From contig CAKOTU010000004.1 of NCBI GenBank assembly GCA_934120265.1, positions 285-64,284 of the forward strand: a stretch of DNA of 64,000 bases. Direction: 5' to 3'. The notes beneath the pieces are model-generated. The model worked only from the letters and a program-made list of their open reading frames with translations. It was not told where the DNA came from and made no database searches. Shown in pieces: positions 1 to 64,000 of this stretch (position 1 is its first letter; the number at the start of each line of letters is the position of its first letter). Origin of the DNA: an uncultured Bacilli bacterium (GTDB lineage: Bacteria > Bacillota_I > Bacilli_A > RF39 > UBA660). The position numbers and the translations under genes were made by a program.

Positions 1-1414
1 ATACTATTTGATAGCACAGGCATGTGATAAAGCTGGAAATTGTGCTAGAAAAACATCAAATAAATTTTTAGTAGATAATACAGCGCCAACGTGCAATTGG
101 AGTGGAGAAAATAGTACTTGGTCAGCAAGTGCTCAAACGATAAAACTAACAGGAACGGATAACCATAAGATGAATAGTTCAAAGACGTCTTATACAAAAA
201 CATATAATCAAAGTGGTGTAGAGTTGGCGACAGATAGTTTATCATATGAGATAGAGGATGAAGCTGGAAATAAAAGAACATGTAGTAAAACAGTAAGCGT
301 TTATTATGACACAAAGAAACCATCTATAACATATGTAAATAATGAAAGTAATGAAGAATGGACAAACAAAGACTTTAAAGTAAGTCTTACTGTAACAGAA
401 GATGGATCAGGAATAGGTGAAGAACAGTATTCATATCAATCAAATACAGGATGGACAAAAGATAACGCAACTATAAGTGGAAATACAGTTACTACGTCAA
501 ACTTTTCAGCAGAAAGAGACCAATTAGCATATATAAGAGTATGCGATAAAGTAGGAAATTGTTCTTCACAAGTTTCAACACGAATTAGAATAGATAAGAC
601 CGCTCCGGTAATAACAAATGTAAATAATAAAAGTGGTGGGAATTGGACAAACGAAAACTTTCAAGTAATACTTACAGTAACAGAAAATGGATCAGGAATA
701 GATGAAGAACAATATTCATATCAGTCAAATACAGGATGGACAAAAGATAGTGCAACCATAAGTGGAAATACTGTCACAACGGCTTATTTCTCTAAAGAAA
801 GAAATCAATTAGCATATATAAGGGTGTGTGATAAAGCAGGAAATTGTTCTTCGCAAGTTTCAACACAAATTAGGATAGACAAGACAAAACCAAGCATTAG
901 TGCTTCTGTTGGAAGTTGTTCTGGTGATAAAAGAACTATTTCAATTAAAGCTACTGACTCATCATCCGGAATATCTGGTTATGCAATAACAACATCATCA
1001 AGTACACCTTCATCATTCTCTTCGTCATCAAGTGGTAGTTACTCTGCAGGAACGTATTATGTTTGGGCTAAAGATAATGCAGGAAATATTAATAGTACAA
1101 CGGTAACTGTAGCTAACTGTATAACGTCCGCAGATATATGTAGTGCTGGTTTTGGAAATTTATTTGGTACATATAAAGGTAATCTTTCAGGTAACTTTGG
1201 TAGTTATTATACGAATTTAAATCCTAGTGGCAAATGGGGAAATTGGTGTGAAGCAGATGGTACGACATGTTCCCCAACAACAGGATACGATATAAAATGT
1301 GTGGGTTCAACATGCTCTACTTATGGTATTTATGGATTGACAGCTGTACAAATTAATGATACATATGGTTGTAGTTATGCAAAATATTGGTGTAGTTGTA
1401 AAGGTGCTTTCTAA
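1..1414 (+). CDS. C-terminal part of a large secreted/surface protein with at least 5 Ig-like modules and a Cys-rich tail (5' end outside the window)
   Basis: The frame is open from the window edge. Modules end in CDK[AV]GNC ... IDKTxP, or AKDNAGN in the last one. The last ~100 aa contain 11 Cys. No LPXTG or hydrophobic C-terminal anchor is present. Confidence 0.6.
   Translation, partial: YYLIAQACDKAGNCARKTSNKFLVDNTAPTCNWSGENSTWSASAQTIKLTGTDNHKMNSSKTSYTKTYNQSGVELATDSLSYEIEDEAGNKRTCSKTVSVYYDTKKPSITYVNNESNEEWTNKDFKVSLTVTEDGSGIGEEQYSYQSNTGWTKDNATISGNTVTTSNFSAERDQLAYIRVCDKVGNCSSQVSTRIRIDKTAPVITNVNNKSGGNWTNENFQVILTVTENGSGIDEEQYSYQSNTGWTKDSATISGNTVTTAYFSKERNQLAYIRVCDKAGNCSSQVSTQIRIDKTKPSISASVGSCSGDKRTISIKATDSSSGISGYAITTSSSTPSSFSSSSSGSYSAGTYYVWAKDNAGNINSTTVTVANCITSADICSAGFGNLFGTYKGNLSGNFGSYYTNLNPSGKWGNWCEADGTTCSPTTGYDIKCVGSTCSTYGIYGLTAVQINDTYGCSYAKYWCSCKGAF
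323..892 (+). repeat. Two tandem 285-bp (95-aa) in-frame repeats inside the surface protein gene
   Basis: aa 106-200 and 201-295 align without gaps (...NWTN.NF.V.LTVTE.GSGI.EEQYSYQSNTGWTKD.ATISGNTVTT..FS.ER.QLAYIRVCDK.GNCSSQVST.IRIDKT.P). Confidence 0.85.
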
Positions 1415-1428
1415 AAGGAGAAATTAGT

Positions 1429-1800
1429 ATGAATAAGAAAAAAACAATAATATTAGTGGCTATTATAATTTGTTTACTTTTGCTTTTAGTAGTTATCTTT
1501 TATCCAAAAAAGACAGAAGATTTGGTGAAAGATGATGTTGCAGAGTGGGATATCGATTTAATGAGAAAATTTTCTTCCTATGTTGAAGAAGTATATCCAA
1601 GTGATAAGAGTTATTTAACAAGTGATACCGAATCTATAATAATTACACTTCAAGATTTAAAAGAAAATTATAATAAAGATGTTTCAATGTTTAATACCAA
1701 AAGAGTTTCTTGTGACTTAGAAAAAAGTACAATTGAGATATTAAAAGATGATGATAACGAAATTAGAAAAATTGATCTATTGTGTGAGAAAAAGAATTAA
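1429..1800 (+). CDS. Hypothetical membrane-anchored protein (one N-terminal TM helix)
   Basis: RBS aaggag lies 8 nt upstream. The N-terminus is KKKTIILVAIIICLLLLLVVIF. No motif recognised. Confidence 0.5.
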   Translation: MNKKKTIILVAIIICLLLLLVVIFYPKKTEDLVKDDVAEWDIDLMRKFSSYVEEVYPSDKSYLTSDTESIIITLQDLKENYNKDVSMFNTKRVSCDLEKSTIEILKDDDNEIRKIDLLCEKKN

Positions 1801-1821
1801 TCAATTTGTATTTTAAAACAT

Positions 1822-1850
1822 AAAAAGCGCTTAATTTTAAGCGCTTTTTT
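1822..1850. terminator. Bidirectional intrinsic terminator between convergent genes
   Basis: aaaaagcgcttaa-ttt-taagcgctttttt: a GC-cored hairpin flanked by an A-run and a T-run. Confidence 0.7.
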
Positions 1851-2301
1851 ATAAATAATATTCATCTATTTCAGGTTCAATATTTTTATTATGATCTTTT
1901 AATTCCCATATTGTTTTAATTGTTTCTATTGTATTTTTTTCTTCTTTAGTTATAATATCAGAAAGTGACAAAATCCCTACTAATTTCATGTTGTTACTAA
2001 CAAGTATTCTTTTTATTTTTTCTTTAGCCATAATAGTTAAAGCATCGTTTATTTCTTTATTCCACTCAATATGAATAATGTTTTTGTTAATATATCCTTC
2101 TATAATATCGCTGTTATTACAATTATTACTTATACAGTTTATAACAATATCTCTGTCAGTTATAACACCAATAATTTTTTTATCACTTTTTATAGGTAGA
2201 AAACCAATGTTATTTTTTTTCATGATAGTCGCAATCTCTACAATAGAATTTTTTGCATCACCAACAATAATGTTTTTGTTAACAACTTCTTTTATTTTCA
2301 T
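1849..2301 (-). CDS. CBS-pair domain protein
   Basis: Two CBS-like units (GFLPI...GVITDRDIV and ILVSNNMKLVGILSLSDI). I prefer the start at 2301 (MKIKEVV, preceded by ggtgat) over the track start at 2346, which has no RBS. Confidence 0.7.
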   Translation of the reverse strand: MKIKEVVNKNIIVGDAKNSIVEIATIMKKNNIGFLPIKSDKKIIGVITDRDIVINCISNNCNNSDIIEGYINKNIIHIEWNKEINDALTIMAKEKIKRILVSNNMKLVGILSLSDIITKEEKNTIETIKTIWELKDHNKNIEPEIDEYYL

Positions 2302-2366
2302 AAAATCACCATTAATATATTTAACGTATTTATGAAAAATATTCATAATATTAAATAGGTGATTAT

Positions 2367-3134
2367 ATGAATAAAAGAATTCACTTAAGAAAGAAAATAA
2401 TATTATTTAATAGAAAAAAGAAAACTAATATATTTGTTTTTACAGCTGTATTTTTTGTAGTATGTGTGATCTTAGTATTTAACTTTATTAATAAAAAAGT
2501 TTCACCAGTTATTTTAAATTATGCGGAATTAGAAGCTAGAAAGTTAGCTACATTAGTAATTAATTCAGCAATTAGTAAAAACATTTCAAATAAAATAAAA
2601 TCTGATGAAATATTTTTAATAACCAAAGATTCAAATGATCAAATTAGTACTATAGATTTTAATCCCTCTATAGTTAATAGTATTTTAACTGAAACAACTA
2701 CTATAATTCAAAAAGAATTAAAAAAAATTGAAGATGGGGAAGTAGATGATATTAAAAATTTTGATTTAGATTATATAAGTAATAACAATAAATTAAAAAA
2801 AGGTATTATTTTTGAAATACCTAGTGGTTTAGTCTTTCAGAATGCTTTTTTTTCTAATCTAGGTCCAACAATTCCTATAAAATTAAATTTGGTTGGCGAC
2901 ATAATAAGCGAAGTAACTACTAAGGTTACTAATTATGGAATAAATAATGCACTTATAGAAGTTAGAATATGTATTAAATTAACAGAACAAGTTATTCTTC
3001 CACTTACTACTGATAGAATTGAAATAGAAAGTAGTGTTCCTGTAGCGCTCAAACTAATTCAAGGCACAGTTCCAAATTATTATTTAAATGGTATTAGTAA
3101 CAGTTCTAATTCTCTTACAATTCCAACACAATAA
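2367..3134 (+). CDS. yunB: Sporulation protein YunB
   Basis: N-terminal TM helix. NLGPTIPIKLNLVGD and YGINNALIEV match remembered B. subtilis YunB blocks (NLGPKIPVRFNLIGD, YGINNALI). RBS aggtga. Confidence 0.8.
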   Translation: MNKRIHLRKKIILFNRKKKTNIFVFTAVFFVVCVILVFNFINKKVSPVILNYAELEARKLATLVINSAISKNISNKIKSDEIFLITKDSNDQISTIDFNPSIVNSILTETTTIIQKELKKIEDGEVDDIKNFDLDYISNNNKLKKGIIFEIPSGLVFQNAFFSNLGPTIPIKLNLVGDIISEVTTKVTNYGINNALIEVRICIKLTEQVILPLTTDRIEIESSVPVALKLIQGTVPNYYLNGISNSSNSLTIPTQ

Positions 3135-3168
3135 CTTGTAAATATAAAAAAAATAAAATATAATAAAT

Positions 3169-3465
3169 ATGGATGGTGATAGTATGCGAATAAAAACTTA
3201 TACATTCGAAGGTAATAACTATGAATTAGTAAAAAATTACAAAGAAGGCTTTGAAAAGGATGCGGTAGAAAATCTTATAACTGACTATTTTAAAGAATAT
3301 GATTATATAGTTGGTGATTGGTCGTATGGTCATCTTCGTTTAAAAGGATTTTGTGATAAAAACAATAAATTATTTAAAATGATCAACAATATTGATAATT
3401 TGGATAATTACATAAAAGATAATTGTGCATATGACTGTCGTTATTTTGTTTTAAAACGTGTTTAA
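3169..3465 (+). CDS. yutD: YutD-like protein (DUF1027)
   Basis: DYIVGDWSYGHLRLKGF resembles the DUF1027 core, and the gene sits next to yunB as in B. subtilis. An alternative start at 3184 has the better RBS (ggtgat). Confidence 0.5.
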   Translation: MDGDSMRIKTYTFEGNNYELVKNYKEGFEKDAVENLITDYFKEYDYIVGDWSYGHLRLKGFCDKNNKLFKMINNIDNLDNYIKDNCAYDCRYFVLKRV

Positions 3466-3487
3466 GCATTATTATTAATAAAAAATA

Positions 3488-3678
3488 TTGAAAGATTAAA
3501 AATAATTATGTATAATTAATACAGTAAAGGTAGTGATAGTATGGTTAAAGAGATGAATATGAAACTAGCTCAAGCTTCAACCTGGGGGGGGGTTATTTAA
3601 TCATACTATAATATTAAATAGAAAAGAAAACACAAAGTTTCTAGATTTTTTGATAATCTAGATTTCTTTGTGTTTTTT
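3488..3678 (+). promoter_or_regulatory. Leader cassette copy 1: promoter, helix-enclosed mini-ORF with G9 tract, intrinsic terminator
   Basis: TTGAAA(3488)-17 nt-TATAAT(3511). Mini-ORF 3541-3600 encodes MVKEMNMKLAQASTWGGVI. G-run 3584-3592. atagtatggttaaa pairs with tttaatcatactat. Terminator 3630-3678: acacaaagtttctagat / atctagatttctttgtgt plus a T-run. Confidence 0.7.
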
Positions 3679-3823
3679 GTTGAACCTTTATGGATTTATA
3701 AAACAGAAAGAAGTGGTATTATAAGTACAATATTTTAGTGAAAGCTGTATTATGTCTATATGTTTATAATAAATAAAAAGGGGTATAATTAGAATGTATA
3801 ATAAAGAGAGGAGTAAGAAATAT

Positions 3824-5674
3824 ATGAAAAAGAAAGGATTTACTTTAATAGAGTTATTAGCAGTAATAGTAGTACTAGCAATAATAGCGCTAATCGCAAC
3901 ACCAATAGTAACAAGAGTAATAAATTCTAGTAAGGATTCTGCTAATAAAATAAGTGCAAGTAATTTTGCTAGTGAGGCTAATAAGTATGTAATAGAAGAA
4001 AGACTAAGTGGGAATATAAAGAATGGAAATATTTTTAATGAAGTGTCTAAAAGAATGAATGGTAAGAAACCTACTTCGGGAGTAGTTTATGCGGATGACA
4101 ATGGGAATATCGCTTTAGCTTTAGTATTTGATGATAAATGTTATACAAAGGAATACGGTAGTGATGAAATAAAAACAACTGACATTAATGAATGTCATGC
4201 CCCAGTAGATTATTTAGCACTTGGAAATACAGAGAATGATACAGAAGCAACATTCTTTAATGGACCTATCAAAAAAAGTAGTGTTGAAAAAATAGTGTTT
4301 GTAAATAGTAATCTTGTTCCAACAGATGCAATAGGAAAATGGAATGCAAGTGCAAGTGGTGAAGGAGATGTAGTTGCTTGGTACAAAGATGAAGATAAAA
4401 ATAACTTATACGAAGTATATATAGGTGGAAAAGACGGAGTAAAAGCTAATCCTAACTCATACAAATTATTTAATTATTTTACAAACTTAGTAAGTATAGA
4501 TTTAAAATATCTTGATACATCAAGCGTTATAGATATGTCTTTAATGTTTAATGATTGTTTAAATTTGACTACACTTAATTTAAGTAATTTTGATACATCA
4601 AGTGTTACAACTATGGCAGGTATGTTTCAGAACTGCTCCAAATTAATTACACTAGATTTAAGTAATTTTGATACTTCAAATGTTGTAAATATGAGAAATA
4701 TGTTTGCTTGGTGTTCAAATTTAAATGCCTTAGATTTAAGCAACTTTGACACGTCAAACGTTACTACTATGTATAGTATGTTTCAACTATGTTCAAACTT
4801 AACAACATTAGATGTAAGCCATTTTAATACATCAAACGTTACGAATATGTCATTTATGTTTAGCAAATGTTCAAGCTTAACAACATTAGATGTAAGTAAT
4901 TTTGATACATCAAACGTTACGAGTATGAAAGCTATGTTTCAACTATGTTCAAGTTTAACAACACTAGATGTAAGTAATTTTAATACATTGATGGTAACCG
5001 ATATGTCATATATGTTTAGCAAATGCTCAAGCTTAACAACGTTAGATGTAAGTAATTTTGACACCTCAAAGGTAACCAATATGGGATATATGTTTAATGA
5101 ATGCTCAAATTTGACAACATTAGATGTAAGCAATTTTGATACATCCAAAGTAACTGATATATCTCGTATGTTTCAAGGTTGTTCAAAATTAACCTATTTA
5201 GATGTAAGCAACTTTGATACATCGAATGTTACCAATATGCGTACTATGTTTCAAAAGTGTTCAAAATTAACTCAATTAGATGTAAGCAACTTTGATACAT
5301 CAAAAGTAACAGATATGGCTTATATGTTTTATGGATGTTCAAATTTAATAACATTAAACATAAGAGGCTTTAACACAACAAAAGTAACCGATATGAGTTA
5401 TATGTTTGAAAATTGTTCAAGGTTAACTAATTTAGATTTGAGTAGTTTTGAAACTAGTAAGTTACAAAATACGGAGCACATGTTTAATGGAAGTTCAAAA
5501 TTAGCAAATATTAATTTTTCAAAAGCAACATTTAACGCTGTAACTAAATATGATAAGATGTTTGGTGGATGTGGATTAATTAGTATTACAGTAAAAGATG
5601 ACGATGCAAAAACATTTATTGATGCTAGATTAAAAGATTCAAGTATTAATATTGAAGCAACAAAACAAAGCTAG
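3824..5674 (+). CDS. Modular prepilin-type protein: class III signal peptide, ~130-aa pilin-like head, 13 BspA/DUF285-type leucine-rich repeats
   Basis: MKKKGFTLIELLAVIVVLAIIALIATP. RBS gagaggag lies 10 nt before the ATG at 3824; the track start at 3794 has no RBS. The 25-aa periodic unit is LDVSNFDTSNVTNMxxMFxxCSxLTT. Confidence 0.85.
   Translation: MKKKGFTLIELLAVIVVLAIIALIATPIVTRVINSSKDSANKISASNFASEANKYVIEERLSGNIKNGNIFNEVSKRMNGKKPTSGVVYADDNGNIALALVFDDKCYTKEYGSDEIKTTDINECHAPVDYLALGNTENDTEATFFNGPIKKSSVEKIVFVNSNLVPTDAIGKWNASASGEGDVVAWYKDEDKNNLYEVYIGGKDGVKANPNSYKLFNYFTNLVSIDLKYLDTSSVIDMSLMFNDCLNLTTLNLSNFDTSSVTTMAGMFQNCSKLITLDLSNFDTSNVVNMRNMFAWCSNLNALDLSNFDTSNVTTMYSMFQLCSNLTTLDVSHFNTSNVTNMSFMFSKCSSLTTLDVSNFDTSNVTSMKAMFQLCSSLTTLDVSNFNTLMVTDMSYMFSKCSSLTTLDVSNFDTSKVTNMGYMFNECSNLTTLDVSNFDTSKVTDISRMFQGCSKLTYLDVSNFDTSNVTNMRTMFQKCSKLTQLDVSNFDTSKVTDMAYMFYGCSNLITLNIRGFNTTKVTDMSYMFENCSRLTNLDLSSFETSKLQNTEHMFNGSSKLANINFSKATFNAVTKYDKMFGGCGLISITVKDDDAKTFIDARLKDSSINIEATKQS
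4480..5520 (+). repeat. 13 in-frame ~75-bp LRR units (coordinates approximate)
   Basis: I counted 13 [NHGS]F[DNE]T[ST]xV motifs at 25-aa spacing. Confidence 0.8.
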
Positions 5675-5682
5675 AAAATAAG

Positions 5683-5716
5683 CACATAAGATTATATATT
5701 GTCTTATGTGTTTTTT
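5683..5716 (+). terminator. Intrinsic terminator after the first LRR-pilin gene
   Basis: cacataaga-(loop)-tcttatgtg followed by tttttt. Confidence 0.75.
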
Positions 5717-5782
5717 GACCAATAAAAACCATTTTAAAAAAGTGATAAACGTGTTATAATATTGTCATAGTGGAGGATAGAT

Positions 5783-6887
5783 ATGGAATTAAATGAAATA
5801 TATAGTATTTATAATAAATATCTAGAAAATATCCAAGAATTATGGAGGTTACTTTGACTTTGAAGCTAAAACCAAAGAAATAGAATCACTTGAGTTAAAG
5901 ATGAAAGATCCTAACTTTTGGAATGATAAACGAGAAAGCGAGAAAGCAATTTCTACTGCAAATTCATTAAAAGATATGATAGAAAAAGTAAAGAATCTAA
6001 AAGAAAAAATCGAAAGTAACTTTGAGATGATTGAAGAGTTAAGAAAATCTTATGATGAAGAATTAGTTGAGATGATTTCTAGTGATATAGAGGTTATAGG
6101 TAAGGAATTAGATGAAGTTGAAGTTTTAATGTTATTGTCTGGTCCATACGATAAAGATAACGCCATTGTAGAAATTCACTCTGGCGCAGGGGGAACAGAA
6201 GCTTGCGATTGGGCTAATATGTTATATCGTATGTATACAAGATGGTGTGAAAAGAAAAATTATAAAGTTGAGGTTATTGATAGTCAACCTGGAGAAGAAG
6301 TTGGAATTAAAAGTTTAACAATGTTTGTTAAAGGAATGAATGCTTTTGGATATTTAAAAAATGAAAAAGGAGTTCATCGTTTAGTTAGAATTTCTCCATT
6401 TGATTCAAATGCCAGAAGACATACATCATTTGCATCAATTGATGTAACCCCACTTATAGAAAATAGTGATATTAAAATAGAAATAAATCCTAGTGATATT
6501 AGGGTTGATGTTTATAGAAGTAGTGGTTGCGGTGGACAAGGCGTTAATACAACGGACTCGGCAGTAAGAATTACTCACTTTCCAACTAAGATTGTTGTTA
6601 CTTGTCAAAACGAACGTAGTCAAATACAAAATAAAGAAAAAGCTATGGAAGTTTTAAAAAGTAAGCTTTATCAATTGGAAATGGAAAAAAGAAATAATGA
6701 GTTAAAAGAACTAAAAGGAAATCAAAATGATATTAACTTTGGCTCACAAATAAGAAGTTATGTTATGTGTCCATATTCTATGGTAAAAGATCATAGAACT
6801 AATGTTGAAACAAGTAGCGTTGATAAAGTTTTAGATGGAGATATAGATTTGTTTATTAATGCTAGTTTGAAGGAAGTGAAGAAGTAA
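5783..6887 (+). CDS. prfB: Peptide chain release factor 2, expressed via programmed +1 frameshift
   Basis: ORF0 (5783-5854, MELNEIYSIYNKYLENIQELWRLL) ends at CTT TGA C. The +1 frame continues as DFEAKTKEIE... into the track ORF. GGQ motif present (SGCGGQGVNT). Confidence 0.95.
5844..5858 (+). promoter_or_regulatory. RF2 autoregulatory frameshift site
   Basis: Internal SD-like GGAGG (5844-5848), 3-nt spacer, then CTT TGA C (5852-5858). Confidence 0.9.
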
Positions 6888-7771
6888 TGTTTTTTAAAAG
6901 AAAAAATAAGATAGATGATAATTCTATTATGAAAGCTATTTACAAAAAGGGAAGATTAGTTAGATATGCGCAATTCCTTTTAGGAATTATGCTTGTTGCG
7001 TGTGCATTTAATGTTTTTCTTCTTCCTAATGATGTTGTATATGGCGTAGGCGGTATTGGTGTTATTTTAAATAAGACTAAAGGTATTAACCCTTCAATAG
7101 TTGTTTTGATAGGTTCATTAATTTTATTAGTATTGAGTTTCTTTTTACTTGGTAAGGAAGAAACTAAAAATTCAGTTATAGGATCACTTTTATATCCTTT
7201 ATTTATAGAATTAACCGCACCTTTAGTTCAATATGTAAATTTAGGTCATACAGAAATAATAGTTCAAATTGTTTTTGGAGCAGTTATATCCGGTTTAGGA
7301 CTTGGTTTAATTTTTAAGTCAGGATTTACAACAGGTGGAACTGACATACTAAATCAAATATTTGCTAAATATTTTAAAACTTCGATGGGTAAAGCAATGA
7401 TTTTTACAGATGGTTTAATTATTGCTGTTAGTTTATTTGTTTTTGGATTTGAAAAATTTATTTATTCACTAATAAATATGTATATTATAAGTGTTATGGC
7501 TGATAAAGTAATGCTTGGAATATCTAAATCAAAAGCATTTTATATAATAACAGATAATGAAACTAGTGTTAAAAAATTTATTTTGAACCATTTATCACAT
7601 GGTGTTACAGTATTAGAAGGTAGAGGTGGATATACTGGAAATAACCAAAAGGTTATTATGTGTATAGTTCCAACAAAAGAATATTTTATTGCTAAAGAAG
7701 GGATACATGCTATAGATCCTAATGCATTTTTCTTAGTAACAGATGCATACGAGGTATATGGTGGAGAATAG
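6887..7771 (+). CDS. YitT-family membrane protein (C-terminal DUF2179)
   Basis: Multi-TM N-terminal part with GGTDIL. The C-terminal VTVLEGRGGYTG block is typical of YitT/DUF2179. The ATG overlaps the prfB stop (TAATG). Confidence 0.7.
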   Translation: MFFKRKNKIDDNSIMKAIYKKGRLVRYAQFLLGIMLVACAFNVFLLPNDVVYGVGGIGVILNKTKGINPSIVVLIGSLILLVLSFFLLGKEETKNSVIGSLLYPLFIELTAPLVQYVNLGHTEIIVQIVFGAVISGLGLGLIFKSGFTTGGTDILNQIFAKYFKTSMGKAMIFTDGLIIAVSLFVFGFEKFIYSLINMYIISVMADKVMLGISKSKAFYIITDNETSVKKFILNHLSHGVTVLEGRGGYTGNNQKVIMCIVPTKEYFIAKEGIHAIDPNAFFLVTDAYEVYGGE

Positions 7772-7783
7772 AAGAGGTGTTAT

Positions 7784-8479
7784 ATGGACTTAATTAGAAT
7801 GAGAAATGTAAATAAAACATATAAAACAGGAGTAACTGCTATATATGATTTAAATCTAGATATAAAGAAAGGTGAGTTTGTTTTTATTATTGGTTCTACA
7901 GGTTGTGGGAAAAGTACTTTAATAAAAATGCTTTACCGTGAAGAAAAAGCCAACAGTGGAAAAATCATTGTTGGAGGTATTGATGTAAATAAATTAAGAA
8001 ATAGTAAGGTATATAAATTAAGAAGAAAACTTGGTGTTGTTTTCCAAGATTATAAATTATTACCAAAATTAACTGTATATGAAAATGTGGCTTTTGCTTT
8101 AGAGGTATTTGGAAACTCAAAAAGTGAGATTCATCCTAAAGTAATAAAAGCCTTAGAGTTAGTTGGATTAAAAGGTAAAGCAAAAAACTTCCCAACACAG
8201 TTATCAGGAGGGGAGCAGCAACGTGTTGCTATAGCTCGTGCCATTGTTAATGAACCTAAGTTATTGATTTGCGATGAACCAACGGGAAACCTAGATGAAG
8301 TAACTAGTATGGAAATAATGAAGGTACTAGAAGAAATTAATAAACTAGGAACCACAATTATTATGGTTACTCATGATACAACAATTGTTAATGCATTGAA
8401 AAAAAGAGTAATTGTATTAGATTCAGGTCGTATTTTAAAGGATTATAAGGAAGGAGAATATAAACATGAAGGTATTTAG
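7784..8479 (+). CDS. ftsE: Cell division ATP-binding protein FtsE
   Basis: Walker A GSTGCGKST, signature LSGGEQQRVAIARA, Walker B LLICDEPT. Followed by ftsX. Confidence 0.9.
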   Translation: MDLIRMRNVNKTYKTGVTAIYDLNLDIKKGEFVFIIGSTGCGKSTLIKMLYREEKANSGKIIVGGIDVNKLRNSKVYKLRRKLGVVFQDYKLLPKLTVYENVAFALEVFGNSKSEIHPKVIKALELVGLKGKAKNFPTQLSGGEQQRVAIARAIVNEPKLLICDEPTGNLDEVTSMEIMKVLEEINKLGTTIIMVTHDTTIVNALKKRVIVLDSGRILKDYKEGEYKHEGI

Positions 8480-9365
8480 AATTCTTTTTAGAGATATAAG
8501 AGATGCATTTAAAAGTGTCTTCAGGAACTTTTCTCTTTCAGTAGCGTCAATTTCTTGTATAACAATAACATTATTAGTAGTTGCTATTGCTTTCATCCTT
8601 TCTGAAAATGTTAATAATTTTGCAAATATTGTAGAAAAAGATGTTACAATTGTTGCTTTTATTGATAACAGTGCTAAACAAGAAGATTTAGAACAAATAA
8701 AAAATAAAATAAATGAGTTAGATAATATTGAAGAGGTAAATTTCGAATCAAGAACACAAATAATGGATGATATGAAAGCTTCTTCAGAAGTATTTAATAA
8801 TATTATGGAAAACTATACAGAAGATGATACTCCTGTTCAAGATACATACTTAATAAAAGTAAAAGATATTGATAAAATTGGTGATACTGCTAATCAAATT
8901 AAAGAAATAGAATTAGTAAGTAGTGTTAAGTATGGAGAAGGAATGGTTGATCAACTAATATCTGTATTTGATGTTGTTAGAAAAATAAGTATTATTGTAG
9001 TAGCCGCATTAATTTTGGTAACAGCGTTCCTAATTGCCAATACAATTAAAATTACTATTTTTTCAAGAAAAAGAGAAATTTCAATTATGCGTCTAGTAGG
9101 AGCTTCTAATATAAATATTAAAATACCATTTATTTTTGAGGGATTATTCTTAGGATTGTTAGGTTCAATAATTCCAGTACTTGCAACAACTTTTGGATAT
9201 GTTAGCTTATACAAACATTTTGGTGGACAATTATTCTCACCATTTATACGTTTAATAACTCCAGAACCATTTATATACGAGGTATCATTATTATTAGTAA
9301 TAATTGGTATGGTTGTTGGTATGTTTGGTAGTGTTAGAGCCGTTAAGAAACATTTGAAGATATAA
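8466..9365 (+). CDS. ftsX: Cell division permease-like protein FtsX
   Basis: N-terminal TM helix, a periplasmic-type domain, then 3 C-terminal TM helices. Overlaps ftsE by 14 nt. Confidence 0.85.
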   Translation: MKVFRILFRDIRDAFKSVFRNFSLSVASISCITITLLVVAIAFILSENVNNFANIVEKDVTIVAFIDNSAKQEDLEQIKNKINELDNIEEVNFESRTQIMDDMKASSEVFNNIMENYTEDDTPVQDTYLIKVKDIDKIGDTANQIKEIELVSSVKYGEGMVDQLISVFDVVRKISIIVVAALILVTAFLIANTIKITIFSRKREISIMRLVGASNINIKIPFIFEGLFLGLLGSIIPVLATTFGYVSLYKHFGGQLFSPFIRLITPEPFIYEVSLLLVIIGMVVGMFGSVRAVKKHLKI

Positions 9366-9381
9366 TTAAAATTATCAGTGT

Positions 9382-9413
9382 AAAGGTACAATTATTTGTA
9401 CCTTTTTCTTTTT
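9382..9413 (+). terminator. Intrinsic terminator after ftsX
   Basis: aaaggtaca-attattt-gtaccttt followed by ttctttt. Confidence 0.7.
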
Positions 9414-9419
9414 GAAACA

Positions 9420-9610
9420 TTGACAATAATTAATATTAAAAGGTATAATAAAAACAGTAAGGGTAGTGATAGTATGGTTAAAGAGATAAATAAAAATTTA
9501 ACTCAAAACCCGACATGGGGGGGGTATTTAATCATACTATAAAATTAAATAATAAAGAAAACACAAAGTTTCTAGACTTTTTAATAGTCTAGATTTCTCT
9601 GTGTTTTTTT
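9420..9610 (+). promoter_or_regulatory. Leader cassette copy 2 (G8 tract)
   Basis: TTGACA(9420)-18 nt-TATAAT(9444). Mini-ORF 9474-9542 encodes MVKEINKNLTQNPTWGGYLIIL. G-run 9517-9524. Terminator 9561-9610. Only ~52 nt separate the terminator from the ATG, and I see no second promoter. Confidence 0.7.
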
Positions 9611-9662
9611 GTTGTCCCTTTACTAAGTAAAGTAAATCTAAATAAAAGGAGGAGGAAATATT

Positions 9663-11438
9663 ATGAAAAATGAAAAAGGTTTTACTTTAATAGAGTTATT
9701 AGCAGTAATAGTAGTACTAGCAATAATAGCGCTAATCGCAACACCAATAGTAACAAGAGTAATAAATTCTAGTAAGGATTCTGCTAATAAAATAAGTGCA
9801 AGTAATTTTGCTAGTGAGGCTAATAAGTATGTAATAGAAGAAAGACTAAGTGGGAATATAAAGAATGGAAATATTTTTAATGAAGTGTCTAAAAGAATGA
9901 ATGGTAAGAAACCTACTTCGGGAGTAGTTTATGCGGATGACAATGGGAATATCGCTTTAGCTTTAGTATTTGATGATAAATGTTATACAAAGGAATACGG
10001 TAGTGATGAAATAAAAACAACTGACATTAATGAATGTCATGCCCCAGTAGATTATTTAGCACTTGGAAATACAGAGAATGATACAGAAGCAACATTCTTT
10101 AATGGACCTATCAAAAAAAGTAGTGTTGAAAAAATAGTGTTTGTAAATAGTAATCTTGTTCCAACAGATGCAATAGGAAAATGGAATGCAAGTGCAAGTG
10201 GTGAAGGAGATGTAGTTGCATGGTATAAAGATGAAGATAATAATAACTTATACGAAGTATATATAGGTGGAAAAGGTGGAGTAAAAGCTAATCCTAATTC
10301 TACTAAATTATTTAATTATTTTACAAACTTAGTAAGTATAGATTTTAAATATCTTGATACATCAAGTGTTACAAGTATGCAAGCAATGTTTCAGGACTGC
10401 TTTAAATTAACAACATTAGACTTAAGCGGTTTTGATACATCAAAAGTAACCGATATGGGTGGAATGTTTAATGATTGTTTAAATTTAACTACACTAGATG
10501 TAAGCAGTTTTAATACTTCAAACGTTACAAGCATGCGAGCTATGTTTCAAAAGTGTTCGAAACTAACTGCTTTGGATGTAAGCCATTTTGATACATCGAA
10601 TGTTACAAGTATGAGATATATGTTTAATAAATGCTCAAGTTTGACAATATTAGATGTAAGTCATTTTAATACATCAAATGTTACAAGTATGCAAGGAATG
10701 TTTGCCTGCTGTTCAAGTTTAACAACACTAGATGTGAGTCGTTTTAATACTTCAAACGTTACAAGCATGCGAGCTATGTTTGAACTTTGTTCAAATTTAA
10801 CAACATTAGATGTGAGTAATTTTGATACATCAGAGGTAACTAATATGACGTTTATGTTCAGTCAATGTTCAAGTTTAACAATATTAGATGTAAGCAACTT
10901 TGATACATCGAATGTTACAAATATGCATACTATGTTTCAGGACTGTTCTAAATTAAATGAATTAGATGTAAGTAACTTTAATACGTCAAGGGTAACTGAT
11001 ATGGGTGGTATGTTCAGTTTCTTAATAAATATTAAATCATTAGATGTTTCTCATTTTGATACATCAAATGTAACCAATATGAAATCTATGTTTAATGAAT
11101 GCAATAATTTGGAATCTTTAGATTTAAAAAATTTTAGTACAGGATTAGTAACAGATATGAGTTATATGTTTGAAAATTGTTATAAGTTGACTGATTTAGA
11201 TTTGAGTAGTTTTGAAACTAGTAAGTTACAAAATACGGAGCACATGTTTAATGGAAGTTCAAAATTAGCAACAATCAATTTCTCAAAAGCAACATTTAAC
11301 GCTATAACTAAATATGATAAGATGTTTGGTGGATGTGGACTGACTAGTATTACAGTAAAAGATGATGATGCAAAAACATTTATTGATGCTAGACTAAAAG
11401 ATTCAAGTATTAATATTGAAGCAACAAAGGTAAGCTAG
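9663..11438 (+). CDS. Modular prepilin-type protein, paralog of 3824-5674, with 12 BspA/DUF285-type LRR units
   Basis: MKNEKGFTLIELLAVIVVLAIIALIATP with RBS aaggaggagg. Nt 9681-10219 are identical to 3839-4377. The 3' ~290 nt are also near-identical. Confidence 0.85.
   Translation: MKNEKGFTLIELLAVIVVLAIIALIATPIVTRVINSSKDSANKISASNFASEANKYVIEERLSGNIKNGNIFNEVSKRMNGKKPTSGVVYADDNGNIALALVFDDKCYTKEYGSDEIKTTDINECHAPVDYLALGNTENDTEATFFNGPIKKSSVEKIVFVNSNLVPTDAIGKWNASASGEGDVVAWYKDEDNNNLYEVYIGGKGGVKANPNSTKLFNYFTNLVSIDFKYLDTSSVTSMQAMFQDCFKLTTLDLSGFDTSKVTDMGGMFNDCLNLTTLDVSSFNTSNVTSMRAMFQKCSKLTALDVSHFDTSNVTSMRYMFNKCSSLTILDVSHFNTSNVTSMQGMFACCSSLTTLDVSRFNTSNVTSMRAMFELCSNLTTLDVSNFDTSEVTNMTFMFSQCSSLTILDVSNFDTSNVTNMHTMFQDCSKLNELDVSNFNTSRVTDMGGMFSFLINIKSLDVSHFDTSNVTNMKSMFNECNNLESLDLKNFSTGLVTDMSYMFENCYKLTDLDLSSFETSKLQNTEHMFNGSSKLATINFSKATFNAITKYDKMFGGCGLTSITVKDDDAKTFIDARLKDSSINIEATKVS
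10322..11285 (+). repeat. 12 in-frame ~75-bp LRR units (coordinates approximate)
   Basis: I counted 12 F[DNSE]T[ST]xV motifs, one unit (25 aa) fewer than the paralog. Confidence 0.8.
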
Positions 11439-11474
11439 AAATAATTTGCAAAAATAATAATTTAATAACAAAAA

Positions 11475-11513
11475 ATGGAAAGTTTAAAAATGTATGGACT
11501 TTTCATTTTTTTT
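11475..11513 (+). terminator. Intrinsic terminator after the second LRR-pilin gene
   Basis: atggaaagt-(loop)-acttttcat followed by ttttttt. Confidence 0.7.
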
Positions 11514-11551
11514 GCTATATAATAAAAATCAATTTTATGGAGGTGATCTTT

Positions 11552-13858
11552 TTGATAAAAACAAACTTGCCAGTTATTTTGTTAAGAGGTCTTATATTGC
11601 TTCCAAATAACGAAATTAGATTAGAATTTGATAATGATTTGAGCAAAAACATAATTGATGTATCGGAACTGTTTCACGATAATATGTTACTAGTTGTAAG
11701 TTCTTTAAATCCACTTGAAGAAATACCTACAGAAAAAGATCTGCCTAGTATAGGGGTTGTTTCTAAGATAGTTAATAAGATTGAACTTCCAAATGGAAAA
11801 ACACGTGTTATCATAAAAGGTATTAATAGAGCTTATGTAAATGAATATTTAAACTTAAAACATCCTAGTGAGGTTTTAGAATCTATCATAACTAATATTG
11901 ATGATAAAGAGATAGAATCTAAAATGGAAAAAATAATGATAAATAAGATAAAAAGAGAACTTGAAATATATATTAAGAAAGTTTCTTATACTAGTAATAG
12001 CATTCTTTCTCTAGTTTCTAATATAAGTAGATTATCAAAATTAACTGATATAGTTGTTCCTAATATTTTAATTGATAACAATCGTTTACTTGTTTATTTA
12101 AATGAATCTGATCCTATGAAAAGAGGAGAGATGATTTTAGAAGATATATATTCTGAAAAAGAATCTTTTGAAATAGAAAAACAAATTGATTTAAAAGTTA
12201 AAAAAAATATGGAAGACAGTCAAAAAGAATATCTACTACGTGAAAAGTTAAAGTTAATTAAAGAAGAACTGGGTGATGTTAGTTCCAAGGATGATGAAGT
12301 AGAATCTATTAAAGAAAAAATAGCAAAATTAAAAGCTAATGATAAAATAAAAGAAAAGCTAAATAGCGAATTAAAGAAATACGAGTCCTTAAATCAAACT
12401 TCACCAGAAGTAGCTATTATAAAGAATTATATTGATTGGTTATTAGATCTACCTTGGGGTGAATATACAGAAGACAATACGGATTTAGATAAAGTATTGG
12501 AATCTTTAAATAAAAGTCATTTTGGATTAGAAAAAGTAAAGGATAGAATTATAGAATATCTTGCGGTTAAAATTAATGCGGATAGGTTAAAGAGTCCAAT
12601 TATATGCCTAGTTGGTCCTCCAGGAGTTGGTAAAACAACTTTAGCTCGTAGTATTGCAGAGAGTATAAATCGTAGATTTGTAAAAATTAGTGTTGGTGGG
12701 GTTAATGATGAAGCTGAAATAAAAGGACATCGCAGGACTTATCTTGGAGCAATGCCGGGAAAGATTATTCAAGCTATGAAAAAAGCAAAATCAAATAATC
12801 CTGTATTCTTAATTGATGAAATAGATAAGATGACTAACAATATAAAAGGAGATCCAGCTAGCGCTTTACTTGAAGTGTTGGATCCGGAACAAAATGAATA
12901 TTTTGTTGATAACTTTGTTGAAGAAGAGTATGACTTATCAAAAGTTATGTTTATAACTACTGCTAATTCATTAGATTCAATACCTGGTCCATTAAGAGAT
13001 AGACTAGAGATTATTGAACTTAATAGTTATACTGAGTATGAAAAAATGGATATAGCTAAGAAACATTTAATTCCTAGTTTATTAAACAGTCATAATGCTA
13101 AAAATATAAAGATTTTAGATAGTTCTATATTGGAAATAATTAGATATTATACTATGGAAGCTGGAGTTAGAAATCTTGAACGTAAATTAGAAGAAGTAAT
13201 CAGAAAAATTATTACAGATAGGTTAAAAAATAAAAAAGAAGATGTGGTTATTGTTGATGATGTTTCTAAGTATCTTGGTAATAGAAAATACAGTTTTGGA
13301 AAACTAGAAAAGAATGAAGTAGGAGTAGTAAATGGTCTTGCTTATACACCTTTTGGTGGGGATATTATTAAAATAGAAGTAAATTATTATAAAGGCCATG
13401 GTAATTTAATTTTAACGGGTTCTTTAGGTGATGTTATTAAAGAGAGTGCTCAAATAGCACTTAGTTATGTAAGATCAAATGCTAGTATTTTTGGTATAGA
13501 TAATGAAAAATTTATTAAAAATGATATACATATTCATATTCCTGATGGTTCTGTTCCTAAAGACGGACCAAGTGCTGGAATAGCTATTACAACGGCAATT
13601 ATTTCTTCTTTATCAAATCGTGTTGTAGATTCAAGCTTAGCTTATACTGGAGAAATAACTTTACGAGGTAATATACTTGCAATAGGTGGACTAAAAGAAA
13701 AAAGTATTGGAGCTTTGAGAAGCGGAATTAAAACGATTTATATACCAGAAGATAATACTAAAGATTTAGAAGAAATTCCTAATGAAATAAAAGAAAGAAT
13801 AAATTATGTAAGTTTTAATAATTATATGGAATTGTTTAAAAATTTAATTAAGAGGTAA
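11552..13858 (+). CDS. lon: ATP-dependent Lon protease
   Basis: Walker A GPPGVGKTT, Walker B FLIDEIDK, protease motif PKDGPSAGIA. A TTG start at 11552 lies 5 nt after ggaggtga; the track ATG at 11537 sits inside that RBS. Confidence 0.95.
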   Translation: MIKTNLPVILLRGLILLPNNEIRLEFDNDLSKNIIDVSELFHDNMLLVVSSLNPLEEIPTEKDLPSIGVVSKIVNKIELPNGKTRVIIKGINRAYVNEYLNLKHPSEVLESIITNIDDKEIESKMEKIMINKIKRELEIYIKKVSYTSNSILSLVSNISRLSKLTDIVVPNILIDNNRLLVYLNESDPMKRGEMILEDIYSEKESFEIEKQIDLKVKKNMEDSQKEYLLREKLKLIKEELGDVSSKDDEVESIKEKIAKLKANDKIKEKLNSELKKYESLNQTSPEVAIIKNYIDWLLDLPWGEYTEDNTDLDKVLESLNKSHFGLEKVKDRIIEYLAVKINADRLKSPIICLVGPPGVGKTTLARSIAESINRRFVKISVGGVNDEAEIKGHRRTYLGAMPGKIIQAMKKAKSNNPVFLIDEIDKMTNNIKGDPASALLEVLDPEQNEYFVDNFVEEEYDLSKVMFITTANSLDSIPGPLRDRLEIIELNSYTEYEKMDIAKKHLIPSLLNSHNAKNIKILDSSILEIIRYYTMEAGVRNLERKLEEVIRKIITDRLKNKKEDVVIVDDVSKYLGNRKYSFGKLEKNEVGVVNGLAYTPFGGDIIKIEVNYYKGHGNLILTGSLGDVIKESAQIALSYVRSNASIFGIDNEKFIKNDIHIHIPDGSVPKDGPSAGIAITTAIISSLSNRVVDSSLAYTGEITLRGNILAIGGLKEKSIGALRSGIKTIYIPEDNTKDLEEIPNEIKERINYVSFNNYMELFKNLIKR

Positions 13859-13860
13859 AT

Positions 13861-14514
13861 ATGGAAAAATATTATAATAAAAAGTTATTACAAGCTATTT
13901 GCTTTGCGGATGATGCAAGAATATATTTAGATGAAAATGTATTAACACCATCATTTTTAGAGATGGTTAGTTCTTTCCTAATTGATCATGAGCTAAGTGG
14001 AATATTTGATGAAAGAATGAGAGAAAATTTGATAGAGTTAGCTGATTATCTTAGATATAATGGACAACCTGCTTTAGCGAATGATTTTATCATATTAATT
14101 AATGGTGCACCAATAAATTACTATAGATGGTATGAATTTTTGTATAGAGAATTTGATAAACGTAAAACTTCATTTAGAGAAAAATTTAATATTAAAGATA
14201 GTGGTAGTATGAAGGCTTTATTTACTTCATTAGAGATGGATTATCTTGTATTACAATCTTTATTATGCGATGATGAGACATTTATAGATAATTTTGTTCA
14301 AAAGTTGATTTTAGATGAATTTTATTTTATCAGTTGCAAAAGAATATGCGAGGAATTTCCACAACTATTCGAAGATGAAAAAATACAGGAAAGAGTAGTT
14401 GTTATTCATTTATGCAACGAAAAAATGAAAAAAGAAATAAATGTGAAACAAATAAAAGATTATAGAGAGGTAATAAAAGTAGGAAAGAAATTAGTAAAAA
14501 AAGTGATTAAGTAA
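13861..14514 (+). CDS. Hypothetical protein
   Basis: RBS agagg, tightly packed after lon. No motif recognised. Confidence 0.4.
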   Translation: MEKYYNKKLLQAICFADDARIYLDENVLTPSFLEMVSSFLIDHELSGIFDERMRENLIELADYLRYNGQPALANDFIILINGAPINYYRWYEFLYREFDKRKTSFREKFNIKDSGSMKALFTSLEMDYLVLQSLLCDDETFIDNFVQKLILDEFYFISCKRICEEFPQLFEDEKIQERVVVIHLCNEKMKKEINVKQIKDYREVIKVGKKLVKKVIK

Positions 14515-14531
14515 CATAATCACTTTTTTTT
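14501..14531 (+). terminator. Intrinsic terminator overlapping the 3' end of the hypothetical gene
   Basis: aagtgatta-agtaaca-taatcactt followed by tttttt. Confidence 0.65.
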
Positions 14532-14562
14532 GTCATATAAATTTAATGAATAGGAGGAAGTT

Positions 14563-15276
14563 ATGAAAAAAATAATACCTTTTAATAAAGAAATGTTATT
14601 TAATGATAATGTATTTGAAATAACAAGTATATCCTTGGAACACGATCTTAAAGTAAGTGATAATAATCTTATAAGTGGTAAATTTTATATAAATGGTGAA
14701 TATAAAATATCTGATGCAAGTACTAATACAGAGGTGTTTAAATTTGAGTTACCGTGTGACATAAACATAGATTCTAAATATATTTTAGATAATGTAAGGA
14801 TTGATATAGATGATTTTTATTATGAAGTTATTAATTCAAATATATTAAAAATTAATATTGATGTTTTAATTGATCGGTTAGAAGAAAAAAAAGAAGCAGA
14901 AGAAACTTTAGAGGAAATAAAAATAGAAGATGCTTCTGATGATAGAGTGAATTCAATTGAAATTAAAACAAATTCAATTGAAGAATTAGAAAAAGATTTA
15001 GAAAGAGAAGGTAATAATATGGAAACTGTAGAAAAAGAAAGATGTATTGAAGATGAAGATATAAGCAGTGTTAAATCGATTTTTGGTAATTTTACTGATA
15101 CTACTGAAACATATAAAACATATAAAGTTTATATCGTTCGTGAAGGAGATAATCTAGAAAGTATTATTCAAAAATATTCAGTTTCTAAAGAAATATTAGA
15201 AAAATATAATAATGTTAACGAAATTAATATTGGAGATAAAATAATAGTTCCTAGCTTATTAAATGAAAAAAATTAA
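14563..15276 (+). CDS. spoVID: SpoVID-like spore coat morphogenesis protein (C-terminal LysM)
   Basis: The N-terminus (ITSISLEHDLKVSDNNLISGKFYINGEY) resembles SpoVID. It has an acidic middle region and a C-terminal LysM domain (YIVREGDNLESIIQKYSVSKEILEKYNNV...GDKIIVP). Synteny with ysxE and valS supports the call. Confidence 0.6.
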   Translation: MKKIIPFNKEMLFNDNVFEITSISLEHDLKVSDNNLISGKFYINGEYKISDASTNTEVFKFELPCDINIDSKYILDNVRIDIDDFYYEVINSNILKINIDVLIDRLEEKKEAEETLEEIKIEDASDDRVNSIEIKTNSIEELEKDLEREGNNMETVEKERCIEDEDISSVKSIFGNFTDTTETYKTYKVYIVREGDNLESIIQKYSVSKEILEKYNNVNEINIGDKIIVPSLLNEKN

Positions 15277-16162
15277 TGATTTATTAAGGGAATATTCAAT
15301 AAAACCTCTTAGATATACAAAAGAAGGTAAAGCAGTCATTATTGATACCGATGACAAAAGATTTGTTATAAAAGAAAGATTTAATAAAGATTTAAAGATT
15401 TATAATTACTTAGCTTCTAGAAATTTTAATTATTATCCGCATATTATTAATAGTAGTAGTGATGATTATCAGATAATGGAATATATAGATCAATATGATA
15501 TTCCTGATGAACAAAAAATAATTGATTTAATTGATTTGGTTGCGCTATTACATAGTAAAACTACACATTTTAAAGAAACAACAGAAGATGATTATAAAGA
15601 GATATATGAGGATATTTCTAATAACATAATTTATTTAAATAGTTATTATAATGATTTAATTAATATTATTGATACAAAAGTTTATCCTAGTCCTAGTGAA
15701 TATTTGCTGGCCAGAAATATAAGTAAGATATTTGCTTCATTGAAGTACGCTGAACATGAATTAAATGAATGGTATGAAATAGTTAAGAATACTAATAAAA
15801 AAAGATTGGCTGTACTTCACAACAATCTTGATTTAAGTCATTTTTTAAGAAATAGCAATTCATATTTAATAAGTTGGGAAAAAGCTAAAGTAGATATACC
15901 AATATTTGATCTTTATAAATTGTACAAAAAAGTTGGTCTTGATTTTGAATTTACTGAAATACTAAAAAGATATGAAAAAAATTATCCTCTTTTAAATGAA
16001 GAAAGAAAACTATTATTTATTTTAATGGCTCTGCCTGATAAAGTTGAACTAGATAATAATGAATATGAAAATACCAAAAAAATGGGGAAGATGATAGATT
16101 TAGTATACAAAACAGAAATGATTATTTCACCATATTATTCTGAAGAAGGAAAAACCAAATAA
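15263..16162 (+). CDS. ysxE: YsxE/CotS-like kinase-fold spore coat protein
   Basis: Position directly after the spoVID-like gene and before valS, as in B. subtilis. The Brenner-type region is degenerate (VLHNNLDLSHFL). Confidence 0.5.
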   Translation: MKKINDLLREYSIKPLRYTKEGKAVIIDTDDKRFVIKERFNKDLKIYNYLASRNFNYYPHIINSSSDDYQIMEYIDQYDIPDEQKIIDLIDLVALLHSKTTHFKETTEDDYKEIYEDISNNIIYLNSYYNDLINIIDTKVYPSPSEYLLARNISKIFASLKYAEHELNEWYEIVKNTNKKRLAVLHNNLDLSHFLRNSNSYLISWEKAKVDIPIFDLYKLYKKVGLDFEFTEILKRYEKNYPLLNEERKLLFILMALPDKVELDNNEYENTKKMGKMIDLVYKTEMIISPYYSEEGKTK

Positions 16163-16431
16163 TACAAGGAAGATAAGAATTAGGAAAATATTAAATCGTG
16201 TTAAAATGAAAAAAGTAATAATTATTTGATAGATTAAAATAATTGCTAGTATACAAGAACAAAGACACCATTTACCACGATTTCTAAACCAATTGTTATT
16301 ACACATAAAATCACCTATAATAGTTTATGTAAATAGTTAAAATATGTATGTACAAAAGAATTTGTTTAAATTCTTTTTTTTTTCTTTAAAATATTATATA
16401 ATGTTGATAGTAATAATAATAGAGGTGACTT

Positions 16432-18540
16432 ATGAAGAATAATAAGGGTTTTGCAATAAGTAGTGTTGTTTATGCCATGTTAATACTTTTTTTAGGACTT
16501 ATCTTATTAATTTTAGGGAATCTAGCTAGTAGAAAGGCTATGTTTGATAAGGAAAAAAATGAAATACTTATGAGATTTAACGGTTATGAAGGGACCTTAT
16601 GTACTTTGATTGAAGGTGGGGCATATGATATTGGTTCTAAATATGAATGTGAATTAGGTGATAATGATCCAAAAATATTTTATGTTTTGGAATCAAGTGG
16701 AAGTAATATATCACTAATTATGAGTGCTAATGTTGATTCAAACGGGAAAGCTATAACTTCAACAAACATTCCTGATGACAAGGGTTTTTCTGCATGGGTG
16801 ACTCTAGGGGATTATATGTCCGCAGGAGGAACGGCATCTGATTTTGGTAGTGTTGGTGAGAATAGTCTTGGCCCACTTACAGCTTTAAAAAAACTAAAAG
16901 AGTTTACAAAACCATGGAAGAAATTAGCGCCATCACAAATTGTATTACCGACAGCAAATCAGGTAGCAACGGCAGGTGGAGATACAAAGTGGAGCGAAAG
17001 TTCAACCGGCAATGGATTTAGCTCTGCAACGTGGTTATATGATAATTTAAATGGAACTACTAATGCAGTTTCAGGTATATATGGTTATTGGACATCAACA
17101 GCTGTTGCATCCACTTCGAATCGTGCTTGGCGTGTGTACTCAACAGGTAACTTTCTTTCATATTTTGTTTCTTATGATGAAGGATACGGTATACGTCCAG
17201 TAATCACAATTTCAAAATCACAACTAGAAGTACCAATATTGTGTGTAGCTAAGACTACAGCAACAACAGGAAATGTATCTCGAGGAAGATATGAGTATGG
17301 TGATGAATACGAATGTGAATTAGGTGATGGACAAAAAAGAACATTCTTTATTTTGGATAAAACATCTACAGAAGTATCTTTAATAATGAGTGAGAACTTG
17401 GGAGCAGAAGCTGGATGGTGCAGTGATGATGATTGTAAAACAGACAATGTATGGGATAATACAAAAGGTCCAATAACTGCAAAAAGTGAACTTGAAAAAA
17501 GAACTACTAGTTGGAGTAAAATATCAAATAAAACAAAGATTACATTACCAACAGCACAACAAGTAGCAAAAGCCTCTGGCGAAACATTTAATAATTCTTC
17601 TGTTTCTGGGTTAGCAAAATGGTTGTGTGGGAATTTAAAAAGTGTTGTTGGATATTGGACATCAACACAGTTTATTGAAAATACATATGGTGCTTGGTAT
17701 GTTGGCTATAGCAATGATATTCGTGTTGATAGTATTGGAAATGACTATGATTATGGTATACGTCCAGTAATCACAATACCAAAAGCACAAATAAAATCAC
17801 CAAAGGTACAAAAATATAGAAATGGTAGTGAAGTATATTTTAATGTAACAACAGGTGTAAAATGTACATCATCAGATTATACAGAAACACAAAGCAATAT
17901 AGGTGTAAATAGTGGATGTATGAAGTTCTATATTTTTAATGATGATGGTGGTGACACATTAAATTTAATTTTAGATCATAATACAACTGCAACAATTTTA
18001 TGGAATTCAAGTGGAAGTAGTACTAGCGGTCCAAAAGAAGCGTTAACACAATTAAAAACTGATACAGAAAATTGGAATGGAACGGAAACTCCAACAAACT
18101 ATGCGATTGATCAAACAGGCCAAACAAGTGGTGCAAAATATATAATAGATTATAGTGCATACAAGGCAAGATTTATAACAGCACAGGAAGTAGCAACAAT
18201 CACAGGAAATACATCTTGGAATGAAAAAAATGCAAGTAGCGTATTTTACTTTGATACAAATGCAACAAGTAATAGTTCAACATGTCAAAGTGGGGATATA
18301 AGTGGATGCGCTTATGGATGGCTATATGATAGAACAAAACCTGATTGTACGACATATGGATGTAAAAACAATTCAGATAAGTCAACATTGGGATATTGGA
18401 CAGTTTCTCCTCGTGCTGAAAGTATTAGAGAAAATTGGTGCGTTGCTTATGAAGGTTATCTTGGCGATTATATTGTTAACTTCCCAGCTTATTATGGTAT
18501 ACGCCCAGTTATAGAAATATCGGCAAAGAAACTTTTATAA
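16432..18540 (+). CDS. Three-module surface protein with a degenerate pilin-like N-terminus (no Glu+5)
   Basis: MKNNKGFAISSVVYAMLILFLGLILLIL. There are two type-A modules (YECELGD...LIMS...LPTA.QVA...GYWTST...YGIRPVITI) and one type-B module homologous to the 26834 C-terminus. RBS agaggtga. Confidence 0.75.
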   Translation: MKNNKGFAISSVVYAMLILFLGLILLILGNLASRKAMFDKEKNEILMRFNGYEGTLCTLIEGGAYDIGSKYECELGDNDPKIFYVLESSGSNISLIMSANVDSNGKAITSTNIPDDKGFSAWVTLGDYMSAGGTASDFGSVGENSLGPLTALKKLKEFTKPWKKLAPSQIVLPTANQVATAGGDTKWSESSTGNGFSSATWLYDNLNGTTNAVSGIYGYWTSTAVASTSNRAWRVYSTGNFLSYFVSYDEGYGIRPVITISKSQLEVPILCVAKTTATTGNVSRGRYEYGDEYECELGDGQKRTFFILDKTSTEVSLIMSENLGAEAGWCSDDDCKTDNVWDNTKGPITAKSELEKRTTSWSKISNKTKITLPTAQQVAKASGETFNNSSVSGLAKWLCGNLKSVVGYWTSTQFIENTYGAWYVGYSNDIRVDSIGNDYDYGIRPVITIPKAQIKSPKVQKYRNGSEVYFNVTTGVKCTSSDYTETQSNIGVNSGCMKFYIFNDDGGDTLNLILDHNTTATILWNSSGSSTSGPKEALTQLKTDTENWNGTETPTNYAIDQTGQTSGAKYIIDYSAYKARFITAQEVATITGNTSWNEKNASSVFYFDTNATSNSSTCQSGDISGCAYGWLYDRTKPDCTTYGCKNNSDKSTLGYWTVSPRAESIRENWCVAYEGYLGDYIVNFPAYYGIRPVIEISAKKLL

Positions 18541-18591
18541 AAAGAAATTATAGGATTGACATTACAAAATAAAATGATATATAATAGTCAC

Positions 18592-18812
18592 ATAAAAACT
18601 TTGAACTTGAGGAGTAAACTAAAGCGTTTTAAAGAGAGTCTATGGTTGGTGGAAATAGATAAATTAATTGGTTGAAGGTAGCAAGCCAGTTGAATATCTA
18701 AGTAAATAGGATATTACGTATATTATGCGTTAAATAATTAAGGTGTAGAAATACATAAATTAAGGTGGTACCACGTAAACTCACGTCCTTATCTAGGATG
18801 TGAGTTTTTTAT
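18592..18812 (+). promoter_or_regulatory. T-box leader controlling valS
   Basis: Promoter TTGACA(18556)-18-TATAAT(18580). AGAGAG plus distal loop GGTTGGTGGAA. F-box-like GCGTTAA. T-box AAGGTGGTACCACG. Terminator actcacgtcct/aggatgtgagt plus tttttt. The likely specifier is GUA within gaaGGUAGc, but the register is ambiguous. Confidence 0.85.
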
Positions 18813-18832
18813 ATTTTAATAGGAGGAATATT

Positions 18833-21373
18833 ATGTTAGAAAGTAAATATAATCATTTAAGTGTTGAAGATGGAAAATATGAAAATTGGAAAGAGAAGGG
18901 ATATTTTGAGTCTGGTGATTTAAGTAAGAAACCATACTGTATTGTTATTCCACCTCCAAATGTAACAGGTAAATTACATTTAGGCCATGCTTGGGATACA
19001 ACACTACAAGATATTATTATTCGTTATAAAAGAATGGATGGATATGATGCCCTTTGGGTTCCTGGTATGGATCATGCTGGAATAGCAACTCAAGCTAAAG
19101 TCGATAAAAAATTAAAAGAACAAGGCATAAAACCACGTGAAATGGATCGTGAAGAGTGGTTAGAACATGCATGGGCTTGGAAGAGAGAATATGCAGATAA
19201 TATTCATGCACAATGGGCTAAAATGGGATTAAGTTTGGATTATACTAAAGAAAGATTTACTTTGGATGAAGGGCTTAGTAATGCAGTTAAACATGTCTTT
19301 GTAACTTTATATAATGAAGGATTAATATATAGAGGAGAAAGAATTATTAACTGGGATCCTGAAGCTATGACAGCGCTTTCTAATGAAGAAGTAATATATA
19401 AAGATGTAGAAGGTGCATTCTACCACATTAAGTATTTTATAGAAGGAACTAATGATTATTTAGAAGTAGCAACAACTCGTCCTGAAACATTGTTTGGAGA
19501 TACTGCTGTTGCTGTTAATCCTAGTGACGATCGTTATAAACATTTAATAGGAAAAAATGTAGTTCTTCCTATTGTTAATAAGTTAATACCTGTAGTTGGT
19601 GATGAACACGCTGATCCAGAATTTGGTACAGGAGTTGTTAAAATAACTCCAGCTCATGATCCTAACGATTTTGAAGTAGGAAATAGACATAATCTTGAAA
19701 GAGTTATCGTTATGAATCCTAATGGTACTATGAATAAGAATGCTGGCATTTATGAAGGAATGGATCGTTTTGCTTGTCGTGAGAAACTTGTAAATGATTT
19801 AAAAGAACAAGACTTACTTATATCTATTGAACCAATTGTTCATAGCGTAGGTCATAGTGAAAGAACAGATGTAATGGTTGAACCTTATTTATCTAAACAA
19901 TGGTTTGTTAAAATGAGACCTCTTGCAGATAGAGTATTAGAAAATCAAAAAAACAAAGATACAAAGGTTAATTTTGTTCCAGAAAGATTTGAAAAAACTA
20001 TGAATCACTGGATGGAGATTACTTATGACTGGTGTATTTCTCGTCAACTTTGGTGGGGACATAGAATTCCTGCTTGGTATAAAGGTGAAGAAGTATATGT
20101 TGGCATAAATCCACCTGAAGGTGAAGGTTGGGTACAAGATTCAGATGTATTAGATACTTGGTTCTCTAGTGCCTTATGGCCATTTTCAACCCTTGGTTGG
20201 CCAGAAAAAACAGATTTACTAGCACGTTATTATCCTAATAATGTTTTAGTAACAGGATATGATATAATTCCTTTCTGGGTAAATAGAATGACTTTCCAAG
20301 GACTTCACTTTACAGATCAAAGACCATTTAAAGATTGCCTAATACATGGACTTATTCGTGATAAACAAGGACGTAAAATGAGTAAATCATTAGGTAATGG
20401 TGTAGATCCTATGGATGTTATAGAAAAATATGGATGTGATTCATTAAGATTTTTCTTAACAACATCTACTGCTCCTGGTATGGATTTAAGATATGATGAA
20501 GAAAAAGTTGCTTCAACTTGGAACTTTATTAATAAACTTTGGAATGCATCACGTTTTGTTTTAATGAATATTGAGGACTTAACAAAAGATACTTATACAT
20601 TAGATAACTTATCGATTAGTGATAAATGGATTTTAACAAAACGAGAAAACTTGATTAAGACAGTTAGAAAGCATATGGATAATTATGAATTTAACGTTGT
20701 TGGTACAGAACTTTATAGTTTTATTTGGAATGATTTCTGTGATTGGTATATAGAACTTGCTAAAGGAAATATGAATAATACAACAAAGAGTGTACTTCTT
20801 ACTGTATTAACAGATATATTAAAGATGTTGCATCCATTTATGCCATATGTAACAGAAGAAATATATTTGATGTTACCAATACATGATGAATCAATCATGA
20901 TAAGTTCTTACCCAGTATATAATAAAGATTTAGTATTCGAAGACTCTAAAGAATTAGATAATATTATTGATTTTATTGTTAAAGTAAGAACTGCTAAACT
21001 AGAACATAAGATACCAAAAGATTCAAAAGTATATTTTGAAGGTAATTATAAAGATTTAATTTTAAAATCTCTTCGTGTTGCTTCTGAATATTTAATAGAT
21101 AATAGTGATATGGATGGAGTAGAAGTAATTAGTTCAAATAAAAATTATAGAATTAAGTATATGTTTGATACTTCTATTGACAAAGAAAAAGAGTTAGAAT
21201 CACTTCAAAAAGAAAAAGAAAACTTAGAAAATTCTATTGCTAGAAGAAAGAAACTTTTAAGTAATGAAAACTATGTAAGTAAAGCTCCAGAAAATATTGT
21301 TAACAAAGAAAGAGAAGATTTACTAAAAGAAGAGAATGAATTAAAATTAATTTTAGAAAAAATGGGCAATTAA
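18833..21373 (+). CDS. valS: Valine--tRNA ligase
   Basis: HIGH motif ([12 protein letters not shown]), KMSKS, and a C-terminal coiled coil. ATG at 18833 follows aggagg; the track start at 18800 is a GTG inside the T-box terminator. Confidence 0.95.
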
Positions 21374-21436
21374 TAAGCCTGTTTTTTTGTTAACAAATGC
21401 CTAGGTATTTCATATATTACTGTAGGGAGGTGACTT

Positions 21437-21826
21437 ATGAACGAGTTAAATAATGTAGTAACTGCAACTGGACAATACAATAACATCCCAACCTCACTTA
21501 CTTCTAATACTTCAGTAGTTAATATGATAGAAGGACTTACGCTAACTAAAGAAGCGGATAAACAAAATTGGAGTAGTGGAGATTTAACATACACAATAAC
21601 TTTAAAAAATGAAACAGATAAGGTATATTCAAATTTGGTCATTAAAGATGTTATTAATACAACTTTAGTAGAGTTTGTAAAAGGAAGTGTGACTATTAAT
21701 GATACTCCTGCAACTGAATCACAATATTCTTATGATGAAGGTAGTAGTACATTAACAATCAATTTAAGTGATGCCGGACCCTCATCAACAAATACTCTCA
21801 CGTTTCGCGTTACAAAAAAAAGTTAA
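21437..21826 (+). CDS. Small DUF11-like (conserved repeat domain) beta-sandwich protein, possibly truncated at an A8 run
   Basis: LTKEADK...GDLTYTITLKN...V.IKDVI...FV.GSVTIN...TLTINL...TLTFRVT resembles the DUF11 repeat. RBS gggaggtga. See the finding on 21812-21971. Confidence 0.55.
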   Translation: MNELNNVVTATGQYNNIPTSLTSNTSVVNMIEGLTLTKEADKQNWSSGDLTYTITLKNETDKVYSNLVIKDVINTTLVEFVKGSVTINDTPATESQYSYDEGSSTLTINLSDAGPSSTNTLTFRVTKKS

Positions 21827-21972
21827 TCGTTATTTTGTTTTAAATACATGTTCATTACTTTATTATAATAATGGTAGAGAGTTAAAAAGTAACTATGTTT
21901 TAGTCATAAGTCCAATAAATAGATACTATAAAGAAGATTATACTTGCTCAACACCTTATTGGCGTAAATAAG

Positions 21973-21994
21973 AATCACTTAATGTGATTTTTTT
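21973..21994 (+). terminator. Intrinsic terminator
   Basis: aatcac-ttaat-gtgatt followed by ttttt. Confidence 0.65.
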
Positions 21995-22105
21995 AGTTTG
22001 CTGTGAAAACTGTCCATATTTTGACAAAAAACTCAAAAAGTATTGACTAATAATTTTGTTTTGTGTTATTATAAGAATGTAGATAAAGTAAGGTGGTGAG
22101 AATAA

Positions 22106-22468
22106 ATGAAAATGAATAAGAAAGGTTTTACTTTAATTGAATTATTAGCAGTTATCGTAGTATTAGCTATTATCGCTTTAATCGCTACTCCAATTGTTAT
22201 GAGTACAATTAATAAAGCTCAAGAAGGTGCAAATAAGAGATCTGTAGAAGGTTACATGAAAGCTTATGAAGCAGCATATTATGAATATATGCTTGAAAAT
22301 GGTGGTGCTGAACCAGCAACTAAATTAACTTCAGGTATTGATTATAATGGTGCTACAGTTACTTGTGAAACAGTTACAGTAACAGCTGATAAAAAATTCA
22401 GTGCTACTTGTACAGTAAATGGTAAGACTTACAAATATGAAAATGGAAAAGCTGATAATAATAAATAA
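22106..22468 (+). CDS. Short type IV pilin / pseudopilin-like protein (120 aa)
   Basis: MKMNKKGFTLIELLAVIVVLAIIALIATPIV, then a ~85-aa head with 2 Cys. RBS ggtggtga, an upstream TTGACT-type promoter and its own terminator. Confidence 0.85.
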   Translation: MKMNKKGFTLIELLAVIVVLAIIALIATPIVMSTINKAQEGANKRSVEGYMKAYEAAYYEYMLENGGAEPATKLTSGIDYNGATVTCETVTVTADKKFSATCTVNGKTYKYENGKADNNK

Positions 22469-22484
22469 TATTATCTAATATTAA

Positions 22485-22511
22485 AAAGATAGTTAATTGC
22501 TATCTTTTTTT
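22485..22511 (+). terminator. Intrinsic terminator after the short pilin
   Basis: aagatag-ttaattg-ctatctt followed by ttttt. Confidence 0.7.
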
Positions 22512-22549
22512 GTGCTTTTATGCTATACTCTAAAAGGTAGGATGATGGT

Positions 22550-23875
22550 ATGAGCAAAATAATAAATAAGTTAAATTTCATATTAATTATATTTGTGTTG
22601 GTATTAAATCCATTATGGTTGTTAACATGTGCCAACCTAAAATCATTTGGTTTAACAATACCTTTTTATTATTATCAAATATTATATTTTATAATTCCGG
22701 TAGAAGTAATTATTTATGCATATAAAATTATAAAAAAAGAAGTTAAATTTAATTATTATGATATGATTGTATTTATATTGTTAATATTACTTGGGATTGT
22801 TACTAGTAATTCGATTGATGTATCCACATCAATTTGGGGAGCTTATAAAAGAAATGAAGGCCTTTTGACGATGATAAGTTATTACTTGTTGTTTTTAAAT
22901 TGCAGAAGTTTAAATGAGAAACAAATACGTTTTGGTGTAAAAGTTCTATTTGAAATAGGAATTGTGCAATTTGTTTATTGTTTATTTCAAGTTTTTTTGA
23001 GATTCCCAGGATTAGAATTATTTTCTTTAAATGATGTAAATTATATGGCAATGGGTTTTGTAGGAAATCCAAATTTCTTAGGAAGTTATTGTATAATGTT
23101 ATTAGGATTAGCTCTTATGTTATATTTTATTAAAAGTGAAAGAAAATATTTTTGGTTAAGCATTATATTTTTTATTAATTTAATTTTGTCTCAATCCACT
23201 GGTCCTTTCTTTTCTTTTATAATATTATTTATCTTTATGATTATCTTCATGAAAATCAAAAACATAATTAATTGGGAAAAAGTAGGTATTGTATTTGTTA
23301 GTTTTATGTTAACCTTTATTGTTGTCAGTAATGGTGTAGAATTATATTGTAAAAAGGTATTTAATGATAAGATTGTTTCTAGTTATACAATAAAAGGTGA
23401 TATGCTAAATACTTTAAATTTATTTGGATTCTCTAAAGAAAATGGTGATAAAGACATAACAATTGAAGATTATGGTTCTGGTAGAATTACTATTTGGAAA
23501 AATACTTTAAAAATAGTACCTAAGTATTTTTGGCTAGGTTCTGGTATAGATACATTTGGATATGTTTACCCTGATAATAATAAAGGACTATATTATGATA
23601 AAGCACATAATGAATATCTTCAAATTCTTGTTACAGAAGGAATTTTTTCATTAATATTATACCTTAGTTTATTATTAACCTTGTTTGTTGATGGCATAAA
23701 AAGTAATAATAAACTTGTTTGGATATTAATGATGGCTTTTGTAGGGTATGCTTTGCAAGCGTTTTTAAATATAAGAGTTAATACAGTCGCACCAACATTT
23801 TATATAATAATAGGAATGATGGCAGGGCTTATTAGTCAAGAAAAAGTAAAAGCGAAAATCAAGGAAGTTGCATAA
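22550..23875 (+). CDS. O-antigen ligase family (Wzy_C-type) polytopic membrane protein
   Basis: ~10-12 TM helices and an external loop with YDKAHNEYLQILVTEGIFS, the AHN.YLQ...E.G signature of O-antigen ligase / O-oligosaccharyltransferase relatives. Confidence 0.7.
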   Translation: MSKIINKLNFILIIFVLVLNPLWLLTCANLKSFGLTIPFYYYQILYFIIPVEVIIYAYKIIKKEVKFNYYDMIVFILLILLGIVTSNSIDVSTSIWGAYKRNEGLLTMISYYLLFLNCRSLNEKQIRFGVKVLFEIGIVQFVYCLFQVFLRFPGLELFSLNDVNYMAMGFVGNPNFLGSYCIMLLGLALMLYFIKSERKYFWLSIIFFINLILSQSTGPFFSFIILFIFMIIFMKIKNIINWEKVGIVFVSFMLTFIVVSNGVELYCKKVFNDKIVSSYTIKGDMLNTLNLFGFSKENGDKDITIEDYGSGRITIWKNTLKIVPKYFWLGSGIDTFGYVYPDNNKGLYYDKAHNEYLQILVTEGIFSLILYLSLLLTLFVDGIKSNNKLVWILMMAFVGYALQAFLNIRVNTVAPTFYIIIGMMAGLISQEKVKAKIKEVA

Positions 23876-23929
23876 ACTTTCTTTTTTTTTAATCTTGTTA
23901 TATAATATACATACAGATGGAGGATTTTT

Positions 23930-24874
23930 ATGGAAAAAATTTCAATTATTGTACCTTGTTATAATGAAGAAGAAGCAATGCCAATATTTTATGAAGAAAT
24001 ATGTAAAGTTGCAAAAAAAATGAAAAAAGTAGATTTTGAGTTCATTTTTGTAAATGATGGTTCTAAAGATCATACTTTAGATGTTGCTCGTGATTTACAT
24101 AAAAAAGATGAAAGAGTAAGATATGTTTCATTTTCTCGTAATTTTGGAAAAGAAGCTGGAATGTATGCCGGTTTAGAAGCTGCTCGTGGAGATTATGTTG
24201 CTATTATGGATGTTGACTTACAAGATCCACCTGCTTTAATAGAAGAAATGTATGAAACATTAAAAAATGAAGATTATGATTGTGTAGCATCTCGCCGTGT
24301 TTCAAGAAAAGGTGAGCCACCAATAAGAAGTTTCTTTGCTAGATGTTATTATAAGTTAATTAATAAAATATCTAAAACAGAAATAGTTGATGGTGCTCGT
24401 GACTTTAGATTAATGACTCGTCAAATGGTTGATTCTATTCTAGAATTAAAGGAATATAATCGTTATTCTAAAGGAATATTTAGTTGGGTAGGATATAAAA
24501 CTAAATGGTTAGAATATGAAAATGTCGAAAGAGTAGCAGGAACTACTAAGTGGTCTTTCTGGAAATTATTCTTATATTCTTTAGAAAGTATAGTAGCGTT
24601 TTCTACTGTACCGTTATCAATAGCTGCTGTAATGGGATTGTTATTTTGTTTAATAGCATTTATTCTAATTATAGTTATTGTTGTAAAAACATTAACTGTT
24701 GGGGATCCAGTAGCAGGATGGCCTAGTATGGTATGTATTATTTTCTTTGTTAGTGGTATTCAATTATTCTGTTTAGGAATTATTGGACAATATCTAGCTA
24801 AAACATATTTAGAAGTTAAGAATAGACCAATTTATATTGTTAAAGAAACTGAGGAATCTGAATGCAAAAAGTAG
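23930..24874 (+). CDS. GT2 polyprenyl-phosphate glycosyltransferase (GtrB/CsbB-like)
   Basis: IIVPCYNEE, DGSKD, DVDLQDPP, plus two C-terminal TM helices typical of GtrB-type enzymes. Confidence 0.8.
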   Translation: MEKISIIVPCYNEEEAMPIFYEEICKVAKKMKKVDFEFIFVNDGSKDHTLDVARDLHKKDERVRYVSFSRNFGKEAGMYAGLEAARGDYVAIMDVDLQDPPALIEEMYETLKNEDYDCVASRRVSRKGEPPIRSFFARCYYKLINKISKTEIVDGARDFRLMTRQMVDSILELKEYNRYSKGIFSWVGYKTKWLEYENVERVAGTTKWSFWKLFLYSLESIVAFSTVPLSIAAVMGLLFCLIAFILIIVIVVKTLTVGDPVAGWPSMVCIIFFVSGIQLFCLGIIGQYLAKTYLEVKNRPIYIVKETEESECKK

Positions 24875-25284
24875 TAGATTTATTTAATAAATATAAAGAA
24901 GTAATTATGTATTTAATATTTGGTGTTTTAACAACGGTTGTAAGTTTGGTTACTTATTATGCTTTAACACTTACAATATTAAATCCTAATAGTGCTTTAC
25001 AATTACAATTAGCAAATATTATATCTTGGATTTTAAGTGTAGCGTTTGCTTATATCACTAATCGTAAGTTTGTATTTGAAAGTAAAAGTGAAAATATCGC
25101 TAAAGAATTAAGTTCTTTTGTGGGCGGTAGAATATTAACTTTACTCATGGATATGGCAATTATGTTTATATTTGTGACATTATTACATTTTAATGATAAA
25201 ATATTTAAAATGATATCACAAGTAATAGTTATAGTAGCAAATTATATAATAAGCAAATTATTTGTCTTTAAAGAAAGCAAATAG
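24862..25284 (+). CDS. GtrA-family membrane protein (putative lipid-linked sugar flippase)
   Basis: 140 aa with 4 TM helices. Overlaps the GtrB-like gene by 13 nt. Ends in the typical NYIISKLFVFK. Confidence 0.7.
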   Translation: MQKVVDLFNKYKEVIMYLIFGVLTTVVSLVTYYALTLTILNPNSALQLQLANIISWILSVAFAYITNRKFVFESKSENIAKELSSFVGGRILTLLMDMAIMFIFVTLLHFNDKIFKMISQVIVIVANYIISKLFVFKESK

Positions 25285-25337
25285 TTTGCTTTTTTATTTT
25301 TACAATGTTATAATAGTCGCAACTGAGGGGGAATTTT

Positions 25338-26462
25338 ATGAAAATGGATACATATGAAAGTTATGTCATAGAGCCTAGAGTAGAAATGCTAAAAGAATAT
25401 TATAAAGAGAATCAAGAATTAACAATTGTTGGATTAAACGATTCTCAAGGAGTTAATACAACTAGTTTATTTAAAAAGGGATTACTTGAATTCATTTCTG
25501 ATAAGTTAAAAGATGAAGAAACAAAAACGACCGTAATTAATGCATTTTCATTAATGTTTAATAAAACGGAGCACATCAATTATTTATTAAAATCTAATCC
25601 AAACTTAGAAGAAATAAAGGATTTACAAGTTTATGGAATGGTCTCTGCTTTAGAGAAGGCGTTTGGTGATTTTCATTTGCCTAGATGTTTAGGCAAAATA
25701 GGTTATATAAGTAGAAAGTTACGTAAACCTTGTGATGAAGATAAAAATATAAGATTAACAGATACTTTAAGAGATTCTAAAGAGCCTATAGTTATTTATT
25801 CGAGTGGTGCTAATGATTTAATGAGAGAATGTTGGAATAATCCTTTAAAAATTAAAAAAGATTATGAAAAACAATATGCAGCTTATAAATATGCTGTGGA
25901 TAAGTTAAATACATCAACTGTGAACAGAGTTCTTGATAGGGTAGATAAGAACTTTAATAATATTTTATCCATAAATGATAAAGCAGACATTTTTGCACTA
26001 GGACTATATATTCCAAAATCAATGCAAGGGGATGAAATGGAAGTATTCAACAATGTTATTAGAATATACAATTGCTTTTTAAAGGAATTATGTAAAAAAT
26101 ATAATATTGAATATGTTAACACTGAGTTTGTTGCTAGTCAAAATAACAAAAGCGAAAAAAACTTTCATATTACAACAGAGGGGCACGCTTATTTAGCAAA
26201 CAGAATAATAGAAATTTTATATAATAGAAAAATATATGAAAATAGAAATTTTGTTCTTCCAGAGCTTACTGGTTTTAAATCTGGTAAAAATGGTTTGTAT
26301 GAATTTTTAGTTGATTTAAAAAGAGATTATCGAAGAGCTGTTGAAGAGGGTATAGATGCTATGGGACTTGATGAGATGGCATGTAAGGTTGCCTTTGAAA
26401 AACGAAAAGAAATAGAAAGACAAATTGGCGTTGTTGAAAAAACTTTAGTGAAAAAAATGTAA
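25338..26462 (+). CDS. Possible SGNH/GDSL-fold hydrolase-like protein
   Basis: Block III-like SSGANDL and block V-like FHITTEGHAYLANRI. Block I is atypical (GLNDS). A weak call. Confidence 0.35.
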   Translation: MKMDTYESYVIEPRVEMLKEYYKENQELTIVGLNDSQGVNTTSLFKKGLLEFISDKLKDEETKTTVINAFSLMFNKTEHINYLLKSNPNLEEIKDLQVYGMVSALEKAFGDFHLPRCLGKIGYISRKLRKPCDEDKNIRLTDTLRDSKEPIVIYSSGANDLMRECWNNPLKIKKDYEKQYAAYKYAVDKLNTSTVNRVLDRVDKNFNNILSINDKADIFALGLYIPKSMQGDEMEVFNNVIRIYNCFLKELCKKYNIEYVNTEFVASQNNKSEKNFHITTEGHAYLANRIIEILYNRKIYENRNFVLPELTGFKSGKNGLYEFLVDLKRDYRRAVEEGIDAMGLDEMACKVAFEKRKEIERQIGVVEKTLVKKM

Positions 26463-26491
26463 AATTTGCAATATTTGGTTGCAAATTTTTT
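26462..26491 (+). terminator. Intrinsic terminator
   Basis: aaatttgcaa-tatttgg-ttgcaaattt followed by ttt. Confidence 0.7.
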
Positions 26492-26508
26492 GCTATAAAC
26501 TAAAAATG

Positions 26509-26701
26509 TTGATATTAAAAAATGAATATTGTATAATAAAGACAGTAAAGGTAGTGATGGTATGGTTAAAGAGAAAAGTATAAACATAACTCAAAACTCA
26601 ACCTGGGGGGGGGGTATATTTAATCATACTATAATAATAAATAAAAAAGAAAACACAAAGTTTCTAGACTTTTTTGTAGTCTAGATTTCTTTGTGTTTTT
26701 T
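26509..26701 (+). promoter_or_regulatory. Leader cassette copy 3 (G10 tract; mini-ORF reads into the terminator)
   Basis: TTGATA(26509)-17-TATAAT(26532). Mini-ORF 26562-26684 encodes MVKEKSINITQNSTWGGGIFNHTIIINKKENTKFLDFFVV. G-run 26605-26614. Terminator 26653-26701. The stop TAG at 26682 lies in the 3' arm of the terminator. Confidence 0.7.
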
Positions 26702-26833
26702 GTTGACCTTTATAGGAAAGGAGTTGTTGTATAAGTACATAAAAATGCCAAAAACATGTATTATGGCTGGATGTTTATTATGAACAAAACAGGGTATAAT
26801 TAAAGTATAAAGTAAATAAGGAGGTAAGAAAAG

Positions 26834-27970
26834 ATGAAAAAGAAAGGATTTACTTTAATAGAATTACTAGCGGTAATAGTAGTATTAGCAATAATAGCAT
26901 TGATTGCAACACCAATAGTAATGAACACAATTAAAAAATCACAAAAAGGAGCAGCTGAGAGAAGTGCAGATAACTATATTGATGCTGTAGAAACAGCAGT
27001 TGCAACAGCAAGACTAGATAATAATGATGTTCCAGATGGAACATACACAATAGATGAAAATGGAAATCTATTAGTACCAAGTTTACCAAATGGCAAATTA
27101 ACAATCGAAATGAATGGAAATAAACCAAAGGGTGGAACAATCACAATAAAGAATGGGCAAGTAACAACTGACTCAAAGATGACAGTAGGAAGTTATGAAG
27201 TATCATACAACCCAACAACAAATAAATATGAAGCGTCAGAAGAAGGAACATCAACTAAAACATATGCAAACGGAGAAGTAGTATATTTTAACGTAACAAC
27301 AGGAGAAAAATGTTCAGCATCAGATTATACAGATGATATCATGGAAAAAGACGGCTGTTTGAAATTCTATGCATTTAATGATGAAGGTGGAAACAAAGTA
27401 AATTTATTACTAGATCATAATACAACAGCAACAGTAGCATGGAATTCAAGTAAAAGTAATACAAATGGTCCAAAAGAAATATTAGATAGTTTAAAAACAG
27501 CTACAGCGTCATGGAAAGGAACGGAAACTCCAGCAAATTATACAATGGATCAAACGAGTAAAACAAGTAAAGCAAGCTATACAATAGATTATAGTGGATA
27601 TAAAGCAAGATTAATAACAGCGCAAGAAATAGCTCAAATAGTAGGCAATACATCTTGGGATGAGAAAAGTGCTAGTAGTGAATATTATTTTGATTCTAAA
27701 TCAAGTTTTGCAAGTTCTACATGTACAAGCGGAAATACAACAGGTTGCCAATATGGATGGCTTTACGATAAAACAAGCGCAAGTTGTACAACATATGGAT
27801 GTTTAAATAATTCAGGTAATAGATACTGGACAGCTTCTTCTTATAGCGGTGATTCTAGTAATGCTTGGTATGTGGATTATAGTGGCTCAATAGGAAATGA
27901 TGGTGTTAACTATCCTGGTTTCTATGGTGTACGTCCAGTTATAGAGGTATTAAAATCTAAACTTTCGTAA
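26834..27970 (+). CDS. Modular prepilin-type protein with a type-B DUF1566-like C-terminal module
   Basis: MKKKGFTLIELLAVIVVLAIIALIATPIVM. The pilin head contains LTIEMNGNKPKGGTITIKNGQV. The C-terminal ~240 aa are collinear with module 3 of 16432-18540 and end in YGVRPVIEV. Confidence 0.85.
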   Translation: MKKKGFTLIELLAVIVVLAIIALIATPIVMNTIKKSQKGAAERSADNYIDAVETAVATARLDNNDVPDGTYTIDENGNLLVPSLPNGKLTIEMNGNKPKGGTITIKNGQVTTDSKMTVGSYEVSYNPTTNKYEASEEGTSTKTYANGEVVYFNVTTGEKCSASDYTDDIMEKDGCLKFYAFNDEGGNKVNLLLDHNTTATVAWNSSKSNTNGPKEILDSLKTATASWKGTETPANYTMDQTSKTSKASYTIDYSGYKARLITAQEIAQIVGNTSWDEKSASSEYYFDSKSSFASSTCTSGNTTGCQYGWLYDKTSASCTTYGCLNNSGNRYWTASSYSGDSSNAWYVDYSGSIGNDGVNYPGFYGVRPVIEVLKSKLS

Positions 27971-27994
27971 GAAATACAATTGATTGAGTATGTA

Positions 27995-28033
27995 AAGATA
28001 ATTGAAAATGGTATTGTTTCAATTATCTTTTTT
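27995..28033 (+). terminator. Intrinsic terminator
   Basis: aagataattgaaa-(loop)-tttcaattatctt followed by tttt. Confidence 0.75.
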
Positions 28034-28087
28034 ATATTTTAATTGATTATTTATTATTAAATATGTATAATAATCATAGGTGAAATT

Positions 28088-29890
28088 ATGAAGCAGGAAA
28101 ATATAAGAAATTTCTCTATTATTGCTCATATAGATCATGGTAAAAGTACTTTAGCTGATCGTATTTTGGAACTTACTGGGGCAATAAATGAAAGAGAAAA
28201 ACAGGATCAATTATTAGATAATATGGAACTTGAGAGAGAGCGTGGTATTACAATTAAGTTAAATGCAGTAAGACTTAAATACCATTATAAAGATGAAGAT
28301 TATATGTTAAATTTGATTGATACTCCAGGTCATGTTGATTTTACGTATGAAGTATCGCGTAGTTTAGCAGCATGTGAGGGAGCTATTTTAGTTGTTGATG
28401 CAGCGCAAGGAATAGAGGCTCAAACTTTAGCAAATCTTTATCTAGCTTTAGATAATGATTTAACAATTATTCCTGTCATAAATAAAATAGATTTACCTAA
28501 TGCTGATCCAGAGAAGGTAAAAAGGGAATTGATGGATACATTAGGATTTAACGAAGATGAAATAATTTTAACAAGTGCAAAAAATGGAATTGGTATCAAA
28601 GAATTAGTGGAAACGATTATAGAAAAAGTACCTAGTCCTAAAGGAAATAAAAAAGATAAATTACAAGCTTTAATATTTGACAGTATATATGATCCTTATC
28701 GTGGAATTATTACTTTATCTAGAGTGATGGATGGTAGTGTTAAAGTAGGAGATAAAATAAAAATGATGGCAACTGGCGCTACTTATGATATTACAGAGAT
28801 TTTAGTTCATAGTCCTAAAGAGGTTAAGGTTGATAAGTTGAAAGCTGGCGAAGTAGGGTGTATATGTGCTAGTATTAAAAGTATTAATGATGTCAAAGTA
28901 GGAGATACCATTACTAATGCAGATAATCCTGCAAGTGAACCTTTACCTGGATATAAACCTATGAAACCAATGGTTTTTTGTGGACTTTATCCAATTGAGT
29001 CATCACGTTATCCAGAACTTCGTGAGGCTTTAGAAAAATTAAAATTAAATGATGCTTCTTTAGAGTTTGAGCCTGAAACCTCTAAAGCTTTAGGATTTGG
29101 ATTTAGATGTGGTTTTTTAGGACTTTTACACATGGATATTATTGAAGAAAGAATTGAAAGAGAATTTAAGATAGATTTAATTGCAACATCTCCTTCCGTT
29201 GTTTATGAAGTTACACTAACTGATCATACTACAGTAATGATTGATAGTCCGGTTAAGATGCCTGATAAACAAAAAATATTAGATATTAAAGAACCATATA
29301 TAAGAACTAACATATTTGTACCTAGTGAATATATAGGACCAATAATGGAGTTATGTCAAGATAAGCGTGGTAATTATATTTCTATGGAATATTTAGATCC
29401 AACACGTGTTAATATTCATTATGAAATTCCACTATCGGAAATTGTATACGATTTTTTTGATAAGTTAAAATCTACAACTAAGGGTTATGCTTCTTTTGAT
29501 TATGAATTAATTGGGTATAAAAGTAGTAATTTGGTTAAAATGGATATTTTACTTAATGGCGAAGTTGTTGACGCTTTAAGTATAATTGTACATAAGGATT
29601 TTGCTTATAAACGTGGTAGAAGTGTTGTTGAGCAATTACGAAAATTAATCCCACGTCAACAATTTGAGGTTCCAATTCAGGCATGCCTTGGAAATAAAGC
29701 TATTGCTCGTGAAACTGTTAAAGCAGTACGTAAGGATGTTTTAGCTAAATGTTATGGTGGAGATGTTTCACGTAAAAGAAAGTTGCTTGAAAAACAAAAA
29801 GAAGGTAAAAAAAGAATGAAAATGGTAGGTAGTGTTGAAATACCACAGGAAGCATTCTTGGCTGTTTTAAGCATGGAGGATGAAAAATGA
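28088..29890 (+). CDS. lepA: Elongation factor 4 (LepA)
   Basis: G1 [10 protein letters not shown]3 DTPGHVDF, G4 NKIDL, and the LepA-specific C-terminal domain. Confidence 0.95.
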
Positions 29891-30306
29891 CAATAGGTGA
29901 ATTAACAAATATAGCTAATGAGTATTTAAATGAAAATATTTCATTAAGAGAATTATCAGCTCGTCATGGAATATCTAAATCAACTTTGGTTAGGTACTTT
30001 AATAGGCAACAATTGATTGTTTTGCCATATAATTTGCAGATGAAAGTGGATGCTAAAAAAGAGAAAAACTGGATTGATGGTAAATCGACTAGCGGTAATT
30101 TAGGACATAAAACGGCTACAAAGGAACAAATACAAGCCATGGCTAAAATGGCGATAGAAAATAATCTGTCACTAAGAGAACTAGCTAATGCTATTGATGT
30201 AAGTTATACAACTTTATATTCGTTTTTTACTGTAGAAAATTTAGGGCTTGATTTATATCAACAAGTTTTAAATTTGTATAGTGAAAATAAAGCAAAAAGA
30301 AAATAA
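29887..30306 (+). CDS. Small DNA-binding protein with two HTH-like repeats
   Basis: [21 protein letters not shown] and [21 protein letters not shown]. Overlaps the lepA stop. Confidence 0.45.
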
Positions 30307-30423
30307 TCATTTTGATGTGAACCCCGTTTCTTGGACAAAAGAAGCGAGGTTTTTATATGTATAGTATTATATTTGCTTATAAATAATCATTTTGTTATAA
30401 TATTTATAGAAAAGAGAATGTTT

Positions 30424-31536
30424 ATGAAGTCGTGTTATATCCATATTCCATTTTGTAAAACAATTTGTTCGTATTGTGACTTTTGTAAATTTTATTATGA
30501 TAAAAAATGGACACTAAAATATCTAGAACAACTACAAAAAGAAATAGCGTTAAATTATAAAGATGAAAAAGTAAATACTATATATATAGGAGGTGGAACA
30601 CCAACATCTCTTGATTATAATGAGCTAAAATATTTATTAGATATAGTAAAAAAATTAAGATTAAATAATAGTTATGAATATACGATTGAAGCTAATGTAG
30701 AAACTTTAGATTTAGATAAGATAAAATTATTAAAAGAATATGGTATAAATAGAGTAAGTATCGGTGTAGAAAGCATTGTTGAAAAAAATATTAAATTTTT
30801 AGATCGTCACCACACTAAAGAAGATGTTGTTAGGGCTATTGATTTATTAAAACAAGAAGGAATTAATAATATTAATATTGATTTGATTTATGCTTTACCA
30901 CATCAAACTATAGATGATTTAAAAGTTGACTTAGATTTCTTTTTAAGTTTGGATATTCCACATATATCGACATACTCACTTATGATAGAACCTCACACAA
31001 AATTGTATATAAATGGTGAACAAAATATTGATGAAACACTTGATTTAGATATGTATAATTATATTTGTCGGGTGTTAAAAGATAGTGGATATACTCATTA
31101 TGAAATAAGTAATTTTTCTAAAATAAATTTTGAATCAAAACATAATTTAACTTATTGGAATAATGAAGAATATTACGGTTTTGGAGTAGGTGCTAGTGGA
31201 TATGTAGATAATATTCGATATGATAATACAAGAAGTATTAACAAATATTTAAATGGAGTATATCGATTTAATGAGGAAGAAGTGGACTTTAATACAAAGG
31301 TTGAAAATGAATTTATTTTAGGATTTAGGAAACTTAAAGGAATTAATAAGAAGAATTTTTATAATAAATATAAAATAGATATTGACAGTTTAGATGTTAT
31401 AAAAAGATTAAAATTGGAGGAAAAGTTACTTGAAGATAGAGACAATATATTTATAAATCCGCAATATATTTATACATCTAATCAAATATTGATTGAATTT
31501 TTAGGAGGTAATTATGAACAAAGAAGAAGTATTTAA
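30424..31536 (+). CDS. hemW: Radical SAM heme chaperone HemW (HemN-like)
   Basis: CYIHIPFCKTICSYCDF (CxxxCxxC), located downstream of lepA as in B. subtilis. The track N-terminal extension from 30331 (TTG) crosses a terminator-like hairpin, so I reject it. 30418 is also a possible start. Confidence 0.85.
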   Translation: MKSCYIHIPFCKTICSYCDFCKFYYDKKWTLKYLEQLQKEIALNYKDEKVNTIYIGGGTPTSLDYNELKYLLDIVKKLRLNNSYEYTIEANVETLDLDKIKLLKEYGINRVSIGVESIVEKNIKFLDRHHTKEDVVRAIDLLKQEGINNINIDLIYALPHQTIDDLKVDLDFFLSLDIPHISTYSLMIEPHTKLYINGEQNIDETLDLDMYNYICRVLKDSGYTHYEISNFSKINFESKHNLTYWNNEEYYGFGVGASGYVDNIRYDNTRSINKYLNGVYRFNEEEVDFNTKVENEFILGFRKLKGINKKNFYNKYKIDIDSLDVIKRLKLEEKLLEDRDNIFINPQYIYTSNQILIEFLGGNYEQRRSI

Positions 31537-32092
31537 AGTAGAAATAAATTATGTATTTAATACAAAATTAAGAGAAAATTTAAGGGTGTTAATAAATTTA
31601 TTACCTGATTATTTTTTTGAAATACCAGCATCATCAACAGGAAAGTATCATCCGTCTTTTGCTCTAGGAGAAGGTGGACTTGTAAGACATACAAAGACTG
31701 CGGTAAGAATAGGATATGAACTTTTAAATAATAATTGCATAGGCAATGTTTTTAATGATAATGAAAAAGATTTGATTATTATGGCTTTACTTATGCATGA
31801 TGGTTGTAAATCTGGTCTTATGCACGGACAATATACGGTGGTAAATCATCCACTTATTGTCTCAAAGCTAATTCAAGATAACAAAGATAAATTAACTTTG
31901 ACGGATGATGAACTAAATTTGTTGTGTTCAATGATAGAGTCTCATATGGGAGAATTTAATAAAGATTTTAAGGGTAATGTTGTTTTACCTTTACCACAAA
32001 ATAAATATCAAAAATTTGTTCATATGTGTGACTATTTAGCTAGTAAGAAATTTTTAGATATTAAGTTTGAAAATAATAATATAGTAGGGTAA
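31514..32092 (+). CDS. HD-domain phosphohydrolase
   Basis: H...HD pattern (LVRHTK...LLMHDGCK...ESHMGE...CDYLAS). Confidence 0.6.
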   Translation: MNKEEVFKVEINYVFNTKLRENLRVLINLLPDYFFEIPASSTGKYHPSFALGEGGLVRHTKTAVRIGYELLNNNCIGNVFNDNEKDLIIMALLMHDGCKSGLMHGQYTVVNHPLIVSKLIQDNKDKLTLTDDELNLLCSMIESHMGEFNKDFKGNVVLPLPQNKYQKFVHMCDYLASKKFLDIKFENNNIVG

Positions 32093-32096
32093 ATTT

Positions 32097-32429
32097 ATGA
32101 ATGATTTTGATTTAGAAGCAATAGAGAAAAGTTTTGAAGAATATAAAAAAATTGTTAATGAAAAACATTGGGCAGACTTAACTGTTGTAGATATAGAGTA
32201 TGTTACTGATATAGAAAAGAAAAAGAAATTTAAAAGTTCACTTAGATATGTTATTAATCCTCTTTTATACCATATGAGGTCAATGAGAAGTTTTAAATTT
32301 TCTCACAGTAATAATGAATTAACTTGTAGAAATATGTTAAAGGATATTTTTGCTTATTATCAAAAATTAGGATTTGATAAAAATGATATAGTGCAGATTG
32401 CGTGCGATAGAAGCAACAAAAAATATTGA
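32097..32429 (+). CDS. Hypothetical protein
   Basis: Compact spacing within the operon. No motif recognised. Confidence 0.35.
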   Translation: MNDFDLEAIEKSFEEYKKIVNEKHWADLTVVDIEYVTDIEKKKKFKSSLRYVINPLLYHMRSMRSFKFSHSNNELTCRNMLKDIFAYYQKLGFDKNDIVQIACDRSNKKY

Positions 32430-32473
32430 CACGAACAAATGTTTATGATAATATTGTAATGGAGGTAAGATAT

Positions 32474-33253
32474 ATGGAAAATGTACATGCTAAAGTAAAT
32501 TTATTGGGTTACACAAAAACAGTAAATGGTGGTGGCCCAGAAGAGGTTGTTGCTGCTGCTGGAAAACTATGTTATTCTAAAGTAGGAGCTAAAGAAATAT
32601 TAGAAAAAATGTCGGAGGAAGATATTCAAAAATTTTTGAATACTTTAACTAATTTAGGACATTATAGTCCATTTGAACATGCTAGTTTTACTTTTATTAT
32701 TGAAGGTATTAGTAGAGCTTGTTCTCATCAAATAGTAAGACATAGAATTGCGAGTTATTCACAACAAAGCCAAAGATATGTTGATTTAAAGGATACAATA
32801 AAAATAATAGTGCCTCCAGAAATTGAAGACGATGAAGCTATAAAGCAAAAATATATTGATTCTATCATGAACGATTATGATGCTTATGTTGATATTACAG
32901 CAAGTCTTGCTAACAAGTATATAAAAAATGGTATGGATGAAAGGCAAGCAAAGAAAAAAGCTTTAGAGGATGCTAGGTTTGCTTTACCTAATGCTTGTGA
33001 AACAAAGATGGTAATGTCGATGAACGCTAGAAGCTTAATTAATTTCTTTGAAAAAAGATGCTGTAATAGAGCGCAATGGGAGATTAAGGAAGTTGCTGAT
33101 CAAATGCTCGATTTGGTTTTAGAAGTAGCGCCTCACTTATTTGCTAAAGCAGGAGCTAAGTGTGCGTTTGGTAGTTGTCCTGAGGGTAAAATGAGTTGTG
33201 GTAAAAAACAAGAACCTAGAGAATTACAAAAGGTGAAGAAATATGAGAGGTAA
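32474..33253 (+). CDS. thyX: FAD-dependent thymidylate synthase ThyX
   Basis: ThyX motif RHRIASYSQQSQRY. ATG at 32474 lies 7 nt after ggaggt. Confidence 0.9.
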   Translation: MENVHAKVNLLGYTKTVNGGGPEEVVAAAGKLCYSKVGAKEILEKMSEEDIQKFLNTLTNLGHYSPFEHASFTFIIEGISRACSHQIVRHRIASYSQQSQRYVDLKDTIKIIVPPEIEDDEAIKQKYIDSIMNDYDAYVDITASLANKYIKNGMDERQAKKKALEDARFALPNACETKMVMSMNARSLINFFEKRCCNRAQWEIKEVADQMLDLVLEVAPHLFAKAGAKCAFGSCPEGKMSCGKKQEPRELQKVKKYER

Positions 33254-33929
33254 GTTGATCGTTGTTGAAGGGACTGATTGTTCTGGAAAAGAAACTCAGA
33301 CTAATCTTTTATTAACTAATCTACATAATGATAATATAAAGGTTGAAAAATTTAGCTTTCCGAATTATCAATCACCAACTGGAAAAATAATAGGTGGACC
33401 TTATTTAGGAAAAAGTTATATTTGTGATGGTTGGTTTCCTGAGGGAGCTCCAAAAGTAGATCCTAAAGTTGCCGCTCTATATTATGCAGCTGATAGAAAA
33501 TATAATATTTATAAGATAAATTTTTTGCTCGAAAATGGTGTAAATGTTATTTTAGATAGATATGTATATTCCAATATGGCTCATCAAGGTGGAAAAATAA
33601 AAGATAATAATGAAAGATTTGCTATGTATGATTGGCTTGATAAGTTGGAATTTGGTTTGTTAGAACTTCCTGAGGCAGATATTAAAGTGTTCTTACATTT
33701 ACCTGTTGAACAAGCAGCTAAGCTTCGCATGGGAAGAGAAGAAGCTCTAGATGAGAACGAAAAGGACATAAATCATTTAAAAGATGCAGAAAGAGCTTAC
33801 AAGGAAATAGCTAATAAATATGGTTTCAAAACAATTGAGTGTAATGTTGGTAATGATATAAGAACTATTGACACTATTCAAGATGAATTATATGATTTTA
33901 TAAAGAAAGAGATTTCTTTCAGAAATTAG
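33243..33929 (+). CDS. tmk: Thymidylate kinase-like protein (variant P-loop)
   Basis: VVEGTDCSGKETQ (canonical form is EGxDGxGK[ST]T). The DRY motif is present (ILDRYVYSN). Confidence 0.6.
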   Translation: MRGKLIVVEGTDCSGKETQTNLLLTNLHNDNIKVEKFSFPNYQSPTGKIIGGPYLGKSYICDGWFPEGAPKVDPKVAALYYAADRKYNIYKINFLLENGVNVILDRYVYSNMAHQGGKIKDNNERFAMYDWLDKLEFGLLELPEADIKVFLHLPVEQAAKLRMGREEALDENEKDINHLKDAERAYKEIANKYGFKTIECNVGNDIRTIDTIQDELYDFIKKEISFRN

Positions 33930-34096
33930 TTATTGTATAATAAAGACAGTAAGGGTAGTGATAGTATGGTTAAAGAGACAAATGTATTAATTAAAAAATC
34001 AACCTGGTGGGGTATTTAATCATACTATAATAATAAAAAATAAAGAAAACGCAAAGTTTCTAGACTTTTTAGTAGTCTAGATTTCTTTGTGTTTTT
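33913..34096 (+). promoter_or_regulatory. Leader cassette copy 4 (interrupted G tract)
   Basis: TATAAT at 33936; the -35 region falls inside the tmk 3' end. Mini-ORF 33966-34019 encodes MVKETNVLIKKSTWWGI. The tract is ggtgggg at 34006-34012. Terminator 34049-34096. Confidence 0.65.
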
Positions 34097-34228
34097 ATGT
34101 GTACCTTTATAGGAAAGAAGTTGTTGTATAAGTACATAAATGTGTCGAAAACATGTATTATGACTAGATGTTTATAATAAACAAAATAGGGTATAATTAA
34201 AATGTAAATCATAAGGGAGGTAAAAAAG

Positions 34229-35164
34229 ATGAAAAAAAGAGGATTTACTTTAATAGAGTTACTAGCGGTAATAGTAGTATTAGCAATAATCGCACTTATT
34301 GCAACACCAATAGTAATGAACACAATAAAGAATGCTAAGAAAGGAGCTGCAGAAAGAAGCGCAGATAGCTATCTTAAACAATTAGAATTAACAATAGCTG
34401 AAACTAGGTTAGAAAATAAACCAGTATCTGATGGTACATATTCTATAAATGCAGAAGGAAATCTAGAAGGAAATGGTTTAATAACACCATTAGTAGTAGA
34501 AATGAATGGAAATAAACCAACTGGAGGAACAGTAGTAATAACAAATGGCGAGGTATCACCATCAGAAACAAATATGATAATAGGAGAATATAATTTACGT
34601 TATAATGAAACATCAAAGAGCTATACTGCCGAAGTAGCAGTTAAATTATGTAAAAAAGCATCAAGTGTAAATTTAAGCGATTTAAAATTAGGTGATGAAT
34701 TTACATGTGATTTAGGTGATGAAGAATCAACTAAAAACTTAGTATTCTATGTGTTAGAAAAAAATGGTTCACAAGTATCTTTGATTATGAATAAAGTATT
34801 CACAACTCCAGCAGGAGATAAAGTTCCATATTCAATGAAAGCTAATGTATTTAAACTTTTCAAATATACTAAACTAGATGAATCACAAATTACTTTACCA
34901 AGTGGAGAGCAAATTGCCGCAGCAAGTAATAATACAACTTGGACACCAAGTGGTTCTAATACAGCTTTAGTTACAAATCAAATGCCAAATTGGTTAAAAA
35001 CAAATCTAGAGGTTACTGGTACATACTGTTATTGGACATCTACTGAGTTTGATTCTAGTAAACAATGGGGTGCTGGATTAAAAGGTTTATATGCTGAAAC
35101 AGCAACATCTGCAACTTGTGGATTCCGTCCAGTTATAACAGTCTCAACATCTGATTTAGGTTAA
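34229..35164 (+). CDS. Modular prepilin-type protein with one type-A DUF1566-like module
   Basis: MKKRGFTLIELLAVIVVLAIIALIATPIVM. The pilin head contains VVEMNGNKPTGGTVVITNGEV. Module: GDEFTCDLGD...SLIMN...ITLPSGEQIAAA...CYWTST...CGFRPVITVS. Confidence 0.85.
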   Translation: MKKRGFTLIELLAVIVVLAIIALIATPIVMNTIKNAKKGAAERSADSYLKQLELTIAETRLENKPVSDGTYSINAEGNLEGNGLITPLVVEMNGNKPTGGTVVITNGEVSPSETNMIIGEYNLRYNETSKSYTAEVAVKLCKKASSVNLSDLKLGDEFTCDLGDEESTKNLVFYVLEKNGSQVSLIMNKVFTTPAGDKVPYSMKANVFKLFKYTKLDESQITLPSGEQIAAASNNTTWTPSGSNTALVTNQMPNWLKTNLEVTGTYCYWTSTEFDSSKQWGAGLKGLYAETATSATCGFRPVITVSTSDLG

Positions 35165-35173
35165 TACAAAATT

Positions 35174-35197
35174 GAATGTCTATGACATTCTTTTTTT
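35174..35197 (+). terminator. Intrinsic terminator
   Basis: gaatgtc-tat-gacattc followed by ttttttt. Confidence 0.7.
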
Positions 35198-35247
35198 CTT
35201 ACTTGCAAAAAAGAGATAAAACATATATAATTAAACAAGGTGATATG

Positions 35248-36381
35248 ATGAAGCAAGATGTTATTTATAATAAATTATTAAGAGAAGATAATTTATCTAT
35301 CTATGCATGTAAAGACAAAGATGCTATAAGATTTGATGATTTTATTCCTGATAATAGACCTAATTATTTTAGAGATATCGATAGAATAATTCATTCTATG
35401 TCATATGCAAGATATATGGATAAGACACAAGTTTTTACTAAACAAAAAAATAATCATATTACAAAGAGAATGCTTCATGTTCAATTTGTTAGCAAGATTG
35501 CCCGTCATATAGGTCGTGCTTTATCACTTAATGAAGATTTGATAGAGGCTATTGCTTTAGGCCATGATGTTGGACATGTTCCATATGGACACGTTGGAGA
35601 AAAAATATTAGATAAAATTAGCCATGAGTATAATGAGGGTAATTTTATGCATAATGTTCAAAGTGTAAGAACACTTATGAATATCGAAAGAGAAGGCGAA
35701 GGGTTAAATTTATGTGTCCAAGTTTTAGATGGGATACTTTGCCATAATGGGGAAGAATTTTTACCAAAATATGAATATAAAGATAAGACTCCTGAAGAAT
35801 TTTTAGATGATTATAAAAAGTGTTATAATGATAAAAAGTTTGGTAATACATTGCTTCCAATGACATTAGAAGGTTGTGTTGTAAGGGTTAGTGATGGTAT
35901 AGCTTATATAGGTCGTGACTTTGAAGATGCAATGCGCTTAGGTATTATAAATAGAACGGATTTTCCTAAAGATGTTTCAGAAATTATAGGTAATAATAAT
36001 GATTCTATAATAAATATTATTATAAGAGATATAATTTCTAATAGTATTGATAAAAATTATATAGCAATGTCAAAAGAAATATATGAAGCTATGAACAAGT
36101 TAAAGAGTTTTAATTATGAAGCCGTTTATAGTAAAGCCAATACTGAAATCGATATAAAATATATAGAAGAAAAGTTTAGAGTAGTATTTGATGCGATGCT
36201 TAAAGAAGTAAAAGAAAAATCTAAAAATAGTGATATATATAAAATTTTCTTGAAAGACAAAAATGAAAAATATCTAAATGAAACAAGTGATGTTAGAATT
36301 GTTATAGATTATATAGCTGGTATGACTGATGAATTTTTTGAATATCAGTATGATAAAATAAGTAGGAGGAAATCATGGTAG
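35248..36381 (+). CDS. dGTPase-family dNTP triphosphohydrolase-like HD protein
   Basis: HVQFVSKIARHIG...ALGHDVGHVPYGHVGE. The start is at 35245 or 35248, after aaggtgat; the track extension from 35176 crosses the terminator. Confidence 0.75.
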   Translation: MKQDVIYNKLLREDNLSIYACKDKDAIRFDDFIPDNRPNYFRDIDRIIHSMSYARYMDKTQVFTKQKNNHITKRMLHVQFVSKIARHIGRALSLNEDLIEAIALGHDVGHVPYGHVGEKILDKISHEYNEGNFMHNVQSVRTLMNIEREGEGLNLCVQVLDGILCHNGEEFLPKYEYKDKTPEEFLDDYKKCYNDKKFGNTLLPMTLEGCVVRVSDGIAYIGRDFEDAMRLGIINRTDFPKDVSEIIGNNNDSIINIIIRDIISNSIDKNYIAMSKEIYEAMNKLKSFNYEAVYSKANTEIDIKYIEEKFRVVFDAMLKEVKEKSKNSDIYKIFLKDKNEKYLNETSDVRIVIDYIAGMTDEFFEYQYDKISRRKSW

Positions 36382-36890
36382 AAGGCATAGTAAATTTTTT
36401 TGTAACAACGTTTGGGGGATTAACTAGTTTAAAGCTTGGACGTGAAATATTAGTATTTATTATTTCAATGATGCCAATATTAGAATTACGTGGGGGATTA
36501 ATAGCTGCTTCACTTTTAGGACTATCTGGTGTTAAAAGTTTTATAATTTGTTTAATAGGTAATATTATACCTATACCTCTAATTCTTTGGTTTATTACAC
36601 CACTTTTTGATAAACTAAAGAAGACAAAGAAACTAAGCAAGTTAGTAAATAAATTAGAAACAAAGGCAATGAATAAAAAGGATCAAATAGAAAAATTAAA
36701 GTATTGGGGTCTTCTTTTATTTGTTGGAATTCCACTTCCAGGAACGGGAGCATGGACTGGTTGTTTAATAGCTGCCTTGCTTGGTATGGATAAGAAAAAA
36801 TCAATGCTTGCGGCCATTGGTGGTGTTGTGATGGCAGGTATTATAATGATGATTGTATCATTTGGTTTACTTAAAGGAATTATTGGTTAA
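36375..36890 (+). CDS. Small multidrug-export-like membrane protein (COG2426-type)
   Basis: MPILELRGGLIAA plus GIPLPGTGAWTG, with 4-5 TM helices. Confidence 0.55.
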   Translation: MVEGIVNFFVTTFGGLTSLKLGREILVFIISMMPILELRGGLIAASLLGLSGVKSFIICLIGNIIPIPLILWFITPLFDKLKKTKKLSKLVNKLETKAMNKKDQIEKLKYWGLLLFVGIPLPGTGAWTGCLIAALLGMDKKKSMLAAIGGVVMAGIIMMIVSFGLLKGIIG

Positions 36891-36965
36891 TAATTCCTTT
36901 TTCTTTATTGATAAAAAAATTAATCCATGGTACAATAAAAATGTATTCATAGAGTGGGTGATAAG

Positions 36966-37208
36966 ATGGATGAAACAAAGATTTATGACAGTGAAGAATT
37001 TACAGATGCTAATATAATACTTACTTTAAAAGAAGTAATAGAAGTATTAGAAGAAAGAGGATATAATCCAATTAATCAAATAGTTGGGTATTTGATGAGT
37101 GGTGATCCTGGGTATATATCTAGTCATAAAGAAGCACGTAATAAAATAACTAAATTTGATCGTAATAAAATACTTGAAGTATTGGTAAAATATTTTATAA
37201 ATCAATAA
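36966..37208 (+). CDS. UPF0297/IreB-family protein (YrzL)
   Basis: VLEERGYNPINQIVGYLMSGDPGYISSHKEARN, located upstream of ruvX as in B. subtilis. Confidence 0.8.
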   Translation: MDETKIYDSEEFTDANIILTLKEVIEVLEERGYNPINQIVGYLMSGDPGYISSHKEARNKITKFDRNKILEVLVKYFINQ

Positions 37209-37630
37209 TGAGATATTTAGGTTTAGATTTAGGTACTAAAACAATAGGTGTTGCTTTAAGTGATGTAACACATACTATTTCATCTCCTTTAAAAATTATT
37301 AGATTTGAAGAAGGAGAGTTTAATAGTGCATTACCCGAAATAAAGAATTTAGTTGAAGAATTTAATGTGGAAAAAATTATCTTAGGTTTTCCTAAAAATA
37401 TGAATAACACAGTTGGTGAAAGTGGAGAAAGAGCTTTATCATTTAAAAAGTTTTTAGAAGATAATTTAAATGTTGAAGTTATAATGCAAGATGAGAGACT
37501 TTCAACTGTTGAAGCTAATAATTATATGTTAAAAGCTGATATGTCAAGAAAAAAAAGAAAAGATAAAATAGATGGCTTAGCGGCTAATATTATTTTACAA
37601 ACATATTTAGATAAAGAGAAAGGAAGATAA
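37208..37630 (+). CDS. ruvX: Putative pre-16S rRNA nuclease / Holliday junction resolvase-like RuvX (YqgF)
   Basis: MRYLGLDLGTKTIGVALSD...DERLST..A. Confidence 0.9.
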   Translation: MRYLGLDLGTKTIGVALSDVTHTISSPLKIIRFEEGEFNSALPEIKNLVEEFNVEKIILGFPKNMNNTVGESGERALSFKKFLEDNLNVEVIMQDERLSTVEANNYMLKADMSRKKRKDKIDGLAANIILQTYLDKEKGR

Positions 37631-37631
37631 T

Positions 37632-37928
37632 ATGGAAAATAATAAAATGACTTTTAAAATATTAGGAGACGATGGAAAAGAAATAGAATGTGAAGTTTTA
37701 TTTACTTTTGAATCAGATGAAACAAAGAAAAATTATATTGTATATACAGATAATACTCTAGATGAACAAGGAAATACTAAAGTGTATGCTTCAATATATA
37801 ATCCAGATGAAGAAAATACTAATTTAATTCCTATTGAAACTGATAAAGAGTGGAAAATTATTGAAACTATTTTAGATGAATTACAACAACAAGCTAGAGA
37901 AAGTATAAATGGAAACGAGCAACAATAG
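37632..37928 (+). CDS. DUF1292 protein (YrzB)
   Basis: DDGKEIECEVLFTFESDETKKNYIVYTD, plus synteny. Confidence 0.75.
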   Translation: MENNKMTFKILGDDGKEIECEVLFTFESDETKKNYIVYTDNTLDEQGNTKVYASIYNPDEENTNLIPIETDKEWKIIETILDELQQQARESINGNEQQ

Positions 37929-37940
37929 CTCGTTTTGTAT

Positions 37941-39023
37941 ATGCGTAGATTAAAACCAAGAGTTAGAATAGCGTTAATCATAATTTCAGCTATTTTGTTG
38001 TTTGTAATTTTATGTAGTGTTATTTATAAAATAGGAATAGGAAAAGTTAGTAAAGATGAAACTTTAAAAGAAATAGAAGTAACATCAGGAAATACATATA
38101 TGTCTGTTTCTAAAATTTTGAAGGAAAATAATTTAATAAAATCAGAATTTTTCTTTAAAGTTTATGTCAAGTTACATAAGCCGAGTTCACTTCAAGCAGG
38201 GAAATACGAATTAAAGGAAAGTATGAATGTCAAAGAAATAATTAAGGTTTTATCAAACGGTAGTACATACAATCCTAATGTAGTTTCTCTTACTTTTAAA
38301 GAAGGTATTAATATGCGTAATGTTGCTAAAATAATTGCAGAGAATACTGAAAATACAGAGGAAGATGTTTTTGTAACTCTTTCGGATACTAATTATTTAG
38401 ATGAATTAATAAAAAAATATTGGTTTGTTACGGAAGAAGTAAAAAATAAAAACATATATTATTCACTGGAAGGTTATTTATTTCCTAACACATATAGCGT
38501 AAATAAAACAGATAGTGTAAAAAAAATATTTGAAATGATGCTTGATAATATGTCATTAAAGTTATCACCATATAAGGAACAAATTCAAAGTAGTACACAT
38601 AATGTTCATGAAATATTAACACTTGCTTCTATTATTGAATTAGAGGCTGGAAATAGTAATGATCGTAGTGGTGTAGCTGGAGTTTTTTATAACAGATTAA
38701 AGTCAGGATGGTCATTAGGAAGTGATGTTACTACTTACTATGGTGCCAAAATAGAAATGCATGAAAGAGATTTATATCAAAGAGAAATAGACGAATATAA
38801 TGCTTATAATACAAGAAGTAGTCAGATGGCTGGGCGTTTACCGGTGGGACCTATTTGTCTTCCTAGTTTAGATTCTATTTCTGCAGCTGTTAATCCAACT
38901 ATTTCTGAATATTATTATTTTGTAGCTGATAAAAATAAAAAAACATACTTTTCTAAAACATACGAAGAACATGCACAAACTGTTGCTTCATTAAAGAGTC
39001 AAGGCTTATGGTACGAATATTAG
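37941..39023 (+). CDS. mltG: Endolytic murein transglycosylase MltG (YceG-like)
   Basis: N-terminal TM helix, LASIIELEA, YNTRSSQMAGRLPVGPICLPS. Confidence 0.85.
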   Translation: MRRLKPRVRIALIIISAILLFVILCSVIYKIGIGKVSKDETLKEIEVTSGNTYMSVSKILKENNLIKSEFFFKVYVKLHKPSSLQAGKYELKESMNVKEIIKVLSNGSTYNPNVVSLTFKEGINMRNVAKIIAENTENTEEDVFVTLSDTNYLDELIKKYWFVTEEVKNKNIYYSLEGYLFPNTYSVNKTDSVKKIFEMMLDNMSLKLSPYKEQIQSSTHNVHEILTLASIIELEAGNSNDRSGVAGVFYNRLKSGWSLGSDVTTYYGAKIEMHERDLYQREIDEYNAYNTRSSQMAGRLPVGPICLPSLDSISAAVNPTISEYYYFVADKNKKTYFSKTYEEHAQTVASLKSQGLWYEY

Positions 39024-39601
39024 ATTTAGAAGAGTATGCACATAAAAATAATATTCCAATTATGATGAAAGATGGAATTGAATTTTTATTGGATTATATT
39101 AAAAATAATAATATCAAAAACATTTTAGAAATAGGTTCAGCAATTGGTTATTCAGCGATAAGAATGGCTTTAGTAGATGATAGTGTTAGAGTTACAACCA
39201 TTGAAAGAGATGAAGAGAGATATAAAGAAGCTTTAAAAAATATAAAAGATTTTAATTTGAATAGTAGAATAAATGTTATTTTGAGTGATGCCTTTGATGT
39301 AGAACTTAACGATAAATATGATTTAATATTTATTGATGCAGCTAAGAGTCAATACATTAAATTTTTTGAAAAGTTTAAAGAAAATTTAAACGATAATGGA
39401 GTAATTGTCTCTGATAATTTAAATTTTCATGGACTTGTTCATGCAGATGAAAAAGATCTTAGTAGAAATGTCAGAGGTCTTGTAAGAAAATTAAATAATT
39501 ATGTTGACTATTTAAAAAATAATAAAGAATTTGAAACATTATTTTATGATATTGGTGATGGAGTCAGTATCAGTAAAAAGGTAGGTGTTAAAGATGAATA
39601 A
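39008..39601 (+). CDS. Class I SAM-dependent O-methyltransferase (YrrM/TrmR-like)
   Basis: ILEIGSAIGYSAIRMA and IFIDAAKSQY, plus synteny. Confidence 0.8.
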   Translation: MVRILDLEEYAHKNNIPIMMKDGIEFLLDYIKNNNIKNILEIGSAIGYSAIRMALVDDSVRVTTIERDEERYKEALKNIKDFNLNSRINVILSDAFDVELNDKYDLIFIDAAKSQYIKFFEKFKENLNDNGVIVSDNLNFHGLVHADEKDLSRNVRGLVRKLNNYVDYLKNNKEFETLFYDIGDGVSISKKVGVKDE

Positions 39602-40754
39602 AAAAGGATTTACTCTAGTTGAACTTATTGGAGTGGTAGTTATATTAGGACTTATTGCTTTAATAGCGTTTCCAGCTTTATTAAATCAAATTAATACATC
39701 AAAAAATGAAGTAAGTGAGTCAGTAAGGGAATTAGTTATTAGTTCTTCAAAGTCGTATGTTGAGGATGATACTCAACTTGCACCTAAAAAATATTGTATA
39801 ACATTGGAAGAACTTATTGATGGTGGTTATTTAACTGAAGGAATTGTTAGTTCAGAACGTGATAAATTACAAAATAAAAGAGTGATGGTTACTTATTATA
39901 ATAACAAATATAATTATGAATTAGTTGATAGTAAAGATTGTTATATTTGTAAAGGTGTAAAAGCAGTAACAGTAGATGATGCAACCGTTCCTACAGGTCA
40001 GTATAATACTGGAGATGAATATACGTGTGAAGTAAAAAAAGGAACAGAGTATAACTTCTTTGTTATTAGTAGTGATGAAAATAATGTTAATTTATTAATG
40101 GATAGTAACGTTAATTATTATGGTGAATCTGTAAAACTTGTTGATGGAAAAATACCAGATGATATGGAAGGTGATTCAAAGAAAAAGGGTTTAGTTGCTT
40201 TTATATCAGAAGCAGATTATCTAGCTGCAGGTGGATTAAAAGACGATTTTTTTCTTGAGGGTTATGGAACAGGTAATTTAGAAAAGGGTCCGATAACTGT
40301 ATTAAATTATTTAAATTTTGCGACCTCTTTTTGGACCAATATAGAAAATTTAAATGAGGTATATGATTATAGTGTTGATAAAAATGGATATACAATTCGT
40401 AATGAGTTGCAATCTTTAGAAGTTAGACTTAACGGGAAATCTAGACTTATGACTGGAACAGAGTTATTTTCTACAGGGTTTCCATTTGTAACAAAAAAGT
40501 GGATGACAGTGAATTTAAATCCTATAAGCGAAAAAGAGGGAATATATGGTTATTGGAATTTAGCTCCTTATGGCAAGTATGATGTATGGAATGTCAATAG
40601 TGATGGTGGAGATGCAGATGGAACTATAACTATTTATGATGAAAAACAAGGTTCTGTATCAGTTGAAGCTGATGATTTATCTTTTGATAATTATTGTGGA
40701 GTTAGACCTGTAATCACTGTTTCTAAAAGTATGATATACAATGATAACAATTAA
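39594..40754 (+). CDS. Modular prepilin-type protein (second N-terminal subtype) with one type-A DUF1566-like module, embedded in the yrrM-yrrN junction
   Basis: MNKKGFTLVELIGVVVILGLIALIAFPAL. The ATG overlaps the yrrM stop (ATGAATAA) and follows aggtaggtg. Module: GDEYTCEV...NLLMDSN...GYWNL...CGVRPVITVS. Confidence 0.85.
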   Translation: MNKKGFTLVELIGVVVILGLIALIAFPALLNQINTSKNEVSESVRELVISSSKSYVEDDTQLAPKKYCITLEELIDGGYLTEGIVSSERDKLQNKRVMVTYYNNKYNYELVDSKDCYICKGVKAVTVDDATVPTGQYNTGDEYTCEVKKGTEYNFFVISSDENNVNLLMDSNVNYYGESVKLVDGKIPDDMEGDSKKKGLVAFISEADYLAAGGLKDDFFLEGYGTGNLEKGPITVLNYLNFATSFWTNIENLNEVYDYSVDKNGYTIRNELQSLEVRLNGKSRLMTGTELFSTGFPFVTKKWMTVNLNPISEKEGIYGYWNLAPYGKYDVWNVNSDGGDADGTITIYDEKQGSVSVEADDLSFDNYCGVRPVITVSKSMIYNDNN

Positions 40755-40774
40755 TAAGTAAATCTTATATGTAA

Positions 40775-40799
40775 AAAGTAGAAATATCTACTTTTTTTT
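40775..40799 (+). terminator. Intrinsic terminator
   Basis: aaagtaga-aata-tctacttt followed by ttttt. Confidence 0.7.
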
Positions 40800-40824
40800 G
40801 TTATAATGTCTTCGAGGTGATACC

Positions 40825-41676
40825 ATGTCTAAAAAATTAATTATTCCATCTAATATGAAGATGATTAAACGTTTTAAAAACAAAGTAGATGGTTATATTT
40901 TATCAGTAGATGGTCTAAGTGTAAATGCTCCATACTATTTTAAGTTTGACGAAGTGTTGGATATTGTAAGGAAGAATCATGATAAAGAAATTTTTATAAG
41001 TTTAAATAAGAATATGCACGACAGTGATTTAGAATGTTTAAAAGAAGCTTTATTAAAGCTAGATAAAACTAATGTAAAAGGTATAATTTATTATGATATT
41101 AGTATAGTAAATTTAAAAGAAGAGTTAGGTTTAAATTTGGAATTGGTTTGGAATCAAGAACATATGACTAATAATTATTTTACAATTAATTATTGGAAAG
41201 AACACGGGGTGAATTATACTTGGTTATCAAATGACATAACATTAAAAGAGATAAAAGAAATAGAAGAAAATGTCAATAGTAAACTTATGATAGAGTTGTT
41301 TGGGTATGTCTCAATGTTTACATCTTATCGTCATTTAGTTAACAATTATTTAAAAACATTTAACTTAGCAGAAAAAAAAGAATATTATATTGAAAAAGAA
41401 GGCAAATCATATTCAATTGTTGATGATAAAAATGGAACTACTGTTTATTCTAGCAATATTTTAAATGGTCTTTATGAAAGTGTAGAGCTAAACAATTTAG
41501 ATTATATTATTTTAAATAGTTACAATATAGATGAGGATTGTTTTGAAATAGTAGTAGAGTTATTTAATAATGTAAATGATAAAAATAAGGTAGAATATAA
41601 GAAAATAATTGATAATATGTTTAAAACTACAGATTCGGGATTTTTATATAAAGAAACGGTTTATAGGGTGAAGTAA
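40825..41676 (+). CDS. Peptidase U32 family protein (YrrN-like)
   Basis: Paired with the following canonical U32 gene, as with yrrN-yrrO in B. subtilis. An extended -10 (tgttataat) lies upstream. Confidence 0.65.
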   Translation: MSKKLIIPSNMKMIKRFKNKVDGYILSVDGLSVNAPYYFKFDEVLDIVRKNHDKEIFISLNKNMHDSDLECLKEALLKLDKTNVKGIIYYDISIVNLKEELGLNLELVWNQEHMTNNYFTINYWKEHGVNYTWLSNDITLKEIKEIEENVNSKLMIELFGYVSMFTSYRHLVNNYLKTFNLAEKKEYYIEKEGKSYSIVDDKNGTTVYSSNILNGLYESVELNNLDYIILNSYNIDEDCFEIVVELFNNVNDKNKVEYKKIIDNMFKTTDSGFLYKETVYRVK

Positions 41677-41677
41677 G

Positions 41678-42883
41678 ATGAAAGAAAAAATAAAAAAACC
41701 AGAGCTTTTAGCACCTGCTGGTGATTTAGAAAGATTAAAGATAGCAGTAATATATGGTGCAGATGCGGTATATTTAGGTGGTATTGATTTTGGACTTAGA
41801 GCTAATACTGGTAATTTTGATTTAGACGATTTAAAGGAAGGTTTAGAATTTGCGCATTCTCATGGAAGTAAAGTTTATGTTACTGTAAATATAGTTTTAC
41901 ATAATGAAGAAGGAAAAAATTTAATTCCATATTTAAAACAATTAGATGAGATAGGGGTAGATGCAATAATTGTTAGTGATCCGGCTATTATTAAAATGGC
42001 TAAAGAAAATACTAATTTAGAAATACATTTATCAACGCAGCAATCTACTATAAATAAAGAAGCAATAAAATTTTTTAAAAAAGAAGGAGTAACAAGGATT
42101 GTTTTAGCGCGTGAAACTTCAAAAGATGAGATAAAAAAAATAAAAGATGAGATAGATATCGAATTAGAATATTTTATCCATGGAGCCATTTGTGCATCTT
42201 ATAGCGGAAGATGTGTTTTATCAAATTATTTAACTGCTAGAGATTCTAATCGTGGTGGTTGTAGTCAAATTTGTAGATGGGATTTTGATTTAGTTGGTGA
42301 TGATGAAAAAATAGAAGGAGATAAACCATTTACATTCTGTTCTAAGGATTTATCAATGGCTGAATGTTTACCAGAACTTATTGAATTAGGTGTTGATTCA
42401 TTTAAAATAGAAGGTAGAATGCGTTCTGTTTATTATATAGCTACGGTTGTTAATGTTTATCGTAAGCTTATTGATAAATATTGTAATGATAAAGAACATT
42501 ATGAATATAATAGTGAGTATAAACGAATATTAGATAATTGTTCCAATCGAGATTCAATAGTTCAATTTTTCAATGGAAAAAATGATCATACCTTTGGTTA
42601 TTATAATGGTAGACAAGAAATATCTAATCAAGATTTTTTAGGTATTGTACTTGATTATAATATAGAAACACATGAAGTTTTACTAGAACAAAGGAACTAT
42701 TTTGAAAAAGGTGATGTTGTAGAATTTTTTGGACCAAATATAGAATCGTTTACATATCAAATAGGAGATATAGTTGATGAAAATGGTGAAAATATAGAGA
42801 TTGTAAGGCATCCTAAGCAACATGTAAAATTGATTGTAGATAAAACTTTAACTAAAGATTGTATGATGAGAATAAAAAGATAA
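41678..42883 (+). CDS. Peptidase U32 family protein (YrrO-like)
   Basis: U32 signature EYFIHGAICASYSGRCVLSNY. Confidence 0.85.
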   Translation: MKEKIKKPELLAPAGDLERLKIAVIYGADAVYLGGIDFGLRANTGNFDLDDLKEGLEFAHSHGSKVYVTVNIVLHNEEGKNLIPYLKQLDEIGVDAIIVSDPAIIKMAKENTNLEIHLSTQQSTINKEAIKFFKKEGVTRIVLARETSKDEIKKIKDEIDIELEYFIHGAICASYSGRCVLSNYLTARDSNRGGCSQICRWDFDLVGDDEKIEGDKPFTFCSKDLSMAECLPELIELGVDSFKIEGRMRSVYYIATVVNVYRKLIDKYCNDKEHYEYNSEYKRILDNCSNRDSIVQFFNGKNDHTFGYYNGRQEISNQDFLGIVLDYNIETHEVLLEQRNYFEKGDVVEFFGPNIESFTYQIGDIVDENGENIEIVRHPKQHVKLIVDKTLTKDCMMRIKR

Positions 42884-42962
42884 AAAAGAAGTTGACAAAC
42901 GTGTTAAAGTGTAGTATCATTTTGTCAGTTTGATTGATAGAAAAGACACAGAGGTGATTAAT

Positions 42963-43427
42963 ATGTCAAAAGAAGTATATTTAACTCAAGAAGGGTTAGA
43001 CGAATTAAAGAAAGAATTAGAACATTTAAAATTTGAAAAAAGACCAGAGGTAATCAATGCATTAAAAGATGCTCGTGCTTTAGGTGATTTAAGTGAGAAC
43101 GCTGAATATGATGCTGCTCGTCAAGAACAAGCTATTGTTGAAGGACGTATTGTTGAACTTGAAGCAATGATCGAAAATGCTGTTGTTATAGAAAAGAAAG
43201 CTACGGATTCTGTTAGTATAGGAACTAAAGTAAAAATAGAATATGTTGATGATAAAGAAACAGATGAGTATTCTATTGTTGGTTCTAAGGAAGCAGATCC
43301 ATTCTTAAATAAGATTTCTAACGAATCTCCAATTGCACAAGCAATCATGGGATTAAAAGTTGGAGATGTTGCTCATGTCGTTAGTCCTAATGGACAATAT
43401 GATGTTAAAATATTAGAAATAGTTTAA
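42963..43427 (+). CDS. greA: Transcription elongation factor GreA
   Basis: LT.EG...L..EL..L....RPEV...L..AR..GDLSENAEYDAA. ATG at 42963 follows agaggtga. Confidence 0.95.
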   Translation: MSKEVYLTQEGLDELKKELEHLKFEKRPEVINALKDARALGDLSENAEYDAARQEQAIVEGRIVELEAMIENAVVIEKKATDSVSIGTKVKIEYVDDKETDEYSIVGSKEADPFLNKISNESPIAQAIMGLKVGDVAHVVSPNGQYDVKILEIV

Positions 43428-43447
43428 GCACTGATTGTGCTTTTTTT
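43426..43447 (+). terminator. Intrinsic terminator after greA
   Basis: aagcac-tgatt-gtgctt followed by ttttt. Confidence 0.75.
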
Positions 43448-43482
43448 CTTTATTGTGGTATAATTTTTGTAGAGGTGATGGT

Positions 43483-44634
43483 ATGAACATTAATAATTTA
43501 GATGAATTTATTAGTGAAGAATTGTCACGACGTCTTGGAGAGGAAATTAAAGGAAATTATTTTACTGATAAAATGTTATCTTGGTTGGAAACATTAACTA
43601 TAAATTCAATGACTTCTCCTAAAACTATTTCAAGATTAACAAATTTAAAAAAATTAAACATTATAGGCCAAACCCAAAGAGAATATGGAGATAATATAGT
43701 TATAGATTATGATGAAATAAACGAATTAAAAAATCTAGAACAATTAGTTATTTTAAATAATTATCATATTAAAAGTTTAGATTTGAGTAATTTGGAAGAT
43801 TTAGAATGTCTAATATTAGTTGCTAATCAAAATTTAGAAGTAATTAAGGGTTTAGATCAACTTAAACATTTAAAGCATGTTGTTATTGTAGGAAGTAATA
43901 TTAAAAATAAAGAGTGGTTGGAAAGTTATATTTCAAATACAAAGAAGACAAAAATAAATATTTTAGATTATCGTTTATTTAATTACATTGCTAAGGATAA
44001 GAATCTTCAGAGTAAATTATTTGAAACAATTGGTAGTTGCCAAACTAACTTATTATTTGCGGAAAAAATAGGAATTGGTGAGATATTCTGTTATACATAC
44101 TCTATGATTGATGAAATATATACTCGAGCTAATCAAATAATTAAGGAAAATATTTCTGATAGTATGTCAGAAGAAGAAAAAGTAAGAGTATTATATAATT
44201 ATGTTATTAATCACTTAGATTATGACACAGAAGAACTTGAAAAAAGAGATAACTTGATTTTAAAAGATGAAAGAATTATAAAGGTTTATAAAAATAAGTA
44301 TAAGTATATAAATAGTAGCTATAGAGCTTTTACTACTGGTAAAGTAGTGTGTGAAGGGTATGTTGGTATGCTTATATATCTTCTTTCTCAAATTGGGATA
44401 GAAGCAAGAAATGTATATTGTGTAGTTAAAGCTTTTGGTAGAAGTATAGATGGATATTACAATCATTCAGCAATTAAAATTAAAATAAATGGTGAATGGT
44501 ACTATTTTGATCCACAGATAGAAGAAAAGAATCAAGATAATAAGTATTTTATGCAAACAAAAGAGGAATTTAGTGTAACTCATGATATTTTGGTTACAAC
44601 AGAACTACAAGAAAAACAGAAAATAAAAAGATAG
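43483..44634 (+). CDS. Cytoplasmic LRR plus transglutaminase-like cysteine protease-fold protein
   Basis: LRR units (LEQLVILNNYHIKSLDLSNLEDLECLILVANQNLEVIKGLDQLKHLKHVVI), then a Cys-His-Asp core (VCEGYVGML...YNHSAIKIKINGEWYYFDP). No signal peptide. ATG at 43483 follows agaggtga. Confidence 0.65.
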   Translation: MNINNLDEFISEELSRRLGEEIKGNYFTDKMLSWLETLTINSMTSPKTISRLTNLKKLNIIGQTQREYGDNIVIDYDEINELKNLEQLVILNNYHIKSLDLSNLEDLECLILVANQNLEVIKGLDQLKHLKHVVIVGSNIKNKEWLESYISNTKKTKINILDYRLFNYIAKDKNLQSKLFETIGSCQTNLLFAEKIGIGEIFCYTYSMIDEIYTRANQIIKENISDSMSEEEKVRVLYNYVINHLDYDTEELEKRDNLILKDERIIKVYKNKYKYINSSYRAFTTGKVVCEGYVGMLIYLLSQIGIEARNVYCVVKAFGRSIDGYYNHSAIKIKINGEWYYFDPQIEEKNQDNKYFMQTKEEFSVTHDILVTTELQEKQKIKR

Positions 44635-44642
44635 GTGGATTT

Positions 44643-46154
44643 ATGGATGATATTTTGCAACAATTGATTATAAATAAAGATAGTGTATATCCAGAATTGA
44701 ATGAGTTTTTAGAAAAAACAAATTGTGATGAGCTATTAAGTGTTTTAGATAGCGTAAAGAAAAATAAGCTGTTTAAATCATATTTTCATGGCCTTCATCA
44801 TTCTCAAAAAGTATGTTTTTTTGCATACTTAATTGGTAAGAATTTGAAGCTTGATGATGATGACATGAAAATAGTATTAGATGGGGCTTTGTATCATGAT
44901 ATTGGGAGGATGAATGATAGAGAAGATAATATTCATGGATATAGTGCTGCTTATAGAATAGGAAAAGAACATAAAGACTTTGGTCCATTTTATGAAGATG
45001 GTTTAAAGTTTACTTATTTAAAAGCAATATGCGATATGCATAGTGTGGAAGATGAACGATTTAAGCCAATTTTTGAAGATTATGAATTTGAAAATGGCGA
45101 TATAGAATTTGAAAAATTTAAATTACTTGCTAGTGTTCTTAAAGATGCCGATGCTTTAGATCGTCAAAGATTTAGAAAAACTACTCAAGCTGCTTTAAAA
45201 GAAAAATTTTTACGTTTTGACATATCAAAAGATTTGATTCATTTAGCCAAACTTATTAATGATCATTATACTTATAAAATAGATGAAATTATGTATAATA
45301 AGTATAAAGAAAAATATGAGGGTGAGGCAGAACTAGGATGTTTTCATGGTATTGGATTTGATTTTTTCAGATTAGAAAGTATTTTAAATTATGGAATTCT
45401 TTCACAGTATGAAAAAATCAAACAGGGAATAAATTCAACAAGAAATTTCAATGGAAATAATGGAAATATTTGGGTATCAGTAGTCGATTCTAATGATTTA
45501 CAAAAAGATGGTAAGGCATACAATACTTTTATTAAAAACGGAATAAGTTTTTATTGCTTAGTGCCTCACTTAATTGAAGGTAAAAAAGGTAAAAATAATA
45601 ATGGAGAGTTTGAACCTATCAACTCTTGGGAATATGAAGATGAGCATTTTGTTTTTGACAAGATAGATTATAGTAATATTCATTCTTTAGTTATTAAAAA
45701 AGAGATTTTAAACAAAAGGATAGATGAAATAAATTATCTATGTGGTTCTTGTAATTATGATATTGTTAGTCAAAAAGTATTAAGCTTTGTTGATGAGATA
45801 AAAAAGAGAAGTGGTATTAGTGTTGATTTTGGAGAAGCTAATATAATATTGGATAAGTTTAAAAAAGAAGTTATCGATTATGAGAAAAAAGATGAAAATG
45901 AGCAAAAGAAAACCAACAAAGAATTTATGCAAACTATAGATGATTATATTTTGGAATTGAATGAAGTCGTTCGAAAATGGATGATGCAATTTTATTCTAA
46001 AATTTTGAATAAAGATGGAAATATTAGAGTTGGTGATGTTATTGCTGATATATTAAGTAGGTACAGCGATAAAGTTAAAGATATTTATAATAATGATGAA
46101 GTCATCATAGTACTAAATGATTTAGGAAAGAAATATAGTAAGGTATATGTTTAA
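44643..46154 (+). CDS. HD-domain protein with a large uncharacterised C-terminal region
   Basis: HGLHHSQKV...LYHDIGR...LKDADALDR. No motif recognised in the C-terminal ~300 aa. Confidence 0.55.
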   Translation: MDDILQQLIINKDSVYPELNEFLEKTNCDELLSVLDSVKKNKLFKSYFHGLHHSQKVCFFAYLIGKNLKLDDDDMKIVLDGALYHDIGRMNDREDNIHGYSAAYRIGKEHKDFGPFYEDGLKFTYLKAICDMHSVEDERFKPIFEDYEFENGDIEFEKFKLLASVLKDADALDRQRFRKTTQAALKEKFLRFDISKDLIHLAKLINDHYTYKIDEIMYNKYKEKYEGEAELGCFHGIGFDFFRLESILNYGILSQYEKIKQGINSTRNFNGNNGNIWVSVVDSNDLQKDGKAYNTFIKNGISFYCLVPHLIEGKKGKNNNGEFEPINSWEYEDEHFVFDKIDYSNIHSLVIKKEILNKRIDEINYLCGSCNYDIVSQKVLSFVDEIKKRSGISVDFGEANIILDKFKKEVIDYEKKDENEQKKTNKEFMQTIDDYILELNEVVRKWMMQFYSKILNKDGNIRVGDVIADILSRYSDKVKDIYNNDEVIIVLNDLGKKYSKVYV

Positions 46155-46171
46155 ATGGTTGAGGTGAGAAA

Positions 46172-46537
46172 ATGAAAAAGGGATTTACTTTGATAGAACT
46201 ATTAGCTGTTTTAGTTGTTTTAGGATTACTTGGATTAATAGTTATTCCTGTTGTAGATAAAATATTAAAAGATAGTAGAAATGATTTATATGATTTACAA
46301 ATTAAAAATATAGAAGATGGTGCCAGAAATTGGGCTGCTAAAAATCCACTAACACTTCCTGAAAATGGAAATTCAACAACAAAAACAATAGCTGAATTAG
46401 AGGAAGAAGGATTTATTGAGGTTGATGTAAAAAATCCTAAGACTGGTGAAGTTTTTTGCGACGATTCTTATGTAACAATAACTAATACAGGTAGTGGTTT
46501 TACTTATAGTTATGATGCTGATTCAGGAAGTTGTTAA
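46172..46537 (+). CDS. Short prepilin-type (pseudopilin/ComGC-like) protein immediately upstream of murE
   Basis: MKKGFTLIELLAVLVVLGLLGLIVIPVV. RBS gaggtga. 11 nt to the murE ATG, with no terminator between. Confidence 0.8.
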   Translation: MKKGFTLIELLAVLVVLGLLGLIVIPVVDKILKDSRNDLYDLQIKNIEDGARNWAAKNPLTLPENGNSTTKTIAELEEEGFIEVDVKNPKTGEVFCDDSYVTITNTGSGFTYSYDADSGSC

Positions 46538-46548
46538 TAGGTGGATAT

Positions 46549-47922
46549 ATGATAAAAATAAAAACAGATTCAAGAAAAATAGTACCTGGGGATACTTTTG
46601 TTGCACTTCCAGGAATTAGTAGTGATGGACATGACTACATTGATTTAGCAATAAAAAATGGAGCAGCCAAAATAGTTGCGGAACATGGATCTTATAGTGC
46701 TCCAACAGTTATTGTTCCCGATACAAGAGTTTATTTAAATCAGTTATTGGAACAAGAATATGGCTATATTATTGATGAGATGAAAATTGTTGGAATTACT
46801 GGAACTAACGGTAAGACAACTAGTTGTTACTTGACTTATCAAATATTAAATAATTTAGGTATAAAATGTGCTTATATAGGTACAATTGGTTTTTATCTAA
46901 AAGATAAAGTAAGAAATTTGCCTAACACTTCAGTTGATATTGCCGACTTGTATGGGCTTTTAGTAGAAGCTTATGAAAATGGATATAAATATGTATGCTT
47001 AGAAGTTAGTAGTCAAGGATTATCAATGAACAGATTCCAAACAATAAAATTTGATGTAGCGGTATTTACTAATTTAACGCAAGATCATTTAGATTATCAT
47101 AAAACAATGGATAATTATTGCGTAGCTAAACAACAACTATTTAAGCAAATCAAAAAAAATGGTAAAGCTATTATTAATAGTGACGATAAATATAAAGATC
47201 ATTATTTATTAAATGATAATGATAATGTAACTTTTGGTAAGAATGGTGATTATAAAATATTATCTATGAAATTTTCTAGTAAAATATCATTATTAGAATA
47301 TTCATATAATAATAAAAATTATGTAGCCAAAACACATCTTTTGGGAGAGTATAATCTTTATAACCTAATAACTTCTATTTCTATTTGCCATGAGCTTGGA
47401 ATTGATTTAGATGAAATAAATAGTGTTATAGATAAATTAAAAATGCCAAGTGGACGTATGGAGAAGATAGAATACAACGATAATGTTATAATAGTTGATT
47501 ATGCTCATACACCTGATGCGATTGAAAATATTTTAAAAACAATAAAACCGATATGTGAAGGGAATTTATATGTGGTTTTTGGATGTACTGGTAGTCGTGA
47601 TAAAACTAAAAGACCTATTATGACTAATATGGTTTTAAATAATGTTACCAAGGCTATTATAACAATAGATGATCCCCACGATGAAGATCCTAAAGAAATA
47701 GTAAATGATATGTTAAAAGGAATAAACCTAACTAATTATGAGATTTGTTTAGATCGTAAGAAAGCTATACATCTTGGTATGGATTTATTAAGAGAAAATG
47801 ACTTTTTGCTAATATTAGGTAAAGGTCATGAAGAATTTATAATATTTAAAGATAAGAAAATTCCTTTTAATGATAAAAATGAAGTATTAAGTTATATCGA
47901 TTATAAAAAGCAAAATGCCTAG
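46549..47922 (+). CDS. murE: MurE-family UDP-MurNAc-tripeptide synthetase paralog 1 (DDPH in place of DNPR)
   Basis: GITGTNGKTT, DYAHTPDA, ITIDDPHDEDP. ATG at 46549 follows taggtgga. Confidence 0.85.
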   Translation: MIKIKTDSRKIVPGDTFVALPGISSDGHDYIDLAIKNGAAKIVAEHGSYSAPTVIVPDTRVYLNQLLEQEYGYIIDEMKIVGITGTNGKTTSCYLTYQILNNLGIKCAYIGTIGFYLKDKVRNLPNTSVDIADLYGLLVEAYENGYKYVCLEVSSQGLSMNRFQTIKFDVAVFTNLTQDHLDYHKTMDNYCVAKQQLFKQIKKNGKAIINSDDKYKDHYLLNDNDNVTFGKNGDYKILSMKFSSKISLLEYSYNNKNYVAKTHLLGEYNLYNLITSISICHELGIDLDEINSVIDKLKMPSGRMEKIEYNDNVIIVDYAHTPDAIENILKTIKPICEGNLYVVFGCTGSRDKTKRPIMTNMVLNNVTKAIITIDDPHDEDPKEIVNDMLKGINLTNYEICLDRKKAIHLGMDLLRENDFLLILGKGHEEFIIFKDKKIPFNDKNEVLSYIDYKKQNA

Positions 47923-47972
47923 TAGAACACCTAGTGATATTTGTCATAGAATATCACAGGAGGTGTTTTTTT

Positions 47973-49313
47973 GTGAATATAAAAAGTGATTCACGTAAAG
48001 TTGAAAAGGGAGATACTTTTGTTGCTTTAAAATATTCCAATGATGGCCATCAATATATTGAAGATGCTATTAAAAGAGGTGCGACTAGTGTAGTTGCAGA
48101 ACATGGTTTATATAGTGTTGATACACTTATTGTCAAAGATACTCATGAATATTTGGTAAATTATTTAAAAACTAATTATTGGGATAAAATAAAAGATTTA
48201 AAAATTATTGGAATGACAGGAACTAATGGAAAGACAACAACTTGTTATCTTTTACATAAAGCGTTAAATATGCTTGGAGAAAAAAGTGCTTATATAGGTA
48301 CAATTGGTTTTTATATTGATGAAAAAATAAAGAATTTAGAGAATACAACTCCAGATATTTTAGAAATATATGAGATGCTACTAAAAGCTAAGAACGAGAA
48401 TTGTAAATATGTTGTTATGGAAGTAAGCAGTCATGCTTTAAGTTTAAATAGAGTAAAAGGATTAGAATTTGATATGGCACTATTTTCTAATTTGACTCAG
48501 GATCATCTTGATTACCATCATACAATTGATAACTATTTGAATGCTAAAAAGAAATTATTTACAATGTTAAAAAATGATAAATTGGCTATTATAAATATAG
48601 ATGATAAATATTATAAGGATTTTATTATGGAAGAAAATAATAATAAAACATATGGTTTTAAAGATTCTAATTATCAAATAACAAAATATAATTATAATCT
48701 TAATGAAAGTAATTTTGTTATTAATGATTGTGATATTTATAAAACTAAATTAATAGGAAAGTATAATATTTATAATCTAACTTTGATTATAGCAGCTTTA
48801 AATAATTTAGGTTTTGACTATGAACAAATATCTAAGGTTATAGAAAATTTAGATAGTCCTAGTGGTAGGATGGATAAAATAATGTATGGTAGTAATGCTA
48901 TTATTATTGATTATGCTCATACACCTGATGCAGTAGAAAATGTATTATTAACAGCAAAAGAATTAAATCCTAATCACCTTTACGTAATAGTTGGATGTGG
49001 TGGAGATAGAGATAAGACAAAACGCCCAATAATGGGGAAAATAGCTGTTAATAATGCTGATCATGTGGTATTTACTAGTGATAATCCTAGAACAGAAGAT
49101 CCAGATGAAATAATACAAGATATAGTACAAAAGCTTGACAAAAAAAACTATGAAATTGAAGTAAATCGAGAAAAAGCTATTATTAGGGGTATACAATTAC
49201 TAAAAGAAAATGATATACTAATGGTGCTTGGTAAAGGACATGAAAACTATCAAATTATTGGTAAAGATAAAATATTTTTTGACGATAAAAAGGTAGTATT
49301 AGATAATATATAG
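47973..49313 (+). CDS. murE: MurE paralog 2 (meso-DAP-type DNPR motif)
   Basis: GMTGTNGKTT, DYAHTPDA, FTSDNPRTEDP. GTG at 47973 lies 7 nt after aggaggtg. Confidence 0.9.
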   Translation: MNIKSDSRKVEKGDTFVALKYSNDGHQYIEDAIKRGATSVVAEHGLYSVDTLIVKDTHEYLVNYLKTNYWDKIKDLKIIGMTGTNGKTTTCYLLHKALNMLGEKSAYIGTIGFYIDEKIKNLENTTPDILEIYEMLLKAKNENCKYVVMEVSSHALSLNRVKGLEFDMALFSNLTQDHLDYHHTIDNYLNAKKKLFTMLKNDKLAIINIDDKYYKDFIMEENNNKTYGFKDSNYQITKYNYNLNESNFVINDCDIYKTKLIGKYNIYNLTLIIAALNNLGFDYEQISKVIENLDSPSGRMDKIMYGSNAIIIDYAHTPDAVENVLLTAKELNPNHLYVIVGCGGDRDKTKRPIMGKIAVNNADHVVFTSDNPRTEDPDEIIQDIVQKLDKKNYEIEVNREKAIIRGIQLLKENDILMVLGKGHENYQIIGKDKIFFDDKKVVLDNI

Positions 49314-49324
49314 GAGTTGATATA

Positions 49325-50317
49325 ATGTTAGTTTTAGCAAAATCTGCTTTAGCACTTATGGTAGCGTTTGTAATCTCAGTTGTGTTTGGGCTTATATTAA
49401 TACCATTTTTAAGAAAAATAAAAGCTAATCAAAAAATTAGTATATTTCTAAGTGAAAAGCATAAAAAGAAAGATGGAACGCCTACAATGGGAGGGTTAAT
49501 ATTTATTATTCCAACTATTGTTTCGATGATTATTCTTATTTTAATGAATAAGTTAGAGTGGACAGATAACTTGTTTATTATAATGTTTGTCTTCTTGTCA
49601 TATGCGTTACTTGGTTTTATAGATGATTTTTTAATTATAAAAAGACATAACAATGAAGGTTTAACAGAAATTCAAAAACTTATAGGGCAAATATTAATTG
49701 CTGTTATTTTCTTTTTTATATTTATGAAAAGTGGAAGACAACCAGTATTAGATATTCATACATTAGGAATAAAAATTAACTTTGGTTGGTTTTACGGTTT
49801 CTTCATATTGTTTGTTTTGGTAGCAAGTAGTAATGCGGTTAATTTAACAGATGGATTGGATGGATTGGCTGGTGGACTTTCTGCTATAGCATTCTTATCG
49901 TTTGGTATTATAAGTTTTGGTTCTTATTGGATAGCCGGAAGTGAAGAAATTGGTATCTTCTGTTTTATATTAGTAGGGGCATTATTAGGATTCCTTGTTT
50001 ATAATTCATATCCAGCTAAGGTTTTTATGGGAGATACTGGTTCTCTTGCTTTAGGCGCAACACTAGCAAGTGTAGCAATTATTACTAGTCATGAGATAAC
50101 ATTGATTGTTGTATGTGGTGTGTTTGTTGTTGAAACATTTTGCTGTATTATTCAAATGATTGCAGGAAGATATTTTAATAAAAAGGTATTTTTAATGGCA
50201 CCTTTACATCATCATTTAGAAAAATTAGGCTGGGCTGAAACAGATATTGTTAAAATGTTTTTAGTTGTAGGTACAATTTTAGGATTGTCTGCAGTCTTAT
50301 TTGCAGTATGGTTATAA
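49325..50317 (+). CDS. mraY: Phospho-N-acetylmuramoyl-pentapeptide transferase MraY
   Basis: NAVNLTDGLDGLA, MGDTGSLALG, PLHHHLE. Confidence 0.95.
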   Translation: MLVLAKSALALMVAFVISVVFGLILIPFLRKIKANQKISIFLSEKHKKKDGTPTMGGLIFIIPTIVSMIILILMNKLEWTDNLFIIMFVFLSYALLGFIDDFLIIKRHNNEGLTEIQKLIGQILIAVIFFFIFMKSGRQPVLDIHTLGIKINFGWFYGFFILFVLVASSNAVNLTDGLDGLAGGLSAIAFLSFGIISFGSYWIAGSEEIGIFCFILVGALLGFLVYNSYPAKVFMGDTGSLALGATLASVAIITSHEITLIVVCGVFVVETFCCIIQMIAGRYFNKKVFLMAPLHHHLEKLGWAETDIVKMFLVVGTILGLSAVLFAVWL

Positions 50318-50338
50318 ATAGCATAATGCTATTTTTTT
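50318..50338 (+). terminator. Intrinsic terminator directly after mraY
   Basis: atagca-taa-tgctat followed by tttttt. Confidence 0.65.
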
Positions 50339-50397
50339 CTTGCATTTTTTAGAACTATTATATATAATTGAATTAGTAATAATAAGGATGTGGAAAT

Positions 50398-51984
50398 ATG
50401 AGAAATAAAAAAGGATTTACTTTAATAGAATTATTAGCCGTAATAATAATATTATCTGTGTTAGTAGTTATTACAGCGCCTGTGATTTCTAATTCAATAG
50501 AAAATTCTAAAAGAAGTAGTGCGATGGAGAGTGCTAATAGTTTGATTCAATCGGCGGAGTATTATTTTTTAAGTGCATCGCCAAAATATGGTAAGATTGA
50601 TGTTTTAAGTGATAAATTAAGTTATAAAGGTGAAAAACCGGACTTGGGAGAAGTTGAAATAAATAAACAAGGAAAATCAAGAATTTATACATATGTTAAT
50701 GGCTATTGTATAACAAAGGAGTTTGGTACTGAATTATATGCAAATAAAATGAATAAAGAAGATTGTAGTTGGTTTGGAACAGATAATTATGAGACAACAG
50801 AAGGAACAACATTTACATTAAATAATCAAACAATAAAAAATTATTTAATATATGGCAATAGTATTCAAGATGGTACTCCAACGCCAGATAATTCTGCCGA
50901 AGTAAAAAGTACTGGAGATTTACTAACAAGTAGTAATTGTGCTAGCTATGGAAGTGATGCATGTAGTAACATCGGTAAGTATGTAGTACAAGTTAAGGAT
51001 AGAGGTAAGAATCTGTTTGATTATAGTTATTTAAAGCAACAGGGCTCATCGGGTGGTTTAACAATGACAAGCACTGGTGACGTTATAACAATTAATGGAA
51101 CATTAACTAATTCTGGTGATATAAAACTTTCTGATGTTTTCCCAAATATATTTGATGTAAATAAAACCTATACATTAAAAATTGATGTAGTAGGTGGAAG
51201 TGGGACCATTGGAGAAGGAACAGGAATAACGTTTGCGTTTTCTTTGTTTAATTCAGCAAACACTAAATATATAAGAACAAACGTAAATGCAACAGCGCTA
51301 GATAATATAGCTTCTGTAACCTTTTCTGGAAGTGTTTTTGCAGGAGAAGAGAAATTACACCTTTTATTACAAAATTGGAGATTAGGAAATACTTACAGTA
51401 ATTATCAAGTAAGGATTCAAATAGAGGAAGGCAGTAGTGCAACATCTTATGAAAGCTACAAAGCAGCTTTAACAAATATATATTTAGATGAACCATTAAG
51501 AAAAATAGGAGATTATGCAGATTACATAGATTTTTATAATAAAAAAATAGTGAGAAGAGTTAGTAGTAAAACTTTTGATGGAACAGAGCGTTGGACTATA
51601 ATGACAGATGTAGGGGTAGCTAGAGCAATGCAACACACATTAACAGACAGCAAAGCTAATACCACAAAATCTTTATTAGCACAATCTAATTATTATGTTG
51701 GCGCTACTTGGGAGGATGTATATAATGGTAAGATTGGTGTTGCAAGAAGTAAAGATGCAATAAGAATTAGACCTAAAGAAACCTTGCCAACTATTGCTGA
51801 ATGGAAAGCGTTTTTACAGCAACAAAATAATGCAGGAAATCCGTTAGTAGTAAATTATGTATTGGCAGAGCAATCAGAAGAAACGATAGATTTACCAAAT
51901 ATAGAATTATTAGATGGTAGTAGCACACTATTAATTAATACTGAAGTAAGTCCAAGTAAAGTTACATTAACAACAAATAAATAA
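50398..51984 (+). CDS. Modular prepilin-type protein with a ~400-aa C-terminal domain of unknown (possibly phage-fibre-like) type
   Basis: MRNKKGFTLIELLAVIIILSVLVVITAPV, with a pilin head to ~aa 125. The C-terminal part contains IYGNSIQDGTPTPDNSAEVKSTG, GKNLFD, IEEGSSATSYESY and LRKIGDYADYIDF. Confidence 0.8.
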   Translation: MRNKKGFTLIELLAVIIILSVLVVITAPVISNSIENSKRSSAMESANSLIQSAEYYFLSASPKYGKIDVLSDKLSYKGEKPDLGEVEINKQGKSRIYTYVNGYCITKEFGTELYANKMNKEDCSWFGTDNYETTEGTTFTLNNQTIKNYLIYGNSIQDGTPTPDNSAEVKSTGDLLTSSNCASYGSDACSNIGKYVVQVKDRGKNLFDYSYLKQQGSSGGLTMTSTGDVITINGTLTNSGDIKLSDVFPNIFDVNKTYTLKIDVVGGSGTIGEGTGITFAFSLFNSANTKYIRTNVNATALDNIASVTFSGSVFAGEEKLHLLLQNWRLGNTYSNYQVRIQIEEGSSATSYESYKAALTNIYLDEPLRKIGDYADYIDFYNKKIVRRVSSKTFDGTERWTIMTDVGVARAMQHTLTDSKANTTKSLLAQSNYYVGATWEDVYNGKIGVARSKDAIRIRPKETLPTIAEWKAFLQQQNNAGNPLVVNYVLAEQSEETIDLPNIELLDGSSTLLINTEVSPSKVTLTTNK

Positions 51985-52005
51985 ATTTACATGAATTTTA
52001 CAAGA

Positions 52006-52033
52006 AAAAGAGTTTATAAAAAAAACTCTTTTT
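52006..52033 (+). terminator. Intrinsic terminator
   Basis: aaaagagtt-(loop)-aactctttt. Confidence 0.7.
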
Positions 52034-52072
52034 AATATTAGTAAAAATTGGTATAATATTTATGGTGATAGT

Positions 52073-53485
52073 ATGAATAAGACTAAGATAATTTCACAAT
52101 TAACCCAAAGTAATAGTAGTGATGAATCTATTAGAAGTTTAATGGAAAATGGTATAGATTTGTTCTTGATGGATTTAAATGAGGTAAATAAAGAATTTTG
52201 TTTAGAAGTAATAAGAAAAATTAATGATTTAAATGATGAATTGAAGACTAATGTTGGGAGTATTTTAGAATTAAGAAATAATAAAGTTCGTATAAATAAA
52301 ATATCTGGTGGTAGTGCATATTTAAAAGAAAAAGATAAAATTAGAATTTACATGGATCATACTATTGGTGATGAAACAAAATTGTCGGTTGATTATGATG
52401 AAATAATTAACGAAATAAAATATGATAGTATTATTAAACTTTCAGATGGAAATGTAGAATTAGAAGTGTTAGACAAGAGTGAAGGTTTTATATTATGTTT
52501 AGTAAAAAAAGGTGGACTTGTTTATGAACATAGTGAAGTAAATATTCCTGACATAAAAATAAGTAAGAAATTTTTAACTAAATATAATAAAGATATGATT
52601 AAGTTTGCAGCTGAAATAGGAATAGATTATGTTATTTTAAATTCAGTTACAGAGCAAGAAGATGTTTTAGATATTAATGATTTACTTATTAATATGGAAA
52701 ATAATCATTTAGGAATTCTAACTAAGATTAATAATAAATTCGCTTTAGAAGAAGTTGAAGATATTATAAACATGAGTGAAGGTGTTATTATTTCTCGTGA
52801 TGATCTTGGATTAGAAGTTCCAATTGAAAAGATTCCAAGTATTCAAAAGAAAATAATTGATAGATGTCACATGAACGGTAAGATTAGTGTTGTTTCTGCT
52901 GAAGCAGATTATGACTTGGAAGCTCAAACATTAAATAAAGCAGAAGTTAGTGATTTAGCTAACGCAGTACTTGATGGAACAGATGCTGTTATAATAGGCA
53001 ACAAATCTCATAATAAAAACTATTCTATTAGTTTGGTTGAGGAAATAGAGAGAGTAATAAAATCTGCTGAAGAAGATATTGATTATGATAAGTTTTTACT
53101 TAGTGCTATTGAAACAGAAAATCAAGATACAACCGGTAATATAGCTTGTTCAGTTGCAGAGATTAGTAATCGTTTAAATTGTAAAGCTATTATTGCACCA
53201 ACAGTAAGTGGGTATACAGCACGTAAAATGAGTCGCTTTAAACCAAAATGTCCTGTTATAGCAATTAGTACTAATCCAGAAACTTTGAGAAGTTTATCAA
53301 TATATTTTGGTGTGTGTCCAATATACATTGAAAATTTAAAATCTCTTGATGATATAGTAGATCAAGCTAAAAAAATAGCTATGAATAATGTTGATATCAA
53401 AAGTGGAGATAAAATCATAATTACTGGTGGTTATCCATTTAAAGAAGTTAAACATACTAACTTTGTAGAAATAGAAGAATTATAA
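52073..53485 (+). CDS. Pyruvate kinase-fold protein with most catalytic/metal-binding motifs replaced
   Basis: Collinear with PK (TKII..., KIN[N], SRDDLGLEVP, AEVSDLANAVLDGTDAV, PTVSGYTARKMSRFKP), but NFSHG, DTKGPEIR, KIENxEG, TQMLxSM and MLSGETA are not conserved. Confidence 0.7.
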   Translation: MNKTKIISQLTQSNSSDESIRSLMENGIDLFLMDLNEVNKEFCLEVIRKINDLNDELKTNVGSILELRNNKVRINKISGGSAYLKEKDKIRIYMDHTIGDETKLSVDYDEIINEIKYDSIIKLSDGNVELEVLDKSEGFILCLVKKGGLVYEHSEVNIPDIKISKKFLTKYNKDMIKFAAEIGIDYVILNSVTEQEDVLDINDLLINMENNHLGILTKINNKFALEEVEDIINMSEGVIISRDDLGLEVPIEKIPSIQKKIIDRCHMNGKISVVSAEADYDLEAQTLNKAEVSDLANAVLDGTDAVIIGNKSHNKNYSISLVEEIERVIKSAEEDIDYDKFLLSAIETENQDTTGNIACSVAEISNRLNCKAIIAPTVSGYTARKMSRFKPKCPVIAISTNPETLRSLSIYFGVCPIYIENLKSLDDIVDQAKKIAMNNVDIKSGDKIIITGGYPFKEVKHTNFVEIEEL

Positions 53486-53504
53486 AAGGAAAAGGGGTGG
53501 AATT

Positions 53505-55901
53505 ATGTATCCACTAGGTGATAATTTTAAATTAAAAATAAATCCTATAGCTAATAATAAAAATATTATTAAGGGCGATAGATATAGGATTACTATTTTA
53601 AGTGAAAGATTGATTAGATTTGAATATAACGAATCAGGAATATTTGAAGATTTACCAACGGAGTTTGCTTGGAATCGTAATTTTCCTGAAGTTAAATTTG
53701 ACTTAAAACAAGATTCTAGATTTTTGGAAATTACAACTTCATACTTTAAAATATCTTATACTAAAGAGAAAAATTTTAGAGGTAGTAAATTTTCTCCTGA
53801 ATCAAATTTAAAAGTTGAAGTATTAAATTCAAATTCAGTGTGGTATTATGGACATCCAGAAGTTAAAAACTATGGTTCACCTTTTACAGAAATTAATAAA
53901 GAAGAAGGAAAAATTAAATTCGCTAGAAGTTTATATTCGTTAGATGGTTTTGCAAGTTTCGATGACTCAAATTCAAAAGTTATTGAAGAAGACGGAACTA
54001 TACGTGATAGAAAAGAAAAAGAATTGGATATCTATGTTTTTGCTTATTTAAAAGATTTTTCTAAAGCTTTGAAAGACTATTTTGATTTGACAGGTTATCC
54101 TGCTTTAATCCCAAGATATGCATTAGGTAACTGGTGGAGTAGAGATTTAGAATATAATGATGAATCATTAAAAAAGTTGATAGATACATTCGAAAGAAAA
54201 AATATTCCTTTATCAATACTTTTACTTGATAATGATTGGCATAATAAGTTAGATAATACAGAAGCTGGATTTACGTTTAATAAAAAATTATTTGCCGCTC
54301 CTTACGAAATGATTTCTTATGTTCATAATAAAGGAATTAGATTGGGGCTTAGTGTAAATCCAACAGACGGCTTTTATCCTAATGATGAATTTTATAATCA
54401 GGCTACCAAGTATTTACAAAAGGATAGTAAAGGAATAATTCCATTTAACGTTCTAGCACCACGTTGGATAGATGTTTATTTAAAACTTTATATTCATCCA
54501 TTAGATGCTTTAGAGGTTGATTTCTATTGGATTAAGAATGGAACTAAGACAACTAGTACTGAACTTAATATGTTAAAACATTATCATATGTACGATATGA
54601 TGAGAAATTATAAGAGAAGACCAATGATATTAGCTAACGGAACAAGCTTGGCTGCACATAGATATCCAGTATTATATGCTGGTAAGACAACCGTTGGTTG
54701 GGATACTTTATCGCTTATGCCATTTTATAATTTAAATGCAACTAATATTGGTGTATCATTTTGGAGCCATAATATTGGTGGTTATTATAAAGGTATTGAA
54801 GATAGTGAGTTATATATAAGATTTGTTCAATTAGGAACTTTTTCACCAATATTAAAATTTGGTAGTGATGGTGGAAAATATTATAAAAGAGAACCTTGGC
54901 GTTGGGGAGTAAAAACTTATACTATTGTAAAAGATTATTTGACACTTAGACATCAGTTAATACCATATTTATATTCTGAAGCTTATAAATATCACAAATT
55001 TGGTGATCCAATGTTAATTCCTCTTTATTACAAATATCCAGAAATGTATGATGATGATATATGTTCAAAAGAGTATTATTTTGGTAGTGAATTGTTTGTT
55101 GCACCTATAACAAAGAAAAAAGATTATACGATGAATAGATCAATTCACAAAATGTATATTCCAGAAGGTGTATGGTACGACTTTGTTACTGGGAAAAAAT
55201 TCCCTGGAGGAACAAATTATGTTGGTTTCTTTAAAGATCAAGATTATCCAGTGTTTGCAAAAGCTGGGGCAATTATCCCAATGGCTAATAATGAGAAATT
55301 GAATGATACTAATCCACCACAAAATATGGAAATTCATATTTTCCCTGGAAGAAGTAATTCATATAACATCTATGAAGATGATGGTACGACTGATTTATAT
55401 TTAAAAGACTTTTATTTATTAACTAATATTGAATATAATTATTCTGTTAGTGATTATAAATTAGTTATGAAATCAGTTGAAGGTAAAGCTGGAATAGTAC
55501 CTGAAAATCGTCATTACAAATTTAGATTTAGAAATACAAAGGAACCTGCTAGTATATCTGTAACTTTTAATGGAAACCCTATTAGATTTATGACTTATGT
55601 AGATCTTAATGATTTCGTTGTAGAAATATTAGAAGTAAAATCAATTGGTAATTTAACTATTAATTTAAAAGGTGACAACCTAGAAGTAAATGCTATGAGA
55701 ATAATAAATGATGATATTGCTGAAATTATTAGTGATTTACAAATTGAAACAGAAATCAAAAATGAATTGGATAAAATATTATTTGGAGATTTATCTAATA
55801 AGAAAAAGAGAATTGAAATTCGTAAGTTAAAGAATAAAGGATTAGATAAGAAGTATATGAAATTATTCTTAAAACTATTAGAATATGTTGATGAAGTGTA
55901 G
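53505..55901 (+). CDS. GH31-family fold protein lacking the catalytic aspartates
   Basis: Aligns to remembered GH31 blocks: VDFYWIKNG (vs VDcFKtDfGE), YPVLYAGK (vs FPVHWGGD), FWSHNIGGY (vs FWSHDIGGF). The C-terminal IFPG..NSYNIYEDDG is typical of GH31. Confidence 0.75.
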   Translation: MYPLGDNFKLKINPIANNKNIIKGDRYRITILSERLIRFEYNESGIFEDLPTEFAWNRNFPEVKFDLKQDSRFLEITTSYFKISYTKEKNFRGSKFSPESNLKVEVLNSNSVWYYGHPEVKNYGSPFTEINKEEGKIKFARSLYSLDGFASFDDSNSKVIEEDGTIRDRKEKELDIYVFAYLKDFSKALKDYFDLTGYPALIPRYALGNWWSRDLEYNDESLKKLIDTFERKNIPLSILLLDNDWHNKLDNTEAGFTFNKKLFAAPYEMISYVHNKGIRLGLSVNPTDGFYPNDEFYNQATKYLQKDSKGIIPFNVLAPRWIDVYLKLYIHPLDALEVDFYWIKNGTKTTSTELNMLKHYHMYDMMRNYKRRPMILANGTSLAAHRYPVLYAGKTTVGWDTLSLMPFYNLNATNIGVSFWSHNIGGYYKGIEDSELYIRFVQLGTFSPILKFGSDGGKYYKREPWRWGVKTYTIVKDYLTLRHQLIPYLYSEAYKYHKFGDPMLIPLYYKYPEMYDDDICSKEYYFGSELFVAPITKKKDYTMNRSIHKMYIPEGVWYDFVTGKKFPGGTNYVGFFKDQDYPVFAKAGAIIPMANNEKLNDTNPPQNMEIHIFPGRSNSYNIYEDDGTTDLYLKDFYLLTNIEYNYSVSDYKLVMKSVEGKAGIVPENRHYKFRFRNTKEPASISVTFNGNPIRFMTYVDLNDFVVEILEVKSIGNLTINLKGDNLEVNAMRIINDDIAEIISDLQIETEIKNELDKILFGDLSNKKKRIEIRKLKNKGLDKKYMKLFLKLLEYVDEV

Positions 55902-55909
55902 ATTAATAA

Positions 55910-55937
55910 AAACCAATGAACAAATCATTGGTTTTTT
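55910..55937 (+). terminator. Intrinsic terminator
   Basis: aaaccaatga-acaaa-tcattggttt followed by ttt. Confidence 0.75.
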
Positions 55938-55996
55938 TGTGCTATAAAAAGGAAATCGAATACTTTTGTGGAATATTAGAAGTGAAAGGAGAAAAA

Positions 55997-56845
55997 ATGA
56001 AAGAAGATAAAATACATTTAATAAATAAGATATTTAATAATAAAATGATAAGAACTGTTTGGAATAAAGAAGAAGAGAAGTATTATATTAGTGTGGTTGA
56101 TATGATAGGGGTATTGACAGAGAGTGATAGACCCAGAAAATATTGGAATGATTTAAAGAAAAAAATTATTGATGAAGGAAATGAAGTGTCCGAAAAAATC
56201 GGACAGTTGAAATTAAAGTCATTGGATGGAAAATATCGTTTAACTGATGTATGTGATATAGAAGAAATGTTTCGAATAATAGAATCAATACCTAGTAAAA
56301 ATGCCGAGCCAATAAAACAGTGGTTAGCAAGATTAGGAGGTGAAAGAATAGATGAGACATTTGACCCATCACTGGCAATACAAAGATCAATAGATTTATA
56401 TAGAAAAAAAGGTTATGATGAAGAATGGATAATAAGAAGAATAAAAGGTATTCAAGATAGAAAAAAACTAACAGATGTGTGGAATGAAAATGGAGTAACG
56501 AAAGAAATAGAGTATGCAATATTAACAAATGAAATATATAAGGAATGGTCAGGGATGAACGCTGGTGAATATAAAGAATATAAAGGGCTTAGAAAAGAAT
56601 CATTAAGAGATAATATGTCTGATTTAGAGGTAGTACTTGCTGATATTGGTGAAATTACAACTAGAGAACTTGCCAAAAAGTATAAACCGTACGGATTAGA
56701 TAATAATCTAAAAATTGCTAAAGAAGGTGGAAAAGTTGCCAAAAATACACGGAATGATATAGAAAAAAGATTGCGTGAGTCTGTTATTAAAAATGATAAT
56801 TTATTAAAATATAAATATAACGAAAATAAAATAGAAACAAAGTAA
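55997..56845 (+). CDS. Bro-N / phage antirepressor-like DNA-binding protein
   Basis: IRTVWNKEEEKYYISVVDMIGVLTESDRPRKYWNDLKKK...IPSKNAEPIKQWLA resembles the Bro-N family. ATG at 55997 follows aaaggag. Confidence 0.55.
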   Translation: MKEDKIHLINKIFNNKMIRTVWNKEEEKYYISVVDMIGVLTESDRPRKYWNDLKKKIIDEGNEVSEKIGQLKLKSLDGKYRLTDVCDIEEMFRIIESIPSKNAEPIKQWLARLGGERIDETFDPSLAIQRSIDLYRKKGYDEEWIIRRIKGIQDRKKLTDVWNENGVTKEIEYAILTNEIYKEWSGMNAGEYKEYKGLRKESLRDNMSDLEVVLADIGEITTRELAKKYKPYGLDNNLKIAKEGGKVAKNTRNDIEKRLRESVIKNDNLLKYKYNENKIETK

Positions 56846-56889
56846 AGATAATACTTGAATAATAAAAAAAATTATAATATAATATTCTT

Positions 56890-57107
56890 ATATTAAAAGA
56901 CAAACGAAGAGAGTAGTAATAATAAATTATGTTTAGAGAAGAAGTGGTTGGTGAAAACTTCTAATAAAATATTATGAACTTGCTTTTCTAGTTGCTTATA
57001 GCCGTAGTTCTGCGTTAAAGATTTGAGAGTGTAATAAAATATTATGAAATAAGGTGGTACCGCGATTAATCGTCCTTATATTTATAATATTTTTGTTTTT
57101 TAAGGAG
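56890..57107 (+). promoter_or_regulatory. T-box leader (Leu, specifier CUU) upstream of a small membrane ORF and leuS
   Basis: Promoter TTGAAT(56855)-17-TATAAT(56878). GAAGAGAG, AGAGA bulge, distal loop GGTTGGTGAAA, specifier context atGAA-CTT-g, F-box-like GCGTTAA, T-box AAGGTGGTACCGCG. No canonical terminator is present. Confidence 0.8.
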
Positions 57108-57115
57108 GATTTTTT

Positions 57116-57460
57116 ATGAGATATATTATTATGTTTGTGGTATCGTTTTTAGTGGTTTATTTAGCATATCTTTTTACAGTTATTTTAAATAAGAAAAAAT
57201 TAAAAAAATTTGAAACTAGTAATCAAGCTTTATACTTTAACAAAAAATATAATGTTAAAGTTAGTGATAAAAATGTAAAGTTACTTGCTAATTTAGTAGC
57301 GCTTTCTAATGCATTTATTATTAGTACTACTTTAATTATTATTGATTTAGTACCAAACTATATATTAAAAGTATTAGTTGCGTTTGTAATAATAATTCCA
57401 CTAATTTTAGTTTTGTACCACATTGTTGGTTTAGTAATGTTGAAAAGAGGTAATAAATAA
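57116..57460 (+). CDS. Small membrane protein (3 predicted TM helices) between the T-box and leuS
   Basis: Strong RBS taaggagg. Its stop overlaps the leuS ATG (TAATG). Confidence 0.55.
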
Positions 57461-59856
57461 TGTATGATTTTACAAAGATAGAAAAGAAATGGCAGAAGTA
57501 TTGGGAAGATAATAATACTTTTAAAACAGATATTTATGATTTTAGTAAACCTAAATATTATGCCCTAGATATGTTTCCATATCCATCTGGTGTGGGTCTT
57601 CATGCAGGACATCCAGAAGGATATACAGCAACAGACATTGTTGCACGTATGAAAAGAATGCAAGGATATAATGTTTTACATCCAATGGGATTTGATTCTT
57701 TCGGCCTTCCTGCTGAACAATTTGCTATAACAACAGGAAATCATCCAGAAGGATTTACAAAGAAAAACATTGAAACATTTAAAACACAATTAAAAATGTT
57801 AGGATTTTCTTATGATTGGGATAGAGAAGTTTCTACTTCTGACCCAGATTTTTACAAGTGGACACAATGGATATTTAAACAATTATTTTTAGATGGTTAT
57901 GCTAAATGTGTTGATATGCCAGTTAATTGGTGCGAAGAGTTAGGAACAGTTCTTGCTAATGATGAAGTTATTGATGGCAAGAGTGAGCGTGGAGGATATC
58001 CTGTTGTTAGAAAAAACATGAAGCAATGGGTTATAGATATTCCTGCTTATGCTGAAAAGTTACTTTCAGGTTTAGATGAAATTGATTGGCCTGAATCAAC
58101 TAAGGAAATTCAAAGAAATTGGATTGGAAAAAGTATAGGTGCTCATGTTGATTTTAAAGTAAAAGGTACTAATTCTAAATTTACAGTGTTTACAACACGT
58201 TGTGATACTTTATTTGGAGCAACGTATTGTGTTTTAGCACCTGAACATAAACTTGTCGATATAATAACTACCGAAGAACAAAAAGAAGCTGTTGAAAATT
58301 ATAAGAAGGCATGTGCTTCTAAATCAGATTTAGAAAGAACAGAATTAAATAAAGAAAAGACAGGAGTATTTACTGGGGCATATGCTATTAATCCTGTCAA
58401 TAATAAGGAAATACCTATTTGGATAAGCGATTATGTTTTAGCAACATATGGTACTGGAGCAATTATGGCAGTTCCTGCTCATGATGATCGTGATTATGAG
58501 TTTGCTAAGAAGTTTAATATTCCAATTATTCAAGTTCTAGATGGTGATAGTATTGAAGAACACGCTTACACTAAAGATGGTGTTCATATTAATTCTGAGT
58601 TCCTAGATGGACTTAATAAAGAAGATGCTATTAATAAAATGATTAGTTGGCTTGAAGAAAATAACTGCGGGAAAAAACAAGTTAATTATCGTTTAAGAGA
58701 TTGGATTTTTGCTCGTCAAAGATATTGGGGTGAACCAATTCCAATTATTCACTTAGAAAATGGTAAAGATATAGCGCTTGCTGATTCCGAGTTACCTTTA
58801 ATTTTACCACCATTAGAAGATTATAAAGGTAAGAATGGAAAGGCACCACTTGAAAATGCTACTGATTGGGTTAATGTAGAAGTAGATGGAATTAAAGGAA
58901 AAAGAGAAACTTCTACAATGCCTGGTAGTGCAGGTTCAAGTTGGTATTTCTTAAGATATATTGATCCACATAATAATGAATGCTTAGCTGATAAAAAATT
59001 ATTGGAACATTGGATGCCTGTTGATTTATATGTTGGTGGTCCAGAACATGCTGTTGGACATTTATTATATTCTAGAATGTGGAATAATTATTTATATGAT
59101 AAAGGAATTGTTCCAGTTAAAGAACCATTTAAAAAATTAGTACATCAAGGAATGATCTTAGGTTCAAACGGTATTAAAATGGGTAAAAGATATCCTGAAT
59201 ATGTTGTAAATCCAAACGATATTGTAAAAGAATATGGTGCTGATACATTAAGACTTTATGAGATGTTTATGGGGCCATTAGAAGCTGATAAACCATGGAA
59301 TGATGATGCTGTTGATGGTGCTAAAAAATTCTTGGATAGAATATGGAGACTTTATACTGAAGAAAATAAAATAACAGATCAAGCGAATGCAAATCTTGAA
59401 AAGATTTATCACAAAACAGTTAAGAAGGTAACTAGTGATTATGAATCTTTAAGTTTTAATACAGCTATTAGTCAAATGATGATATTTATTAATGCCATTT
59501 ATAAAGAAGAAGTATTTCCTGTAGAATATGCAAAAGGATTATTAAAACTATTAAATCCAATTGTACCACATATTACAGAAGAACTATGGAGTGAAGTATT
59601 TAAAGAACAAAATACTATCGCTTATGAACCATGGCCTACATATGATGAGTCAAAGACAATAGATGATACTTATGAATTAGTAGTTCAAGTAAATGGAAAA
59701 GTACGTGGAAAAATAGAAACACATACAGATACTACAGAAGAAGAAATGAAAGAAAAGGCTTTACAAATTGAAAATGTAAAGAAACATTTGGAAGGATTAC
59801 AAATTGTAAAAGTTGTTACTATTCCTAAAAAATTAGTTAGTATTGTTGCAAAATAG
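57460..59856 (+). CDS. leuS: Leucine--tRNA ligase
   Basis: HIGH-type motif ([12 protein letters not shown]) and a variant KMSKS-type motif (GIKMGKR), with the long editing-domain insertion. Confidence 0.95.
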
Positions 59857-59878
59857 ATAGATTTTCTATCTATTTTTT
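59853..59878 (+). terminator. Intrinsic terminator after leuS
   Basis: atagatag-atttt-ctatctat followed by ttttt. Confidence 0.75.
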
Positions 59879-59908
59879 GTTATAATTTTAAACGAAAGAA
59901 GAGATACT

Positions 59909-60757
59909 ATGATAGATATAATATTAGATACTTTAGTAGATGGCTTAAAACTATTACCATTTTTATTTATTGCTTTTTTGATTATCGAATTAATAGAACA
60001 CAAATTAAATAAACAAACAAAAAAATTAGTTAGTAAATCAGGTAAAGTGGGACCACTAATTGGTAGTTTACTTGGTCTATTTCCACAATGTGGTTTTTCT
60101 GTTATGGCAACTAATTTATATGTAACAAGAATAATTACTTTAGGAACTTTAATTTCTATTTATCTAGCTACTAGTGATGAAATGTTACCAATTATGTTGT
60201 CACAAAAGATAGCCTTTATAGAAATAGTAAAACTGTTAGGAATTAAGTTTATATGTGGAATAATATGGGGATTCATTATTGATTTATTATTAAGCAAAAA
60301 AACTAAAAAGGAAAATATAAACTATGAAATATGTGATGAAGATCATTGCAATTGCCATGAAGAAGGGGTAATTAAATCAACTTTAATTCATACTTTAAAA
60401 ACATTATTGTTTATTATATTAGTTTCATTTCTATTAAATATATTATTACACTTTATAGGTGAGGATAACTTATCGAAAGTATTCTTAAAAAATAGTATCT
60501 TTGGACCATTTATATCGAGCCTTATTGGCTTAATCCCTAATTGTGGATCAAGCATTGTTATCACTGAACTTTATTTAAATGGTGCGATATCGTTAGGATC
60601 AGCTATGGCTGGACTTTTAACAGGTAGTGGAGTTGCCCTTTTAGTTTTATTTAAAGAAAATAAAGATATAAAAGAAAATGTAACTATATTGAGTTTATTA
60701 TATGGATTAGGGATTATTAGTGGAATTATAATAGAGCTAATAACAATGATATTTTAG
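59909..60757 (+). CDS. Polytopic membrane protein with duplicated P-x-CG-x-S motifs and a Cys/His-rich loop (putative metal transporter, ArsP_2-like)
   Basis: FPQCGFSVMATNLY and IPNCGSSIVITELY lie in two homologous halves. The central loop is YEICDEDHCNCHEEG. Confidence 0.5.
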   Translation: MIDIILDTLVDGLKLLPFLFIAFLIIELIEHKLNKQTKKLVSKSGKVGPLIGSLLGLFPQCGFSVMATNLYVTRIITLGTLISIYLATSDEMLPIMLSQKIAFIEIVKLLGIKFICGIIWGFIIDLLLSKKTKKENINYEICDEDHCNCHEEGVIKSTLIHTLKTLLFIILVSFLLNILLHFIGEDNLSKVFLKNSIFGPFISSLIGLIPNCGSSIVITELYLNGAISLGSAMAGLLTGSGVALLVLFKENKDIKENVTILSLLYGLGIISGIIIELITMIF

Positions 60758-60842
60758 TTAGTAAAAAATAGTATTTTAGATACTATTTTTTAAAATTACA
60801 ATCGGATTAAAAGAAAATGGTAAGTCGTTTGACCTGCCATTT

Positions 60843-61406
60843 TTAGTTTATATTATCTGGAATTAATATTTTTAGATATTCCATAATTTGATCTTTAGTA
60901 TACTTAGAACTATCACTTAACCATTCAACACCTAAGTTAATAACACCACCTAAATAGAATTTAGCAATTATATCACTAGGTACTTTTTTGCTAATACTAT
61001 CAGTTTTGATTTTATTTAAAATATCTTCGTTAACAACGCTTAGTAAAATATCCATCATTATGCTATTACGATTGTTAATCATGATAGAACTATAAACATT
61101 TTTTTTACTTTCAATATGATCTAAAAATAATTCAATTAATTTTATATAATATTCTCTAGTATTTAGGTTATTACTATTTTTATTAAGTTCATTGACAAAC
61201 TCCTCTTTTAGATTACTAATAAAATCTACTAGTAGTTCGTATTTGTCTTCATAGTGGGCATAGAAAGTAGAACGATTAATCATGGCTTTAGAACAAATAT
61301 CAGAGACTTTTATTTCTTCAAAAGTTTTGTCTTTCATTAAGTCTATTAAGGTTTGATAGAGTAAGTTTTTAGTCTTAACAACGCGTAAATCTTTTTTCTT
61401 TTCCAT
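60843..61406 (-). CDS. TetR/AcrR-family transcriptional regulator
   Basis: N-terminal HTH: FEEIKVSDICSKAMINRSTFYAHYEDKYELL. Divergent from the MMPL gene. Confidence 0.85.
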   Translation of the reverse strand: MEKKKDLRVVKTKNLLYQTLIDLMKDKTFEEIKVSDICSKAMINRSTFYAHYEDKYELLVDFISNLKEEFVNELNKNSNNLNTREYYIKLIELFLDHIESKKNVYSSIMINNRNSIMMDILLSVVNEDILNKIKTDSISKKVPSDIIAKFYLGGVINLGVEWLSDSSKYTKDQIMEYLKILIPDNIN

Positions 61407-61430
61407 TTATATCACCAACTATATTATATG

Positions 61431-61480
61431 CATAAAAACCAACATATGTAAAGATAAATTACATTTTGTTGGTTTTTATG
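61431..61480. repeat. Long inverted repeat in the TetR/MMPL divergent intergenic region
   Basis: cataaaaaccaac (61431-61443) pairs with gttggtttttatg (61468-61480). An inner atgtaa/ttacat pair is also present. Confidence 0.7.
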
Positions 61481-61585
61481 TATACATATTTAACGAAATG
61501 TTGGAAAACATACATTTTAATAAATATGTTTGTGTTCAAAGAAATAAGTTTGTAATAAACTATCATAGTGGATGGAGGGAAAAAT

Positions 61586-64000
61586 ATGAAGAAGGTTGCA
61601 GAAAAGATTTGCAAACACAAAAAAGTTATTTTGATTGTTTCAATTATACTTGCATTCTTTTCATTTATAGGAATGAAGTTGACTAAAATCAATTATGATA
61701 TTTTAGTTTACTTACCAGAAGATATTGAAACAATTAAGGGTCAAAATATTTTAACTGATGATTTTAATATGGGTTCGTATTCAGTTGCGATTATTGATAA
61801 TATGAGCAGTAAAAATATTGTTGAACTAGAAAATAAAATAAAGAATGTTGAAGGAGTTAACGAGGTAGTATCTTTATACGATGTTATTGGAACAAGTATT
61901 CCGGTTGAAATGTTACCAAGTGAAGTAACATCAAAACTACATAAAGATAATACAGATTTAATTCTTATAACATTTAAAGATGGTACTTCTAATGAAAAAA
62001 CTATTAATGCGGTAGAAGAAATTAGAAGTATTACAAAAGATAGTTGTAAATTAAGTGGTATGAGCTCTATGGTTTTGGATACTATGAACTTATCTGAACA
62101 AGAAATAATGATATATATTATAATTGCTGTTATTTTATGTTTAACAGTTTTAGAGTTATCGTTAGATTCTTATTTAGCTCCAGTATTTTTACTTCTTAAT
62201 ATTGGATGCGCAATATTATTTAACTTAGGAACCAATTTATTCTTGGGTCAAATTTCATACATAACTAAAGCCTTGGTTGCAGTATTACAACTAGGTGTTA
62301 CTACTGACTTTTCTATTTTCTTATATCATTCTTATGAAGATAAGAAAAAGAAATTTAAGGATAAAAATGAGGCTATGAGTGAAGCAATAGCTGAAACTTT
62401 TGTTTCCGTATTAGGTAGTTCTCTTACGACAGTTGCAGGATTCTTAGTTTTATGTGCGATGAAATTAACTTTAGGAAAAGATTTAGGTATTGTAATGGCT
62501 AAGGGAGTAATATTGGGTGTTATTACTGTCTTAACATTATTTCCAAGTTTACTTCTTATTTTTGATAAGTCTATTGAAAAAACAAAACATAAAAGTTTAA
62601 ATTTAAACTTTACAAGATTTAATAAATTTATTGTTAATAATCATATTATAATTTTTATTGTTTTCTTGATTTGCTTGGTACCAGCTTATCTAGGTTATAA
62701 AAAAGTAGATGTGTATTATAAAATAGATAAATCACTTCCAGATACGTTAGAGAGTATTAGTGCAAATGCAGAACTAAAAGAAAAATATAATATTGTTAGT
62801 CCAGAAATAATTATTGTTGATAGTAAAATGAAAACAAACGATATTGTTAATATGGTAAATGAATTAAAAGGTGTTGATGGTGTTGATTTTGTTTTATCAT
62901 TTGATGAATTAAAACAATATGGTGTAACAGAAAATATGTTACCAACAAAATTATTAAGTACGTTTAAAAATGATAAATATGAAATGTTGCTTTTAAATTC
63001 AACATATGAAGTTGCTAGTGATGAGCTTAACAATCAGATAGAAACAATTAATAATATTGTAAAAAAATACGATGAAAATATAATTGTTGCTGGTGAAGGA
63101 CCTCTTATGAAAGATTTAATTAACATAAGTGATACTGATTTTACAAATGTTAATTCAGCATCTATCATTTGTGTTTTAGTAATTCTACTTATTGTTTTAA
63201 AGAGTCTATCTTTACCATTCTTACTTACATTAACAATTGAGTCAGCAATTATTATCAATATGTCATTCTCATACTTTGGTGGAGTAACATTACCATTTGT
63301 CGCACCAATTGTTCTTGGAACTATTCAATTAGGAGCAACAATTGATTATGCAATATTACTTACTTCATCATATTTGAAAAATAGAAAAGATAATTTAGCA
63401 CCAAAAGAAGCAGTGCTTAGAACTTTAAATTATAATGGTAAATCTGTTTTAATTAGTGGACTTTGTTTCTTTGCAGCAACATTTGGTGTTGGTTTATATT
63501 CTAAACTTGAAATGGTAGGAAGTTTATGCACATTAATATCTAGAGGTGCAATTGTTAGTATGCTTGTGGTAATTATGGTATTACCATCAGTCTTACTTAT
63601 TTTTGATAAATTAATTACAAAAACAACGAAAGGAAGTAAAAATATGAAAAGTACATTAAAAAAAGTAACAGCTTCAATGCTTGTTATAACATTATTATCA
63701 ACTAGTTTCCCTGTTTATGCTTTAACTAAAAATGAAACTGTATATGGAAAATTAGAATCAGATGGTAAGGTAAAAAATGTTTATGTTAATGAACAATTAA
63801 TCAATAATGAAAAAGAAAGTACTATTGAAGATTATACTGATTTAAAAGATATTTTAAATATTAATGGTAATGAAACATTTACTATGGATAATAATAAAAT
63901 AGTTTGGAACGCAGAAGGTAATGATATTTTATACCAAGGTAAATATGAAAATAGTTTACCAATTGATATTTCTGTCAAATATTCATTAGATGGAAAAGAA
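61586..64000 (+). CDS. MMPL/RND-superfamily membrane transporter, open to the window end (not in the supplied ORF track)
   Basis: My own translation from the ATG at 61586 (RBS ggaggg) reads MKKVAEKICKHKKVILIVSIILAFFSFIGMKL... with two 5-6 TM bundles and two extracytoplasmic domains. No stop in this frame before nt 64000. An in-frame signal-peptide-like restart occurs at 63644. Confidence 0.75.
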   Translation, partial: MKKVAEKICKHKKVILIVSIILAFFSFIGMKLTKINYDILVYLPEDIETIKGQNILTDDFNMGSYSVAIIDNMSSKNIVELENKIKNVEGVNEVVSLYDVIGTSIPVEMLPSEVTSKLHKDNTDLILITFKDGTSNEKTINAVEEIRSITKDSCKLSGMSSMVLDTMNLSEQEIMIYIIIAVILCLTVLELSLDSYLAPVFLLLNIGCAILFNLGTNLFLGQISYITKALVAVLQLGVTTDFSIFLYHSYEDKKKKFKDKNEAMSEAIAETFVSVLGSSLTTVAGFLVLCAMKLTLGKDLGIVMAKGVILGVITVLTLFPSLLLIFDKSIEKTKHKSLNLNFTRFNKFIVNNHIIIFIVFLICLVPAYLGYKKVDVYYKIDKSLPDTLESISANAELKEKYNIVSPEIIIVDSKMKTNDIVNMVNELKGVDGVDFVLSFDELKQYGVTENMLPTKLLSTFKNDKYEMLLLNSTYEVASDELNNQIETINNIVKKYDENIIVAGEGPLMKDLINISDTDFTNVNSASIICVLVILLIVLKSLSLPFLLTLTIESAIIINMSFSYFGGVTLPFVAPIVLGTIQLGATIDYAILLTSSYLKNRKDNLAPKEAVLRTLNYNGKSVLISGLCFFAATFGVGLYSKLEMVGSLCTLISRGAIVSMLVVIMVLPSVLLIFDKLITKTTKGSKNMKSTLKKVTASMLVITLLSTSFPVYALTKNETVYGKLESDGKVKNVYVNEQLINNEKESTIEDYTDLKDILNINGNETFTMDNNKIVWNAEGNDILYQGKYENSLPIDISVKYSLDGKE

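Follow-up and report, generated by a model that had tools for sequence, protein, structure and literature searches.

The open reading frame between ysxE and valS in an uncultured human-gut bacterium with a 1-Mb genome encodes a protein of 702 amino acids that is most likely the cap or starter subunit of a type IV pilus, with three swappable lectin-like domains. The window analysed here is a stretch of 64,000 nucleotides, and the coordinates of its features are collected in the table. An earlier note on this DNA had left two alternatives, a tip-located minor pilin carrying a triple adhesin or a former pilin now used as a signal-anchored surface protein, and the comparison of sequences favours the first. 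We assign a probability of roughly 0.6 to the reading that the protein is a tip subunit of the GspK, ComGG and PilA kind, without Glu5, that displays three binding modules. Glu5-less cap pilins and modular adhesive pilins have so far been known as separate subunits with globular heads; the 702-aa protein would unite the cap and adhesive roles and dispenses with the head.

According to this reading, the gene product would consist of a class-III-type leader (MKNNKG) and a 44-residue alpha1 helix, with no globular head. The single prepilin peptidase of the genome would cut after Gly6, and the product, having no Glu5 for the subunit above, would be the first subunit loaded by the PilB/PilC machine. 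The first-loaded subunit would end at the pilus tip, like GspK, ComGG and Streptococcus sanguinis PilA, and the three C-type-lectin-like modules (DUF6273/Lcl_C superfamily) would thereby be held past the cell wall as a distal adhesin. We infer the cleavage, the incorporation into the pilus, the tip position and the ligand.

Table. Features of the ysxE-valS region (positions in the window)
Feature	Position	Strand	Basis or remark
spoVID-like gene	14563-15276		
ysxE	15263-16162		TIGR02904, E 2e-31
Promoter-like site, TTGTTA-17-TATAAT	16293-16321	+	Consensus match only
Ribosome-binding site, AGAGGTGA	16421-16428	+	Read from sequence, 5' of the ATG
ORF of the triple-module protein	16432-18540	+	ATG start, 702 aa
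Leader peptide MKNNKG (aa 1-6), putative prepilin-peptidase site G/F	16432-16449	+	Ends in invariant Gly(-1)
Pilin-type alpha1 helix (aa 7-49), FAISSVVYAMLILFLGLILLILGNLASRKAMFDKEKNEILMRF	16450-16578	+	AF2 single helix 6-49
Flexible linker (aa 50-55)	16579-16596	+	pLDDT <50 at residues 46-53
Module A (aa 56-265), DUF6273/Lcl_C-like	16597-17226	+	Pfam DUF6273, pLDDT ~90
Module A' (aa 270-455), second A-type	17239-17796	+	Homology to A; structured over 286-455
Module B (aa 456-702) and stop codon	17797-18540	+	Homology to A; pLDDT ~96
T-box	18592-18793		
valS	18800-21373		
120-aa canonical prepilin (KGFTLIE), candidate major pilin	22106-22468	+	PF07963 and TIGR02532; ComGC/GspG-like N-terminus

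Residues 5-29 are KGFAISSVVYAMLILFLGLILLILG, exactly as the earlier note had described them, so that Gly occupies -1 and Phe +1, and Ser stands at +5 in place of Glu. The N-terminus (MKNNK-G/FAISS, the slash marking the putative cleavage site) has the short basic leader ending in Gly(-1) that defines the pilin class III signal, and about 20 hydrophobic residues open an alpha1 of about 50 residues, as in pilins; the whole hydrophobic stretch right after the putative cleavage site, FAISSVVYAMLILFLGLILLILG, comprises 23 residues. The Glu expected of a pilin at +5 is replaced by Ser here and by Ser, Gly or Thr in relatives, and in alpha1 the Tyr at +8 is invariant and Pro22 is missing. Neither PF07963 nor TIGR02532 matched the protein at E ≤ 1, whereas these HMMs do pick up the 120-aa pilin nearby and the paralogs. 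The T2SSK, ComGG and PilX_N profiles (Pfam, NCBIfam) gave no match in the protein at E ≤ 1 and none in 63 family members at E ≤ 1e-3. No LPXTG motif, lipobox or other anchor was found in the protein.

That note had called the pilin signal decayed, a description at odds with its conservation. All 63 full-length family members, from 63 species, share N-3, G-1, F+1, A+2 and Y+8 (residues N4, G6, F7, A8 and Y14) without exception, and beyond about residue 50 the sequences of these members are unrelated. A profile of the N-terminus found a match in 57 of the 61 genomes sampled from this GTDB family, including 48 of the 50 good-quality ones, and in a class-wide sample it matched 20 of 20 genomes of this family versus 0 of 180 from 27 other families. 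As a rule, a genome has one strong match. The gene is a near-universal, usually single-copy core gene of the whole bacterial family, and its Glu5-less N-terminus is, judging by the alignment, under strong purifying selection. A prepilin peptidase was present in 61 of the 61 genomes, so that its co-occurrence with the gene (the PilD test) is uninformative. The signature NNKG/FA[IV]S..[IL]Y offers a simple search tool for the candidate tip adhesin across the lineage.

The part behind the helix varies freely. C-terminal parts in the family range from nothing to many unrelated binding domains, among them ALK-type glycine-rich, F5/8-C, ricin, BspA-LRR and phage baseplate Gp10_C domains. Because members from at least 8 genera consist of the helix only, with 55-65 aa, alpha1 would be the selected unit and the modules its cargo. 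Between the studied gene and that of a sibling species the first 50 codons are colinear and the downstream modules are not, and an internal module cassette alone has been swapped; modules of the DUF6273/Lcl_C type follow one another in tandem, 2-4 to an array, and closely related species have them in reshuffled form. Tentatively, and at odds that we would put well short of even, this family of genome-reduced gut Bacilli may have exchanged a multi-subunit globular tip complex for a helix-only, Glu5-less cap, a "plug-and-display" adaptor that would show at the tip whatever domain is recombined behind residue ~50. Dependent organisms would in that case possess a quickly exchangeable attachment specificity for host glycans or other microbes.

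The gene lies between ysxE and valS, as the earlier note gave it; a spoVID-like gene precedes ysxE, and a T-box precedes valS. The note had regarded the gene as an insertion and had named an ancestral position of the orthologs as the finding that would speak against this, and such orthologs were found: in many genera they occupy the corresponding site, 3' of lon-spoVID-ysxE and/or 5' of valS. The order lon-spoVID-ysxE-(Glu5-less gene)-valS-small pilin recurs across many genera, and the 120-aa prepilin gene stands 3' of valS here as in many relatives. Synteny across genera led us to reject a recent insertion or horizontal acquisition; as the gene order indicates, the gene is ancestral at the ysxE-valS site within the lineage and an insertion relative to Bacillus subtilis only. 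In many relatives a gene of about 415 aa lies 5' of the family member and has PASTA and polysaccharide-deacetylase-like sequence motifs. We considered it as a partner and took it as a neighbour only; it is missing from the studied genome.

In the studied genome the ORF stands alone between ysxE and valS, outside any minor-pilin operon. Of about 106 fetched loci (a few counted twice), 18 have a canonical Glu5 pilin gene that begins 1-150 nt 3' of the family member and runs in the same direction, and in two genomes, G044 and G016, the pilin gene directly downstream is a homolog of the machinery-linked minor pilin of the studied genome. The identical protein was found on 16 metagenome contigs, which shows that the ORF is not a chance reading frame, and among the 8 compared the gene shows 0-1 base differences. 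In the 6 of these 8 contigs that include the full upstream flank, it lies between ysxE and valS. The promoter-like site falls inside the 269-nt gap 3' of ysxE, and a T10 run (about 16375-16384) is nearer to the start codon. Phase variation at T10 or within the gene found no support, since the upstream region including T10 was identical in the 8 independent contigs and the gene itself all but invariant.

The machinery that the tip subunit would need is encoded elsewhere in the genome. Contig C7 bears PilC-PilD, with PilB transcribed divergently, and two minor pilins with Glu5 at 44166-44618 and 44629-45216; the prepilin peptidase, at 41762-42526 of this contig, is single copy. The genome has 49 canonical GFTLIE pilin genes with a full pilin head (KGFTLIELLAVIVVLAIIALIATP...), whose leaders, MK(N)KKG, resemble MKNNKG, and pilins take up about 5% of the sampled genome. 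They share the A- and B-type modules with the 702-aa protein, but have Glu5, Pro22, PF07963 and a complete alpha1 with a beta-sheet head, with one module each and in many copies. Two further Glu5-less candidates of the genome were set aside: C1:464-1132 proved to be a multi-pass membrane protein and no pilin, and C19:162-686 (RGWGLRSE...) is pilin-like in look, yet of another type. In the literature on pili in the RFN20 and RF39 lineage, the sole match concerned TANB77 pilins, which belong to a different clade (PMC11680825), and we drew no support from it.

The three modules of the earlier note are real and homologous. Module A (aa 56-265) is 33% identical to A' (270-455; E 4e-32) and 28% identical to B (456-702) over the C-terminal 126 residues (E 6e-11). 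Module B is a larger, Cys-rich variant of the A-type fold that ends in GIRPVIEI, and some 20 canonical pilins of the same genome end in a module that is 56-78% identical to it; A-type paralogous modules are found on canonical pilins too. Pfam DUF6273 matched the whole protein with 32.0 bits against a cut-off of 23.5, the best stretch being aa 204-261, while Lcl_C, with 14.4 bits against 34.9, stayed below its threshold. Modules A and B matched nothing meaningful among PDB chains by sequence. In a Foldseek search the module fold matched the C-terminal domain of Legionella Lcl (8q4e) with a probability of 0.99, an E value of 9e-3 and a TM score of 0.55 on the target, which is a modest PDB match. 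Models of phage DUF6273/DUF1566 proteins also matched in structure, with E values of 9e-8 to 1e-2.

These matches place the three modules in the fold family of the Lcl C-terminal domain of Legionella pneumophila and the phage DUF6273/DUF1566 proteins, and the description "lectin-like" is borne out for the fold family and goes no further than that level. The label "lectin" stays a guess, because the Lcl match is modest and Lcl binds glycosaminoglycans unlike classical lectins (PMC11162425). Lcl is, moreover, a collagen-stalked trimer in a diderm and not a pilin fusion (PMC11162425). The ligands of the modules are probably glycans or other surface polymers. Domains of the DUF1566 type are frequent targets of diversity-generating retroelements (DGRs). 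We rejected hypermutation of the modules by a DGR, since the genome, 94% complete, yielded no reverse transcriptase (PF00078).

In the AF2 model, the 702-aa protein consists of the helix (6-49), a disordered linker and three confident globular domains (57-265, 286-455 and 466-700). A canonical paralog was modelled with a 54-residue alpha1, a beta-sheet head (strands 69-136) and a module. The "lollipop" of a pilin, a globular beta-sheet head on alpha1C, is absent from the 702-aa model, in which disorder sets in after residue 46 and is followed by the modules; the linker at aa 50-55 occupies the place of the head in canonical paralogs. The 702-aa protein is thus predicted to be a headless pilin consisting of alpha1 only. 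A headless pilin offers few lateral contacts, and this counts against reading the protein as a pilus subunit.

We compared the protein with known Glu5-less tip pilins. In K-type pilins and S. sanguinis PilA there is no Glu5, and the signal peptide is degenerate and escapes prediction tools; these subunits are the first to be added and stand at the tip, where modular pilins show adhesive modules (PMC9934059, PMC8179133, PMC12153270). The 702-aa protein resembles GspK/PilK-PilX, ComGG and S. sanguinis PilA in its class-III-like leader ending in Gly and its hydrophobic alpha1N without Glu+5 (PMC9934059, PMC12153270). Further likenesses are the degenerate signal peptide overlooked by pilin predictors, the single copy per system and, by analogy, the expected first-in position at the tip. 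However, GspK, ComGG and PilA have globular heads and the 702-aa protein has none, no sequence or HMM similarity to these tip pilins was detectable, and its gene in the studied genome lies outside the minor-pilin operon. In S. sanguinis it is PilB and PilC, both with Glu5, that bear the grafted modules, and PilA has none, whereas the Glu5-less 702-aa protein bears them itself.

A survey of modular type IV pilins (Raynaud et al. 2021) listed more than 1,200 proteins, e.g. S. sanguinis PilB-vWA and PilC-lectin (PMC8179133). The 702-aa protein shares with them the pilin-type N-terminus, a short linker and binding modules; multi-module cases are known among them, and tip display for adhesion has been proposed. 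Here three modules, tandem domains of the DUF6273/Lcl_C type, are grafted behind the linker, but the pilin module is alpha1 alone, without IPR012902. Because that survey was seeded on IPR012902 (N-methyl motif), proteins of the 702-aa class would have escaped it (PMC8179133). If the tip reading is true, surveys seeded on this motif would miss such proteins systematically, a leader, Gly-1/Phe+1 and a helix would be the minimal requirement for a tip subunit, and attachment specificity would be changed by cassette exchange. Alpha1 itself is a core gene that defines the lineage and is universal in this large family of uncultured bacteria with genomes of 0.8-1.3 Mb.

The absence of a pilin head, of Glu5 and of any pilin HMM match, together with the stand-alone position of the gene in the studied genome, is also what would be seen in a membrane-anchored surface protein with a borrowed pilin-type signal. 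The helix would then be an N-terminal transmembrane anchor, with or without cleavage by PilD, and the modules would sit unpolymerised at the membrane or wall surface; freely varying C-terminal cargo is expected of any anchored binding protein. The Sulfolobus "bindosome", made of sugar-binding proteins with a class III signal, can be likened to such an arrangement. Nevertheless, an anchor does not need the G-1, F+1, A+2 and Y+8 that are invariant in 63 species, helix-only forms without cargo would anchor nothing, and operon-like pairing with canonical pilins is frequent. In addition, three modules of about 4 nm each would hardly clear a Gram-positive wall. We regard this explanation as unlikely, though a serious competitor, and the earlier idea of an ex-pilin kept as a signal anchor loses ground in the same way, as Gly-1 and Phe+1 stay invariant and the relatives' gene lies directly before canonical pilin genes.

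Less likely again, nucleation of the pilus could be the essential job of the protein, as proposed for PilA or GspI/K, with the triple module as an accessory adhesin or neutral passenger. A primer of assembly would account for a gene that is universal and near single-copy despite genomes reduced to 0.8-1.3 Mb, for the helix-only forms and for the lack of a variable tract upstream in 8 independent contigs. Such a role only shifts the emphasis and is compatible with the tip-subunit explanation; the modules, moreover, are well conserved in 8 independent samples (0-1 SNP) and actively shuffled between species, which suggests selection on them. We give almost no credence to an ordinary Sec/signal-peptidase-I protein or to a decaying, pseudogene-like remnant of a gene from the set of 49 canonical pilins. 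A positively charged N-terminus with a hydrophobic stretch behind it would fit such a reading. However, this stretch of 23 residues exceeds the length of a Sec h-region and lies inside one continuous 44-residue helix (AF2), there is no conserved AxA site behind it, conservation across the family is highest at the N-terminus, and the gene is intact, with 0-1 base differences in 8 of the 16 independent contigs carrying it.

The ORF has a GC content of 0.30-0.36 versus 0.22-0.27 in its flanks, and GC is high in valS as well; the higher value of the ORF fits its Gly/Ser/Thr/Ala-rich composition.

The studied protein starts with MKNNKGFAISSVVYAMLILFLGLILLILG, in which a short basic leader is followed by a glycine, a phenylalanine and 23 hydrophobic residues, and a serine occupies the position of the pilin Glu5. 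Neither PF07963 nor TIGR02532 matched this protein; both matched a 120-aa pilin and paralogs within the window. Beyond the leader and helix, the protein consists of three mutually homologous modules, of which A and A' are of one type and B is larger and Cys-rich. With the Pfam model DUF6273 the protein scored 32 bits, above the cut-off of 23.5; its match to Lcl_C was sub-threshold. The description of this gene in the earlier note was correct in each checkable detail (start, Ser+5, three modules and flanks).

Coordinates of the studied gene, its modules and related features (window positions unless a contig or fetched locus, L, is named; G, genomes of relatives)
Feature	Position	Strand	Remarks
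Studied ORF	16432-18540	+	702 aa; good ribosome-binding site in front
Module A	aa 56-265		33% identical to A', E 4e-32
Module A'	aa 270-455		homologous to A
Module B	aa 456-702		28% identical to A, E 6e-11
Upstream flank			lon, 217-aa ORF, spoVID-like, ysxE
Downstream flank			T-box leader and valS
valS leader	18556-18807		T-box with terminator, starting right past the studied stop codon; perfect sigma-70 consensus promoter (TTGACA-18-TATAAT) within
A-A' cassette	16581-17791		in sibling species, one B-like module (L059:6150-6877)
DUF11-repeat protein	21437-21826		129 aa
120-aa pilin	22106-22468		candidate major pilin
Wzy_C, GT2, GtrA-like genes	22550-25284		right behind the 120-aa pilin
Canonical prepilin genes (examples)	3794-5674, 9663-11438, 26834-27970, 34229-35164, 39585-40754, 46172-46537, 50398-51984
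PilC-like protein	contig C7:39297-41753		818 aa
Pilin-like protein	contig C19:162-686	-	174 aa
Deacetylase-like neighbour	L071:4656-5930, L130:4720-5931		about 415 aa
Gp10_C-type member	L134:5995-6711
Helix-only members	L139-L148		G004, G016, G058, G034, G012, G013, G052, G043; most end Cys-x(4-8)-Cys

With a profile built on the N-terminus, strong matches were obtained in 57 of 61 genomes sampled from the same GTDB family (56 of 60 genera), usually one per genome, and in a class-wide sample the profile matched 20/20 genomes of this family versus 0/180 from 27 other families. When about 185,000 species genomes were scanned for the Glu5-less family, 130 loci were obtained, nearly all titled uncultured gut or rumen Bacilli, 'Tenericutes' or Firmicutes MAGs, with distant members in Mycoplasma sp. 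CAG:877, Clostridium sp. CAG:302 and CAG:914. Some loci had titles from outside these groups (Muribaculaceae and other Bacteroidales, Ignavibacteriales) and were taken to be mislabelled bins. Asn-3, Gly-1, Phe+1, Ala+2 and Tyr+8 were invariant in 63 full-length members, among which no conservation was found past about residue 50; in metagenome homologs, the first 50 residues were nearly invariant, and lengths and module strings differed. The Glu5-less N-terminus represents a separate, conserved class.

The C-terminal parts of this family included an ALK/LTK glycine-rich domain (12 members), a bacterial surface Ig-like domain (8 members) and F5/8 type C domains (3 and 2 members under two models), as well as DUF6273, DUF285, phage Gp10_C, BspA-type LRR and ricin B domains. 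Helix-only members of 55-65 aa, comprising the leader, the helix and a short Cys-containing tail, were found in at least 8 genera, and in 3 of 8 (G016, G012 and G052) a canonical pilin gene lies 2-19 nt behind. The helix-only forms and the varied C-terminal parts together mean that the helix with its G|F junction is the selected unit and that the modules are cargo. In one member, the Glu5-less helix is followed by a coiled coil and a Gp10_C-type domain of phage baseplates, a sign that binding domains are exchanged with phage tail proteins.

In the AlphaFold2 model of the studied protein (mean pLDDT 86.7), a single helix (residues 6-49) and a low-confidence linker (46-53) precede three confident domains. 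The canonical paralog at 26834-27970 was predicted to have a 54-residue alpha1, a confident beta-sheet head (strands 69-136) and then a B module, and the studied protein is thus headless by comparison. The top solved match of the modules was the C-terminal domain of Legionella Lcl (8q4e, probability 0.99, TM 0.55 on the target), with C-type lectins ranked lower; DUF6273 and DUF1566 proteins of gut phages matched among the viral models (E 9e-8 to 1e-2), and a sequence search of PDB chains with the modules gave no match. Lcl binds sulphated glycosaminoglycans via a distinct mechanism (PMC11162425). The term lectin-like, applied to the modules in the earlier note, therefore holds for the fold family and does not extend to naming a ligand.

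The order lon-(ORF)-spoVID-ysxE-(deacetylase-like gene)-Glu5-less gene-(~240-aa HD protein)-valS-small pilin(s) recurred, wholly or partly, across many genera; the Glu5-less gene lay at most two genes upstream of valS in 26/64 loci and at most two genes downstream of ysxE in 14/64. The gene had been regarded as an insertion between ysxE and valS, a view that must be abandoned, since orthologs at the same site in many genera are what the earlier note itself had named as evidence against it. The deacetylase-like neighbour is a membrane protein that combines a PASTA-like segment with motifs of polysaccharide deacetylases (LTFDDG, GNHT.H); it lies in front of the Glu5-less gene in many genera and is missing from the genome holding the window, where a 269-nt gap stands in its stead. 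The studied gene was not found to have a terminator of its own.

A sibling species, about 90% identical at the nucleotide level, was colinear through codon 50 (window 16580) and again from 17792, the A-A' cassette in between being swapped for a B-like module with clean breakpoints where alpha1 ends and where the last module starts. Among close orthologs sharing this N-terminus, the module strings were A-A-B, A-B-B, A-A-A-B, B-B, B-A and A-A(-A). A diversity-generating retroelement (DGR) was rejected as the source of this diversity because no reverse transcriptase was found in the genome (94% complete), which argues for recombination. Across eight independent metagenome contigs, the upstream region was identical, including a T10 run, the gene differed by at most one base, and no on/off tract was visible.

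A prepilin peptidase, which is necessary but non-discriminating, was found in 61/61 genomes of the GTDB family. Of about 106 loci fetched (a few of them twice), 18 had a canonical Glu5 pilin gene starting 1-150 nt downstream on the same strand; 13 of these 18 genes start within 28 nt, and those of G044 and G016 are homologs of the machinery-linked minor pilin of the studied genome. K-type pilins and S. sanguinis PilA also lack Glu5; the signal peptide of PilA is degenerate and missed by predictors, PilA is the first subunit added, and these pilins take the tip position, since there is no subunit above them that requires charge neutralisation (PMC9934059, PMC12153270). The modular pilins PilB and PilC show adhesive modules at the tip (PMC9934059, PMC8179133, PMC12153270). 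Because the global modular-pilin survey took the N-methyl motif as its seed, it would miss a Glu5-less class such as this one (PMC8179133).

The most economical explanation, with a probability of roughly 0.6, is that the studied protein serves the pilus of this lineage as its first or tip subunit, lacks Glu5 and has adhesive cargo fused directly to a bare alpha1; it would be cleaved, enter the pilus, take the tip position and bind a ligand there. The main rival, a membrane-retained protein merely using a pilin-type signal, is less likely, and in an ordinary membrane anchor the invariant Gly-Phe would be needless. A Sec signal is disfavoured because a 23-residue hydrophobic stretch within one continuous 44-residue helix would be unexpected. 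The protein lacks Glu5, a match to pilin HMMs and a head domain, and no homology to GspK, ComGG or PilX was found; we therefore liken the proposed tip subunit in its working to Glu5-less tip pilins and modular pilins and place it in no named family. The earlier interpretation, a tip minor pilin with a triple adhesin or an ex-pilin, is partly supported. The points added here are conservation across the family, a copy number close to one per genome, the helix-only forms, the lack of a head, the ancestral position and the cassette swap.

The assembly (1.00 Mb, 27% GC) holds this sole example of its type and 49 canonical prepilin genes (KGFTLIELLAVIVVLAIIALIATP...), equal to 5.2% of the genome, mostly scattered singly amid housekeeping genes; 26 of the 49 prepilins bear A- or B-type DUF6273-like modules. 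The pilus machinery occupies one locus on contig C7, with PilD, a divergently transcribed PilB, two Glu5 minor pilins and a PilC-like platform protein whose N-terminal extension of about 430 aa has additional hydrophobic segments as well as a long, acidic tract of low complexity. The C19 protein has an odd pilin-like start (MNNNRGWGLRSELWICLGMILFF) and no Pfam match, and shares a Cys-framed C-terminal motif with small pilins. Small canonical pilins lie behind valS in this genome and in many relatives. Between valS and the 120-aa pilin, the DUF11-repeat protein has no obvious signal sequence and is kept in the sibling species. The Wzy_C (O-antigen-ligase family) membrane protein, which resembles PilO/TfpO/PglL, the GT2 glycosyltransferase and the GtrA-like protein possibly form a pilin O-glycosylation set.

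Follow-up and report, generated by a model that had tools for sequence, protein, structure and literature searches.

The five-gene locus described here, located in a 64,000-nt stretch of DNA (the window) from an uncultured bacterium of the gut whose genome is tiny (1.0 Mb), is on balance best read as a pilus-surface glycosylation island made up of two separable units, the first consisting of a short pilin and the Wzy_C enzyme encoded behind it, and the second of GtrB and GtrA. We give a slightly better than even chance to the Wzy_C enzyme being a Firmicute pilin O-oligosaccharyltransferase, a role proposed by analogy with TfpO and TfpM. So far, attachment of sugars to pili has been demonstrated in Gram-negative bacteria alone, and the literature searched contained no report of a Gram-positive pilin glycosylated by a Wzy_C enzyme; the locus provides a Firmicute candidate. 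Its features are as follows:

22043-22072, + strand: site resembling a promoter, upstream of the short pilin gene (TTGACT-18 nt-TATTAT; TG precedes the -10)
22106-22468, + strand: short type IV prepilin, 120 aa (PF07963 N_methyl, 35 bits; TIGR02532)
22484-22512, + strand: A/U-rich hairpin and U-run between the pilin and Wzy_C genes (fold computation)
22550-23875, + strand: Wzy_C / WaaL-fold polytopic membrane enzyme, 441 aa (PF04932, 63.9 bits, cut-off 31.7)
23930-24874, + strand: GtrB-type polyprenyl-phosphate glycosyltransferase (GT2), 314 aa (PF00535, 125 bits)
24862-25284, + strand: GtrA-family small membrane protein, 140 aa (PF04138, 82 bits)
25338-26462, + strand: weak SGNH/GDSL-like protein, 374 aa (PF00657, 29.6 bits, cut-off 23.6)

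All five open reading frames are present on the same strand, as the preliminary description had it, and the strong expression signals it attributed to the pilin gene were found as a promoter-like site with TG and the ribosome-binding site AAGGTGGTGA. The promoter-like site has 10 of 12 consensus matches in a consensus scan and, judged by its sequence, would act as the promoter of the short pilin gene, while no poly-G leader was seen upstream of this gene. The hairpin has a 10-bp stem followed by U7, and the 60-nt stretch containing it folds at -12.5 kcal/mol (z -4.1), with 0/200 shuffles folding as well; it is probably a leaky intrinsic terminator in the gap between the pilin and Wzy_C genes, and is unlisted in a stricter terminator scan because there are too few G-C pairs in its stem.

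The product of the first gene is a candidate major pilin and candidate glycan acceptor. Its AF2 model (pLDDT 78) combines an N-terminal helix of 55 residues with four beta-strands, and across nine relatives residues 7-31 are invariant and C87, C102, Y109 and Y111 are conserved. It was previously singled out as the only pilin of major-pilin size, which is incorrect since the window contains a second prepilin of 121 aa (46172-46537), but among the short pilins it alone has an N-terminal helix identical to that of the modular pilin family. The 1.0 Mb genome has at least 43 prepilin-like ORFs, and adjacency to a pilin alone is thus not improbable (~4% per neighbour), so the argument depends on conservation across other genomes. 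The pilin was correctly noted to lack the C-terminal Ser used by TfpO, and this holds across the relatives: as their pilins end in Lys, the C-terminal residue is not the acceptor and the C-terminal Ser/Thr rule of TfpO and TfpM does not apply, and the alignment of the relatives contains no conserved Ser/Thr. The two conserved tyrosines, Tyr109 and Tyr111, fall in a predicted beta-strand, where their role may be structural. The genome also encodes pilus machinery, with the prepilin peptidase and pilB/pilC on contig C7.

The second gene was rightly assigned to the Wzy_C/O-antigen-ligase family, with a PF04932 score well over the cut-off; the Pfam scan returned Wzy_C alone, without a match to the PglL_A motif (PF15864). 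The best PDB fold match of its AF2 model (pLDDT 89) is WaaL (7TPG, E 1.7e-5, TM 0.52-0.57), followed by FtsW, and a profile search with the protein also matches 7TPG across the catalytic loop. Residues R312, H353, N354 and Y356 show no variation across 84 homologues and include the Arg/His pair which is essential in WaaL and PglL (PMC3643930). The same catalytic residues are also invariant in homologues from polysaccharide loci, and they do not tell protein-acting transferases from polymerases or ligases. In G003 and G004 the pilin-associated Wzy_C gene is the sole Wzy_C gene of the genome, and therefore looks unlike the polymerase of a polysaccharide locus; the second Wzy_C gene of the window genome does sit in such a locus.

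The evidence for a pilin-Wzy_C pair comes from gene order, as the two stay linked in relatives across seven or more flank contexts. All same-genus genomes with this Wzy_C (5/5) have a short pilin adjoining the Wzy_C/gtrB/gtrA set, with the order rearranged to pilin-gtrB-gtrA-WzyC in G004 and G006, where gtrA abuts Wzy_C, and with the block located away from valS in G004. Metagenomic and MAG homologues (38-49% identity) have the pilin directly 5' of Wzy_C with varied flanks, i.e. valS-pilin-WzyC-lepA without gtrBA, pilin-WzyC followed by reversed DUF4956/VTC with no adjacent gtrBA, pilin-WzyC-gerABC-gtrB-gtrA, and valS-pilin-WzyC-gtrBA-ruvA, while one homologue arrangement has a gene in between (pilin-der-WzyC-spoVIF). 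Across 80 species scanned, the three upstream slots held a prepilin ORF in 9-13% of cases, vs 1-4% downstream. On the tree of 84 homologues the window protein belongs to a well-supported clade in which eight of 10 members are pilin-linked, and in a second clade this holds for seven of nine; the tree also requires at least 9-11 changes of the pilin-linked state, which was counted against the pairing. Homologues with 29-31% identity are found in type IV pilus operons of cultured Firmicutes, with the order pilB-pilT-pilC-pilA-WzyC-pilD-pilM in Falsibacillus pallidus (each gene Pfam-checked), the same order in Cytobacillus oceanisediminis (from ORF sizes and N-termini), and pilB-pilC-pilA-WzyC-pilM in Haloimpatiens lingqiaonensis. 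Finally, the pilin and Wzy_C genes diverge faster than the rest of the block, with identities to G003 of 71% and 52% compared with 84% for valS, 86% for gtrB and 89% for lepA, and to G004 of 44% and 40% compared with 86% for gtrB and lepA. The pilin glycosylation proposed earlier is hence the leading reading for the pilin-Wzy_C pair, whose adjacency survives repeated flank rearrangement and recurs in bona fide Firmicute type IV pilus operons, but not for the other downstream genes.

Part of this linkage may be inherited synteny, as much of it lies within one lineage and one ancestral region (spoVID-ysxE-valS-folC-pil), and we consider it possible, albeit unlikely, that the locus serves envelope polymer decoration only, with the pilin a syntenic neighbour inherited from the ancestral valS-folC-pil region. 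Wzy_C would then be a TacL-like ligase or a polymerase, with an undecaprenyl-pyrophosphate-linked glycopolymer as substrate and a membrane glycolipid or some other envelope molecule as acceptor, and GtrB/GtrA would decorate teichoic acid via YfhO. This would agree with TacL of Streptococcus pneumoniae being a lipoteichoic acid ligase of the O-antigen-ligase family (PMC5727136), with the LtaS and three YfhO genes in the genome, with the co-variation of GtrB and YfhO described below, with the GtrB orthologues of other genera of the family, which lie in rhamnose/ABC-transporter polysaccharide loci, and with the abundance of pilin genes, which makes pilin neighbours cheap. A further point in its favour is that Neobacillus, Paenibacillus and Bacillus have the order spoVID-ysxE-WzyC-valS without a pilin alongside; the distance from Wzy_C, beside valS, to pilB is 12 kb in Neobacillus and relatives, where no pilin was found next to Wzy_C. 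However, the pilin-Wzy_C adjacency persists while both flanks change repeatedly, the homologues between pilA and pilD or pilM are in bacteria with few pilin genes, the joint divergence of pilin and Wzy_C outpaces that of their neighbours, and no Wzy_C ligase is required for the type I lipoteichoic acid that LtaS makes.

The third gene product had been described as a GT2 with the GtrB C-terminal TM pair, and indeed the whole protein, membrane pair included, aligns with Synechocystis GtrB 5EKP (E 5.6e-77); its best NCBIfam match is PgfS (330 bits, under the cut-off of 500). The reported overlap of gtrA with gtrB was confirmed at 13 nt. Both genes are sole copies in the genome, with no GtrB paralogue with membrane tail in an own-genome BLAST search, and GtrA is a candidate lipid-sugar flippase. 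Three YfhO transferase genes and LtaS are located elsewhere in the window genome, and in relatives GtrB/GtrA co-vary with YfhO and not with Wzy_C: in 61 genomes, 31 have both GtrB and YfhO, three GtrB alone, two YfhO alone and 25 neither. The two are directly adjacent in 12 of these genomes, GtrA is fused to YfhO in G007 and G030, and no GtrB was found in three genomes with pilin-linked Wzy_C, including the complete Haloimpatiens chromosome. The default role of GtrB/GtrA is probably teichoic-acid or wall-polymer decoration. Co-variation with teichoic acid genes, which had been raised for the cluster as a whole, is split, since Wzy_C tracks pilins and GtrB/GtrA track YfhO and LtaS.

The main reading of the preliminary description, with GtrB, GtrA and Wzy_C as one three-component system in which Wzy_C replaces the GT-C enzyme and uses undecaprenyl-phosphate-sugar to add one sugar to the pilin, with the modular pilins as possible further acceptors, seems decidedly improbable. 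It has a parallel in streptococcal proteins glycosylated by GtrB plus YfhO-type enzymes (10.1101/2024.05.05.592596). In the sister species G002 the Wzy_C slot, between the pilin and gtrB-gtrA, is taken by a YfhO, and G007 has the order pilin-gtrB-[GtrA-YfhO fusion], which suggests that the transferases are interchangeable; the best match of both pilin-adjacent YfhO proteins is PgfM1/PgfM2. G003 (87% complete) keeps gtrB-gtrA-WzyC with no YfhO, PMT_2 or Bac_transf match, and this, together with the contiguous gtrB-gtrA-WzyC of G004 and G006, fits a trio better than the two-unit split. In contrast, the two solved relatives of the Wzy_C fold, WaaL and FtsW, use pyrophosphate-linked donors according to the literature and the Arg/His pair is conserved, there are pilin-Wzy_C pairs without adjacent gtrBA, among them the three genomes lacking a detected GtrB, and the single GtrB/GtrA pair is already needed by the three YfhO enzymes.

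Nor is a single module of all four downstream genes supported, as the last gene is found only in the closest relatives. Its designation as a possible SGNH hydrolase stands insofar as PF00657 is over its cut-off, but the match is weak and PF13472 stays under its own; PDB GDSL lipases match at E ~2e-3, and the protein has no signal peptide or membrane segment. Homologues occupy the same position in G001 (75%), G005 (69%) and G002 (37%), with none found in G003, G004 and G006. This poorly conserved gene is probably peripheral and not part of the system.

In the two-unit reading, the short pilin, expressed from its own promoter and with a leaky terminator behind it, would be processed and assembled by the prepilin peptidase and pilB/pilC machinery of contig C7, and Wzy_C would transfer a glycan to a residue other than the C-terminal one. 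The donor would most likely be undecaprenyl-pyrophosphate-linked, as for every characterised member of the fold. GtrB and GtrA would make and flip an undecaprenyl-phosphate monosaccharide and, as the sole such pair in the genome, most likely supply the three YfhO-type GT-C transferases, which would decorate lipoteichoic acid or a wall polymer; a further modification of the pilin glycan might draw on GtrB/GtrA too. A pilus-related Wzy_C could instead modify or polymerise wall glycan for pilus crossing or anchoring in the thick monoderm wall, which we think very unlikely: it would fit the location inside pilus operons, the fold shared with SEDS peptidoglycan polymerases (FtsW being the second-best match) and pilins without a conserved acceptor Ser/Thr, but it has no precedent, the gene always follows a major-pilin-type gene and not assembly genes, and Wzy_C divergence tracks the variable domain of the pilin.

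Compared with known systems, the Wzy_C protein resembles WaaL (7TPG) in fold, profile and the conserved Arg/His of the external loop, although a monoderm has no lipid A-core; TacL is an example of the family at work in Gram-positive envelopes (PMC5727136), but what the window gene is linked to is a pilin rather than teichoic acid genes. The GtrB-type synthase and GtrA, with YfhO elsewhere in the genome, recall three-component glycosylation systems (cf. PMC5836110), namely CsbB/GtcA/YfhO of Bacillus subtilis and Listeria and the streptococcal GtrB/PgtC2 and PgfS/PgfM1, although the neighbouring transferase is Wzy_C instead of YfhO and all PgfS and PgfM1/PgfM2 scores are far under the equivalog cut-offs. 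By description, WsaB and WsfB of Geobacillus stearothermophilus and Paenibacillus alvei are likewise Firmicute Wzy_C-domain enzymes acting on a surface protein, predicted S-layer O-oligosaccharyltransferases with acceptors including Thr/Ser and Tyr (PMC2943079); unlike the window gene, they lie in S-layer glycan loci with a full glycan pathway, and their target is the S-layer protein and not a pilin. The pilin-specific O-oligosaccharyltransferases TfpO/PilO of Pseudomonas aeruginosa 1244 and Acinetobacter, and TfpM of Moraxellaceae, share the Wzy_C domain, the size (420-470 aa vs 441 aa here), the position immediately 3' of the pilin gene in the same orientation and the conserved catalytic His (PMC9829042, PMC3643930), with similarity detected at Wzy_C family level only; they are known only from Proteobacteria and glycosylate a C-terminal Ser/Thr, whereas the host here is a monoderm with pilins ending in Lys. 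The P. aeruginosa pilin-allele cassettes carry tfpO (group I) or the GT-C arabinosyltransferase gene tfpW (group IV) (10.1101/2020.04.19.049825, 10.1101/150227), and a phage-evasion role of pilin/enzyme swapping would here be an analogy with these cassettes only. Unlike the tfpW cassette, the GT-C enzyme here is of the YfhO family with GtrB/GtrA and not of a D-arabinofuranose pathway, but as in P. aeruginosa the slot behind the pilin holds alternative enzymes within one genus, Wzy_C in G000, G001, G003 and G005 and YfhO in G002, and the variable domain of the pilin changes along with the enzyme.

All five open reading frames which the preliminary description had combined into a candidate pilin O-glycosylation module, with teichoic-acid decoration as its main alternative, were recovered on the + strand at the positions claimed for them, and are listed here together with the gene preceding the pilin:

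21437-21826, between valS and the pilin gene: DUF11/B_ant_repeat protein of 129 aa with no obvious signal peptide
22106-22468, + strand: short prepilin of 120 aa (N_methyl PF07963, 35 bits; TIGR02532, 34.8 bits)
22550-23875, + strand: Wzy_C protein of 441 aa (PF04932, 63.9 bits, cut-off 31.7)
23930-24874, + strand: GtrB-type GT2 glycosyltransferase (PF00535, 125 bits; full-length match to 5EKP)
24862-25284, + strand: GtrA protein (82 bits), overlapping gtrB by 13 nt
25338-26462, + strand: weak SGNH/GDSL-like match (PF00657, 29.6 bits, cut-off 23.6, profile positions 75-208 only)

The 22106 product has a class III signal peptide (KKG|FTLIELLAVIVVLAIIALIATP; G at -1, F at +1 and E at +5) with a hydrophobic helix after it. 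In its AF2 model (pLDDT 78) residues 10-64 form a helix, accompanied by four strands; Foldseek matched this model to no pilin structure in the PDB (best E 0.57). It is not the only pilin of major-pilin size, as had been proposed, since a second prepilin of 121 aa is encoded at 46172-46537. The Wzy_C gene lies directly downstream in the same orientation after a gap of 81 nt. With a promoter-like site and a strong ribosome-binding site upstream of the pilin gene, and an A/U-rich hairpin with a U-run directly 3' of it (22484-22512), the two genes probably form a strongly transcribed unit in which read-through is partial. The poly-G leader is absent from the short pilin gene.

The genome to which the window belongs (1.0 Mb in 31 contigs, 94% complete; G+C content of the window ~28%) contains at least 43 prepilin-like ORFs. 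Most encode proteins of 280-680 aa that have nearly the same N-terminal helix but differ in their C-terminal modules, and the genes are dispersed among housekeeping genes (in the window at 3794, 9663, 26834, 34229, 39585, 46172 and 50398), so that a pilin neighbour is not rare in this genome. The region at 37935-50317, with three prepilin ORFs, was rejected as a pilus operon, as Pfam identifies housekeeping genes there (yceG, U32 peptidases, greA and a murE-like gene). Prepilin peptidase and assembly ATPase/platform are both encoded outside the window, in the single pilB/pilC/pilD set of the genome on contig C7:

C7:39297-41753: PilC-like platform protein of 818 aa
C7:42074-42400: prepilin peptidase (Peptidase_A24)
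C7:42891-44027: assembly ATPase (T2SSE)

The Wzy_C protein was modelled with good scores (AF2, pLDDT 89, pTM 0.90), and the best match among solved folds was WaaL (7TPG, E 1.7e-5, TM 0.52-0.57), followed by FtsW. A profile built from 30 homologues matched only 7TPG in the PDB, across the loop bearing the catalytic Arg/His. Four residues (R312, H353, N354 and Y356) are invariant in 84/84 Wzy_C homologues, and R312 and H353 align to the external loop of 7TPG; their equivalence to the external-loop Arg/His of E. coli WaaL (R288/H338) and PglL (R298/H349) is taken from the literature (PMC3643930). The Pfam scan gave Wzy_C only, with no match to the PglL_A motif (PF15864), and a scan with NCBIfam gave no match. 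Conserved residues were rejected as a means of separating protein-acting transferases from polymerases, since homologues encoded in polysaccharide loci have the same invariant catalytic set. The second Wzy_C gene of the window's genome lies inside such a locus (Wzx/Wzy-type, with an LCP ligase, on contig C5) and is the obvious polymerase. Two relatives, G003 and G004, have no Wzy_C gene other than the pilin-linked one.

The preliminary description had suggested looking for the same gene order beside pilins in related genomes, and the adjacency of pilin and Wzy_C is indeed kept in relatives. Within the genus, a short pilin lies beside Wzy_C, gtrB and gtrA in all genomes with this Wzy_C (5/5), in G004 and G006 in the order pilin-gtrB-gtrA-WzyC, and in G004 with the block detached from valS. 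Homologues with 38-49% identity retain the pilin directly upstream and have different flanks. The gene orders at distant homologue loci include:

valS-pilin-WzyC-lepA, without gtrBA
pilin-WzyC, then reversed DUF4956/VTC genes
pilin-WzyC-gerABC-gtrB-gtrA
valS-pilin-WzyC-gtrB-gtrA-ruvA
pilin-der-WzyC-spoVIF, an order shared by numerous uncultured Bacilli, some of which have three short pilins in tandem

A scan of neighbouring slots at 80 loci (one genome per species) found prepilin ORFs in the first, second and third slots upstream of Wzy_C at 8/78, 9/70 and 6/67 loci, and in the corresponding downstream slots at 1/78, 3/76 and 2/68. In a tree of 84 homologues the Wzy_C of the window falls in a supported clade of ten, eight of which are pilin-linked, and a second clade is pilin-linked in seven of nine; these are counts of non-independent events, and on this tree the trait would have to change 9-11 times. 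Most informative are the cultured bacteria, whose pilin genes are few: in Falsibacillus pallidus the order is pilB-pilT-pilC-pilA-WzyC-pilD-pilM (each gene checked with Pfam), Cytobacillus oceanisediminis has the same order judged by ORF sizes and N-termini, and Haloimpatiens lingqiaonensis has pilB-pilC-pilA-WzyC-pilM. In Neobacillus, Paenibacillus and Bacillus (loci L131, L148, L149, L153 and L158) the order is spoVID-ysxE-WzyC-valS-folC, with pilB-pilT on the same strand ~12 kb farther downstream, and the neighbourhood in the window comprises, in this order, spoVID-like, ysxE-like, valS, pilin and Wzy_C genes. The neighbourhood in the window looks like the remnant of an old Bacilli region joining valS, the Wzy_C enzyme and pilus genes. 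Matches to valS contain in-frame TGA codons in two relatives of the same class (eight in G047, four in G052), which means that this class includes relatives reading TGA as a sense codon.

The best explanation for these arrangements is that 22550 encodes a pilin-directed Wzy_C glycosyltransferase, which we consider somewhat more probable than its opposite. A purely envelope-directed role, one of the two main rival readings, has a precedent in TacL, the non-protein-acting alternative for an enzyme of this family (PMC5727136); set against the retained linkage to pilins, we regard such a role as rather unlikely. Other arrangements of the family were also seen in uncultured Bacilli: in locus L113 (2247-6134) two tandem Wzy_C paralogues of 429 and 430 aa flank spoVIF and dus, and in loci L081 and L101 (3149-6896) a Wzy_C homologue with 40% identity adjoins a SipW-like signal peptidase, with the N-termini of further neighbours resembling TasA/camelysin-type fibre subunits, so that the family may accompany other surface fibres too.

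Pilin and Wzy_C are also the fastest-diverging genes of the block. Identity to G003 is 71% for the pilin and 52% for Wzy_C, with valS, gtrB and lepA at 84-89%, and identity to G004 is 44% and 40%, respectively, with gtrB and lepA both at 86%; such joint divergence is expected of a surface fibre and an enzyme obliged to recognise it. The Wzy_C-linked pilins have in common a disulfide pair and a C-x-V-G...Y-x-Y...G-K-A ending. As the preliminary description had pointed out, a terminal Ser is missing: the C-termini in the window and relatives (...GKADNNK, ...GKATK, ...GKATAK, ...EGVK and ...EGASK) all end in Lys. No Ser or Thr is conserved across the Wzy_C-linked pilins, while a Y-x-Y motif is, and sits in a predicted strand. 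Glycosylation through Tyr, on the model of S-layers, is a guess only.

The sugar-supply genes follow a different pattern. GtrB aligns over residues 3-306 to residues 27-328 of Synechocystis GtrB (5EKP, E 5.6e-77), including the C-terminal pair of membrane helices, and scores 330 bits with the PgfS equivalog model, below its cut-off of 500. The genome has one copy each of gtrB and gtrA, three YfhO-family GT-C genes (contigs C1 and C6, none in the window) and an LtaS-type synthase gene. Among 61 relatives, 31 have both GtrB and YfhO, three GtrB alone, two YfhO alone and 25 neither, i.e. the two occur together in 31/36 genomes having either, and the genes are adjacent in 12 genomes. GtrB orthologues from other genera of this family lie in rhamnose/ABC-transporter polysaccharide loci without a pilin, and a GtrB homologue (E <= 1e-20) was not found in three genomes with pilin-linked Wzy_C, including the complete Haloimpatiens chromosome. 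Taken together, these four observations (single gtrBA, co-occurrence with YfhO, polysaccharide-locus orthologues and GtrB-free carriers) make it the default reading that GtrB/GtrA supply a lipid-linked monosaccharide to YfhO enzymes for decoration of teichoic acid or a wall polymer, as in B. subtilis and Listeria (PMC5836110). The module originally proposed is thus partly supported: linkage in relatives favours a pilin-directed Wzy_C enzyme, whereas GtrB/GtrA track YfhO and probably serve mainly YfhO-dependent envelope decoration.

In three relatives, a YfhO-family GT-C comes after the short pilin instead of Wzy_C. In G002 (contig C6; L044 8054-12481) a YfhO of 879 aa replaces Wzy_C after the short pilin and is followed by the same gtrB-gtrA pair; G007 (contig C18; L045 7364-11793), from another genus, has valS-pilin-gtrB followed by a GtrA-YfhO fusion; and in G030 (contig C60; L046 7697-11597) YfhO again follows the short pilin. 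The proteins of G007 and G030 are fusions of ~1000 aa in which GtrA precedes YfhO at the N-terminal end. The best models for the pilin-linked YfhO proteins of G002 and G007 are those of PgfM1/PgfM2, which glycosylate proteins in streptococci, with scores far below cut-offs. The adjacent pilins lack Cys and are Ser/Thr-rich (29-32%) in their C-terminal half, and in streptococci GtrB and YfhO-type enzymes glycosylate Ser/Thr-rich protein regions (10.1101/2024.05.05.592596). This swap raises the possibility that Wzy_C works with GtrB/GtrA, which also fits the gene set of G003 (87% complete), where gtrBA and Wzy_C are present without a match to YfhO, PMT_2 or Bac_transf. That GtrB, GtrA and Wzy_C form a single trio acting on the pilin is nevertheless improbable, given the pilin-linked Wzy_C genomes without GtrB. 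Similarly, we would call it a long shot that Wzy_C is a true third component of GtrB/GtrA, transferring sugar from Und-P to the pilin and interchangeable with YfhO at this slot; if so, it would be the first WaaL-fold member with a monophosphate-linked donor, and gut Bacilli would possess swappable pilin-glycoform cassettes.

For a pilin-directed Wzy_C enzyme, candidate donor-pathway genes are a TagO-like gene on contig C2 and a lone PglC-like phosphoglycosyl transferase (Bac_transf, 182 aa; C19:9136-9684), which could start a pyrophosphate-linked glycan and whose gene is flanked by those of topoisomerase/gyrase-like subunits (611 and 842 aa). The polysaccharide locus on C5, which encodes Wzx, a Wzy_C enzyme of its own, LCP and GT2/GT4 proteins, was rejected as a general donor, as its marker protein was not found in G002, G003, G004 or G006. 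This marker (C5:6485-9043; L019 1486-4044) is a polytopic membrane protein of 852 aa that matches no Pfam family and resembles YfhO only faintly, over one stretch (E 1.2e-4).

The SGNH-like gene is not counted in the system, because of its narrow occurrence (G001, G005 and, with 37% identity, G002 are the only relatives with it in this place, and G003 has unrelated genes there) and the lack of an export signal in its product, which has an N-D-S motif near residue 34 (found by eye) and scores below the cut-off for PF13472. A terminator-like hairpin lies 3' of this gene (26663-26685), before the next modular pilin gene at 26834. The DUF11 gene upstream of the pilin is restricted to the closest relatives (G001 and G005).

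In our literature searches we came across neither a Wzy_C enzyme described from a Gram-positive pilus operon nor a Gram-positive pilin whose glycosylation depends on an O-oligosaccharyltransferase. To our knowledge, the established cases of pilin-specific O-oligosaccharyltransferases (TfpO, TfpM, PglS), and of pilin glycosylation with an antigenic and anti-phage role, are all from Proteobacteria. A Firmicute-wide clade of Wzy_C enzymes tied to type IV pilins, with members from cultured Bacillaceae and Clostridiaceae as well as from gut Bacilli that have reduced genomes and >40 pilin genes, would extend this biology to monoderms, and would offer a way to study how the main surface fibre varies in these abundant, uncultured inhabitants of the gut. 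Such a clade may also hold new bioconjugation enzymes, with a sequon other than the C-terminal residue of the pilin, and the existence of cultured carriers makes the question of pilin glycosylation directly testable.

With regard to known systems, the PglL-type general O-oligosaccharyltransferases differ from the 22550 protein in having the PglL_A motif and in their size (~550-600 aa vs 441 aa; PMC3643930, PMC9829042). The predicted transferases WsaB and WsfB, Wzy_C enzymes acting on Firmicute S-layer proteins with Ser/Thr and Tyr acceptors (PMC2943079), indicate that the family glycosylates proteins in monoderms. In P. aeruginosa, it varies with the pilin allele whether pilA is followed by the gene for TfpO (a Wzy_C enzyme) or by that for TfpW (a GT-C enzyme), and pilus-specific phages are blocked by either modification (10.1101/2020.04.19.049825, 10.1101/150227); the alternation of Wzy_C and YfhO after the short pilin described here resembles this arrangement. 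TfpO and TfpM (420-470 aa; PMC9829042) share the Wzy_C domain, size and post-pilin position with the 22550 enzyme, but their defining C-terminal Ser/Thr acceptor is missing from the Lys-ending pilins, and for this reason we regard the enzyme only as one that would work in their manner, without assigning it to the group, with TfpO and TfpM as what appear by analogy to be its closest functional counterparts.

Follow-up and report, generated by a model that had tools for sequence, protein, structure and literature searches.

Four homologous leaders of ~160 nt, each preceding a large gene for a type IV pilin-like protein that is a probable adhesin, are probably phase-variable transcription attenuators. 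They lie in a window of 64,000 nt, the whole stretch of DNA analysed here, which has a GC content of 27.8%. A G tract within a leader mini-ORF would set the reading frame, and with it the place where the ribosome stops relative to an intrinsic terminator. A preliminary description had interpreted the leaders as a stochastic ON/OFF or graded switch coupled to translation. The computational checks of that interpretation, from tract lengths at orthologous loci to comparative signs of translation, all favour it, and none of the results refutes it. Translation of the mini-ORF, prevention of termination by this translation and switching within populations are what we infer from the sequences.

The leaders display a common order of elements. 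A sigma-70 promoter and an SD-like site are followed by the 5' arm of a helix (P1), which contains the ATG, by a hypervariable segment of ~30 nt, the G tract, a terminator and the pilin-like gene. The promoter of copy 3 (TTGATA-17-TATAAT, 26509-26537, + strand) matches at 11 of 12 positions in the promoter scan. Copy 1 possesses an equivalent promoter (TTGAAA-17-TATAAT, 3488-3516), copy 2 a 12/12 match (TTGACA-18-TATAAT, 9420-9449), and copy 4 a good -10 box (33936-33941) with a poor -35 box, TTTCTT. The SD-like site of copy 3, AAAGGTAGTGAT (26547-26558, + strand), has a GGTAG core ending 7 nt upstream of the mini-ORF ATG, and its AARGG block is kept in all 20 distinct leaders. The consensus of the Firmicute SD is AAAGGAGGTGAT, with which the site agrees at 10 of 12 positions. 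The mini-ORF of copy 3 (26562-26684, + strand) is read in the frame named C here and encodes 40 residues, MVKEKSINITQNSTWGGGIFNHTIIINKKENTKFLDFFVV; this ORF is identical in three orthologues (L014, L015 and L016).

The two arms of P1, at 26557-26570 and 26619-26632 (+ strand) in copy 3, form a 14-bp helix in RNAalifold predictions made with 4 and with 20 sequences, and the ATG at 26562 is located within the 5' arm. All 14 pairs are kept, the changes being one-sided only, from A-U to G-U; the predicted pairing is plausible and consistent with the alignment, short of proof by covariation. Speculatively, P1 might serve as a pause hairpin, restrict initiation to a co-transcriptional ribosome or stabilise the 5' end. 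A 19-nt A/T-rich linker precedes the predicted intrinsic terminator (26649-26701, + strand), which is composed of a 12-bp lower stem, an internal loop, an 8-bp upper stem and a U run. The hairpin has a dG of -22.9 kcal/mol, and its upper stem is detected by the terminator scan. Across the leader alignment, several changes in the modelled stem are compatible with G-U pairing, and one pair is compensatory. Predictions for all four copies include both the 14-bp helix and the terminator hairpin, and the copy 3 leader has a minimum free energy of -44 kcal/mol (z = -5.7).

The other three leaders are also on the + strand. Copy 1 (3519-3678) carries G9, a 19-aa mini-ORF in frame A (3541-3600) and a terminator at 3626-3678. 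Copy 2 (9453-9610) carries G8, a 22-aa mini-ORF in frame B (9474-9542) and a terminator at 9557-9610. Copy 4 (33944-34096) possesses a 17-aa mini-ORF in frame A (33966-34019) and a terminator at 34045-34096. Translation thus returns the four lengths given in the preliminary description (19, 22, 40 and 17 aa for copies 1-4), together with the copy 3 stop at 26682-26684. A variant of the terminator is found in one allele of locus 1 (L029, 1380-1538), in which the upper stem is re-written as AAACTAGGG...CTCTAGGTTT without loss of pairing; the long frame of this allele comprises 36 aa and has its TAA stop in the loop of the terminator.

Between terminator and gene, a post-terminator region occurs in two forms. 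The long form, ~140 nt, is found in copies 1 (3679-3823), 3 (26702-26833) and 4 (34097-34228), and the short form, ~55 nt, in copy 2 (9611-9662); one locus can hold either, as seen when the orthologue L007 is compared with copy 1 of the window. The long form harbors an inverted repeat, TAAGTACAT...ATGTATTA, and a GGGTATAAT box without a -35 box. No second sigma-70 promoter passes the promoter scan between terminator and gene, the box included, which is retained as a caveat only. The long form may nevertheless be a second regulatory layer or an activator-dependent promoter, and such a promoter, within the conserved ~140-nt block of copies 1, 3 and 4 with its TATAAT, could bypass the attenuator. 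In addition, ACCUUUA(U/C) at 26706-26712 is complementary to the 5' GUAAAGGU at 26546-26553, which overlaps the SD of the mini-ORF, and equivalent positions exist in the other copies. A long-range pairing of the two, formed only in read-through transcripts, could be envisaged; a small local hairpin involving ACCUUUA(U/C) is also possible.

The G tracts stand out against the composition of the window. G9 (3584-3592), G8 (9517-9524) and G10 (26605-26614) are the sole G or C runs of at least 6 nt in all 64,000 nt, and three runs of at least 8 G's are observed where an i.i.d. model expects 0.05 per window. Copy 4 harbors an interrupted tract, GGTGGGG (34006-34012). All four occupy the same alignment column of the homologous leaders, which confirms, with the same coordinates, the earlier claim that the only long G runs sit at the homologous leader position. 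A conserved 31-nt block of the leaders matches four times in the window and never in shuffles. An nhmmer profile search of the window finds exactly four leader copies, every one on the + strand. The structural pilin genes carry no tract according to the homopolymer scan of the window.

Within the mini-ORF of copy 3, the tract (+ strand) is read as (T)GG GGG GGG GG. GGG had been supposed to be rare in so AT-rich a genome; it indeed represents 7.3% of the Gly codons, and no other in-frame GGG-GGG is found in the 39 long ORFs. On the basis of this codon rarity, ribosomes might pause at these codons, or the leader might be sensitive to tRNA-Gly.

The position of the stop relative to the terminator depends upon the frame in which the ribosome leaves the tract. 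In copy 3, frame A would end at a TAA (26621-26623) within the 3' arm of P1, 25 nt upstream of the terminator. Frame B would end at a TAA (26632-26634) at the 3' edge of P1, 14 nt upstream, and frame C ends at the TAG in the 3' arm of the terminator, 36 nt into it. When tract lengths are simulated, these three outcomes recur with a period of 3. It had been predicted that one G fewer in copy 1, or one more in copy 2, would shift these leaders to frame C; in the simulation, G8 in copy 1 and G9 in copy 2 do give the long frame. In the window as assembled, only locus 3 is in the long frame.

Comparative evidence indicates that the mini-ORF is read as a frame. The ATG frame contains no stop in 13 variable-region haplotypes, against 1-3 in each of the other two frames. 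A shuffled variable part stays open with a probability of ~0.4 per haplotype, giving a product of ~0.01 for the five haplotypes that are independent and were retrieved by means other than ORF calling. The variable part measures 42, 45, 48 or 54 nt, every indel being a multiple of 3. Furthermore, synonymous changes are observed: CCG ACA versus CCA ACC keeps Pro-Thr-Trp, and CTA versus TTA keeps Leu. Downstream of the tract, frame C shows a single stop, always at one position, among 13 distinct versions that include 10 different A/T-rich linkers, whereas frames A and B show 2-6 stops. All 20 distinct leaders have an SD-like site ahead of the ATG. The supposition that the mini-ORF is translated thus gains from the absence of frame-0 stops, the triplet indels, the synonymous changes and the SD-like site. 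Together these signs form good comparative evidence, short of proof, for a frame that is read and a long frame that is kept open.

Orthologous loci were taken from independent gut metagenome assemblies via their flanking proteins. The tract calls are consensus sequences of short-read metagenomes at 3-40x coverage, some contigs being at 3-5x. At locus 3, G9 and G10 are each found four times (the window being one of the G10 cases), and G11 and G12 once each. G9 and G10 occur on one identical leader haplotype, and G9, G11 and G12 on another. At locus 2, the seven assemblies divide into G8 (three, always with CCG ACA) and G9 (four, always with CCA ACA). At locus 1, G9 is found in all seven assemblies (the window, L024-L028 and L029), suggesting that switching there may be slow or selected against; in L029, a T lost after the tract leads to the long frame. 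At locus 4, GGTGGGG is identical in three assemblies. Overall, tracts range from G6 to G12 at orthologous loci, all three frames occur as natural alleles, and any frame change shifts the stop by 11-63 nt relative to the terminator. The comparison between strains that had been proposed as a check therefore shows differing lengths at loci 2 and 3 and an invariant interrupted tract, the latter being predicted by slipped-strand mispairing. The tracts display the over-representation against composition, the variable length and the stability of interrupted versions that characterize contingency loci working by slippage in a homopolymer.

The mechanism that we favour can be put as follows. The strong promoter would give rise to a transcript whose first ~60 nt encode a short leader peptide. 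The tract would gain or lose G's by slipped-strand mispairing at replication, moving the ribosome among the three frames. In frames A and B, the ribosome would stop 25 or 14 nt upstream of the terminator, the hairpin would form, and the gene would be OFF, or, for frame B, weakly expressed. A ribosome in frame C would cross the 5' arm and the loop and stop in the 3' arm; the hairpin would then be unable to form in the wake of RNA polymerase, and transcription would reach the pilin gene (ON). As the loci would switch independently, a clonal population would display differing combinations of pilin-like proteins. Since tract length makes no difference in the folding predictions, a read-out through translation is needed. 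In Firmicutes, transcription often proceeds uncoupled from translation, and this, together with the ATG sequestered by P1 at about -13.6 kcal/mol, counts against the mechanism; according to the folding model, a folded P1 could block translation of the mini-ORF.

Leaders and genes also appear to be exchanged. In a relative whose FtsX is 95% identical, loci 1 and 2 are syntenic and hold leaders with G8 and G6. In this relative, the gene syntenic to 9663-11438 after ftsX (L043, 10266-11393) is an unrelated pilin-like gene alike in its first ~30 aa only; at locus 2, the adhesin cassette has been replaced and the leader kept. The variable part of the copy 3 leader (26574-26604, 30 nt), compared with orthologues L002-L005 and L012-L016, differs at about one third of its positions between strains whose downstream pilin is 100% identical. 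Its haplotypes recur at other loci, that of L016 at locus 3 being of the locus 2 type, which suggests gene conversion between leader copies. Four contigs (L001, L030, L032 and L039) end within the leader; the many metagenome contigs broken there are expected for a multi-copy repeat of ~160 nt, and short-read assemblies consequently under-report leader loci.

A broader interpretation, entertained as a possibility and less likely than the plain attenuator, is that of a lineage-wide, multi-locus contingency system in this gut Bacilli clade, which would combine three features. Its output would be graded: frame A off, frame B partial, with the ribosome ~4 nt from the stem base, and frame C on. P1 would hide the ATG, and only a ribosome loading co-transcriptionally would act. 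Finally, recombination would use the conserved leader as a handle for exchanging unrelated pilin-like cassettes, and variable segments of the leader, among loci and strains.

Returning to the attenuator with a frame-dependent output, its first true rival, which we consider unlikely, keeps the attenuator and removes the switch: termination would be constitutive, or regulated otherwise through translation efficiency or a post-terminator factor, and the tract would be a mutational hot spot without a selected role. The distribution of the leader family bears upon this point. With instances outside the window included, 43 leaders with 20 distinct sequences keep the same anatomy and are always located directly upstream of an N_methyl gene and on its strand. 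A search of public proteins with the 40-aa product returns 11 related ORFs of 38-43 aa, each fetched example being directly upstream of an N_methyl gene; related ORFs in public protein sets span 34-43 aa overall. Such a protein-level search misses short-frame locked alleles such as copy 4. Several family members harbor decayed tracts (PTWVGL, PTWRRF, TLVIF) in the long frame, hence the design of a leader ORF running into a terminator exists without a repeat. Related leaders devoid of any G tract (L023; P0022-P0030) indicate that the tract is an add-on and not the core of the element. That such tract-less leaders keep the long frame (L023; P0022-P0024, P0027, P0029 and P0030) fits a hot spot without function, as do the uniform G9 of locus 1 and the conserved 140-nt post-terminator block, whose inverted repeat and TATAAT box suggest further regulation. 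Against it, G8-G12 runs persist at many loci although the GC content is 28%, GGG is rare and no further run of at least 6 nt is present, which is difficult to account for unless they are selected, and with all three frames represented at orthologous loci, the stop is necessarily displaced relative to the terminator. At the nucleotide level, a GTDB genome scan matches the exact 23-nt 5' block at two loci only, both from a single MAG of this species (uncultured Bacilli, CAKPHO01), exact matching thus revealing no wider distribution, and a JGI metagenome scan with a 20-nt block gives four matches, all due to chance and inside unrelated genes.

It is improbable, more so than the hot spot, that the leader works at the RNA level, with the tract binding a C-rich sRNA (RoxS/RsaE type) or a protein, or pairing with terminator pyrimidines as in pyrG, its length tuning the interaction, and with the mini-ORF being incidental. 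P1 and the 5' block hardly vary, a feature of structured RNAs, the G runs are able to pair with the U/C-rich 3' arm, and the post-terminator ACCUUUA is complementary to the 5' GUAAAGGU. Folding, however, provides no read-out of length: on one backbone and without a ribosome, the terminator has a pairing probability of 0.99-1.0 from G5 to G13, P1 and terminator fold the same throughout, and no RNA-only effect of tract length is predicted. An antiterminator of the pyrG kind was rejected, the 5' arm of the terminator, GAAAACACAAAG, being purine-rich and beyond sequestration by poly-G; the tract, moreover, lies ~60 nt from the transcription start, unlike in pyrG. Rfam contains no family reaching its gathering score, and searching up to E = 10 yields chance-level matches of less than 16 bits only. 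An RNA-level element also leaves the triplet-periodic indels, the synonymous changes and the frame-specific lack of stops unexplained, and c2 retains Pro-Thr-Trp although the AACC/GGUU pairing option is lost in it. An invertible element, with the P1 arms as its inverted repeats, was likewise discarded: the arms are only ~48 bp apart, all 43 copies point the same way, and the neighbourhood contains no recombinase gene.

That the mini-ORF encodes a functional small peptide, signal or bacteriocin-like with a Gly-Gly site, the tract switching its C-terminus and the pilin being regulated separately, is very improbable. The (P/S)TWGG motif is fairly conserved through synonymous changes, and long-frame products of 38-43 aa are called as genes in public data. 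The N-terminal half, however, is hypervariable even where the downstream pilin is identical, and the C-terminal half is set by P1 and the terminator and changes with the hairpin sequence (L029, P0028-P0030). The family is tiny, an exhaustive profile search giving 11 clusters at 50% identity among 1.84 billion representatives, and neither a transporter nor a peptidase gene accompanies the leaders in the window or at the fetched loci. A double-glycine leader peptide was rejected, its hydrophobic pattern being unfit and the residues after GG frame-dependent. Least credible of all, short-read homopolymer assembly errors could be invoked for the length differences, long G runs being error-prone for Illumina and some contigs shallow, but the lengths are reproducible by haplotype (at locus 2, G8 with CCG and G9 with CCA in every case), locus 1 and the interrupted tract are uniform, and paralogues within the single window assembly differ in G number.

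The attenuators would act on a defined subset of genes. The copy 3 gene (26834-27970, + strand) encodes a 378-aa type IV pilin-like protein with a Pfam N_methyl match, the N-terminal methylation motif. The copy 1 (3824-5674, + strand) and copy 2 (9663-11438, + strand) genes encode pilin-like proteins with DUF285/LRR repeats, and that of copy 4 (34229-35164, + strand) another pilin-like protein. All four downstream genes possess the N-terminal type IV pilin methylation motif, and two the DUF285/LRR repeats. The copy 2 leader is located after the upstream gene's own terminator, and leader and pilin gene therefore form a separate transcription unit. The leader loci, at least four per genome, are scattered among housekeeping genes.

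Three other pilin-like genes of the window are without a G-tract leader. That at 22106-22468 (120 aa) has its own promoter and probably encodes the major pilin. Another, at 39594-40754, overlaps the stop of the upstream methyltransferase gene, and the third (16432-18540, 702 aa) has a degenerate KGFAISS N-terminus. The G-tract switch is limited to four large pilin-like genes, of 311-626 aa. The lineage is known from uncultured Bacilli MAGs of human gut samples (Hadza, Nepal and others) and encodes sporulation and germination proteins. Other RNA elements of the window comprise two T-box leaders (18592-18793 and 56900-57080; 118 and 106 bits). The former lies upstream of an 857-aa ORF (18800-21373), whose syntenic gene in the relative (L043) encodes a class I tRNA-synthetase matching Val_tRNA-synt_C, and the latter upstream of ORFs at 57116-59856. 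The RF2 (prfB) ORF (5901-6887, 328 aa) is called from an internal ATG; an upstream programmed +1 frameshift site is usual in prfB.

If the favoured interpretation is true, only one other system is known whose transcription terminator is controlled by a DNA repeat within a leader-peptide ORF. These leaders would be the first such case to use a homopolymer, to act on type IV pilin-like proteins and to come from an uncultured commensal of the human gut. The design would then have arisen independently, and it is probably under-detected because gene callers miss ORFs of 17-24 aa. The ON/OFF state of several adhesin genes could be read from metagenome sequence alone. The pilin-like proteins, at least four, large and rapidly replaced, two of them with DUF285/LRR, are likely surface structures exposed to the host or to phages.

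Several known systems share parts of this design. Homopolymers underlie contingency loci such as Neisseria pilC (poly-G), the poly-G genes of Campylobacter and the poly-C promoters of Bordetella fim. The leaders resemble them in having a hypermutable tract, surface or adhesin targets, several independent loci and interrupted tracts as "locked" alleles. In those loci, however, the tract is located in the structural gene or in the promoter spacer, whereas the tract of the present leaders belongs to a distinct mini-ORF upstream and would act via termination. E. coli pyrBI and other leader-peptide attenuators sense nucleotides or charged tRNA through pausing or stalling. There too, the leader ORF extends into an intrinsic terminator, whose hairpin is blocked by a ribosome following closely behind RNA polymerase; the tract-less leaders (L023) resemble the simpler pyrBI-type design. 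The variable here would instead be a heritable change of frame, and folding of the leaders reveals no alternative antiterminator hairpin. In Clostridioides difficile, cwpV and flgB are switched by site-specific DNA inversion, with Rho-dependent termination in the case of flgB. They share with the switch proposed here that transcription of a surface-structure operon in a gut Firmicute ends prematurely within the 5' leader, in a phase-variable manner, and differ in having neither leader peptide nor repeat tract. In B. subtilis pyrG, G's added at the 5' end during initiation pair with the pyrimidine-rich 5' arm of the terminator. A G run of the leader RNA upstream of an intrinsic terminator is found in both cases; here, in contrast, the tract is genomic and ~60 nt downstream, the 5' arm is purine-rich, and no pairing is seen in folding.

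The closest counterpart is found in S. gallolyticus, the only case of a simple sequence repeat in an attenuator uORF retrieved by our literature search. Its pil1 and pil3 operons are preceded by a leader ORF with GCAGA repeats and a stem-loop terminator (Danne, Dubrac, Trieu-Cuot and Dramsi 2014, PLoS Pathog, PMC3894217). Out-of-frame changes in repeat number lengthen the peptide, place its stop within or beyond the terminator and raise transcription, and mutants altered in the ATG or the stop codon, or lacking the terminator, proved the dependence on translation (PMC3894217). Expression is low when the stop lies at least 28 nt upstream of the terminator, and high when it lies immediately upstream or inside (PMC3894217). 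By this calibration, frame A (25 nt) should be low and frame C high, frame B (14 nt) being uncertain. By analogy, this work supports the proposed mechanism with an experimental precedent within the Bacilli.

Both systems comprise a promoter, a leader ORF with an RBS, a repeat within that ORF and a terminator before the pilus genes, and in both the repeat number would determine the frame and the frame the position of the stop relative to the terminator. Both have more than one pilus locus per genome and a gut Bacilli host, and the terminators are of similar stability (-18.7 and -28.2 kcal/mol in S. gallolyticus, -22.9 here). They differ in the repeat, a GCAGA pentamer of 13-22 units over 110 nt versus a G homopolymer of 6-12, and in the targets, sortase-assembled pili versus type IV pilin-like N_methyl proteins. 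Here, moreover, the entire short ORF is bracketed by a 14-bp helix in which its ATG is hidden, three distinct stop positions exist, and at least four loci are present per genome; function is proven there and proposed from sequence here. The leaders show no homology to that of S. gallolyticus, being devoid of GCAGA repeats and having a different ORF and hairpin. At the sequence level, every other hallmark of the S. gallolyticus switch appears to be present: a promoter followed by a short ORF with a putative ribosome-binding site, a simple repeat in this ORF with a unit number that varies among strains (G6 to G12), an intrinsic terminator predicted between leader ORF and structural gene, and a change in repeat number that moves the stop from 25 or 14 nt upstream of the terminator to 36 nt inside it. 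The leaders described here and that of pil1 thus seem to be of the same kind by mechanism, not by descent. The logic of the switch would accordingly not be new, and the present leaders appear to constitute an unrelated, homopolymer-based and multi-locus instance of it.
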